Source of the DNA: Macrostomum lignano | Taxonomy: Eukaryota | Reading direction: 5' to 3' | NCBI GenBank assembly: GCA_002269645.1 | Contig: NIVC01001358.1 | Coordinates: forward strand, 5,580-69,579 | DNA length: 64,000 nucleotides | Part shown: positions 1-64,000 of the stretch, piece after piece | Position numbering within the stretch: position 1 is the stretch's first letter | How the letters are laid out: every line of letters starts with the position of its first letter | The notes under the pieces: generated by a model | Seen by the model: only the letters and a program-made list of their open reading frames with translations | Databases searched by the model: none | Told to the model about the DNA's origin: nothing | Translations under genes and position numbers: made by a program

Positions 1-1225
1 ATACTTATATTGCATTTAGCCTAGGCATATCTACTCTAGTCTGCCTATCCTCTACCTATGTCTGTTCTCTCAATCATTATATTTTTACTTTTTCCCTCTC
101 TTAATTCCTTTATATCATGCTTCTCAATTATCTCCCATCTTTGCCCTCCCCAATTCCCTCCTATCCTGCCTATCCCCAATTCCCTCCTATCCTGCCCACC
201 CCCCCAATTCCCTCCTATCCTGCCCACCCCCCAATTCCCTCCTATCTTGCCCACCCCCCAATTCCCTCCTATCCTGCCCACCCCCCAATTCCTTCCTATC
301 CTGCCCATCCCCCAATTTCCGCCATCCTGCCCTTCAATCTTTTCACCCTTGGGTTTTAAGCTATAAACCCAAGGCAATTCAAAATCTAGAAATGGATTTC
401 AAATTGGAAAATTGAATTCAGCATTTCAAGCACCTTTCAAAAAGGCGAAACTATAGAGCTAGAAAATATGGAACTATTTAACTACCTTAAGTTCAATAAG
501 TTATAGTTGGATATTGCCAACTCTTTTCCAGGTGCCTCTATCTAGCTAATGCTAACAAAAATGTTGCAAGGTGTACTTTAATATTATATTTGTTCTAGTA
601 AGCAGTTTTTCTGTGTCTCCCATTCTACCCCACCTTTCCCTCCCGTTCTACCCTTCCATTCCTTCCCATTCTACCCCTCCATTCCCTCCCATTCTACCCC
701 CACCATTCCCTCCCATTCTACCCTTCCATTCCCTCACATTCTACCCCCTCCATTCCCTCCCATTCTACCCTTCCATTCCTTCCCATTCTACCCTCTATGC
801 CTTCCATATACCCTCAATACTCTCCCTATACCCTCCATACCCTTCTATACCCATTCTTACCCTCCATATACCCTCCATACCATCCCTATACCCTCCATAC
901 CATTCCTATACCCTCAATACCATCCCTATACCCTCCATACCATCCCTATACTCTCCTTATAACCTCTCCATACCCTCCATACCCTCCATACTTTTTCTAT
1001 ACCCACCCATGGACTCCCTGTACCCTCTATGCCCTCCCTATACTCTCCATACCCTCCTGCTTTTCCTATCCTTCCCGCGTTATACTTTTCCCTATCCAGC
1101 CTCTACTATTCCCTCTTTCCACCTCCAGCGCCTCCCCCTCTCTAGCCCCTACCCTCTCTTCCTTTACTTTCCAGCCCCCATCCTCTACTCCCCTCCAGCG
1201 CCCACCCTCTTCTCCCATCAGCCCC

Positions 1226-2135
1226 TACCCTCTCCTCCACTCCAGCGCCCTCCCTCTCCTCCACTCCAGCGCCCTCCCTCTCCTCCACTCCAGGGCCCTC
1301 TCTCTCCACTCCAGCGCCCTCCCTCTCCTCCACTCCAGCGCCCTCCCTCTCCTCCACTCCAGCGCCCTCCCTCTCCTCCACTCCAGCGCCCTCCCTCTCC
1401 TCCACTCCAGCGCCCTCCCTCTCCTCCACTCCAGCGCCCTCCCTCTCCTCCACTCCAGCGCCCTCCCTCTCCTCCACTCCAGCGCCCTCCCTCTCCTCCA
1501 CTCCAGGGCCCTCTCTCTCCTCCACTCCAGCGCCCTCCCTCTCCTCCACTCCAGCGCCCTCCCTCTCCTCCACTCCAGCGCCCTCCCTCTCCTCCACTCC
1601 AGCGCCCTCCCTCTCTTCCACTCCAGCGCCCTCCCTCTCCTCCACTCCAGCGCCCTCCCTCTCCTCCACTCCAGCGCCCTCCCTCTCCTCCACTCCAGCG
1701 CCCTCCCTCTCCTCCACTCCAGCGCCCTCCCTCTCCTCCACTCCAGCGCCCTCCCTCTCCTCCACTCCAGCGCCCTCCCTCTCCTCCACTCCAGCGCCCT
1801 CCCTCTCCTCCACTCCAGCGCCCTCCCTCTCCTCCACTCCAGCGCCCTCCCTCTCCTCCACTCCAGCGCCCTCCCTCTCCTCCACTCCAGCGCCCTCCCT
1901 CTCCTCCACTCCAGCGCCCTCCCTCTCCTCCACTCCAGCGCCCTCCCTCTCCTCCACTCCAGCGCCCTCCCTCTCCTCCACTCCAGCGCCCTCCCTCTCC
2001 TCCACTCCAGCGCCCTCCCTCTCCTCCACTCCAGCGCCCTCCCTCTCCTCCACTCCAGCGCCCTCCCTCTCCTCCACTCCAGCGCCCTCCCTCTCCTCCA
2101 CTCCAGCGCCCTCCCTCTCCTCCACTCCAGCGCCC
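1226..2135. repeat. 24-bp minisatellite (ccctccctctcctccactccagcg)n, about 38 copies, left arm
   Basis: Direct reading; it produces the spurious (PPSPPLQR)n and (EGAGVEER)n ORFs. Confidence 0.97.
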
Positions 2136-3235
2136 ACCCTCTACTCTCCTTGGTTATCCCTTCGTTACGCTCTTCCCTCCTCTCTGTTTTACTTACTGTG
2201 TCATGCATAACCCGTCTGCTACAGTGTTCTTAAATAGCCTTTTATACCCTCCTCTTTCCCTAGCCCCTCCTCCCCCGGCGGCTCCCCTTCTCGTAGCTCT
2301 GCTAATAAAATCGTAATTCTTCTTCTCTTCAGAATAATTTGCCCAGCTGCGAACTGTGATGGTGCATACCGGGTACTCGCAATTTAAAAAGCGTATGCTT
2401 CTTACTGATTTACTGATTTAATTCCGACGCAACCAAGCAAATCGTTTACTTTCAAGTCCGTGCATTTTCGTTCGGCGTTAATGCCGTGTGGCGTTGGTGT
2501 AATACTATCGCGAAATTCAATTTCCAATGTCATTATCTAACTATTGTCGCTTTTCTGTATTACAACTATATACAATACTTCTGCATTTATTGACGTAACA
2601 TTGTGCCAATAATGTCACATTGTGTGGCCTCAATATGAATCTGTTGCTGAATGCAACTTATAGCCCATTGACCAGTTTAATCGCTTGAAATACATTGTAA
2701 TGTAATACTGTATCGCTTTTGGCAATCGAAACGAGACTTTAGCCAGACTCCTCACTGATCCAAATGCTCCTCAAGCAAAGGTACGAGTATATGGAAAGCA
2801 GACTGAGCTCCGCAGACTTAGTATATTTGATCTTCGGATCGCGGATAGAACCAAGGAAATCTTGGTACGTAAATAAAATTGGAGTCACTTTTCCTACTTC
2901 CACTTTCCCTGCTCTTTCCCTGACCACAGTCTGTGCCCCAGGCTCAAGTTAGACCAACGCAAAATACTAACCTGAATAGGAAGCAAGCAACTCACTTCCC
3001 ACTCTAGTCTTTTTCTGCCACTGTTGTCTTGCAATACTCGCAAAGATCTCGTATGGCGTCCTATTTGAATTGGCGCGTCTCGTTAACGTAGTCGAAAGCA
3101 ATACTGGTGCCAATTATTTGTGTCGATCAAGTTTCCTAGAGAATGATTTGTTGATAACTGTATATTCGCTGTCTTAGAGCTGCACGCTGTGTTTAACCAT
3201 TACTTTGTCGTAGAGGAGCTGATGAAGGGAGGCGT

Positions 3236-3760
3236 TGGGGCGGACCTTTTGGAGGGGCGGAGCTGATGGGGGGCGGTAGCGGCGGAGCTTTTGGAGGGGC
3301 GGAGCTGATGGGGGCGGTAGCGGCGGAGCTTTTGGAGGGGCGGAGCTGATGGGGGCGGTAGGAGCGGAGCTGATGGGGGGCGGTAGCGGCGGAGCTTTTG
3401 GAGGGGCGGAGCTGATGGGGGCGGTAGGAGCGGAGCTGATGGGGGCGGTAGGGGCGGAGCTGATGGGGCGGTAGCGGCGGAGCTTTTGGAGGGGCGGAGC
3501 TGATGGGGGCGGTAGGAGCGGAGCTGATGGGGGCGGTAGGGGCGGAGCTGATGGGGGGCGGTAGGGCGGAGCTGATGGGGGCGGTAGCGGCGGAGCTTTT
3601 GGAGGGGCGGAGCTGATGGGGGCGGTAGGAGCGGAGCTGATGGGGGCGGTAGGGGCGGAGCTGATGGGGGCGGTAGGGGCGGAGCTGATGGGGGCGGTAG
3701 CGGCGGAGCTTTTGGAGGGCGGAGCTGATGGAGGGGGGTCGAAGGGGCGGAGTTGATGGA
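3236..3760. repeat. G-rich inner minisatellite (ggggcggagctgatgggggcggta-type), left arm; shorter mirror at about 7390-7580
   Basis: Direct reading. Confidence 0.92.
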
Positions 3761-4434
3761 GGATGGTTTTTCTATTTATTCGACCGATTGAAGTATACAC
3801 AACGTATATCGTCATTCAGTCAAGTTTTGAACCCAGTCATACAAAATACTCGTATCTTGTCAGTCAAGTTGAGAATCCCCACTGACAAAGCAACATTGAA
3901 AAAAGCCGCCACTCTATGCGCCAGTGAGCTAGCTTCTAGCTTGGACTATTCTGAAATAAAAGATACGAGAAAACTGAGGCGTAGCTTTAATCCGTCCAAC
4001 TCTCGCACACCGCGATCCCCTTCCCCCACTTCATTCCTCAACCCAGGTCGTCTTGTGGCGTATAGCTATAAGTTGCGTCACTCGCAAGATTGAGAGACAG
4101 TGCAGAGACAGTCGAAGCTTATAGGGACGGAGCTTATGGAGGGGGAGGCCGGTAGAGGTGGACTTGTGGGAGGGAGGACTTCTCACTCACAATTCAACCC
4201 TCGAGTTTCGCAAATAAGTCGCCGCGAGTGAATCAATAATAACGTCAGTCGAGCAAAATCAACACAATTATTTTTTTGCAATATGCAGTTAGAATCACAA
4301 ATGCTTAAGAACGATCCCTCGCACGCTGAAGTGCGGCGACTCTGCGGGGCATCCCCAAGATGAGGCGGCGCAGAAAGTCCTGGGGAAGCTGCTGCCAAGC
4401 GTTTTCAATGGCATGACGCAGCTCCGCAACATTC

Positions 4435-5860
4435 TGATGGGTTCGGCCTTTTTAAGCCTGTAGCTCTGGGCCTCAGAACTCAGAAATGAATCACTTAGAA
4501 CTCTGGCTTCTCACTCCTGTCAGATGGTCAGCCCCGTGGTAGCTGGATTGTGTGGCGAGCAGCAAGGTCCTATAGCTAAGGGAAGACAGCGAGTCGAGAG
4601 ACAAGCAGGGAGAATTTGAAAGGTAGAGATTAGCTAACCGCGGATTAACTAACCCGCTGCCACCAGTCCGTGCGCCCCGGCTCACCAAACCATGCAGCTA
4701 CCTGTATTCCCTGCACACCGGAGGCGCCGTGGAAACAAGGCGGCCCAATCAGCTACTCAGCCCAATTTAAAAGCTGTGTTTGCAGCTCCCGTGAGATAGC
4801 AGCTGCATTATAGAGAAAATGATGCTCAATGAGCTTTTTCATGCTCAATTTCAGTATCATGATGAGGACGCACTTTTTCCCAAATCCCGCGCTAGCACAT
4901 GGGCTCGAAACTTACTAGCCTACTAACAGTGGGCAAGGGGCATTTTTATCTTTTTTCTGCAAATTGTCATAGAATCTATACTAGATATAATGTCTGGCCA
5001 TACTAGTAATAATACTGCCAGCAGTAGTCTAAGACTCCAATTCAATCTAAAGTGTGAAGTGAATTAAGGAGAAGGTTAAATCTAACAGTTATCTTTGTCG
5101 GCTTTATTTCTTTGTTCGCCGATGGCTCAGATGAGTAGCTAAGCTAGTAGGCGCCGGTCACAGTGGACCAATGGCAAGGCAGTTCTCAGTCGACCAATCT
5201 AACAAATCAGTGAGCAAAACTGCCAAAAGTGCAGAATCGGCGCCAGAGATGTACTTTGTGCACTCTAGGGTAGCCAAGCGGCTCGGGTAAATGAATCATG
5301 CGGTCTCTGAGGTTCGAGTTAGCCTATCATCAGCGCTATGAGAGGCTAGTTGGCGCGTTGAAGGCTAAAAGTACATATCTTCGTATTTAGCAATGTAATA
5401 GTACATGTAGCTACCCCATAGACTCGCCACCGCAAGAATCCCCTGCACAAGTCCCCTCTGTACCTGCATGGCCAACGCGATCTAGTCCCAGCAGTGTCCC
5501 TTATCATCGGCTATGACTTCGAGATTGACAGCAAAAAGACACTAGTTGGCAGGTAAGTGCAAAGCCCCTTCTAGTCGGAAGCCCGATTTCGAGAGTCCCG
5601 GTGTGGTGAGCCAGGGCGCACGGGCTGGTGGCAGCAAGTTAGTTGATCTGCGGATTAGCTAATTTCTACTTTCAAAATTCTCCCTGCTCGTCTCTCGCTG
5701 TCCCTCTCTTAGCTATAGGACCTAGACTGCTCGCCACACGATCAAGCTACCATGGGGCTGACCATCTGACAGGAGTGGGGGGCCAGGTCTCTAATTGATT
5801 TATTTCTGAGCCTGAGGCCCGAAGGCTTCCCTAACAAGGAGCCCGAAGGTCGAAACCCAT
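4435..5860. mobile_element. Putative old non-autonomous element bounded by diverged inverted repeats of about 250 bp (about 4435-4690 / 5600-5860)
   Basis: 4510-4540 cactcctgtcagatggtcagccccgtggtagc matches the reverse complement of about 5745-5778. ctatagctaag, gggagaattt and gctgccaccagtccgtgcgccc also have inverted counterparts. Many mismatches; no TSD found. Confidence 0.6.
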
Positions 5861-6403
5861 CAATCAGTTTAGTTTCAATTTAAAACACTTGCCTCGTTTT
5901 GAGGCCTGTTAACCAGTTCCAAGGTCTACTACTTATCTCAATGTAAATGCAAATTCTCAGGCTTTATTTTTAGTGTGTAATTTTAGCCATATTTAGACGG
6001 CCTCTCCGACATGGTACATGTAATTGGATTGAGCCTTGAAAGTACTCAGCAACATTATACATAAAGTGGCGCACAATGAATTAAGACCACCTAACACAAA
6101 TTCGAACTTTTATAGTTTCATAACCTTCACAGATTGCGGAAGCATTTAATCTAATCAGTTATAGATAACCGTGGTATCAATCAGTAAAATTATAGTTATG
6201 TGTTGTGTAATTACTCACAATTGAGTCTGTTTAATTGAAGTCCTTATCTCACAATCGAATATGATAAGTCACACAGTAATAAGACCACTTAATTAATTGG
6301 GCTAAAAGGTAGGTGCTACAACAGTGGGGCCCCTGCTGATTCCAAAGTCCAAAACATCAAGTTCAATACAACTCCAAGCAAAAATGATCTCGAACTCTCC
6401 TAG

Positions 6404-7150
6404 AATGGGAAAGGCAAAGCTCTATCGCCTGAATCGTGTAGGAAAATCAGGGCCCTGTTCGACCAAGGAGTTTCCCAGCGTGCCAAAGTCACGTACGCAG
6501 AAAACGTGCGTCCAGCAAGCACTCAGGCGCCACAGCAGCACTGGCAAAACAGACTGTGGCTCAAGACCTGGCAGGGCACCGAAAACTGACCACCGACTGG
6601 ATCGACGAATTGTGCGAATGCCCGAGTCCAACCGTCGGCTAACCGCTGTGGACATCAGCCGTAAACTTTTGGTGTCCAGCTGCACCCCATGACTGTCCGC
6701 CGCCGTCTGGTAGCTGCCGGACTGCATGGCCGCATTGCTAGGAAGAAGCCATTCATCTCCGACAAAAACCGGAAGCGGCGCTTGAACTGGGCGAAGCAAC
6801 ATGCAAGCTCTACACCCCAGGACTGGGGCCAAGGTCATCTGGAGTGATGAGAGCAAATTTTCCCGCACTGGTTCTGATGGTCGCCGGTATGTGCGCCACC
6901 GAGCTGGTGAGGAATTCGATTCCAGGTGCCCCGTTGGTTCCATGAAGCATGTAGATGGCAATGTCATGGTGTGGGCTGCATTCTCCAGAGCTGGACCTGG
7001 GCCAATAACTCGCATTGAGGGCATCATGGACAGAGGCTGTAGATGCGCTGCCAGTTTCAGCAGGACAACGATCCGAAGCTTGCTGAGAACAACATCCGCA
7101 CCATGGACTGGCAATCCAATTGAGAATCTGTGCAACTGGGTCGAGCTGGA
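6404..7150 (+). pseudogene. Decayed Tc1/mariner (Tc1-like DD34E-type) transposase
   Basis: Across frameshifts: MGKAK.., GRAPKTDHRLDRRIVR..RRLTAVDI, TVRRRLVAAGLHGRIARKKPFIS..RRLNWAKQH, VIWSDESKF, VMVWAAFS, FQQDNDPK (cagtttcagcaggacaacgatccgaag) and NPIENL. The SPDL motif is deleted; no TIRs identified. Confidence 0.92.
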
Positions 7151-7338
7151 CTGGGTTCATAACTTCACCGAATGACGATAGCTGCATGTGGATCTAATAT
7201 CCCCACGATTACTAACCAAAGAAATAAAATGTCTAGCTTTTGATGAGATTGTGAGACTACATGTACATTACAGTATACACATGTATAAACTATACTAGAC
7301 AAACAACTACACTACCAGCGTAGCTCGAATACACGTAC

Positions 7339-10300
7339 ACGTTGTGTATACTTCAATCGGTCGAATAAATAGAAAAACCATCCTCCATCAACTCCGCCCC
7401 TTCGATCCACCTCCATCAGCTCCGCCCCTACCGCCCCCCATCAGCTCCGCTCCTAACGCCCCCATCAGCTCCGCCCCTCCAAAAGCTCCGCCGCTACCGC
7501 CCCCATCAGCTCCGCCCCTCCAAAAGCTCCGCCGCTACCGCCCCCCATCAGCTCCGCCCCTCCAAAAGGTCCGCCCCAACGCCTCCCTTCATCAGCTCCT
7601 CTACGACAAAGTAATGGTTAAACACAGCGTGCAGCTCTAAGACAGCGAATATACAGTTATCAACAAATCATTCTCTAGGAAACTTGATCGACACAAATAA
7701 TTGGCACCAGTATTGCTTTCGACTACGTTAACGAGACGCGCCAATTCAAATAGGACGCCATACGAGATCTTTGCGAGTATTGCAAGACAACAGTGGCAGA
7801 AAAAGACTAGAGTGGGAAGTGAGTTGCTTGCTTCCTATTCAGGTTAGTATTTTGCGTTGGTCTAACTTGAGCCTGGGGCACAGACTGTGGTCAGGGAAAG
7901 AGCAGGGAAAGTGGAAGTAGGAAAAGTGACTCCAATTTTATTTACGTACCAAGATTTCCTTGGTTCTATCCGCGATCCGAAGATCAAATATACTAAGTCT
8001 GCGGAGCTCAGTCTGCTTTCCATATACTCGTACCTTTGCTTGAGGAGCATTTGGATCAGTGAGGAGTCTGGCTAAAGTCTCGTTTCGATTGCCAAAAGCG
8101 ATACAGTATTACATTACAATGTATTTCAAGCGATTAAACTGGTCAATGGGCTATAAGTTGCATTCAGCAACAGATTCATATTGAGGCCACACAATGTGAC
8201 ATTATTGGCACAATGTTACGTCAATAAATGCAGAAGTATTGTATATAGTTGTAATACAGAAAAGCGACAATAGTTAGATAATGACATTGGAAATTGAATT
8301 TCGCGATAGTATTACACCAACGCCACACGGCATTAACGCCGAACGAAAATGCACGGACTTGAAAGTAAACGATTTGCTTGGTTGCGTCGGAATTAAATCA
8401 GTAAATCAGTAAGAAGCATACGCTTTTTAAATTGCGAGTACCCGGTATGCACCATCACAGTTCGCAGCTGGGCAAATTATTCTGAAGAGAAGAAGAATTA
8501 CGATTTTATTAGCAGAGCTACGAGAAGGGGAGCCGCCGGGGGAGGAGGGGCTAGGGAAAGAGGAGGGTATAAAAGGCTATTTAAGAACACTGTAGCAGAC
8601 GGGTTATGCATGACACAGTAAGTAAAACAGAGAGGAGGGAAGAGCGTAACGAAGGGATAACCAAGGAGAGTAGAGGGTGGGCGCTGGAGTGGAGGAGAGG
8701 GAGGGCGCTGGAGTGGAGGAGAGGGAGGGCGCTGGAGTGGAGGAGAGGGAGGGCGCTGGAGTGGAGGAGAGGGAGGGCGCTGGAGTGGAGGAGAGGGAGG
8801 GCGCTGGAGTGGAGGAGAGGGAGGGCGCTGGAGTGGAGGAGAGGGAGGGCGCTGGAGTGGAGGAGAGGGAGGGCGCTGGAGTGGAGGAGAGGGAGGGCGC
8901 TGGAGTGGAGGAGAGGGAGGGCGCTGGAGTGGAGGAGAGGGAGGGCGCTGGAGTGGAGGAGAGGGAGGGCGCTGGAGTGGAGGAGAGGGAGGGCGCTGGA
9001 GTGGAGGAGAGGGAGGGCGCTGGAGTGGAGGAGAGGGAGGGCGCTGGAGTGGAGGAGAGGGAGGGCGCTGGAGTGGAGGAGAGGGAGGGCGCTGGAGTGG
9101 AGGAGAGGGAGGGCGCTGGAGTGGAGGAGAGGGAGGGCGCTGGAGTGGAGGAGAGGGAGGGCGCTGGAGTGGAGGAGAGGGAGGGCGCTGGAGTGGAAGA
9201 GAGGGAGGGCGCTGGAGTGGAGGAGAGGGAGGGCGCTGGAGTGGAGGAGAGGGAGGGCGCTGGAGTGGAGGAGAGGGAGGGCGCTGGAGTGGAGGAGAGA
9301 GAGGGCCCTGGAGTGGAGGAGAGGGAGGGCGCTGGAGTGGAGGAGAGGGAGGGCGCTGGAGTGGAGGAGAGGGAGGGCGCTGGAGTGGAGGAGAGGGAGG
9401 GCGCTGGAGTGGAGGAGAGGGAGGGCGCTGGAGTGGAGGAGAGGGAGGGCGCTGGAGTGGAGGAGAGGGAGGGCGCTGGAGTGGAGGAGAGGGAGGGCGC
9501 TGGAGTGGAGAGAGAGGGCCCTGGAGTGGAGGAGAGGGAGGGCGCTGGAGTGGAGGAGAGGGAGGGCGCTGGAGTGGAGGAGAGGGTAGGGGCTGATGGG
9601 AGAAGAGGGTGGGCGCTGGAGGGGAGTAGAGGATGGGGGCTGGAAAGTAAAGGAAGAGAGGGTAGGGGCTAGAGAGGGGGAGGCGCTGGAGGTGGAAAGA
9701 GGGAATAGTAGAGGCTGGATAGGGAAAAGTATAACGCGGGAAGGATAGGAAAAGCAGGAGGGTATGGAGAGTATAGGGAGGGCATAGAGGGTACAGGGAG
9801 TCCATGGGTGGGTATAGAAAAAGTATGGAGGGTATGGAGGGTATGGAGAGGTTATAAGGAGAGTATAGGGATGGTATGGAGGGTATAGGGATGGTATTGA
9901 GGGTATAGGAATGGTATGGAGGGTATAGGGATGGTATGGAGGGTATATGGAGGGTAAGAATGGGTATAGAAGGGTATGGAGGGTATAGGGAGAGTATTGA
10001 GGGTATATGGAAGGCATAGAGGGTAGAATGGGAAGGAATGGAAGGGTAGAATGGGAGGGAATGGAGGGGGTAGAATGTGAGGGAATGGAAGGGTAGAATG
10101 GGAGGGAATGGTGGGGGTAGAATGGGAGGGAATGGAGGGGTAGAATGGGAAGGAATGGAAGGGTAGAACGGGAGGGAAAGGTGGGGTAGAATGGGAGACA
10201 CAGAAAAACTGCTTACTAGAACAAATATAATATTAAAGTACACCTTGCAACATTTTTGTTAGCATTAGCTAGATAGAGGCACCTGGAAAAGAGTTGGCAA

Positions 10301-10813
10301 TATCCAACTATAACTTATTGAACTTAAGGTAGTTAAATAGTTCCATATTTTCTAGCTCTATAGTTTCGCCTTTTTGAAAGGTGCTTGAAATGCTGAATTC
10401 AATTTTCCAATTTGAAATCCATTTCTAGATTTTGAATTGCCTTGGGTTTATAGCTTAAAACCCAAGGGTGAAAAGATTGAAGGGCAGGATGGCGGAAATT
10501 GGGGGATGGGCAGGATAGGAAGGAATTGGGGGGTGGGCAGGATAGGAGGGAATTGGGGGGTGGGCAAGATAGGAGGGAATTGGGGGTGGGCAGGATAGGA
10601 GGGAATTGGGGGGGTGGGCAGGATAGGAGGGAATTGGGGGATAGGCAGGATAGGAGGGAATTGGGGAGGGCAAAGATGGGAGATAATTGAGAAGCATGAT
10701 ATAAAGGAATTAAGAGAGGGAAAAAGTAAAAATATAATGATTGAGAGAACAGACATAGGTAGAGGATAGGCAGACTAGAGTAGATATGCCTAGGCTAAAT
10801 GCAATATAAGTAT
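7339..10813. repeat. Right arm of giant inverted repeat
   Basis: Begins acgttgtgtatacttcaatcggtcg (reverse complement of 3781-3805). Mirrors the left arm, with about 330 bp fewer inner-array repeats. Confidence 0.97.
8679..9589. repeat. 24-bp minisatellite, mirror copy in right arm
   Basis: (cgctggagtggaggagagggaggg)n with variant units at mirrored positions. Confidence 0.97.
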
Positions 10814-10964
10814 ATAACTAGCAATCTTCGCCCCCGTTGGGGGACATCTGGATAGAATCTCTGTTCTCTACAAGTAACAAAAAGATAGCCAAAAAAGCCT
10901 TCACAAAGACGACAGACAAACTGCTCAAATAAAGTGTAATGCAAAAAGAAATCATCCCAAGACA

Positions 10965-11065
10965 GCAAGCATCCCCAAATAGCAAGCATCCCCCAGATTG
11001 CAAGCATCCCCCAGATAGCAAGCATCCCCCAGATAGCAAGCATCCCCAAATAGTAAGCATCCACC
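10965..11065. repeat. Short 18-bp tandem repeat (agcaagcatcccccagat)n
   Basis: About 5-6 copies read directly. Confidence 0.85.
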
Positions 11066-11174
11066 ATACAATAAGTACCCGGTAGCTAGTGCTACAATTT
11101 CCTTAGCTCTATAGTGGCTCCTTTAACATTGGCATGACGCTTACTTTTACGTTTGAAATTGTGTAAATTTTATG

Positions 11175-13185
11175 TTTGACATGGTGGCTCCTAAATGTTT
11201 GACATGGTGGCTCTTTTATGTTCGACATGGTGGCTCTTTAATGTTCGACATGGTGGCTCTTTAATGTTAGACATGGTGGCTCTTTAATGTTCGACATGGT
11301 GGCTCTATAATGTTAGACATGGTGGCTCTTTAATGTTAGACACGGTGGCTCTTTAATGTTCGACATGGTGGCTCTTTAATGTTCGACATGGTGGCTGTTT
11401 AATGTTAGACATGATGGCTCTTTAATGTTTGACATTGCGGCTCTTTAATATTTGACATGGTGGCTCTTTTATGTTGGACATGGTGGTTCTTTTATGTTCT
11501 ACATGGTGGCTCTTTTATGCTTGACATGGTGGCTCTTTAATGTTTGACATGATGGCTCTTTTATGTTCGACATGGTGGCTCTTCTATGCTTGACATGGTG
11601 GCTCTTTACTGTTTGACATGGAGTCACATATATGTTTGACATGGTGGCTCTTTTATGTTTGACAAGGTGGCTCTTTAATGTTTTACGAGGTGGCTCTTTA
11701 ATGTTCTTCATGGTAGCTCTTTTATGTTAGACATGATGGCTTTTTAATTTTCGACATGGTAGCACTTTAATGTTAGACATGGTGGCTCTTAAATGTTTGA
11801 CGTGGTGGCTCTTTTATGTTCGACATGGTGGCTCTTTAATGTTCGACATGGTGGCTTTTTAATGTTAGACATGGTGGCTCTTTAATGTTAGACATGGTGG
11901 CTCTTTAATATTCGACATGGTGGCTCTTTAATGTTAGACATGGTGGCTCTTTAATATTCGACATGGTGGCTCTATAATGTTAGACATAGTGGCTCTTTAA
12001 TGTTCGACATGGTGGCTCTATAATGTTAGACATGGTGGCTCTTTAATATTCGACATGGTGGCTCTTTAATGTTTGACATTGAGGCTCTTTAATGTTTGAC
12101 ATGGTGGCTCTTTTATGTTGGACATGGTGGTTCTTTTATGTTCGACATGGTGGCTCTTTTATGTTTGACATGGTGGCTCCTTACTGTTTGACCTGGATTC
12201 ACATATATGTTTGACATGGTGGCTCTTTTATGTTCGACATGGTGGCTCTTTTATGCTTGACATGGTGGCTCTTTACTGATTGACATGGAGTCACATATAT
12301 GTTTGACATGGTGGCTCTTTTATGTTTGACATGGTGGCTCTTTTATGTTTGACATGGTGGCTCTTTTATGTTTGACATGGTGGCTCTTTAATGTTAGACA
12401 TAGTGGCTCTTTAATGTTCGACATGGTGGCTCTTTAATGTTAGACATGGTGGCTCTTTAATATTCGACATGGTGGCTCTTTAATGTTAGACATAGTGGCT
12501 CTTTAATGTTCGACATGGTGGCTCTATAATGTTAGACATGGTGGCTCTTTAATATTCGACATGGTGGCTCTTTAATGTTTGACATTGAGGCTCTTTAATG
12601 TTTGACATGGTGGCTCTTTTATGTTGGACATGGTGGTTCTTTTATGTTCGACATGGTGGCTCTTTTATGTTTGACATGGTGGCTCTTTACTGTTTGACCT
12701 GGATTCACATATATGTTTGACATGGTGGCTCTTTTATGTTTGACATGGTGGCTTTTTTATGTTTTACATGGTGGCTCTTTAATGTTAGACATGGTGGCTC
12801 TTTAATATTCGACATGGTGGCTCTTTAATGTTTGACATTGAGGCTCTTTAATGTTTGACATGGTGGCTCTTTTATGTTGGACATGGTGGTTCTTTTATGT
12901 TCGACATGGTGGCTCTTTTATGTTTGACATGGTGGCTCTTTACTGTTTGACCTGGATTCACATATATGTTTGACATGGTGGCTCTTTTATGTTTGACATG
13001 GTGGCTTTTTTATGTTTTACATGGTGGCTCTTTAATGTTAGACATGGTGGCTCTTTAATGTTCGACATGGTGGCTCTTTAATGTTCGACATGGTGGCTCT
13101 TTAATGGTCGACATGATGGCTCTTTAATGTTCGACATGGTGGCTCTTTAATGTTTGACATGGTGGCTCTTTAATGTTTGACATTG
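11175..13185. repeat. 23-bp satellite (gacatggtggctctttaatgttN)n with 253-bp higher-order blocks
   Basis: Variant gacctggattcacatat at 12190, 12696 and 12949; variant gacattgagg at 12075, 12581 and 12834 (spacings 506 and 253 bp = 22 and 11 monomers). Confidence 0.93.
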
Positions 13186-13242
13186 TGCTTTTTTGTGTTT
13201 AGCATTTGTGTTTTTAAGGTTTTTGAATAAAAAAATCTTTTT

Positions 13243-13308
13243 GCACTACTAAGATTCGAACCCAGGTCGCTGCATTAGCATTCCAGTCTGTTCGCATCTA
13301 TGCTATCT
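13243..13308 (-). pseudogene. Degenerate tRNA-derived sequence (tRNA-His-like; possible SINE head)
   Basis: The minus strand reads gatagcatagatg (A-box-like) ... gcagcgacctgggttcgaatcttagt, with an intact T-arm (ctggg-TTCGAAT-cttag) resembling the tRNA-His 3' half. No acceptor stem can form. Confidence 0.45.
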
Positions 13309-13654
13309 CTTGTCAATTGGAATACGTGAATTGTGGCCCTTATAATTAAATTCTTATAGCAAATCGGTTAGAGTAAAAAGTTATGACATAATCAATTTCT
13401 CAGTCAGCCAATATCAGTGTCAATTTAAGTTGGCAATATTGTTACGCAATTTAAATCAAGTTTTGTGTGCATTTGTTCGGCACTGTTTTCAACTGGTTGT
13501 GATGTAATCTTTATCACAATTGGAATTCAGTCAGTCAGTTTTTTCTCTAGCATTCTTACAATGCATTTCAGGTCGAAAGAGCTGCTTGACCTTTGCAAAA
13601 AAGCATGTTTTTCGAATATTTAATCCCTTTAATATTGAGCAATTTCTTAGCCAA

Positions 13655-13793
13655 GATGCATGTACCGTCCCAGGAAAATTTCTGATCGAATGGTGCAAGT
13701 TTGAAGAAAATCGGTTGAGCCATTTTTTCTGAAATCTATCGCATACCTACCTACCTACCTACCCACAGACAACTCATTTTTAGTATATAGGAT
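13655..13793 (+). mobile_element. Possible 3' end of a non-autonomous Helitron-like (Lep1/HINE-type) element
   Basis: aagtttgaagaaaatcggttgagcc, then a (ccta)n microsatellite, acagac and tagtatatag; this layout resembles Lep1-type Helitron ends recalled from memory, not confirmed by search. Confidence 0.4.
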
Positions 13794-15204
13794 TCATATG
13801 ACAATAAATATAAAGTAAATACACAACTGAACTAATATTAATTAATTTATTCATTAGGAAGGTTATTGGCTTCTTTTTCTTTTTCTATAGCTAGGCCTAT
13901 ACATTTCATAATATTGGCCTACAACAATTATTAGATTGTTAGACAAGAAGCATAAAATATAATAGGGTCTAAAATAGCTAGCCTATTTTAGACCATATAC
14001 ATTTTATAGACTAATAATTTAGTAGGCCTACTCTTAATAGCTATAGGCCTATTACTAAAATAAAATAACATAGCTAGCTACCTATCATAGGCCTAAAATT
14101 GACAAGGCCTTTTGTGTTTCTTTTCATGGTACAAGTATAGAGTGATATTAAAATAAAGAATACAACTAAGAGCTAAAAAATTATACTAAATACCTGGCAA
14201 TAAAGAAGAAAAACAAAGTAGATTAAAGCAGAATGCAGTACAAAATGGCCCACATATTGATAAGAAGGCCAATATAAGGCCAATAACTGGGTGAGCCAAG
14301 GCCACCTAGCTAGCTAGCCATCAAGCTTTTACTTTTTTTTAAGCCAATTAATATCTGCCTGCAACAGGACCATTTCATCCTTATTGTCATTGTCAAGAGG
14401 TCCAAGTAGCTAGTTTATTTTACAATCATTAACCTCCTAATTAAATTTCATTCAGTCATGTCATACATGGCTTTTTGTGCAAGCTAGGGCGACACATTTC
14501 CAAAGTTTTCGACTCTAGACACAAACTGCTTTATTAGTCTAGGTCTTGAATTCATACATACTAACACAATGCCCTATAGGCTATACTAATTAAATATGTC
14601 GAGCCATTATAATATTGGTTGTGCGTAGGCTTTTGAATTGCGCGCCATAACTGCCCAATACAAGTATATACAGTCCGCTTTTAATCAGAAGGAAAGCATG
14701 TTATGCTGGCAGTCGACATGCCATCTACCCTATCTAATCGTAGAAAACGTTTACCTTTTCTACCGATTAAATCCATGCTGGTCGGGTGCATTGTTGCTGC
14801 TGCTGCTGCAAGCGTGTTAAAATGTTAGTTCAATAAAACAAAACCTATAATATCGTTAATATAAAGAGCTAAAAAGCGAAGCTAACAAGCATTTGTGTAA
14901 GTTTGACAACAAGTTTAGTTTATTTAAATGTTTCACTTTTAAAAGCTAGTCATGGGATTTAGCGTTTTTGGGAGTTTTTAAATGTTACCTTTTTCACAGC
15001 CGCGCGCGCGGGCCCGCCAGTTGAGCCCCTGGAGCCCGTAGATTTTATTTTATTAGCTTTTCTGCTTTAAACTAAATTTGATTGTCTTACGGCCAGCAGT
15101 TACAAAATAAGCACTACACTAGGTTTAGACTTAGGCCTACACCCGGTAAATTCGATCGTTAATAATTTTCAGTGACAAATTAAATTATGCATGCTTTTAT
15201 AATT

Positions 15205-15611
15205 GGCAATCTTCTACTTTAAATTATTTTCCCGTGAAAAATAGTGTAAAATACGAAGTCATTAGTCATTAGAGTGTCAATAATAGTGCCTAACCCAATA
15301 CAGGAAGTTCCCAAACACTTTTGGCGGCGGGAAGAGGCGGCGCCACAGGTACTCATTGAGGACGTTGAGGTGGGTGTCAAACACGACAAACAGGGCGTCC
15401 CTAGTGCCGTGCATCGCCCTGAATTTAGCCTTGACGCCTGCCCATGACCCCTCAATGGTGTTAATAAGGACGGCCGGGTCATGGGGGTCCACGAAATGGA
15501 ATCGGTGATTGACAGCCACATGATTCTGCAAGCCGCCATAGGCCTGCCTGATAGGCTGAAAAGTTTGTGTAAATGTGAAAATAATTTAACGCAGTAAATT
15601 AGAAGATTGCC
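15205..15611 (-). mobile_element. Internally deleted Merlin (IS1016/IS1595-like DDE) transposon remnant
   Basis: The minus strand encodes AYGGLQNHVAVNHRFHFVDP..INTIEGSWAGVKAKFR..LNEYLWRR, the ISXO2/Merlin C-terminal signature. A 12-bp inverted repeat ggcaatcttcta lies at 15205-15216 and 15600-15611. No matching TSD. Confidence 0.72.
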
Positions 15612-15712
15612 GCCTTATTACCCTAAGGCCTAAGACAAAACAAAATGTTTAAAACTGATAATATAAGGCAATACATTTTGTTTTTTGTCTTAGGCCTTAG
15701 GGTAATAAAGGC
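15612..15712. repeat. Hairpin of about 100 bp (tiny MITE-like palindrome)
   Basis: gccttattaccctaaggcctaagacaaaacaaaatgt ... acattttgttttttgtcttaggccttagggtaataaaggc. Confidence 0.75.
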
Positions 15713-16553
15713 TTCCAGTCAATCTGGCAACAAGACAATCCGCCGACAGATTTTGTATTGTAGATTTTATGGATTTTAGATACCAGCACAACTTTACATG
15801 TAGTTTTTAATTTTTCATGTAGAGAATTCACTTTAAGATGGTATCTTTTATAATAAAAATTGTACATGATATTTATAGCTTGCACTTCGGATATAATTTA
15901 AAGTGTATTGTCAAACATTTTAATGTAATAGTATATCTGAGGAGAGGATGAAACTAGTGTATGGCCCTTTAGTGAAATTAAGGAATGCATGATAGAAGAC
16001 ATTCAATTAAAAATAAATAGCAATAATATAAATAGTAATAATAATAGGGTCTAATAATAATATTAATAGTAATAGTAATAACAATCATAACAAATATAAA
16101 AAATAATAAAAGCTTTCTAATCTATTTAAATGCCAAATAGTCTATTTAATAGCCTTTTACTACACCTTATTACCAGATTGACTATTACCATTTTGATTAT
16201 TGCCACATTGTCTATTACCAGATTGTATTGCCAGATTGACTGGAAGTGAAAACTAATAAAAATAGGGAGAAAAAGAAATTGTATAAACTCTAATTTAATA
16301 TTTCTAAATCTTAACACTTACTTAAACTTGTAACTACTTTGGGCCTATGCTACCCTATTTGCTAGCAAAGTACACAATAAATTTATTTAGTAGTATTAGA
16401 AGGTTTGAAATTGTAGTAAGAAGTATGCAATTGTTAACTTTTTCTAGACTTGGCCTTATAGGTCTATAATTAAAGTATTAAACTATATTTTTTCCTTTTT
16501 TATTTCACATTTTTATAGGCCTAGGGTCTAGAAAATTGTATAGTCCATTTTAT

Positions 16554-17223
16554 NNNNNNNNNNNNNNNNNNNNNNNNNNNNNNNNNNNNNNNNNNNNNNN
16601 NNNNNNNNNNNNNNNNNNNNNNNNNNNNNNNNNNNNNNNNNNNNNNNNNNNNNNNNNNNNNNNNNNNNNNNNNNNNNNNNNNNNNNNNNNNNNNNNNNNN
16701 NNNNNNNNNNNNNNNNNNNNNNNNNNNNNNNNNNNNNNNNNNNNNNNNNNNNNNNNNNNNNNNNNNNNNNNNNNNNNNNNNNNNNNNNNNNNNNNNNNNN
16801 NNNNNNNNNNNNNNNNNNNNNNNNNNNNNNNNNNNNNNNNNNNNNNNNNNNNNNNNNNNNNNNNNNNNNNNNNNNNNNNNNNNNNNNNNNNNNNNNNNNN
16901 NNNNNNNNNNNNNNNNNNNNNNNNNNNNNNNNNNNNNNNNNNNNNNNNNNNNNNNNNNNNNNNNNNNNNNNNNNNNNNNNNNNNNNNNNNNNNNNNNNNN
17001 NNNNNNNNNNNNNNNNNNNNNNNNNNNNNNNNNNNNNNNNNNNNNNNNNNNNNNNNNNNNNNNNNNNNNNNNNNNNNNNNNNNNNNNNNNNNNNNNNNNN
17101 NNNNNNNNNNNNNNNNNNNNNNNNNNNNNNNNNNNNNNNNNNNNNNNNNNNNNNNNNNNNNNNNNNNNNNNNNNNNNNNNNNNNNNNNNNNNNNNNNNNN
17201 NNNNNNNNNNNNNNNNNNNNNNN
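16554..17223. other. Assembly gap (670 N)
   Basis: Run of n. Confidence 1.
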
Positions 17224-17239
17224 CTGGTCACGTGACCAA

Positions 17240-17796
17240 CTAGACTGAAGCTGGCGCTAGCGGCTGCCTCTGATTGGTCAGCAGAGCGCGGGGCAGCGGG
17301 CTGAGGCTCCGGGACTTCTGCGGCCGGACGAGCTGAGAAGGCGCTGGGCGCGGCGCTGGTGGTCCGCATGGCAGAGTTGAACCGGTCCTTGTCCAGCTTG
17401 GTGGACACTCCGCGCGTTGTTGAAATTCCAGCCAGGCTGGTGGTGGTGGCAGCGGAGGTGGCGGCACCCGATGGCCACTAGCAGCTGGTGGCGCAGTGCG
17501 CAATGCAGTTGAAGTCCCCAGGCTCAGCTGCAGGTTGAGCGACGTTGATGCTCCGCTGGGACGATTGGCAGCAAGGCTGGAGCCTCCACCAGTCAGCACA
17601 GATGGGCGCGTTGTGGACAGAGCTGTTGATGATAGCAGGCTGGTTCCAAAGCCACTAGTGGAGCCAATGGTTGGAGCTGTAGCCGATGCTGGCTTGAGCC
17701 CAAAACTAGTGTTCAGCTTTGGTGGCATGGCAAGCTTAGAGCTGAGAACTGAAGATGTCAGAGACAATTTGGTCTTGTCTGACATTGCCATATTGG
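17240..17796 (-). CDS. Probable exon of an unidentified Ser/Thr/Pro-rich protein
   Basis: GC-rich open frame of 183 aa in AT-rich DNA, preceded by a good acceptor ttttaacttgctcactttcag (17797-17799). No family recognised. Confidence 0.4.
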
Positions 17797-19671
17797 CTGA
17801 AAGTGAGCAAGTTAAAAGAAAGTTTACAATTATTAATTAAACTTAAAGCTTTCAGAAAAACAGGCAAAAAAGTAGAGAAGGAGGCGAAATTAGATAAAAG
17901 TGTGTCTACTTTCTGGAAGAAAGTAAGCAAATAATCATTCGTATTGTGTTCGATTTCTAAAAACTGTGCTTGACAAAGAACTATGCCTTGCTGAGACAAA
18001 AATAGAAGGTAAACTATGCAAATATAGCAGCATGTGATATGCATGTTATGAAAAGAGTGCTAAGCCTATTTTCTATGATAAAAATGATGCATTTATATCC
18101 ACGCCAGCATTAGACGTAGGAGCGAAGAAAAAGGTAAATGTAAGTTAAAAAAAAGGTAAATAAAAATGAATAGATTAAACTCAAAACACATTTAATAATT
18201 GCTTACCTAGTATGTTTTATAAAAAAATTATAGACTTCAAAAATGCGAATTAAAACACTATAAAGCAAAGAAACAGTATATAAGCTTCACTAGGCCTAAC
18301 TTAATTCTACACAAAAATAAATTGAAACTTCCGACATTTGATAAAATATATAAAATATATATATTTCTCACTAGAAAACTAAATCTTGTAACGTTGCGCA
18401 ATATTACTTTTTTTAAATCTGCTTTTACACATACCTATAGTGCAAAGAACTCTTAGAAACAAATATTTTATTTTCTACTTTGTGTTAAACCTAATTGACA
18501 AATGCTTTGCGCAAATTTTGTTTAACTTTTTAATTAAATTTAAAAAAGGTATTAAACTGATTTTTTTATTTATTAAAAATTCCGAATGATGATCTGCGCG
18601 GTCGCAGGCCGCGTAGTAGTAGTATAATTAATAAATCTAAATATACTAAATCTCTAAGGTTTGTATGCTTGCTTGAATGTCCATAACGCTCTAGTAATTA
18701 CTAAAAATAGTAAGAAATAAAAAGAAACAAAAGTCCTAAAAATAAAAAACTAGAGGTTATGTCACAATAATGAAGACAAAAGTTTGTAGAATAAGATCCT
18801 TATATTCACTTTCATTTCACGATGCCTATAATTTGAGATGGTCATTAAGGGTATCATATTACAAAAGTAAAGACAAAAATTTTGACAACAAGTTGAGCAA
18901 AACTCTTTCAATTTTCTATCTGGACACTGTCCTAATTAATGTCAGAGATGGTCATCAGAATAAACAGGCAAAGTTGTTAGAGGGTACTGCAGTTGTTGTT
19001 CCTGGAAGAAAGCAGTGAAGATATTGGTTTGAAATTTAATAGTAATTGAACTATGCACTAGCACATGAAACCCCAAGTTGGCACCCCTCATATTCATTTT
19101 ACAGTACATTGTTAACAATTTGTCCACTTAGGGTATTGTAAACAAAAGTGAATATAAGGATTGCACTCTAGTAAGCTACAAGTATGATTTTTTTAATTGG
19201 CTATATCTGTTTCAATTTTTATCCTATATCTATTGCCGTATTGGGTATCATATAACAAAATTGATGCAAGTAATCAATTAGGCTATAGGTATTGTATGAC
19301 ATAAGAATGCCAATATAAGGCTTACTCAGTACCCCCTTTTGGTTCTTAAGGGTCCCTTCACTTTCTTATTTATTTTAAGGTCCATTTCCTATTATCTAGT
19401 TATACCATTGCTTTAGCATAGAGCTATAGGCTACTTGATTTTTTCTGTATAACTTTAGTATTAAATCACCTTTAATAGTTATAACTGATTTATAAATTAT
19501 ACCATGCTTTTTATAGTCTAAAGCATAATAGAGTTGTTACTGTTTGCTAAAAGTTTAATTAAATTATTAGTAGTAATTCCAGTTCTTTTATATATTTAGA
19601 TTAGCTAATATTGCTCATCTTTTTATTGAACTTTCAGGTATGATCAAGCCTAAAAACAGTTACAAGAAGCC

Positions 19672-21035
19672 ATGAAGACAAAAGAGCCATTGGTTGTCAG
19701 TTCATCTGCATCTACAGTGTTGAAAGGACTTCATACAAAAAATCTTATTGGTCAGTTGGATTATGCCTAGTATGTATAATAAATTGAATCTAATTTTTTT
19801 GTAATTTGTGGTCTTTATATTTCCTTATACAGCCCATTGGCATGAGCTGCTGCACATTCGAGTGAAGCTGCAGTCTGTACTTGACATTGTCAATGTGCTC
19901 CCAGTTGGACATGTTGATGCTATCGAGTCTCCAGAGCTGAAGGACCATGCTAGTAATGGTAAGTTTTCATATTATAAAAAACACTTTTCAACATCCGATT
20001 TCTACAGGCCTACTGTTAGTAGCTGAATTAGCCATTCATCACTAATTCAACGCAAGCTCTTTCTGACGCGCGCTCGCTCGCCTGTCTGTATGCGCAACGC
20101 GTTCTCGGCGCTCCGCTGGACTCCACAGCCGCCGAAGAGGCCGCTTGGCCGTCCAGCCTGGAGGCTCAACTGGAGGAGCGGCAGCGAGCCCTGCTGGCCT
20201 GGCACGAGCCGGTGCTGGCCGACTGGCACGAGCGGGCGTCCTTGGCCAGCGTAGGCGGCGGCGGCGGCATCAATAAGCTGGCTCAGCATCCTGTGCAGCG
20301 GCTTCAGGTGAGCGGAATCTGCTATGGCTTAAAAACAGCACCCAATGCTCTTGGTAGAACTCGATAACCACTATAATTAAATAAGACGGTGTACTTTGTT
20401 TCTATGAAATTTTTGATGGCTCACTTCCTTTCCTATGTGTACATATTTTAGAATAGGCTAGCGTATTAGCCGCCAGCTCTGCAAGTTAAGCAGAGTTGGC
20501 CGTGGTTAGTATTGATTGCTATGTATCTCTCTGCTCCCTCCTCACCTGACAGGCCCTTCTGGCTGACCGCGAGCGCCTCATCGCCCGGTCCCGCCTCAAC
20601 CGGTGCCACCTGCGGCCACTGCGGCTGCCAGGCAGCGACCTGCAGCAGCCCGCCAGCGAGCCCATGGACACCAGCGACCCGGATGTTGTCGGCGACCAGC
20701 CCGAAGCCAAGCTGTCCGATCCGCCTGAGTCCGATTCGCGGATCTACGACGACAGCGACCTGTACAAGCTGACTCTGCTGGACTTCGTGCACAGCCGCAC
20801 TGCCGGCCTTACCGACCCGGCCGCTCTCGGCCAGGAGTTCGCCCGCCTGCAGCAGCTCCGCCGCCGGCTGCGCAAGCGGGCGAATGTCGACACTCGGGCG
20901 AGTAAAGCGCGCAGACTGCGCTACCTGGAGATGCCCCGACTGGTCGGCTTCGCCACCGCCTCCGAGCCGCCCGGACAGCTCACTGAAGGCCAGCGGCGCG
21001 AACTGTACGCCTCGCTGTTTGGCGGGCCCAAGTAG
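19672..21035 (+). CDS. AATF: AATF/Bfr2/Che-1 (apoptosis-antagonizing transcription factor; ribosome biogenesis). Exons about 19638/19672-19750, 19833-19958, about 20030-20307, 20553-21035
   Basis: KGLHTKNLIAHWHELLHIRVKLQSVLDIVNVLP (AATF N domain); VLADWHERASLAS; LLADRERLIARSR; IYDDSDLYKLTLLDFV..NVDTRASKARRLRY..RLVGF..RELYASLFG (TRAUB C domain). GT-AG introns. One apparent frameshift near 20030-20043; the 5' end is unresolved. Confidence 0.9.
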
Positions 21036-21062
21036 ACTCGAACTGTTGCTCCCCTTGTTCCC

Positions 21063-21918
21063 TCAGCTCCCCCTGATCCTTCAGCTCCCCCTGATCCTTC
21101 AGCTCCCCAATCCTTCAGCTCCACAATCCTTCAGCTCCCCTGATCCTTCAGCTCCCCCTGATCCTTCAGCTCCCCCTGATCCTTCAGCTCCCCCAGATCC
21201 TTCAACTCCCCCAGATCCTTCAGCTCCCCCAGATCCTTCAGCTCCCCCTGATCCTTCAGCTCCCCCTGATCCTTCAGCTCCCCCTGATCCTTCAGCTCCC
21301 CCTGATCCTTCAGCTCCCCAATCCTTCAGCTCCCCCCATCCTTCAGCTCCCCAATCCTTCAGCTCCCCAATCCTTCAGCTCCCCCCCAATCCTTCAGCTC
21401 CCCAATCCTTCGGCTCCCCCCCAATCCTTCAGCTCCCCAATCCTTCAGCTCCCCAATCCTTCAGCTCCCCAATCCTTCAGCTCCCCAATCCTTCAGCTCC
21501 CCAGCCTTCCATCTCCTGATCCTTCAGCTCCCCCAACCTTCCATCTCCTGATCCTTCAGCTCCCCCAACCTTCCATCTCCTGATCCTTCAGCTCCCCCAA
21601 CCTTCCATCTCCTGATCCTTCAGCTCCCCCAACCTTCCATCTCCTGATCCTTCAGCTCCCCCAACCTTCCATCTCCTGATCCTTCAGCTCCCCCAACCTT
21701 CCATCTCCTGATCCTTCAGCTCCCCCAACCTTCCATCTCCTGATCCTTCAGCTCCCCCAACCTTCCATCTCCTGATCCTTCAGCTCCCCCAACCTTCCAT
21801 CTCCTGATCCTTCAGCTCCCCCAACCTTCCATCTCCTGATCCTTCAGCTCCCCCAACCTTCCATCTCCTGATCCTTCAGCTCCCCCAACCTTCCATCTCC
21901 TGATCCTTCAGCTCCCCT
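21063..21918. repeat. Two-part minisatellite: 18-bp (cccctgatccttcagctc)n, then 32-bp (ccccaaccttccatctcctgatccttcagctc)n
   Basis: Direct reading; starts about 28 nt after the AATF stop codon. Confidence 0.93.
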
Positions 21919-22179
21919 GGTCCTCGCCAGTGTAAACTTGCTTCAGTGTAAAATTTTGCATGCAAAAAATAAACGAAGCGTTTTGCTTTGCTTTTTAACT
22001 GAGCATTTCTAGAAGCATTCGGCCCGCCGCTGTCTTAAAACTCGCAAAAAATTCCTTTTTTTCAGTTTACTTGAAGGTCCTTTCGAAAATGCCGCGATCA
22101 GATTTGAATATCGTTTAGATTTTTATTTAGATTAGGCACAGCTCAACCAAAGGTGCTGGGGTCATTAATACGAGCTGGG

Positions 22180-22995
22180 AAGAGAGCGGAAGTAGAGGGA
22201 CGTGAAATGGAAGTAGATGGAAGTGAAATGGAAGTAGATGGACGTGAAATGGAAGTAGATGGACGTAAAGCGGAAGTAGATGGAAGTGAAGCGAAGTAGA
22301 TGGAAGTGAAATGGAAGTAGAGGGACGTGAAATGGAAGTAGATGGACGTAAAGCGGAAGTAGATGGAAGTGAAGTGGAAGTAGAGGGACGTGAAATGGAA
22401 GTGAAGCGAAGTAGATGGAAGTGAAATGGAAGTAGAGGGACGTGAAATGGAAGTAGATGGACGTAAAGCGGAAGTAGATGGAAGTGAAGCGAAGTAGATG
22501 GAAGTGAAATGGAAGTAGAGGGACGTGAAATGGAAGTAGATGGACGTAAAGCGGAAGTAGATGGAAGTGAAGCGAAGTAGATGGAAGTGAAATGGAAGTA
22601 GAGGGACGTGAAATGGAAGTAGATGGACGTAAAGCGGAAGTAGATGGAAGTGAAGTGGAAGTAGAGGGACGTGAAATGGAAGTGAAGCGAAGTAGATGGA
22701 AGTGAAATGGAAGTAGAGGGACGTGAAATGGAAGTAGATGGACGTAAAGCGGAAGTAGATGGAAGTGAAGTGGAAGAAGAAGGACGTGAAATGGAAGTAG
22801 ATGGAAGTGAAGTGGAAGAAAAGGACGTGAAAGGGAAGTAGATGGAAGTGAAGTGGAAGAAAAGGACGTGAAATGGAAGTAGAGGGACGTGAAATGGAAG
22901 TAGATGGAAGTGAAATGGAAGTAGATGGAAGTGAAATGGAAGTAGATGGAATTGAAATGGAAGTAGATGGAAGTGAAATGGAAGTAGATGGAAGT
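22180..22995. repeat. Purine-rich minisatellite of about 20 bp (gaagtagatggaagtgaaat-type), interrupted by the LTR element and resuming at 26741-26830
   Basis: The same units flank both ends of the retroelement. Confidence 0.92.
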
Positions 22996-23274
22996 TGTAA
23001 AGACTTCACTTTAGATTGTAGAACGATATAAGCTTGATACGAGGCAAGCCACTGCGATTTTTATTGTAAGTATTGAGCACGATACGTTTAGTGGATAAGG
23101 CTTAGGGGTGGAGAACAAAAGTAGCCAGATTGAAGAACGTACATGAGTAAGAGAGTACATCAAGATATTGTAGAAAGGCGCACAGAGCGAAACAGGTAAA
23201 AACACCACCCCCAAACACTGAATAAAGTACAAGCTAACATCACTAACAAAAATCAACCCAGCCAAGTCACCACA
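22996..23274 (-). repeat. 3' LTR (279 bp)
   Basis: Preceded on the minus strand by the polypurine tract ggggaggag (23275-23283). Confidence 0.96.
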
Positions 23275-23360
23275 CTCCTCCCCACGAAGATTAAGCGTTG
23301 GATTAAAACGGGAATAAAAGACGCAAATCAGTTCACAGTCCATAGAAGAACAGTTCAGAG

Positions 23361-26300
23361 TCACTCGTAGCGCAGCCGGTCAGGTTCGGCTCTCGCCCTG
23401 GTCGAACGTCGAAGTAGCGCCTCAGAGCTCAACTCTGGTGCCTGGCCAGGCGTCTCTGCAGGAGCCTCTGGTTGATCGTCAGGCACCTCGACACATGGCG
23501 GTTGCTCGGCTTCGGAAGGCGCCGGAGGCTCCGGCGGCTTGCGCACTTGATCGATGTGCCGACGGACTTCTCGACCATCGTCGAACTGGCAAGAGAAAGA
23601 CGCAGCCCCAGAGCAGTTGGTCACAACAGCAGGCTTCCACCTGCCGTCAGCAGCGAAGTCCCTCGCGACGACTGCGTCGCCCATCTCGATGCGGCGGTCA
23701 TGGGCATGGGCGTCGTGTTGTTGCTTCTGCATTGCTTGTTGGAGCGCCACCCTGGCCTGTAGGTCAGGCCGAACTCGATCGAGCAGTGTGTGCAGCCGCC
23801 TCCCCATCAGCAATTTGCAAGGTGGCGCGCCGGTCGTCGCATGGGGCGTCACACGGTAGGTAAGCAGGAAGCGCGCCACTCGATCTTCTAGTGAGCCGTC
23901 TTTTTGCTTAGCGAGTGACTTCTTCAGGGTCTGGACAGCGCGCTCCGCTTGGCCATTTGACGCCGGGTGGTACGGGGCAGTTCGTACGTGCCGGATGCCG
24001 TTCCGCTGCAGAAAATCTGCCATTTCATCGCTGACCAGGTTGCGCCCATTGTCCGTCACGATGATGTCCGGCAGCCCATGTGTAGCGAAGCTCTGCCGCA
24101 GCCGCTGGATGGTTGCCGTGGAAGTTGCTGACGCCAACACATGTACCTCCATCCACTTGGAATGGGCGTCGACAATCACCAGCAGCATTTTCCCTTCGAT
24201 CGGACCCGCAAAATCCAGATGAAGGCGCGACCACGGCCTGTCAGGCCAGGCCCAGGGATGCAGCGGCGCAGGCCCCGGTGACTTCTGCAGCTCCTGGCAG
24301 TCCGAACAAGCGCCGGCGAGCTGCTCAATTGCCTCGTCCAGCTTTGGCCACCAGAAGAAGCTGCGGGCCAGCGCCTTCATTCTAGATGCGCCCTGGTGTC
24401 CTTGGTGCAAACAATGGAGAAGGGCTGTCCGGCCTGCCTCTGGAACGATGACTCGAGTTCCCCAGAGAAGGCAGCCGTCTTGAGTACTCAGCTGGTCGGC
24501 CCTGGATCTGTACGGCTGCAACTCCGGCACGGTCCGCTCAGGCCAGTTGCCGACCTCCGTGAAGCGCAGTGCCTTTGACAGGATCGGGTCAGTTCGGGTC
24601 CAGGCTCGAATGTCGCCGGCGGTCACTGGCCCTTCGCCCAGCATGTCCATGACCAGGACAACGTCCGCAGGTGTCGGGGCCTTCGTCGGTCTTTCCGGCA
24701 GTGGCAGTCGGCTCAGTGCGTCTGCACGCAGTAGTGATTTGCCAGATCGGTGTTCCATCGAGTAGCTGTAGCCCGCCAGGATGAGCGCCCACCTCTGAAT
24801 CCTTCCGGACGCCATGGCGGGAATTGGCTTAGACTCATGCAGGAGTCCTAGCAACGGCTTGTGGTCGCTGACGAGGGTGAATTTCCGGCCGTAAAGGTAA
24901 GAGTGAAATCTTTTTACCCCGAAAACGATCGCCAGAGCTTCTTTGTCCAGTTGCGAGTACTTCGCCTCGGCATCGTGCAGGGAACGCGAAGCGAAAGCGA
25001 TCGGTCGATCGCAACCGTCAACCCGATGACTGATGACGGCGCCGATGCCGTACGGAGAGGCATCGCACTCCAGCACCAACGGCTTTGTGTCGTCGAAATG
25101 CGCGAGGACCGGCGCTTTGGCGAGCAGCGCCTTGCACTTCTTAAAGGCGGCATCCTGCGAAGCGCCCCAGCACCAGTTGGCGCCTTGGTTTAGCAAGCGG
25201 TGCAGCGGGGCCAACTCGGCTGACAGGTTCGGCAGGAACTTGCTGTAATAGTTGACCATTCCGAGGAAGCTGCGTAGCTGGGTCACGTCCTGCGGTGCCG
25301 GAGCGTCCACGATGGCACGCACTTTGTCTTGCAGGGGATGCAGGCCAGCGGCATCGATCCGATGACCCAGATAGCAGACGCTGTCCTGCATGAAGTTACA
25401 CTTGCTCAGGCCGCAGCGCAGTCCACTTTGGTGCAGCCGTTGCAGCACCTGTTCCAGCGATTGCAAATGGCTCTCGTCGTCAACCCCGGTGATAATCAGG
25501 TCATCGATGAAGCAGGCCACATGGGGAATGGTCTGCAGCAGGCTGTCCATGTGGCGCTGGAAAATTCCAACGGCCGGAGCGACACCAAACGGGAGGCGGG
25601 TATAGCGAAGCAGGCCTTTGGAAGTGTTTATAGTGCAGATCTGCTGGGCAGCTTCATCGAGTGGCATCTGGGAGTAAGCCTGCGACAAGTCGAGCTTAGT
25701 GAACTTTTTCCCGCCTGCCAGCTTTGCAAAAAGTTCCTCGATTCGCGGCAAGGGGTACTTGTCCGGCTCCACGGCGAGGTTGACGGTCTGCTTAAAGTCG
25801 GCACAGATGCGCACGGTGCCGTCTGATTTCAGAACGGGAACAATCGGCGATGCATAATCTGAGCTGCTGACTGGCTTGAGCACGCCCTGCTCAATCTCCT
25901 TTTCGAGTTGAGCCTCCACCTTAGCCTTGAGCGCAAACGGAACGTTGCGAGCTTTGAAAAAGCGAGGCCGGGCATCAGGCTTCAAATGCAGTTGCACAGG
26001 TGGACCGTTGTACTGACCCAATCCGGGCTCGAAAACAGCTGCATACTTTTCCAGCAAGGCTCGGATTCTGGGGTGCTCACCGTCTTTTTGCACCTGGTTG
26101 ATGCTTCTCCAGTCAAGCGGCAAGCCGGCCAGCCAGTCCCGGCCGATCAGATTCGATCCGGAGCCCTTGACGACGAGTAGCGGTAGCTCCTTGGAGATCT
26201 CTCCGATACGCACGCAGACGTTGATTTTGCCGAGTAGAGGAACCGGCTCCCCTGAATACGTACGTAGCTGTGCGTTGGCCGGCTCCAGCTTGGGCAGCCC

Positions 26301-26444
26301 ACGGAGCTCAGAGCGAAAAGTATCCGATGAGATGAGCGAGACGGATGCACCAGTGTCAATCTCCATTCGAACAGGCGTCTCCTCGATGATGACAGTCGTC
26401 TCAATCGGGGGAATCTTGGTCCTCGGCTCAGCCATCACATGCAT
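23361..26444 (-). CDS. Pol polyprotein PR-RT-RNaseH-integrase (1027 aa, uninterrupted)
   Basis: EIDTGASVS (protease); LPFGVAPAVGIFQR and FIDDLII (RT); CDASPYGIG, SDHKPL and ADALSR (RNase H); H..H..C..C zinc finger, LHLDFAGP, VTDNG and NGQAERAV (integrase). No chromodomain. Confidence 0.96.
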   Translation of the reverse strand: MHVMAEPRTKIPPIETTVIIEETPVRMEIDTGASVSLISSDTFRSELRGLPKLEPANAQLRTYSGEPVPLLGKINVCVRIGEISKELPLLVVKGSGSNLIGRDWLAGLPLDWRSINQVQKDGEHPRIRALLEKYAAVFEPGLGQYNGPPVQLHLKPDARPRFFKARNVPFALKAKVEAQLEKEIEQGVLKPVSSSDYASPIVPVLKSDGTVRICADFKQTVNLAVEPDKYPLPRIEELFAKLAGGKKFTKLDLSQAYSQMPLDEAAQQICTINTSKGLLRYTRLPFGVAPAVGIFQRHMDSLLQTIPHVACFIDDLIITGVDDESHLQSLEQVLQRLHQSGLRCGLSKCNFMQDSVCYLGHRIDAAGLHPLQDKVRAIVDAPAPQDVTQLRSFLGMVNYYSKFLPNLSAELAPLHRLLNQGANWCWGASQDAAFKKCKALLAKAPVLAHFDDTKPLVLECDASPYGIGAVISHRVDGCDRPIAFASRSLHDAEAKYSQLDKEALAIVFGVKRFHSYLYGRKFTLVSDHKPLLGLLHESKPIPAMASGRIQRWALILAGYSYSMEHRSGKSLLRADALSRLPLPERPTKAPTPADVVLVMDMLGEGPVTAGDIRAWTRTDPILSKALRFTEVGNWPERTVPELQPYRSRADQLSTQDGCLLWGTRVIVPEAGRTALLHCLHQGHQGASRMKALARSFFWWPKLDEAIEQLAGACSDCQELQKSPGPAPLHPWAWPDRPWSRLHLDFAGPIEGKMLLVIVDAHSKWMEVHVLASATSTATIQRLRQSFATHGLPDIIVTDNGRNLVSDEMADFLQRNGIRHVRTAPYHPASNGQAERAVQTLKKSLAKQKDGSLEDRVARFLLTYRVTPHATTGAPPCKLLMGRRLHTLLDRVRPDLQARVALQQAMQKQQHDAHAHDRRIEMGDAVVARDFAADGRWKPAVVTNCSGAASFSCQFDDGREVRRHIDQVRKPPEPPAPSEAEQPPCVEVPDDQPEAPAETPGQAPELSSEALLRRSTRARAEPDRLRYE

Positions 26445-26460
26445 CCCATCCTCGTCGCCA
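26443..26460 (-). promoter_or_regulatory. Primer-binding site complementary to tRNA-Ser(GCU)
   Basis: tggcgacgaggatgggat is complementary to the 18-nt 3' end AUCCCAUCCUCGUCGCCA of metazoan tRNA-Ser(GCU), recalled from the human sequence; it lies 1 nt from the LTR. Confidence 0.85.
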
Positions 26461-26461
26461 G

Positions 26462-26740
26462 TGTAAAGACTTCACTTTAGATTGTAGAACGATATAAGCT
26501 TGATACGAGGCAAGCCACTGCGATTTTTATTGTAAGTATTGAGCACGATACGTTTAGTGGATAAGGCTTAGGGGTGGAGAACAAAAGTAGCCAGATTGAA
26601 GAACGTACATGAGTAAGAGAGTACATCAAGATATTGTAGAAAGGCGCACAGAGCGAAACAGGTAAAAACACCACCCCCAAACACTGAATAAAGTACAAGC
26701 TAACATCACTAACAAAAATCAACCCAGCCAAGTCACCACA
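26462..26740 (-). repeat. 5' LTR (279 bp)
   Basis: Identical by eye to 22996-23274; followed on the minus strand by the PBS. Confidence 0.96.
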
Positions 26741-27826
26741 GAAGTGAAATGGAAGTAGATGGAAGTGAAATGGAAGTGAAATGGAAGTAGAGGGACGTGA
26801 AATGAAAGAAGAGGGAAGTGAAGCTGAAGTGAATGTAAAATAATGCGGAACTGTTAGAAAATAAAGGGGAAGAAGCAGTTATTAAACAGAAAGGAAGTCA
26901 GAGAAGGATTAAGTGAGAAAGGCGGAGAGTAACTATAAGAATGAATGAAGGTCAGCTTGGATTAAGAATGTGACTCAGAATAAAAAAGTTTCAAGTGAGG
27001 CAGCGAGATGCAGGTAGCAATGAAAGGCTGCAGTTTAGACGCGGCGATTCGGGCGGCTGCAGCTCGTGATTGCAGCCTGGGAAGGCGGCCCCGTCTCGGC
27101 CTTATAATTAAGCGCGCGCCCCATGCCTGTCCCAGCAAGTGCAGGTTGCAGGTATTCATTATGCTGAGCGGCTGCAGTCCGATATGCAATATACAAAATG
27201 AGAGTGCGATGCGATCAGCCGGACCTTGGGCCAAGGTGAATTATGCATGAGCTGACCCGGTTGCGGCTGCAGAGGAGATCCTTCAGGACTTTTTTTAGAC
27301 GCTTGAAACTCGCCTTCATGGCTGTCCTTCACTCCCATCCTACTGCTGGCTCTCTGCGGCTCTTTTATTCCATGGGAGCTGCAATTGGAATAAATCGATA
27401 ATCTCTCCGTGTGCTGGGCGGCCGCTACTTTATAGTGAGCCTTTTTTAGTAGCGCCTCTCGCCTTCTCAAGTGATGAAGGATTCAGACAGGCAGTCTCCG
27501 AGCCTGATGAAGCTGTCCGGATTTGCGGTTTCTGCTTGGGATTATTCGAGTCCCCAGAATTGGGGGAGCCAAGTGAAGCGAACTGTTTAGCTAATTTAGA
27601 TGTGTTTCTGGTCAAAGCAAATTTAATTTTGGAATTGGATTTGATTTCGAATTGGAATCTGCAGGGCTGTGGAGACAATTGCAAATGTGCAGCACAAAAC
27701 ATTGATTTGCTACTAAATAATTCAGTCGTTTATCAACGTACGATTTTGCATATTGCATATCGTAGAATGGTCGTTGCATTGTTAAACAGTTTTTCTATAG
27801 GCCAAGTTGGTAGCCAAGCCGAAGTC

Positions 27827-28035
27827 TGACGTTGCTATGCAACTATAGCTAGGTCAAGGTCGTATCCAAGGGGAGTGAGTGTGGCGTTGCTATGCAACTA
27901 TAGCTAGGCCAAGGTCGTATCCAAGGGGATTGAGTGTGGCGTTGCTATGCAACTGTAGCTGTAGGTCAAGGTCGTATTTAAGACAAGTCTGACGTTGCTA
28001 TGCAACTATAGTTACAAGTGAGTCAAGGTCGTTCA
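27827..28035. repeat. Four degenerate repeats of about 55-60 bp with palindromic core gttgctatgcaac
   Basis: cgttgctatgcaactatagctaggtcaaggtcgta recurs four times. Confidence 0.85.
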
Positions 28036-28162
28036 CAAGAGAAATCTGTCGTTTCTATGCCAATATAATAATTTCCATGTCAAAACACAAGTACACTGTA
28101 AGTACAGTATCCAAGGTAATTTTCTTGTTGCTATGGAAACTAGGTCAGTGTTGTAGAATGCA

Positions 28163-40841
<12,679 letters not shown>

Positions 40842-41464
40842 GCCTGTGTTGAGCAGTGAGCTCTCTCGGTGCAGCGGCCCGGGGCCAGCTCAGCAGTTCC
40901 AGTCGCGTAGTTTTTATCTCCTATGCCATTTGCGGGTCTTATCTGGGCCACAGTAACTGAGGCCAACGCAACTTTCCTAGTCTCAGGCTCAAGCCGCGAG
41001 ACCTGTTGGTCAGAGCAGCCACATGTGTCTCGTCCCTGTGACCAGTTTACACGGCACAGTATTTAGTAACAGTGCCAAATTGTTGTATTCAAATAATTCT
41101 TAGTAAAGTAATATCTCTTTGCTCAGGAGTTACAGTAAAGCTGGAAACTAAGTTCACCATGTGCAAGGCGACTTATATGAAGCGATAAAAATCATCTTTC
41201 CGCATTCATTGGATCTTAGCCGGATTAGTGATTTATTAGCTTAGCCGAGACAGATTCTCACTCACTCTCCCAGTCGGTGGGGTATTTATAACTCAGTGGG
41301 AGTTCACATTGGGGAATCGCAGCGTGAATGGAAAGCTGTCTTGATAGAGAGAAATGCGTCTTGCATCCCAATGCAGCCACTCAGTCCTGGAAATGCTGGG
41401 TCTGCTGGGGAATGAAAGACCGGAGTGACGGTTTTGGGAAATAAACAGAAGGAAAGCGAGTGAC

Positions 41465-41886
41465 GCTGGAGTGTCGCAGAGTGAGGCTGTAGTGTCACAT
41501 AGTGAGGCTGGAGTGTCACATAGTGAGGCTGGAGTGTCGCATAGTGAGGCTGGAGTGTCACAAAGTGAGGCTGGAGTTTCACATAGTGAGGCTGGAGTGT
41601 CACAGAGTGAGGCTGGAGTGTCACAGAGTGAGGCTGGAGTGTCACATAGTGAGGCTGGAGTGTCACAGAGTGAGGCTGGAGTGTCACATAGTGAGGCTGG
41701 AGTGTCACAGAGTGAGGCTGGAGTGCCACAGAGTGAGGCTGGCTGGAGTGTCACAGAGTGAGGCTGGAGTGTCACAGAGTGAGGCTGGAGTGTCACAGAG
41801 TGAGGCTGGAGTGTCACAGAGTGAGGCTGGAGTGTCACAGAGTGAGGCTGGAGTGTCACAGAGTGAGGCTGGAGTGTCACAGAGTG
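41465..41886. repeat. 21-bp minisatellite (aggctggagtgtcacagagtg)n
   Basis: Direct reading. Confidence 0.94.
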
Positions 41887-42852
41887 GGACAGGCAGATTG
41901 CCACAGAGCCACTACAGCAAAGGTGGGTTTAAGTCAGACCAGGCCTTCTCTCTCACTCCTTTAATCCTTGGACCGGATCGTCACGGCGCACTCCAACCAA
42001 AGATTCTCTGCACGGAGTCTTCTGCATACTTAATCATCTTCCAAGCAGTTATTAATCAGCAGTTCGTGCTAATGGTTGAATAATTCCATTCCACCTCCAC
42101 CCCAAAATGTGCCCCAGCTTCTGGCCAGGAAGTCGCTGCTCACCCACCCACAGACTGTTTGGTGGGTAATTGCGCTGCACACTGCAAGCCGCCTTGGAAT
42201 TTACCGCATTGGAATTTGCAGCTTCTCTCCCCGAGAGAGACTGCAGCAGCATTCCAGCAATGGCGATATTCTTTCAGGCCCATTGTGGACTGAGGGAGGC
42301 TGGGAACGATGCGGGATGATGGACGGGACTATAAATATAAGGTCGCTGCTGCTCACACGGGGGGGGGGGGTAGCGATAATGATGTTGCCGGGAGGAAAGC
42401 AGAGGCAAGATTTCACGATGAAGACTCGATGATTCTGGATGGGAAGAAAGTGCAACAGGAAAAAATGATGGGATGCGAGAGCAGCACTTGTGCGACTGAC
42501 CTGGGCTGGGCTCGATCTGCGGACTCCACTTTGTTCTTCTTCCAAGCGTTCTTCTGCCGGCAGCTAGAATTCAGCTTCTTATTATAATTTCTGCGGCAGA
42601 GTTTGCTTTCTCTACTGGTCTCCGCTCTCTCCGCTCTCTCCACAGCGGCAAGTTGGCCCGTGGTTGGCTGCCAAAGCATCTTGGCTCGTAATAAATAAAA
42701 AAGATGCGATTCAAAAGTTTGGATTTATCGAGCATTTAGGAGTCAGAATTTTCAGTTAAAAATAACGCTTTGTACTTTTCGTATTACTTTAATCTGCTAC
42801 TGGTGCAATTGCTTGTTTGCCTTTTTACCAGCGCTATTTTACAGCCGAATAT

Positions 42853-42906
42853 TTAGGTAGGGTTAGGGTTAGAGTTAGGGTTAGGGTTAGGGTTAGAGTT
42901 AGGGTT
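42853..42906 (+). repeat. Short interstitial (TTAGGG)n-like tract
   Basis: ggttagggttagagttagggttagggttagggttagagttagggtt. Confidence 0.85.
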
Positions 42907-43684
42907 TACAATTCAAAATTTACAAATTTATCATCAAGAAAAGAAAAAATTCCAAAACAGCTTCCTAATAGCCTACTTGCAGTAGACAGCGGAAACTATA
43001 ATGCAGTCGGTAGTTCATTCATTACCGTCGCTTGTTAATTTAGTAAAGTTAATTTTTTCCGTCGGCGATACTTATAAATTGAAGTTATATCCGATCCAGC
43101 CTACTTACAGTATGTTAGGTGGGTTTTGCACCTATATTCCCGACAATTTGAATTGCAGATTTATAAGTTTTGAAAAAAATGACTGCAGACTGTACAAGTT
43201 TTGGACAAGTGCCCCGTCCCTGCACCCAAGGATTTCACGAACTTATTTCTCTGCATCATGCAGCTTCTCTGTGAGAGTGGTGGTATCTCAGTGGGATCTC
43301 GATAAGCAGAGGCATCCCCATTAGCTTCTCACGGACTGGCCATTGTCTCCAGACAAAGCAAACATGTGCTGCAGCGACTACTGCTTTATTCCAACGTTTT
43401 CTTTCGCATTCACATTTTTGCCAAAGCAGAGACACCGGGATGTCAGTTTTGTTTTTTTTCTGTCAGCACCGCCTGTGATTGGCTGCGTTGCCCCAGCCCA
43501 ACGGGATCGGGGCTGGCGGAATGCGTGAAGCTGCAATCTGCGTGTGCTTTTTAAATAAGCTTTCAACACATTTGAGACCACTTATCAGATGTTTGACTGG
43601 CCGCGGGCAGCCTGCAGACATGATCCCAAATGCTCTGATCATCTGGTGAGTTCAACCAGTAAGCTGCCAAATTGGCTACTGCAA

Positions 43685-45242
43685 CTGGCGCCCCTGAGAC
43701 ACAATACTGGCGCCCCCTGAGACACAATACTGGCGCCCCCTAAGACACAATACTGGCGCCCCCTGAGACACAATACTGGCGCCCTCTGAGACACAATACT
43801 AGCGCCCCCTGAGACACAATACTGGCGCCCCCTGAGACACAATTACTGGCGCCCCCTGAGACACAATACTGGCGCCCTCTGAGACAAAATACTGGCGCCC
43901 CCTGAGACACAATACTGGCGCCCCCTGAGACACAATACTGGCGCCCCCTGAGACACAATACTGGCGCCCCTGAGACACAATACTGGCGCCCCTGAGACAC
44001 AATACTGGCGCCCCCTGAGACACAATACTGGCGCCCTCTGAGACACAATACTAGCGCCCCCTGAGACACAATACTGGCGCCCCTGAGACACAATACTGGC
44101 GCCCCTAAGACACAATACTGGCGCCCCCTGAGACACAATACTGGCGCCCCCTGAGACACAATACTGGCGCCCTCTGAGACACAATACTAGCGCCCCCTGA
44201 GACACAATACTGGCGCCCCTGAGACACAATACTGGCGCCCCTGAGACACAATACTGGCGCCCTCTGAGACAAAATACTGGCGCCCCCTGAGACACAATAC
44301 TGGCGCCCCCTGAGACACAATACTGGCGCCCCCTGAGACACAATACTGGCGCCCCCTGAGACACAATTACTGGCGCCCCCTGAGACACAATACTGGCGCC
44401 CTCTGAGACAAAATACTGGCGCCCCCTGAGACACAATACTGGCGCCCCCTGAGACACAATACTGGCGCCCCCTGAGACACAATACTGGCGCCCCCTAAGA
44501 CACAATACTGGCGCCCCCTGAGACACAATACTGGCGCCCCTGAGACACAATACTGGCGCCCTCTGAGACACAATACTAGCGCCCCCTGAGACACAATACT
44601 GGCGCCCCTGAGACACAATACTGGCGCCCCTGAGACACAATACTGGCGCCCTCTGAGACAAAATACTGGCGCCCCCTGAGACACAATACTGGCGCCCCCT
44701 GAGACACAATACTGGCGCCCCCTGAGACACAATACTGGCGCCCCTGAGACACAATACTGGCGCCCCTGAGACACAATACTGGCGCCCCTGAGACACAATA
44801 TCGGCGCCCCTTTAAGACACAATATCGCTGCCCTTAGGACACAATATCGGTGCCCTTAAGACACAATATCGGTGCCTTTAAGACACAATACCGGCGCCCC
44901 TTTAAGACACAATACCGGCGCCCCTTTAAGACACAATATCGGTGCCCCTTTAAGACACAATATCGGTGCCCCTTTAAGACACAATATCGGTGCCCCTTTA
45001 AGACACAGTATCGGTGCCCTTAAGACACAATATCGGTGCCCCTTTAAGACACAATATCGGTGCCCCTTTAAGACACAATATCGGTGCCCCTTTAAGACAC
45101 AATATCGGTGCCCCTTTAAGACACAATATCGGTGCCCCTTTAAGACACAATATCGGTGCCCCTTTAAGACACAATATCGGTGCCCCTTTAAGACACAATA
45201 TCGGTGCCCCTTTAAGACACAGTATCGGTGCCCTTAAGACAC
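43685..45242. repeat. 22-23-bp minisatellite (ctgagacacaatactggcgccc)n switching to (ttaagacacaatatcggtgcccc)n at about 44790
   Basis: Direct reading. Confidence 0.95.
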
Positions 45243-46094
45243 TAAGGCAATCGGACAATATTGGCAGTTCTCAGACACTTCAGCACAACAAAACACGTCA
45301 TGAAAACAAATTTCTCACTCCAAACGCTTTAGAAATGCAGGGCGCCATTTTAGAGCTACAAATACGCATATTGCCCTTCCCTACTCAAAGTACCCGGGAA
45401 CAATAGCTGCAGCGAGCCCGCTGCTGTAGGCTTCTGTTCCCAGGAAATGCTCCAAAAGAACGGCAAAGCAGCCAGGAGGAGGAGGAGGCTGGTTGGGGTG
45501 GTGATTGGCGCGCTCGAGAGCGGAACGCGCGAACGCAGAGCAGCATTTCTGCATCCAAAGAGATGCAGGTAGGAAAGAGATAATATCTTGCCCAAAAACA
45601 CCCAACTGTCTAGCAGTCAGGTGTTCCGACAGGTGACGGCAAAAGACAGACTAGCAACAACTAAGTATAGACGCTTTCACCTGTGAATTTTCTTCTTTAA
45701 TACTGGCAGTCATTTCAAGCAACAGTGCGACAGTTTGAAACTGCTTCGATATCCGTTCTGCAGCATCCAAGCTCTCTTCATCACAAAGTCAGAGTAGAAA
45801 GCTGTCAGCCATTTTCCAATATATTCCCAACTGGGGATTTCGGTCATGCTGTTGGACTTGTCTGTTCCGCCAAACCAACTGGGGATTTTCAATAGTTTCC
45901 AGATACTGAGCGAGTGGGAGCTGGGATCAGCAGTGGGACCCAGCGGCGCCCATTGGATCGGGTTCTCCCTGCTACGGTCTTCCTACTTTTCAACTTTCTG
46001 GCCAATTTGCACAGTGCAGCTTAATTTCGGTCCTGAACTTGGCTTGTCTGTTCCGTCGGTACACAGCGATTCAATATATCATATAAACATTCTG

Positions 46095-46530
46095 TTCCTT
46101 TATCCGTGATGTTGCTTAGATTAGCAATCCAATCTGTTCCTTTATCCGTGATGTTGGCTAGATTAGCAATCCAATCTGTTCCTTTATCCGTGATGTTGGC
46201 TAGATTAGCAATCCAATCTGTTCCTTCATCCGTGATGCTGGCTAGATTAGCAATCCATTCTGTTCCTTCATCCGTGTTGTTGGTTAGATTAGCAATCCAT
46301 TCTAATGGTTCATCAGTGATGTTGGCTAGATTAGCAATCCATTTTTGGTTCATCCGTGATGTTGCTTAGATCAGCAATCCATTCTATTCCTTCATCAGTA
46401 ATGTTGGCTAGATTAGCAATCCATTCTGTTCCTTCATCCGTGATGTTGGTTAGATTAGCAATCCAATCTGTTCCTTCATCCGTGATGTTGGCTAGATTAG
46501 CAATCCATTCTATTCCTTTATCCGTGATGT
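46095..46530. repeat. 42-bp minisatellite
   Basis: Period 42 (tttatccgtg at 46141 and 46183). Confidence 0.92.
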
Positions 46531-47372
46531 AAGGTACAAGGTCGTGCATCTTTAGCAACTCTGGTCAATTATTGACTTCAGTAATTCCTTATCAATCTCG
46601 CACATATTTCAAGCTTTGGTACATCACTACCCAGCACACGCACGGAGTGCACAGCGGTAAGCACACTCGTGACCGTGGCTATTAACTTAAATCCTCGCCT
46701 CATATTAACCTTCCATTAATTGATGCAGCAAGACTGGAACGGAGGCAGGGGACTGCAACAGGCCAACATTATCGAGAGCTAAAATAGTGTGAGGTATTTA
46801 TGAAACTGAGGATATCATAACTCGGCGAAAGAAACCGAATGAGAGAAATACAGAAGAAGAGGGGGAGGCGGCAGTTTCTGTTGTTTCAAGCCGGGCTTCT
46901 CCGCCAGCTGGGATTTGTCGGGAAAATTCGCGGTGGGAAATTTTGCAAGCGGTGCCGAGACCCAGATCCCCCCGATCCCCCAGATCCCCCAGATCCCCTA
47001 GATCTCAGCTAGACCCCCACCCCCGCTTTGGGGAATCGTATTTTCCCTTTCGCACTTTTTCTTCCCCTCCTCATCCTCCATCTTCAGTAATTTCTATAAG
47101 ATCAACCTTTCCCAGAGGACTTACAGTTTTGGGATGTTTCAGATCCATACCGGCCCAACACCTGTCTGCTAGGACACTGTGCCTGCTCAAAGCGAAATTC
47201 TAACTCACTTTCTCACCTGCATCCAATCATCTCTGATGGGTGATTTTTTGGGACTCTCGGGACTTTTGGGGGGGGTGGATTCCAAGAAACTGCGGTGACG
47301 CTCAAGTAATGAGTCAGTGGTGCCCGCTGTAGTTGATAAGAAATTTAGGATATCTAGTACTAGATGTACTCT

Positions 47373-50300
47373 ATGCTGAATAGATCACTGAATCACTGAA
47401 ATCACTGAATCGCCAAACCCGCTCACTGTTTAGTGGCATCTTATTTTCGATGCGGGCAGTCGCCTCTCCTCCCGTCGGTGGCCCAGCTGACAGCGGCGGC
47501 GGCGGCGGTGGTGGAGGAGGAGGAGGAGGAGGTGCCGAAGAAGGTCGGTTTTTCGCGCCAGCGGCGCCCAGCAACAACACGGTGAAGCTGGTGCGCATCA
47601 CGGACGTGCTCAACCACATGCTGAGCAGCAGCCGCTACGACAGCAACCTGCGGCCTGGCCTGGACATCAGAGAGAACAATGTCACCGGGGAGAAGGAGGT
47701 GGTCGGTGAGTCACTTCGGGGATGACAATGACTGATTGATGATCAGCTGTGATTGAATTGGTGACTGATTGATGATCAGCTGTGATTGAATTGATGACTG
47801 ATTGATGATCAGCTGTGATTGAATTGGTGATTGATTGATGATCAGCTGTGATTGAATTGGTGATTGATTGATGATCAGCTGTGATTGAATTGGTGACTGA
47901 TTGATGATCAGCTGTGATTGAATTGGTGACTGATTGATGATCAGCTGTGATTGAATTGGTGACTGATTGATGATCAGCTGTGATTGAATTGGTGATTGAT
48001 TGATGATCAGCTGTGATTGAATTGGTGATTGATTGATGATCAGCTGTGATTGAATTGGTGACTGATTGATGATCAGCTGTGATTGAATTGGTGACTGATT
48101 GATGATCAGCTGTGATTGAATTGGTGACTGATTGATGATCAGCTGTGATTGAATTGGTGACTGATTGATGATCAGCTGTGATTGAATTGGTGATTGATTG
48201 ATGATCAGCTGTGATTGAATTGGTGACTGATTGATGATCAGCTGTGATTGAATTGGTGATTGATTGATGATCAGCTGTGATTGAATTGGTGACTGATTGA
48301 TGATCAGCTGTGATTGAATTGGTGATTGATTGATGATCAGCTGTGATTGAATTGGTGATTGATTGATGATCAGCTGTGATTGAATTGATTACTGATTCGT
48401 GATTGGCTGTGATTTAATCAATGATTTAATTATGAAATATGAATATCAGTAAACTGATTAGGGATTGCGGTCACCAAATCCTTGCTGCCCCCAATCAGCT
48501 GAAATCGCATTCCGTCAGCTCATCAAACCTATCAAAAGAACAAAAGGCATGGCAATTCCCCTAATTGGCGCATTGTTCAAACCGACAATATGAGTCAGCG
48601 CGCACCGTCCCCAGATTAAAGGATTTTGGGAGATGTGACCAAGCTAAATAATTATCGTGATTGAGTTTTGGTTCGTCAGTAAGGTTTGCGTGACATCTCG
48701 ACAAGCCGTCCGCAGTCCCAAGAGTAGCTGAGGAGGTCAGTGCAGCAGATTGAGCTATTGGAATCGCAGAGAACGGCTGCACCTAGATGAAGCTCACTTT
48801 GTCAGCCGGCAGTCACTTCAGAAAAATGCCTATGAGAACAATGCTCCTTGTTTCGTGGAAAACACTTTCTCACAAAGTGCGAAAGGACCAAAAGTTCACA
48901 GATTGGGAGACTTTGAGACCAGCTAATGATAAAGGATATCTGTACTCTAGCACAGGGATATCTGTACTCTAGCACAGGGATATCTGTACTCTAGCACAGG
49001 GATATCTGTACTCTAGCACAGGGATATCTGTACTCTAGCACAGGGATATCTGTACTCTAGCACAGGGATATCTGTACTCTAGCACAGGGATATCTGTACT
49101 CTAGCACAGGGATATCTGTACACTAGCACAGGGATATCTGTACACTAGCACAGGGATATCTGTACACTAACACAGGGATATCTGTACACTAGCACAGGGA
49201 TATCTGTACACTAACAAAGGGATATCTGTACACTAGCACAGGGATATCTGTACACTAGCACAGGGATATCTGTACACTAGCACAGGGATATCTGTACACT
49301 AGCACAGGGATATCTGTACACTAGCACAGGGATATCTGTACACTAGCACAGGGATATCTGTACACTAACGCAGGGATATCTGTACACTAGCACCAATATT
49401 TATATCCCTATTTAGCTCGCATCAGCTGAGTCCCAATGCAATAAGCTGGTACCACTCATCCTTTATTCACACACAAAGCTATTTAAGAAGCAATAACTGA
49501 TCACTCGTGCTTAGGAATTAATGACTCTGTATTGGCTTCCAGACTTCCTACTCGTAGGAATTTCTCTCAGAGATTTCAAACGGACTTTCGACAAAAAATG
49601 TGAGCTTAGAAAAATATGCCTGATTAGCAGCAAAGAAAATCGAAAGAAGAGTCAGTGAAAGAAGAGAGATAGTAGGGAAGGGAGAACTGGAAAGATATAG
49701 GAGGGAGACGGAGAGATGGAAGAGGGGAGATGGGAGAGGGGGGAGAGGGGGAGATGGGAGAAGGAGAGATTCTTCTCCCATGGTGGGAGAGGAGTGAAAA
49801 AGGGGAAACGGAGAAGGGAGATGGAGAAGGTGGAAGAAAGAGAGAAGGAGAGCCAGCATCATCAAGTGAATAAGCAGAGACTCCGTGAAACTGAAAAAAG
49901 CTCACAGCAAATCATATATTATTATCAAATATGAATAGGTGCTCAGCAGCGGCTCAATGCTCAATGCATCCTAATTATAGCGGTAGCCGCCAAATCCCAC
50001 TCAGATCACTCCCCAGCCGCGGTGAGGTGGTGCACCCTTCCGGAGCTTAGCAATCGAGCTGCTTGGGACGACTTTTTCCGGTTCTGGGAAAAGCTCTGGC
50101 AGAAATTCCTCAGTCGAGGGGGGGTGTTGGGGATAAATTCTTCATCAAGTGCGCTTCGAAGGGAAGCTGGTCAGGGATTAGCATATCTGATTATGATGAT
50201 GACCAAGTCTGCAGCGTAATCCTGCCCGAGGCTCCCACATGCAACATGTCTGCCTTCCACTCCCCCCGGCAGCTGCTAGCGGCCCAAGAGAGGGAAGGAG

Positions 50301-53300
50301 GGGTGGGGAGAATTTATTGGCTGATGGTGCAAATTTGTTTGGCAACACTCCCTGCTGGCAGTTGCTGGCAGGGGGGGGGGCAGCAGTTATTGACGGACTG
50401 TCAGTTGCAATATTGCACGGCTAGGCGGAAACTTGAAGTTTGCGAGCCTTACTGTGGGGTGTGAGACTGCCTGCTCGGGGTAGCTGACTTGGAGAAGTAG
50501 TGCGAAAATTATGGATGCGGGCTATACAATATTATCATTGCATGTTGATGCGTCAGATATCAGATGGTGTCTGTCAGACCATAGGTATCAGACGGTGGGT
50601 GTCAGATGTCAGATGGTGTCTGTCAGACCATAGATGTCAGACGGTAGATGATGTCTGTCAAACCGTAGATGTCAGACGGTAGATGTTAGATTCAGATCAG
50701 ATGGTAGATGTCAGATGGTGTTTATCAGACCATAGATGTCAGACGGTAGATGTCAGAAGGTAGATGTCAGAAGGTAGATTTCAGATGTCAGATGGTAGAT
50801 GTGAGATAGTAGATGTCAGTGAGTAGATTGTACATGTAGATGTCAGAAGGTAGATTTCAGGTATCAGATGGTAGATGTGAGATAGTAGATGTCAGTGAGT
50901 AGATTGTGCATGTAGATGCCGGGTGGTAGATTGTAGATGTCAGATGATGTTTGTCAGACCGTAGATGTGAGGTGGTAGATAGTAGATGTCAGGTGGTAGA
51001 TTGTAAATGTCAGATGATGTTTGTCAGACCGTAGATGTGAGGTGGTAGATAGTAGATGTCAGGTGGTAGATTGTAAATGTCAGATGGTGTTTGTCAGACC
51101 GTAGATGTGAGGTGGTAGATAGTAGATGTCAGGTGGTAGATTGTAGATGTCAGATGATGTTTGTCAGACCGTAGATGTGAGGTGGTAGATAGTAGATGTC
51201 AGGTGGTAGATTGTAAATGTCAGATGATGTTTGTCAGACCGTAGATGTCAGGTGGTAGATAGTAGATGTCAGGTGATAGATTTTAGATGTCAGATGATGT
51301 TTGTCAGACCGTAGATGTGAGGTGGTAGATAGTAGATGTCAGGTGGTAGATAGTAGATGTCAGGTGGTAGATAGTAGATGTCAGATGGTAGATAGTAGAT
51401 GTCAGGTGGTAGATAGTAGATGTCAGGTGGTAGATAGTAGATGTCAGGTGGTAGATAGTAGATGTCAGGTGGTAGATAGTAGATGTCAGGTGGTAGATGA
51501 AAAGTTGTCTGTGACAGGGCGCAGAGGTCTTTGTCGCGGAGGCATATTAAGACATAAACAGCATTTTAGGTAAACAATGTCAGCGGCTTTGCAACCCGAC
51601 CTGACTGCCGAAAATGCGACGCAAAAGCAGCAATAGATAAATGCAATAAAATCTGCGTGGATTCTTGCTGCGCGAAAGCACTTTTCCTCTCAATTTTATC
51701 TGGCGCGATAAGACCGCGCTGGCACCCAATGCATTCAATTCGGTCCATTCATAATTTAATGGTGGAAAAAACTGCCAACGGGCAAAATGCCCCATAGATA
51801 GGGGGCCCCAGAGACAGGGGAAAACAAGTGCACTTGTTTCGGGCTCGTCTGCCACCGCCCGGCGCCGCCGCCAGCCCATGGGCGCGGCATCGGACGCAGC
51901 ACGCAAATTGAGCGAAACGAAAGAAGAGCCAGAACCAGAAGGTCAGCGGGCGCTGCGGTAGGGAGCGGCAGGAGCCCCTGAGTGCCTTTTCTTCGCCAAA
52001 ATAGACTGGGCAAAGGGGGAAATGGGAGGAGAGAGAGAGAGTGGGAGCATGAGTGAGAGGCCGAGGTCGAGCAACGGGAAATCCGGAAGAAGGCAGTCGA
52101 GAAGGGAGGAGAAGGCGGCGCGGAGAGCTAAAAGAAGATTGAGAGCTGCTTTGGATTGCTGCATTTTGAAAAAAAGTCAATCACACAACGGGGGGCTCGG
52201 GTCACGCTCGGTTGTCGGTTCTGTGTTGGTCGATTTTGTGTTGGTCAGGGATTTCGCTGCTGGCTGCTGAGAAGCTTCCATTCGGACACTGAACTGCTCT
52301 CAGAGCTTCTCTGCGTCAGGCTGCTTTTAGCTGGCTGAGGTGGCTGAGGTGGCTGAGGTAGATGAGGTGGCTGAGGTAGATGAGGTGGCTGAGGTAGATG
52401 AGGTGGCTGAGGTAGATGAGGTGGCTGAGGTAGATGAGGTGGCTGAGGTAGATGAGGTGGCTGAGGTGGCTGAGGTAGATGAGGTGGCTGAGGTAGATGA
52501 GGTGGCTGAGGTAGATGAGGTGGCTAAGGTAGATGAGGTGGCTGAGGTAGATGAGGTGGCTGCGGTAGATGAGGTGGCTGCGGTAGATGAGGTGGCTGAG
52601 GTGGCTGAGGTGGCTGAGGTAGATGAGGTGGCTGAGGTAGATGCAGTACCTGAGGTAGATGAGGTGGCTTAGGTAGATGAGGTGGCTGCGGTAGATGAGG
52701 TGGCTGAGGTAGATGAGGTGGCTGAGGTGGCTGAGGTGGCTGAGGTAGATGAGGTGGCTCAGGTGGCTGAGGTGGCTGAGGTAGATGAGGTGGCTGAGGT
52801 GGCTGAGGTGGCTGAGGTAGATGAGGTGGCTGAGGTAGATGAGGTGGCTGAGGTGGCTGAGGTGGCTGAGGTAGATGAGGTGGCTGAGGTAGATGAGGTG
52901 GCGGCGGTAGATGAGGTGGCTGAGGTAGATGCAGTACCTGAGGTAGATGCATTACCTGAGGTAGATGCAGTACCTGAGGTAGCTGCAGTACCTGAGGTAG
53001 CTGCAGTACCTTAGGTAGCTGCAGTACCTGAGGTAGATGCAGTACCTGAGGTAGATGCAGTACCTGAGGTAGATGCAGTACCTGAGGTAGATGCAGTACC
53101 TGAGGTAGATGCAGTACCTGAGGTAGATGCAGTACCTGAGGTAGATGCAGTACCTGAGGTAGATGCAGTACCTGAGGTAGATGCAGTACCTGAGGTAGAT
53201 GCAGTACCTGAGGTAGATGCAGTACCTGAGGTAGATGCAGTACCTGAGGTAGATGCAGTACCTGAGGTAGATGCAGTACCTGAGGTAGATGCAGTACCTG

Positions 53301-56300
53301 AGGTAGATGCAGTACCTGAGGTAGATGCAGTACCTGAGGTAGATGCAGTACCTGAGGTAGATGCAGTACCTGAGGTAGATGCAGTACCTGAGGTAGATGC
53401 AGTACCTGAGGTAGATGCAGTACCTGAGGTAGATGCAGTACCTGAGGTAGATGCAGTACCTGAGGTAGATGCAGTACCTGAGGTAGATGCAGTACCTGAG
53501 GTAGATGCAGTACCTGAGGTAGATGCAGTACCTGAGGTAGATGCAGTACCTGAGGTAGATGCAGTACCTGAGGTAGATGCAGTACCTGAGGTAGATGCAG
53601 TACCTGAGGTAGATGCAGTACCTGAGGTAGATGCAGTACCTGAGGTAGATGCAGTACCTGAGGTAGATGCAGTACCTGAGGTAGATGCAGTACCTGAGGT
53701 AGATGCAGTACCTGAGGTAGATGCAGTACCTGAGGTAGATGCAGTACCTGAGGTAGATGCATTACCTGAGATTGCATCGCAGAAAACCGGACCTTAGGAG
53801 GTTAAAACTGTCCCAAAATCGCATTAGCGGCTGTGCCCAAACTACTGACTTCAAAATTCCATTCTTAATGCGTGAGAAGTCGCGCAGAGGCTGACGGGTC
53901 ATTTACGATGAGGGGGGAGGCGGTGGGAATTCGCGGAATTGGCGGAGACAACGCTTTTAAGGGGCTGCTGGCAGGCAGACAGGAGGACACTTGGGAATGC
54001 GGCCATAATCTCATAAAAGCGAATGACTTGGGCAGTGGCAAGACTCGACTGACAGGGGGGGGACACCAGGAGAGAAGAAGGGGTATAAGAACAGGCAAAA
54101 AAGTCCTTGAAGGTTGCCAAAGCCGAAAGTTGCAAAATCTTTCGGCTGAAAGCGAGAAAAACTGTCGGCTGGATATGTAGATTGGGCGGCAGATTCAATT
54201 TGGCTCAACGGAGATGGGGCTCGGTTCACTGCGTTGCCGCGGCCTCAACTGCTCCTCGCATTCTCTCTCCTTTGGCTTGTCGTGTTTGTCTGGATGGCTC
54301 TGATTTGTGCGGCTTGAGCAGACAGTGGCGATTCTGTCTTGTTCTGACCCTGAGCGTGCCGCTAATAACCCATCCCCATTTCTCTGGGCACCGGCGCGGA
54401 AGCAAGGAGCTAAAGCTGATAAATACTTTGTAAGTAGAAAATGGCTTTTACGAGCTACAAGCAAGTTCGAAAACCGGAAACAGTTCTAACAAAGTTTCTT
54501 GTGAAGTGAAGTGTCTACCAAAGTTAGCTTGTGAAGTGTCTAGGTCGTGAAGTGTCTGGTTTGTGAATCGTCTGGTTTGTGAATCGTCTGGTTTGTGAAT
54601 CGTCTGGTTTGTGAATCGTCTGGTTTGTGAATCGTCTGGTTTGTGAATCGTCTGGTTTGTGAATCGTCTGGTTTGTGAATCGTCTGGTTTGTGAATCGTC
54701 TGGTTTGTGAATCGTCTGGTTTGTGAATCGTCTGGTTTGTGAATCGTCTGGTTTGTGAATCGTCTGGTTTGTGAATCGTCTGGTTTGTGAATCGTCTGGT
54801 TTGTGAATCGTCTGGTTTGTGAATCGTCTGGTTTGTGAATCGTCTGGTTTGTGAATCGTCTGGTTTGTGAATCGTCTGGTTTGTGAATCGTCTGGTTTGT
54901 GAAACGTCTGGTTTGTGAATCGTCTGGTTTGTGAATCGTCTGGTTTGTGAATCGTCTGGTTTGTGAATCGTCTGGTTTGTGAATCGTCTGGTTTGTGAAG
55001 TGTATAGTTTGTGAAGCTATTGAGATAGCTCATTCTTTGTCACCTCGACCCACCTTCCAGACGATGAGCCGGCAGCGGTGGCAATCAACATGCTCATAAA
55101 AAATTTGGGACCCATCGATGAAGAGAATATGGTGAGTTTATGGTGAGCACTGTTAGCAACGATAAATTAACAGGGTTGCGGGTTGAAGGATGCTAATAGT
55201 GTCTAAAGTCCAGACGGACCTATGCATATTCAATAGTTTTATATTATTACAACTGGGAAAGCTGAGAAAGCAACTGCTTTTAATTTGGGATTGGAAATGT
55301 TAGAAGAAATCTACAAAGAAATAAGAATAGGTAGAAATTTGCTTGGCTTATACTAAATTATAGATTAAACTGAACTAGAACCAGTAAGTGAGGCGCAACC
55401 ATGGTTTTATTCACCCGTGGGCGCAGTACTCGTATATTTGTAAGACTTAATAGGGGTGAGTTGGGTGCTGATAGGAAATTGGGTGAAGTTCGTGACAGAG
55501 AAAATATAAAATTGGTCAAATTGAAGAGCCAATCAGAAGGCAGCGAGGGAGAGAGAGATAAGAACAACAAGCGAACTAGAGGGAGAGAAAACGCAGACGA
55601 GGGGTTGGAGGGCGCGACTGAGGAAAGAGATCAGATTGAAGGCCACAGGGAGAGAGATAAAAATAACAAGACTGAACTAGCAGAAAGGGGGAAAACAGAA
55701 TAAACATTCGAGGGGGTGAAGTTCACGACTGAGGAAAGAGGTCAAGTTTAAGAGCCAATCAGAAGGCAGCGAGGGAGAGAGAGATAAGAACAACAAGCGA
55801 ACTAGAGGGAGAGAAAACGCAGACGAGGGGTTGGAGGGCGCGACTGAGGAAGAGATCAGATTGAAGAGCCAATCAGAAGGCCGCGAGGGAAAGAGATAAG
55901 AATAACAAGACCACGAGACAGGAGAGAAACAGAGTATAGAGACCAAAGGCAAATCAAATGAAAAAATGACTAAGAAAGCCGCGACAATGTCAATTAATTA
56001 ATACAAGTACTTTAAAATTATCATACTATACTCAGCAACAGCTAACCCCCCCCCCCAACTCACGCTGTCACGCGGCACAAAAATGAATGTCTTTAATGGC
56101 TAGTTTTAGTATCGTGTGTAGGAACCGCGAGCATACAAAAGTGCGGTCACTCGGCGAGTCGGCGTGGCATCCTGATCACCAGCCGGTTGATGAACTTTAG
56201 GGCAGCTGCTGCCATCCATTCAGAACCGCCTGTCCCAGACATGCTCGATGGAGTTCATGTCTGGAGACTTTGACGGCCAGTTCAATGTGCGAATGCCATT

Positions 56301-59300
56301 GCAACATGGTTTACATTGATGGGGGTTAGTTTTCGCTGAGTATTAACCATTTTATGATACGGGCAACTGTAATTTATTATGCTGTACGACTCTCTGCCGT
56401 ATTGACTGACAGCTAAGCTAATCCACTGCCATAAAAATTTTAGCTTGATAATCGATTAAATAAGATCGTCTTGACCCGTAGAAACCACCGACTAAGCCAT
56501 ACTAAGCAATCGATTGAGCAGGTAGATTCGCATCAAAACATAAATCCGCGGCAACTTCCAGATGTACGCCATGGAAATCTACTTCCGCCAGTCCTGGGTG
56601 GATAATCGGCTCCGGTTCGACGCGGATTTTGTCAACCAGGACGAAATCAAAGTTAGCATTAGTACGCTAGACAAGATCTGGCGGCCGGACACGTACTTTT
56701 TCAATGGCAAGGGCTCCAAGCTGCACGTGATTACCACGCCAAACAAGCTGCTAAGGATTCAGGCGGATGGCACCGTGTTCTTCTCTATGCGGTAGGCTTG
56801 CTAATTGCTATTTATTGGCATCGGGTGGAGAGGGTTGAAATGAATGACTTTACTACTATGTACATTCAGTGATGTACATTACCAAGATTCAAGAAAGGTT
56901 AAGGGCAGAAGGGATGTATGTATATTTATGCCGGGGGAAAGGAAAGAAAGGAAGCGGGGAATTGAGACTTCACAATGTACATCAATATTCTCTACACAAT
57001 ATAGAGCAGGGATTTGGCAAAACATTTTTCCTCAAGGGCCAGATGAGCGAGTTAAAGAAATGAGAGGGAATAGATGAGACATGAGAGAGAGAGAAGAGAT
57101 AAGAAAGAAGACAAGAGGAGAAGAGGGAAGAGATGAGAGAAGGGAGAGAGGGAGGAGAAGAAGGGAAAGAGGAGAGAGGAGAGTGGGTAGAGAGGAGAAA
57201 GGGGAGAGAAGAGGGGAGAGAGCAGAGAGGAGAGGGGAGAGAAGAGACACAAACCTTGGGCGGGTCAGATTGCTATTGTGAAGATTCAAAGGATCCGAGG
57301 GCCGGATAGAGAGGCTTGACGGGCCGCATGTGGCCCACAGGCCGGAGTTTCCCAACCCCTGATCCAGAGAATGGAGAACTACAGGAATCCTTACCAAATT
57401 CGACTTAAGCAATTTTTTTTGGCTTTAGCACACTTGATATTTACACGGAGTCAGATACAAGGGTTGCAGTTTTAAAACAAAAATGAAATCAAAACGAGAA
57501 CTCTGATCCTAAAAAATCCGACTGTTACAATTATTTAAAAAACTCTTAAATTCAGTGTTTCAACAAAGGAATGGAAAGATCATGAGCACACACTGCAACT
57601 CACTTGAAGCCTCAATATCCCAAGTAGATTGATTACTGAACCCACGAAAACTCAACCAAACAGTTTGCAGTTTGCTGTGCCTCACCCTGCGGTCTCTGCA
57701 ATGCTATTAACTTCCGATCTGACCTGGGGGGGGGGGGGGGTAACTCTTGACAATAAATTTATAGCAGCTTTTGGCCTTGATTGTCATGCAGTGTGATTTT
57801 TAACGCCACACCTTCGTATAATGAACCGAACAGCTAAGTTTGGGGTAAAAAAGGAACGATTGAAAATGATTGATGGTGTCTAATAAACCAAACACCACCT
57901 CTCAGCCGCTGCCTCCCTCACGGAACGCAAACCTTTGCAGACTGACGATCAAGGCCGTCTGCTTCATGGACTTCAGAAAATTCCCAGTCGACAAGCAGGC
58001 CTGCCCGCTGCTCATTGGCAGTTGTGAGTCAATGCGTCGCTTCCCATTTGTCTATTGACGCATTTTGCAAACTATCTACTATATTCAGTAGCAAGATCAG
58101 GTCATAAGTTTTTATCAGAAAAATCTGATTATTTAAAGTCACGATCACAGTTGCAGACAGGGGGTTACAACCACAATTACTGTTACAGTACCACAGACAG
58201 AGCTGTTAGAGTCACAAACAAGGGATTGTTACAGTTACAGAGTTGTTAGAGTCACAGACAGGACTGCTACAGACAGGAATTACAGTCACAATACCCCTTA
58301 GACAAGAGAATCACAGGAAACCTTTACAAAAGGTTCCCTACCGAACCAACTCCGTAGAAATTCCGAACACAGAGTGTATTTTCACAGAGTTCTAATTACA
58401 CTACTTACAGTACTACGAGTATACCGAGAACCGTGAAAAAAAGGCATTATAAAAAACGATTCCAGACGCGTACGACTCTAAAAACCTGGTCTACGTGTGG
58501 TGGGAAGAGGCCAAGTCCAAGTCGGCGCTGCACCAGATCCCGGCCAATGTGATCAACTCTACTAGCAAGAATCTTGGCGTTGAGGTCACCGCCATGGCTC
58601 AGTTCTTGTTCCGGCCTGAGGGGGTGGCTTTCTCGCACGAACTGTCCAAGCTTGGAAGCGGTAGATACCGGATTTGCATTACATACCGGATTTGCATTAC
58701 ATATCGGTTGCATTACATGTCGGATGCATTACATATCGGATGCATTACATATCGGATGCAATACATATCGGATGCATTACATATCGCATGCATTACATAT
58801 CGGATGCATTACATATCGCATGCATTACATATCGGATGCATTACATATCGCATGCATTACATATCGCATGCATTACATGTCGGATGCATTACATGTCGCA
58901 TACATTACATATCGCATGTATTATTACATATCGCATACATTACATATCGGATGCATTACATATCGGATGCATTACATATCGGATGCATTACATATCGGAT
59001 GCATTACATATCGGATGCATTACATATCGGATGCATTACATATCGCATGCATTACATATCGCATGCGTTACATATCGGATGCATTACATATCGGATGCAT
59101 TACATATCGCATGCATTACATATCGGATGCATTACATATCGGATGCATTACATATCGCATGCATTACATATCGGATGCATTACATATCGCATGCATTACA
59201 TATCGCATGCATTACATATCGCATGCATTACATGTCGGATGCATTACATGTCGCATACATTACATATCGCATGTATTATTACATATCGCATACATTACAT

Positions 59301-62300
59301 ATCGGATGCATTACATATCGGATGCATTACATATCGGATGCATTACATATCGGATGCATTACATATCGGATGCATTACATATCGGATGCATTACATATCG
59401 CATGCATTACATATCGCATGCATTACATATCGGATGCATTACATATCGGATGCATTACATATCGCATGCATTACATATCGGATGCATTACATATCGCATA
59501 CATTACATATCGGATGCATTACATATCGGATGCATTACATTTCGCATACATTACATATCGGATGCATTACATATCGGATGCATTACATATCGGATGCATT
59601 ACATATCGGATGCATTACATATCGGATTCATTACATTAAAAAAATTAAAAAGTCTAGAAGTCGTTGCACTACACCTAGATACGAGTTAGCTGCAACATCA
59701 TGTACACAAAACTTTACAGAAACTCGGGACGTGCTCAGCCTGACAATTCCTCTGGAGCGGATGATCGGTTATTACCTGCTGCAGATCTACCTGCCCTCCT
59801 ACATGACTGTCAGCATGTCCTGGGTCACCTTTTGGATTAATAGAGAGGCCACGCCAGGCAGGGTTACTCTCGGTGAGAACTTCTCAACTTATTAACTGTC
59901 TGGTCTCTTCTGTGCTCAAAATCCGTCTATTGGTTTCTAGTCTTCTCCTGAAGGATCTCACCTCTCTGTCCAGTACTACAATATCCTCTTCCATTCACTG
60001 TCTTCTTTCTTCTCTCAACTATCGCCCACCCTTCCTTCTCTACTGTCTCATACTACCCCTTCTCTACCATTTCATACTCTCCCTTCTCTACCATTTCATA
60101 CTCCCCCTTCTCTACCATTTCATTCTCTCCCTTATCTACCGTTTTATACTCTCCCTTATCTACCATTTCATTCTCTCCCTTATCTACCGTTTTATACTCT
60201 CCCTTATCTACCGTCTCATACTCTCGCTCATCTACCGTATCATACTCTCCCTTATCTACCCTCTCATACTATCCCTTATCTACCCTCTCATACTCTCCCT
60301 TATCTACCGTTTTATACTCTCCCTTATCTACCGTCTCATACTCTCGCTCATCTACCGTATCATACTCTCCCTTATCTACCCTCTCATACTCTCCCTTATC
60401 TACCGTCTCATACTCTCCCTTATCTACCCTCTCATACTCTCCCTTATCTACCGTCTCATACTCTCCCTTATCTACCCTCTCATACTCTCCCTTATCTACC
60501 CTCTCATACTCTCCCTTATCTACCCTCTCATACTCTCCCTTATCTACCGTCTCATACTCTCCCTTATCTACCCTCTCATACTCTCCCTTATCTACCGTCT
60601 CATACTCTCCCTTATCTACCCTCTCATACTCTCCTTATCTACCCTGTCATACTCTCCCTTATCTACCGTTTTATACTCTCCCTTATCTACCGTCTCATAC
60701 TCTCGCTCATCTACCGTATCATACTCTCCCTTATCTACCATCTCATACTCTCCCTTATCTACCCTCTCATACTCTCCCTTATCTACCGTCTCATACTCTC
60801 CCTTATCTACCGTCTTATACTCTCCCTTATCTACCGTCTCATACTCTCCCTTATCTACCGTCTCATACTCTCCCTTATCTACCCTCTCATACTCTCCCTT
60901 ATCTACCGTTTTATACTCTCCCTCATCTACCGTCTCATACTCTCCCTTATCTACCCTCTCATACTCTCCCTTATCTACCGTTTTATACTCTCCCTTATCT
61001 ACCCTCTCATACTCTCCCTTATCTACCGTCTCATACTCTCCCTTATCTACCGTCTTATACTCTCCCTTATCTACCGTCTCATACTCTCCCTTATCTACCG
61101 TCTCATATTCTCCCTTCTCTACCATCTCTCATTCTCCCTTCACTACCATCTCATACTCTCCCTTCTCTACCATCTCTCATTCTCCCTTCACTACCATCTC
61201 ATACTCTCCCTTCTCTACCGTCTCATACTCTCCCTTATCTACCCTCTCATACTCTCCCTTATCTACCCTCTCATACTCTCCCTTATCTACCGTCTCATAC
61301 TCTCCCTTATCTACCTCTCATACTCTCCCTTATCTACCCTGTCATACTCTCCCTTATCTACCGTTTTATACTCTCCCTTATCTACCGTCTCATACTCTCG
61401 CTCATCTACCGTATCATACTCTCCCTTATCTACCCTCTCATACTCTCCCTTATCTACCCTCTCATACTCTCCCTTATCTACCGTTTTATACTCTCCCTTA
61501 TCTACCGTCTCATACTCTCCCTTATCTACCCTCTCATACTCTCCCTTATCTACCGTCTCATACTCTCCCTTATCTACCGTTCATACTCTCCCTCATCTAC
61601 CGTCTCATACTCTCCCTTATCTACCCTCTCATACTCTCCCTTATCTACCGTCTCATACTCTCCCTTATCTACCGTCTCATACTCTCCCTTATCTACCGTC
61701 TCATACTCTCCCTTATCTACCGTCTCATACTCTCCCTTATCTACCTCTCATACTCTCCCTTATCTACCGTCTCATATCTCCCTTCTCTACCGTCTCATAC
61801 TCTCCCTTATCTACCATCTCATACTCTCCCTTCTCTACCGTCTTATACTCTCCCTTATCTACCGTCTCATACTCTCCCTTATCTACCGTCTCATACTCTC
61901 CTTATCTACCGTCTCATATCTCCCTTCTCTACCATCTCTCATTCTCCCTTCACTACCATCTCATACTCTCCCTTCTCTACCGTCTCATACTCTCCCTTAT
62001 CTACCGTCTCATACTCTCCCTTCTCTACCGTCTCTCAGTCTCCATTCACTACCATCTCAAAGTTTCCCTTCTCTACTGTCTCCTACTCTATCGTTCTCTT
62101 TTCCCTCTTTCAAATTGAATTTTCCAAGTGTGTAAGCCTGAAAAATCAATATTGCGCCGCGGCCCGTCCCAGGCATAACCACACTGCTAACGAGCGTCAC
62201 CATCACCCTCACGGGTCGCATCGGCATCCCCAAGGTGCCCTACGCCACGCTCTGGACGTCTTCCTGTTGATCTGCTTCTTCTTTGTGTTCTCGGCTCTGC

Positions 62301-62375
62301 TGGAGTACGCGGGCGTGAATACTTCACAAGACCGGCAACCTGGAGATTCCGAAACGGGCTTTGCCGCCTCCTCCG
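47373..62375 (+). CDS. GABA-A/GRD-like Cys-loop ligand-gated ion channel subunit, 3'-incomplete; exons about 47373/47450-47705, 55061-55131, 56562-56791, 57941-58023, 58466-58660, 59720-59872, 62173-about 62375
   Basis: YDSNLRPG; [11 protein letters not shown]; IWRPDTYF; Cys-loop [15 protein letters not shown]; TM1 [24 protein letters not shown]; TM2 PGRVTLGITTLLT; TM3 [20 protein letters not shown]. Phases are consistent, and the 83-bp and 153-bp exons match the GABA-A gene layout. Single-base frameshifts near 62249 and 62320 and probably in the signal-peptide region; TM4 is not in the window. Confidence 0.93.
47725..48392. repeat. 33-bp minisatellite (gactgattgatgatcagctgtgattgaattggt)n, channel intron 1
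   Basis: Direct reading. Confidence 0.95.
48938..49392. repeat. 22-bp minisatellite (gggatatctgtactctagcaca)n
   Basis: Direct reading. Confidence 0.95.
50555..51500. repeat. Degenerate gtagatgtcag-based minisatellite
   Basis: Direct reading. Confidence 0.85.
52335..53770. repeat. 18-bp minisatellite (gaggtagatgaggtggct)n switching to (gaggtagatgcagtacct)n
   Basis: Direct reading. Confidence 0.96.
54552..54998. repeat. 16-bp minisatellite (tctggtttgtgaatcg)n
   Basis: Direct reading. Confidence 0.96.
55520..55915. repeat. Tandem duplication with a unit of about 113/226 bp
   Basis: agagccaatcagaagg at 55525, 55751 and 55865. Confidence 0.85.
56106..56305 (-). pseudogene. Tc1/mariner transposase C-terminal fragment in channel intron 2
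   Basis: The minus strand reads [23 protein letters not shown] .. [18 protein letters not shown] .. ARGSYTRY*, the Tc1 WP..SPDLNPIE..W and terminal RGG.TRY motifs. Confidence 0.85.
57007..57361. mobile_element. hAT (Charlie/MER-like) MITE with internal GA-rich tract
   Basis: Ends cagggatttggcaaaacattttt..aagggccagat and gggccgcatgtggccc..tttcccaacccctg; imperfect 8-bp TSD atatagag/atccagag. Confidence 0.65.
58668..59632. repeat. 16-bp minisatellite (gcattacatatcggat)n, channel intron 5
   Basis: Direct reading; begins at the donor. Confidence 0.96.
60050..62040. repeat. 24-bp minisatellite (catactctcccttatctaccgtct)n, channel intron 6
   Basis: Direct reading. Confidence 0.95.
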
Positions 62376-62534
62376 GTGGGTGTTTTTTCCTCAGATTTTT
62401 CATATCGCACTACTGGCTTCGGGTAGTAGCCTGATTAGGGCGTTTTACTGTTCAAGATTGACTTTTCTCTATCACACAAGAATTAGTCAATGAAATGCGA
62501 TCAAATAGGATGAGTAGAACTGGATGACTGGACC

Positions 62535-64000
62535 GGATCAGGATCAATAGGAGGGGATCAGAATCGATAGAATGGGATCAGGATCAATAGGATGGAATCA
62601 GGATCAATAGGATGGAATCAGGATCAATAGGATGGAATCAGGATCAATAGGATGGAATCAGGATCATAGGATGGAATCAGGATCGATAGAATGGGATCAG
62701 GATCTATAGAAGGGGATCAGAATCGATAGAATGGGATCAGGAATCAATAGGATGGAATCAGGATCGATAGAATGGGATCAGGATCTATAGAAGGGGTCAG
62801 GATCGATAGAAATGGGATAAGGATCTATAGGATGGGATCAGGATCTATAGGATGAAATCAGGATCGATAGAATGGGATCAGGATCAATAGAAGGGATCAG
62901 GATCAATAGGATTGGATCAGGATCAATGGGATGGAATCAGGATCAATAGGATGGAATCAGAATCGATAGAATGGGATCAGGATCTATAGAAGGGGATCAG
63001 GATCGATAAAATGGGATCAGGATCAATAGGATTGGATCAGGATCTATAGGATGGAATCAGGATCGATAGAATGGGATCAGGATCTATAGGATGGGATCAG
63101 GATCTATAGATGGAATCAGGATCGATAGAATGAGATCAGGGATCGATAGAATGGGATCATGATCTATAGAAGGGGATCAGGATCAATAGGATGGAATCAG
63201 GATCAAAGGATGGAATCAGGATCGATAGAATGGGATCATGATCTATAGAAGGGGATCAGGATCAATAGGATGGATCAGGATCAATAGGATGGAATCAGGA
63301 TCGATAGAAATGGGATCAGGATCTATAGAAGGGGATCAGGATCGATAGAATGGATCAGGATCGATGGATGGAATCAGGGTATATAGGATGAATCAGGATC
63401 GATAGAATGGGATCAGGATCTATAGAAGGGGATCAGGATCAATAGGATGGGATCAGGATCAATAGGATGGAATCAGGATCAATAGGATGGAATCAGAATC
63501 GATAGAATGGGATCAGGATCTATAGAAGGGATCAGGATCGATAGAATGGGATCAGATCAATAGGATTGGATCAGGATCTATAGGATGGAATCAGGATCTA
63601 TAGGATGAAATCAGGATCGATAGAATAGGATCAGGATCAATAGAAGGGAATCAGGATCAATAGGATGGAATCAGGATCGATAGAATGGGATCAGGATCGA
63701 TAGGATGGGATCAGGATCTATAGGATGGGATCAGGATCAATAGGATGGGATCAGGATCGATAGATGGGATCAGGATCTATAGAAGGGGATCAGGATCGAT
63801 AGAATGGGATAAGGATCTATAGGATGGGTCAGGATCTATAGGATGAAATCAGGATCGATAGAATGGGATCAGGATCAATAGAAGGGGATCAGGATCAATA
63901 GGATTGGATCAGATCAATGGGATGGAATAGGATCAATATAGGATGGAATCAGAACCGATAGAATGGGATCAGGATCTATAGAAGGGGATCAGGATCGATA
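62535..64000. repeat. Minisatellite of about 20 bp (ggatcaggatcaataggatg)n, runs off the window
   Basis: Direct reading. Confidence 0.95.

What the first reader, a model, noticed from the sequence alone, without database searches (positions are those of the whole stretch)
1..10813. Giant foldback structure: inverted arms of at least 3.5 kb, built of minisatellite modules, around a 3.5-kb core
Seen: two near-identical arms in opposite orientation (3805 and 3475 bp), each alternating several tandem arrays with unique sequence, and a sharp shared inner boundary (3805/7339). Known: Drosophila FB and Galileo are foldback transposons with long, internally repetitive TIRs. Inference: this is either a very large, possibly undescribed foldback element of at least 10.8 kb or a recent inverted segmental duplication. 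Either could form a huge hairpin or dsRNA.
Basis: partly seen in the sequence, partly recalled or inferred. Interest (0 to 1): 0.8.

Follow-up and report, generated by a model that had tools for sequence, protein, structure and literature searches.

The report
Young inverted duplication around transposon debris
Two almost identical 3.5-kb stretches of ordinary repeat-rich non-coding flatworm-like DNA face each other across 3.5 kb of dead Tc1 transposon fragments; this looks like a recent inverted duplication, not a new giant foldback transposon, and it is only modestly interesting.

Summary
Window 1-3805 and the reverse complement of 7339-10813 match with 3 substitutions, two homopolymer-length differences and one 330-nt copy-number difference in a minisatellite. 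The left arm runs off the window, so the outer ends are unknown.

The "minisatellite modules" are not a property of the arms. Minisatellites cover 38% of the whole window and 52-54% of the arms, in more than 40 unrelated arrays, including introns of host genes. The arms have no coding potential and no other copy in the window.

The 3,533-bp core has no tandem repeats. It holds decayed Tc1/mariner fragments, an older 225-nt inverted pair (84% identical) and no other transposase. A TA-flanked 32-nt inverted pair (91% identical) sits at the left arm boundary and 158 nt inside the right one. A degenerate unit of the left arm's innermost array lies 300 nt inside the core, on the left side only. This suggests the left junction is ancestral and 7338/7339 is the new breakpoint.

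Best reading (about 0.6): a recent fold-back or template-switch inverted duplication of host DNA. The host is probably a Macrostomum-like flatworm. A foldback transposon (about 0.1) and an assembly error (about 0.17) are not excluded. Neither can be tested without the flanking sequence, the genome and the reads.

The parts
1..3805 (+). Left arm, cut by the window edge. It alternates five minisatellite arrays with unique non-coding DNA: 148-332, 617-805, 746-990, 1170-2146 and 3237-3739. The largest unique block is 2147-3236.
   Evidence: no Pfam hit in six frames of 2140-3240; no Rfam hit; no tRNA
7339..10813 (-). Right arm, the reverse complement of the left arm. It has 3 substitutions and 2 homopolymer-length differences over 3474 aligned nt.
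3387..3716 (+). 330 nt of extra G-rich minisatellite units (GGGGCGGAGCTGATG family), present only in the left arm. This is the only length difference between the arms.
3806..7338 (.). Non-duplicated spacer (core), 3533 nt. It has no tandem-repeat coverage and is built of decayed transposon fragments.
3807..3838 (+). Left copy of a 32-nt inverted pair (TATCGTCATTCAGTCAAGTTTTGAACCCAGTC). It starts 2 nt after the arm ends and begins with TA. It is followed by a second direct copy of its core at 3860-3889 (73% identical).
7149..7180 (-). Right copy of the 32-nt inverted pair (29/32 identical). It ends with TA, abuts the truncation point of the Tc1 remnant and lies 158 nt inside the right arm boundary.
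   Evidence: E 1.4e-5 within the core
4114..4175 (+). Degenerate two-unit remnant of the left arm's innermost G-rich array, in the same orientation, inside the core. There is no mirror copy on the right side of the core.
   Evidence: (D1)
4317..4436 (-). C-terminal remnant of a Tc1-like transposase (…NVAELRHAIENAWQQLPQDFLRRLILGMPRRVAAL…), reading towards the left arm.
   Evidence: tblastn E down to 1e-6 with many Tc1 transposases
4468..4691 (+). Left arm of an older inner inverted repeat. Its partner is 5600-5820, 84% identical. No target-site duplication was seen.
5600..5820 (-). Right arm of the inner inverted repeat.
5220..5261 (-). Weak remnant of the Tc1 'AQSPDLNPIENLW' motif (AQSTSLAPILHFWQ), in the loop of the inner inverted repeat.
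   Evidence: recurrent weak hits, E 0.02-1
6063..7148 (+). Decayed Tc1-like element. Its 5' TIR with inner repeat (CATAAAGTGGCGCAC…AAGACCAC; …AATAAGACCAC) resembles that of the relative in L002. The transposase has frameshifts and an internal deletion, and the 3' part of the element is missing from 7148.
   Evidence: (HTH_Tnp_Tc3_2, E 4.5e-19)
7181..7338 (+). 158-nt unique segment between the right copy of the 32-nt pair and the right arm. It has no counterpart on the left side and no other copy in the window.
   Evidence: no significant fold

Best explanation
This is a recent inverted segmental duplication, a palindrome with a spacer, made of ordinary minisatellite-rich non-coding host DNA. 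It is not a mobile element.

Shown:
- The two arms of at least 3.5 kb are about 99.9% identical. They differ only inside one hypervariable G-rich array.
- The 3.5-kb spacer between them is not duplicated. It consists of old Tc1/mariner debris.

Inferred:
- The left arm plus core is the ancestral, contiguous arrangement. The right arm is the copy, and 7338/7339 is the new breakpoint.
- The copy arose by a repair or replication error: fold-back of a resected broken end, or template switching during break-induced or stalled-fork synthesis.
- The break fell in or next to the Tc1 remnant that now ends at 7148.
- The 32-nt inverted pair (3807-3838 / 7149-7180) either anchored the fold-back or is itself a short templated piece laid down at the start of unstable synthesis.
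- The 158-nt segment is a junction insertion or a retained tail. Stable copying then resumed at 3805 and ran outwards through the arm.
- The arms are identical because the event is young. All arrays but one still have the same copy number and the same variant order.

Expected consequences, not demonstrated functions: flip-flop inversion of the spacer by recombination between the arms, a site prone to hairpin formation and breakage, and a long hairpin RNA if the locus is transcribed through.
For: - Arm identity and boundaries.
- All 3 substitutions and the only length difference lie in the innermost 450 nt, inside the G-rich array. There are none in the outer 3357 nt.
- Minisatellites cover 38% of the window and 52-54% of the arms, so the arm architecture is the local background.
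- The arms have no coding or RNA signal.
- There is no further copy of arm or core in the window.
- The core contains only Tc1 remnants. It is not palindromic apart from two short inverted pairs.
- A degenerate unit of the arm's innermost array sits inside the core on the left side only. This argues that the left junction is ancestral.
- The spacer is 3533 bp. Sequenced human fold-back inverted duplications have spacers of 766-70,466 bp with a median of 3,428 bp. They show inverted homology, or in 5 of 21 junctions insertions, at the junction (PMC3907307).
- In yeast, widely spaced inverted repeats with up to 25% divergence drive fold-back in long single-stranded DNA (PMC10164571).
Against: - The simple fold-back model predicts that the new arm starts directly at the inverted homology, after removal of the non-homologous tail. 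Here 158 nt lie between them.
- There is no microhomology at 7338/7339.
- The outer junction, which must exist for a viable chromosome, is not visible.
- Copy number was not verified with reads.
- 3 mismatches in 32 nt is too many for a freshly templated copy.
- The coincidence of the arm end with the TA-flanked 32-nt sequence also fits a transposon that inserted at the edge of a 161-nt spacer.
- Zero substitutions in about 1.8 kb of unique arm DNA would also be seen after an assembly duplication or after polishing with multi-mapped reads.
Confidence: 0.6

Rival explanations
1. Assembly error. The two arms are one locus, or two haplotypes or homeologous copies of it, and a noisy long-read or hybrid assembly of a highly repetitive, partly duplicated genome wrongly placed them in inverted orientation.
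For: - There are zero substitutions in the unique arm DNA.
- The only small indels are homopolymer-length differences typical of consensus errors.
- The one large difference is a minisatellite copy number, as expected between alleles.
- The window has a sized N gap, so it is a scaffolded draft.
- The closest relative, M. lignano, has assemblies with 180-312 Mb of redundant blocks at 95% identity or more, and acknowledged assembly difficulty (PMC5730564).
- The left arm ends at the window edge, which could be a contig end.
Against: - There are no Ns between arms and core.
- A missed-adapter palindromic read would be symmetric about a point. It would not enclose 3.5 kb of non-palindromic sequence.
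- The two junctions are different, specific sequences.
- The arrays are strongly strand-asymmetric, so a false inverted join inside an array is not possible.
Confidence: 0.17
2. A giant foldback-type transposable element, or a composite element of some other kind. Its terminal inverted repeats are at least 3.5 kb and internally repetitive, and its middle domain is non-coding.
For: - The overall shape (long inverted arms with tandem arrays, a unique flanking-type segment and a middle domain without a working transposase) resembles foldback elements as described for Galileo and Tetris.
- Non-autonomous foldback copies lack ORFs.
- The outer ends are unseen, so termini and a target-site duplication cannot be ruled out.
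Against: - The arms carry five unrelated arrays separated by unique DNA, exactly like the rest of the window. Foldback elements have one family of subrepeats.
- The arms are at least twice the longest reported TIRs: 1.25 kb for Galileo and 1.7 kb for Tetris.
- There is no second copy or fragment in 64 kb.
- The core has no P-like or Mutator-like domain.
- An array unit of the arm continues into the core on one side only.
- There were no hits in metagenome contigs.
Confidence: 0.1
3. An older palindrome with an originally short spacer of about 161 nt. Its arms are kept identical by arm-to-arm gene conversion. A non-autonomous TA-targeting Tc1-like composite element (3809-7178) later inserted into it and expanded the spacer, which stabilised the structure.
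For: - The 32-nt pair is inverted, terminal and flanked by TA on both sides (3807-3808 and 7179-7180). Removing 3809-7178 plus one TA leaves a clean 161-nt spacer.
- The left end carries two direct copies of the motif and lies downstream of a Tc1 C-terminal remnant in the right orientation.
- From my own knowledge, not tested here: gene conversion keeps primate sex-chromosome palindrome arms more than 99.9% identical.
Against: - The element would have to insert within 1-3 nt of the arm/spacer boundary by coincidence.
- Its interior contains a unit of the flanking arm's array, which is unexpected for foreign DNA.
- Four of five fast-mutating arrays are identical in copy number and variant order. 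This fits one recent event better than patchy conversion.
- No other copy of the putative element or its ends was found.
Confidence: 0.13

Closest known systems
Fold-back inverted duplications with a non-duplicated spacer (human constitutional inv-dup rearrangements, Hermetz et al. 2014, PMC3907307; yeast inverted-repeat fold-back, Ait Saada et al. 2023, PMC10164571)
   Same: - An inverted copy is separated from the original by a single-copy spacer of a few kb: 3,533 bp here against a human median of 3,428 bp.
- Inverted homology lies near the spacer ends.
- There is extra sequence at the junction, as in 5 of 21 sequenced human junctions.
- Dispersed-repeat or transposon copies in opposite orientation are the likely pairing partners.
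   Different: - The inverted homology is 158 nt away from the junction instead of at it.
- There is no microhomology at the junction.
- The duplication is embedded in a gene-bearing region, so a second, unseen junction must exist.
- No terminal deletion or telomere healing is visible.
Large near-identical palindromes of sex chromosomes (human Y P1-P8; from my own knowledge, not tested here)
   Same: Arms of kilobases or more are more than 99.9% identical around a unique spacer of kilobases. The structure allows spacer inversion and arm-to-arm conversion.
   Different: Those arms carry genes and are shown by outgroup comparison to be old and homogenised by conversion. Here the arms are non-coding, the age is unknown, and the identical minisatellite states point to a recent origin.
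Foldback transposons: Drosophila FB, Galileo (P superfamily), Tetris, Tm1 (Mutator/Foldback)
   Same: Long inverted arms containing tandem repeats, a unique middle domain and no working transposase.
   Different: - Known TIRs reach 1.25 kb (Galileo) and 1.7 kb (Tetris), use one subrepeat family and have a conserved terminal flanking domain.
- Known families are multicopy and have target-site duplications of 7-10 bp.
- Here there are five unrelated arrays, as in the surrounding genome, and no other copy in the window. Termini and target-site duplication are unseen.
Tc1/mariner elements of the IR-DR type (applies to the core fragments only)
   Same: HTH_Tnp_Tc3_2 domain, a 5' TIR with an inner repeat like that of a metagenomic relative (L002), and a TA at the 5' end.
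   Different: All copies here are dead: frameshifts, an internal deletion, a missing 3' end and no detectable DDE_3 domain. They are passengers in the spacer, not the agent of the large repeat.

Membership tests
Foldback transposons (FB / Galileo / Tetris type) | Long terminal inverted repeats built from a family-specific internal tandem subrepeat plus a conserved terminal domain | tested here: inconclusive
   The arms are inverted and contain arrays. The arrays are five unrelated units interleaved with unique DNA, and minisatellites cover 38% of the whole window. The feature is therefore not specific to the arms. The terminal domain lies outside the window.
Foldback transposons (FB / Galileo / Tetris type) | Defined outer termini flanked by a target-site duplication (7 bp for Galileo, 8-10 bp for Tetris) | not testable with these tools
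   The left arm runs to window position 1. The contig could not be retrieved.
Foldback transposons (FB / Galileo / Tetris type) | Several dispersed copies with variable arm length | not testable with these tools
   No other copy or fragment of arm or core is present in the 64-kb window. No exact 24-mer match was found in metagenome contigs. The source genome is not searchable here.
Foldback transposons (FB / Galileo / Tetris type) | Middle domain encoding, or derived from, a P-like or Mutator-like transposase in autonomous copies | tested here: not met
   A six-frame Pfam scan of 3806-7338 finds only the Tc1 HTH domain. Non-autonomous foldback copies may lack any ORF, so this does not exclude a defective copy.
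Fold-back / template-switch inverted duplication | Inverted copy separated from the original by a single-copy spacer of about 0.8-70 kb | tested here: met
   The spacer is 3806-7338 (3533 bp). It is non-palindromic apart from two short inverted pairs. The range in sequenced human cases is 766-70,466 bp with a median of 3,428 bp.
Fold-back / template-switch inverted duplication | Inverted homology or microhomology exactly at the spacer/inverted-copy junction, or an insertion there | tested here: inconclusive
   A 32-nt inverted pair (91% identical) lies 1-2 nt from the left boundary and 158 nt from the right boundary. There is 0 nt of microhomology at 7338/7339. The 158 nt could be a junction insertion, but its source is not in the window.
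Fold-back / template-switch inverted duplication | One arm is contiguous with ancestral sequence and the other junction is novel | tested here: inconclusive
   A degenerate array unit of the arm family lies at 4114-4175 inside the core on the left side only. The Tc1 remnant is truncated at 7148 next to the right-hand complex junction. This is suggestive; an outgroup locus is needed.
Fold-back / template-switch inverted duplication | Arm copy number twice that of the spacer in raw reads | not testable with these tools
   No reads are available.
Tc1/mariner (core fragments only) | Tc1-type DNA-binding domain | tested here: met
   PF01498 HTH_Tnp_Tc3_2, E 4.5e-19. The best relatives are 67-74% identical Tc1 transposases from metagenomes.
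Tc1/mariner (core fragments only) | Intact DDE catalytic domain and both TIRs with a TA duplication | tested here: not met
   DDE_3 was not detected and the reading frame is broken. There is an internal deletion and the 3' part is missing from 7148. Only the 5' TIR, preceded by TA, is present.
Palindromes maintained by arm-to-arm gene conversion | Arms far more similar than the age of the structure allows, shown by an outgroup or by polymorphism | not testable with these tools
   Arm identity of about 99.9% is met. No orthologous locus or population data are available.

The most novel reading that the evidence does not exclude
The structure is one copy of an undescribed mobile foldback-like element of a macrostomid flatworm. 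Its terminal inverted repeats would be at least 3.5 kb, more than twice the longest known, and would have recruited and amplified several minisatellites. Alternatively, it is a long-lived palindrome kept identical by gene conversion that serves as a hairpin-RNA (endo-siRNA) source.
Probability: 0.08. Interest if true: 0.6.

Novelty: new member of a known kind. Interest (0 to 1): 0.25.

Why it matters
If real, this is a clean, nucleotide-resolved example of a young kilobase-scale inverted duplication in a free-living flatworm-type genome. It has a spacer of the size seen in human fold-back rearrangements, and transposon ends sit at the loop base.

It would be a useful natural case for three questions:
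- how dispersed transposon remnants seed palindromes;
- how fast minisatellites diverge after duplication (only one of five arrays has changed);
- how such structures affect genome stability in a lineage known for karyotype instability.

It does not open a new class of element. Its main practical value is as a flag for assembly validation and repeat annotation, because arms like these would be mis-called as a giant foldback transposon.

Tried and rejected
- Retrieving the source contig or left flank by exact-protein look-up. I tried the pol ORF, an ORF across the left junction and a core ORF. Nothing was on record.
- Scanning metagenome contigs for a unique 24-mer from the arm and for the 22-nt core of the inverted pair. 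There were no matches.
- A homology search with the ankyrin ORF through the word index returned nothing. The exhaustive search did work.
- Rfam on 1-14000 and tRNA search on the whole window found nothing.
- Pfam on six frames of the unique arm segment found nothing.
- Local hairpins at the junctions as the cause of the breakpoints. DNA folds of 7310-7365, 7185-7334 and 3780-3845 are no better than shuffles, with z about 0. Rejected.
- The core as a diverged continuation of the palindrome, which a haplotype mis-join would predict. Only two short inverted pairs exist in it. Rejected.
- Missed-adapter palindromic read. Rejected, because the centre is 3.5 kb of asymmetric sequence.
- G-quadruplex motif enrichment as a fork-stalling cause. 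The arms have 8-9% against 4% elsewhere, too weak to use.
- Literature on foldback elements or inverted repeats in flatworms. Nothing relevant was found.
- A hybrid-element (sister-chromatid) Tc1 transposition model. Rejected, because the new junction at 7338/7339 carries no transposon end.
- Comparison with 23 kb of M. lignano DNA (L003). It shares only the pol gene at 70% identity, so it neither confirms nor refutes the species.

Full report
**1. The observation**

The inverted repeat is real and is at the stated coordinates.
- A mirror comparison in which position i pairs with 10814-i is 100% identical over 228-3404 / 7410-10586.
- A global alignment of the left side against the reverse complement of the right side gives these blocks: 1-173, 174-226, 228-3386 (1 mismatch) and 3717-3805 (2 mismatches). 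Left 3387-3716 (330 nt) is unmatched.
- The two 1-nt shifts are C-homopolymer length differences, C4/C5 and C6/C5.
- The 330 nt are extra units of the innermost G-rich minisatellite.
- All three substitutions also lie in that array. The outer 3357 nt, including about 1.8 kb of unique sequence, have none.
- Identity stops sharply at 3805 on the left and 7339 on the right.
- The left arm reaches window position 1, so the true arm length and the outer ends are unknown.

**2. Context**

The window is a gene-bearing region of an animal genome that is saturated with minisatellites.
- Tandem arrays with a period of 7 nt or more cover 38% of the 64 kb. More than 40 arrays have unrelated units.
- Coverage is 52-54% in the arms, 38.5% in the remainder and 0% in the core.
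- Several arrays lie within the span of host-gene exons. These are ankyrin-repeat exons on the minus strand at 31.6-39.2 kb and two Cys-loop channel transmembrane exons at about 59.7 and 62.2 kb, which are separated by a 2-kb array.
- The closest relatives of the ankyrin ORF are two Macrostomum lignano proteins, at 64% and 57% identity.
- The best named relatives of the window's Gypsy pol are also M. lignano, at 63-69%.
- A 23-kb M. lignano locus shows the same style of minisatellites and (CAGA)n.
- The source is therefore probably a macrostomid flatworm, possibly M. lignano itself. This is not proven.
- The M. lignano genome is described as unusually rich in simple and tandem repeats (15%), with large redundant blocks and a difficult assembly (PMC5730564).

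"Arms built of minisatellite modules" is therefore the background texture of this genome. It is not a signature of a special element.

**3. The arms**

The arms have no long non-repeat ORF. There is no Pfam hit in six frames of the 1.1-kb unique block, no Rfam family and no tRNA. No other copy or fragment of arm or core exists in the window. A unique 24-mer from the arm is absent from the metagenome collection.

**4. The core (3806-7338)**

The core is not palindromic. Self-comparison finds only two inverted pairs:
- 4468-4691 / 5600-5820, 84% identical;
- 3807-3838 / 7149-7180, 29/32 identical.

A six-frame Pfam scan finds only the Tc1 DNA-binding domain.

Transposon content:
- On the right, a Tc1-like element starts at about 6063. 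Its 5' TIR and inner repeat resemble those of a metagenomic relative (L002).
- Its transposase (HTH_Tnp_Tc3_2, E 4.5e-19) is broken by frameshifts and an internal deletion. It stops at 7148, in the NPIENLW region.
- On the left, a Tc1 C-terminal remnant reads on the minus strand at 4317-4436.
- A weak NPIENLW-like remnant lies at 5220-5261 on the minus strand.

The spacer is therefore old transposon debris, far more decayed than the arms are diverged.

**5. The junctions**

- The 32-nt pair begins 2 nt after the left arm ends. It is bounded by TA on both sides (3807-3808 and 7179-7180).
- On the right, 158 nt (7181-7338) separate the pair from the arm. This segment is unique in the window.
- There is no microhomology at 7338/7339, and no significant local hairpin at either junction.
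- A degenerate two-unit remnant of the left arm's innermost array lies at 4114-4175 inside the core, in the same orientation. It has no mirror on the right.
- I read this as evidence that left arm plus core is the ancestral contiguous sequence and that 7338/7339 is the novel breakpoint. This is inference.

**6. Mechanism**

The anatomy matches inverted duplications formed by fold-back or template switching.
- In 21 sequenced human cases, a single-copy spacer of 766-70,466 bp (median 3,428 bp) separates the copies. Inverted repeats (82-95% identical Alu or L1) or 2-8 bp of microhomology sit at the junction. Five of the 21 have inserted sequence there (PMC3907307).
- In yeast, inverted repeats up to 30 kb apart and up to 25% divergent fold back efficiently in long single-stranded DNA (PMC10164571).
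- Here the spacer is 3,533 bp, and a 32-nt, 91%-identical inverted pair sits at the loop base.

The misfit is the 158 nt between the right copy of the pair and the arm. A simple fold-back would remove that tail. Three variants remain open:
- (a) The pair anchored the fold-back. The 158-nt tail was retained as a bulge, and synthesis resumed at the first template base beyond the stem. This would explain why arm identity starts 1-2 nt from the pair.
- (b) Low-processivity break-induced synthesis began within the Tc1 remnant at 7148. It copied 3838-3807, made an excursion of 157 nt to a template elsewhere, and then returned to 3805 for stable copying. Template switching during break-induced replication is established knowledge, not tested here. 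The weak point is 3 mismatches in 32 nt.
- (c) 3809-7178 is a TA-targeting non-autonomous Tc1-derived element that inserted at the edge of a 161-nt spacer of an existing palindrome. The weak points are the positional coincidence and the arm-type array unit inside the supposed element.

I consider a recent duplication of type (a) or (b) the most likely. Four of five fast-mutating arrays are identical in copy number and variant order. This points to one recent event rather than patchy conversion.

**7. Rivals**

- Assembly artefact. It cannot be excluded without reads. In its favour are identical unique DNA, homopolymer-type differences, an allele-like copy-number difference and a draft scaffold with an N gap. 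Against it are that there are no Ns between the parts, that the centre is 3.5 kb of asymmetric sequence, and that the two junctions are specific and different.
- Foldback transposon. It cannot be excluded either, because its defining features (termini, target-site duplication, copy number) lie outside the window. Nothing inside the window requires it. The arm architecture equals the background. The arms are at least twice the longest reported TIRs: 1.25 kb for Galileo and 1.7 kb for Tetris. The core carries no P-like or Mutator-like domain.

**8. Verdict**

This is a new instance of a known kind of structural feature. Interest is low to moderate. The decisive data are the left flank, genome-wide copy number, long reads and an outgroup locus.

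Noticed in passing
window 22996-26740: A young LTR retrotransposon on the minus strand. It has 279-bp LTRs that are 100% identical, TG…CA ends and a 5-bp target-site duplication (GAAGT). It carries an intact 1027-aa protease-RT-RNaseH-integrase ORF (23361-26444) but no gag region; relatives are 1200-1340 aa. It sits inside a 21-nt minisatellite (22185-22995 / 26741-26808).
   Followed up: partly
window 4468-4691 and 5600-5820: An older inverted repeat is nested in the spacer of the large one. Its arms are about 225 nt and 84% identical, with a loop of about 900 nt. No target-site duplication was seen. The loop holds a weak Tc1 motif remnant. It could be a decayed long-TIR Tc1 element or an earlier small inverted duplication at the same spot.
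   Followed up: partly
window 174 and 227 (mirror 10640 and 10587): The only small indels between the arms are C-homopolymer length differences (C4/C5 and C6/C5), 53 nt apart. They look like consensus errors of a long-read or 454-type assembly rather than real differences.
   Followed up: no
window 31658-39207 (minus strand): Ankyrin-repeat ORF pieces at 31658-33007, 36941-37549 and 37921-39207, separated by minisatellites and a (CAGA)n-type tract. The best relatives are Macrostomum lignano A0A1I8FIP3 (64%) and A0A1I8JN36 (57%).
   Followed up: partly
window about 59700-59880 and 62190-62320 (plus strand): Two exons of a Cys-loop ligand-gated ion channel (Neur_chan_memb; TM1 and TM3 regions). 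They are separated by an intron filled with a 2-kb array of 24-nt units.
   Followed up: no
whole window: 38% of the sequence is minisatellite arrays: more than 40 arrays, periods 9-281 nt, mostly unrelated units, many strongly purine/pyrimidine strand-asymmetric. Several exceed 1-2 kb (11168-13187, 43684-45200, 52353-53770, 60034-62089).
   Followed up: partly
window 16554-17223: A 670-N gap, so the window comes from a scaffolded draft assembly. The flanking 16-20 kb region is much more AT-rich (27-30% GC) than the rest.
   Followed up: no
window 56232-56300 (minus strand): An isolated short Tc1 transposase fragment (NPIENLW region), far from the core. This shows that Tc1 debris is scattered through the region.
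   Followed up: no
window 7324-7350: The last 15 nt of the spacer (GAATACACGTAC) resemble the last 15 nt of the left arm in direct orientation (GTATACACAACGT). This gives a small imperfect palindrome across the right junction. Its fold is not better than shuffles, so its meaning is unclear.
   Followed up: yes
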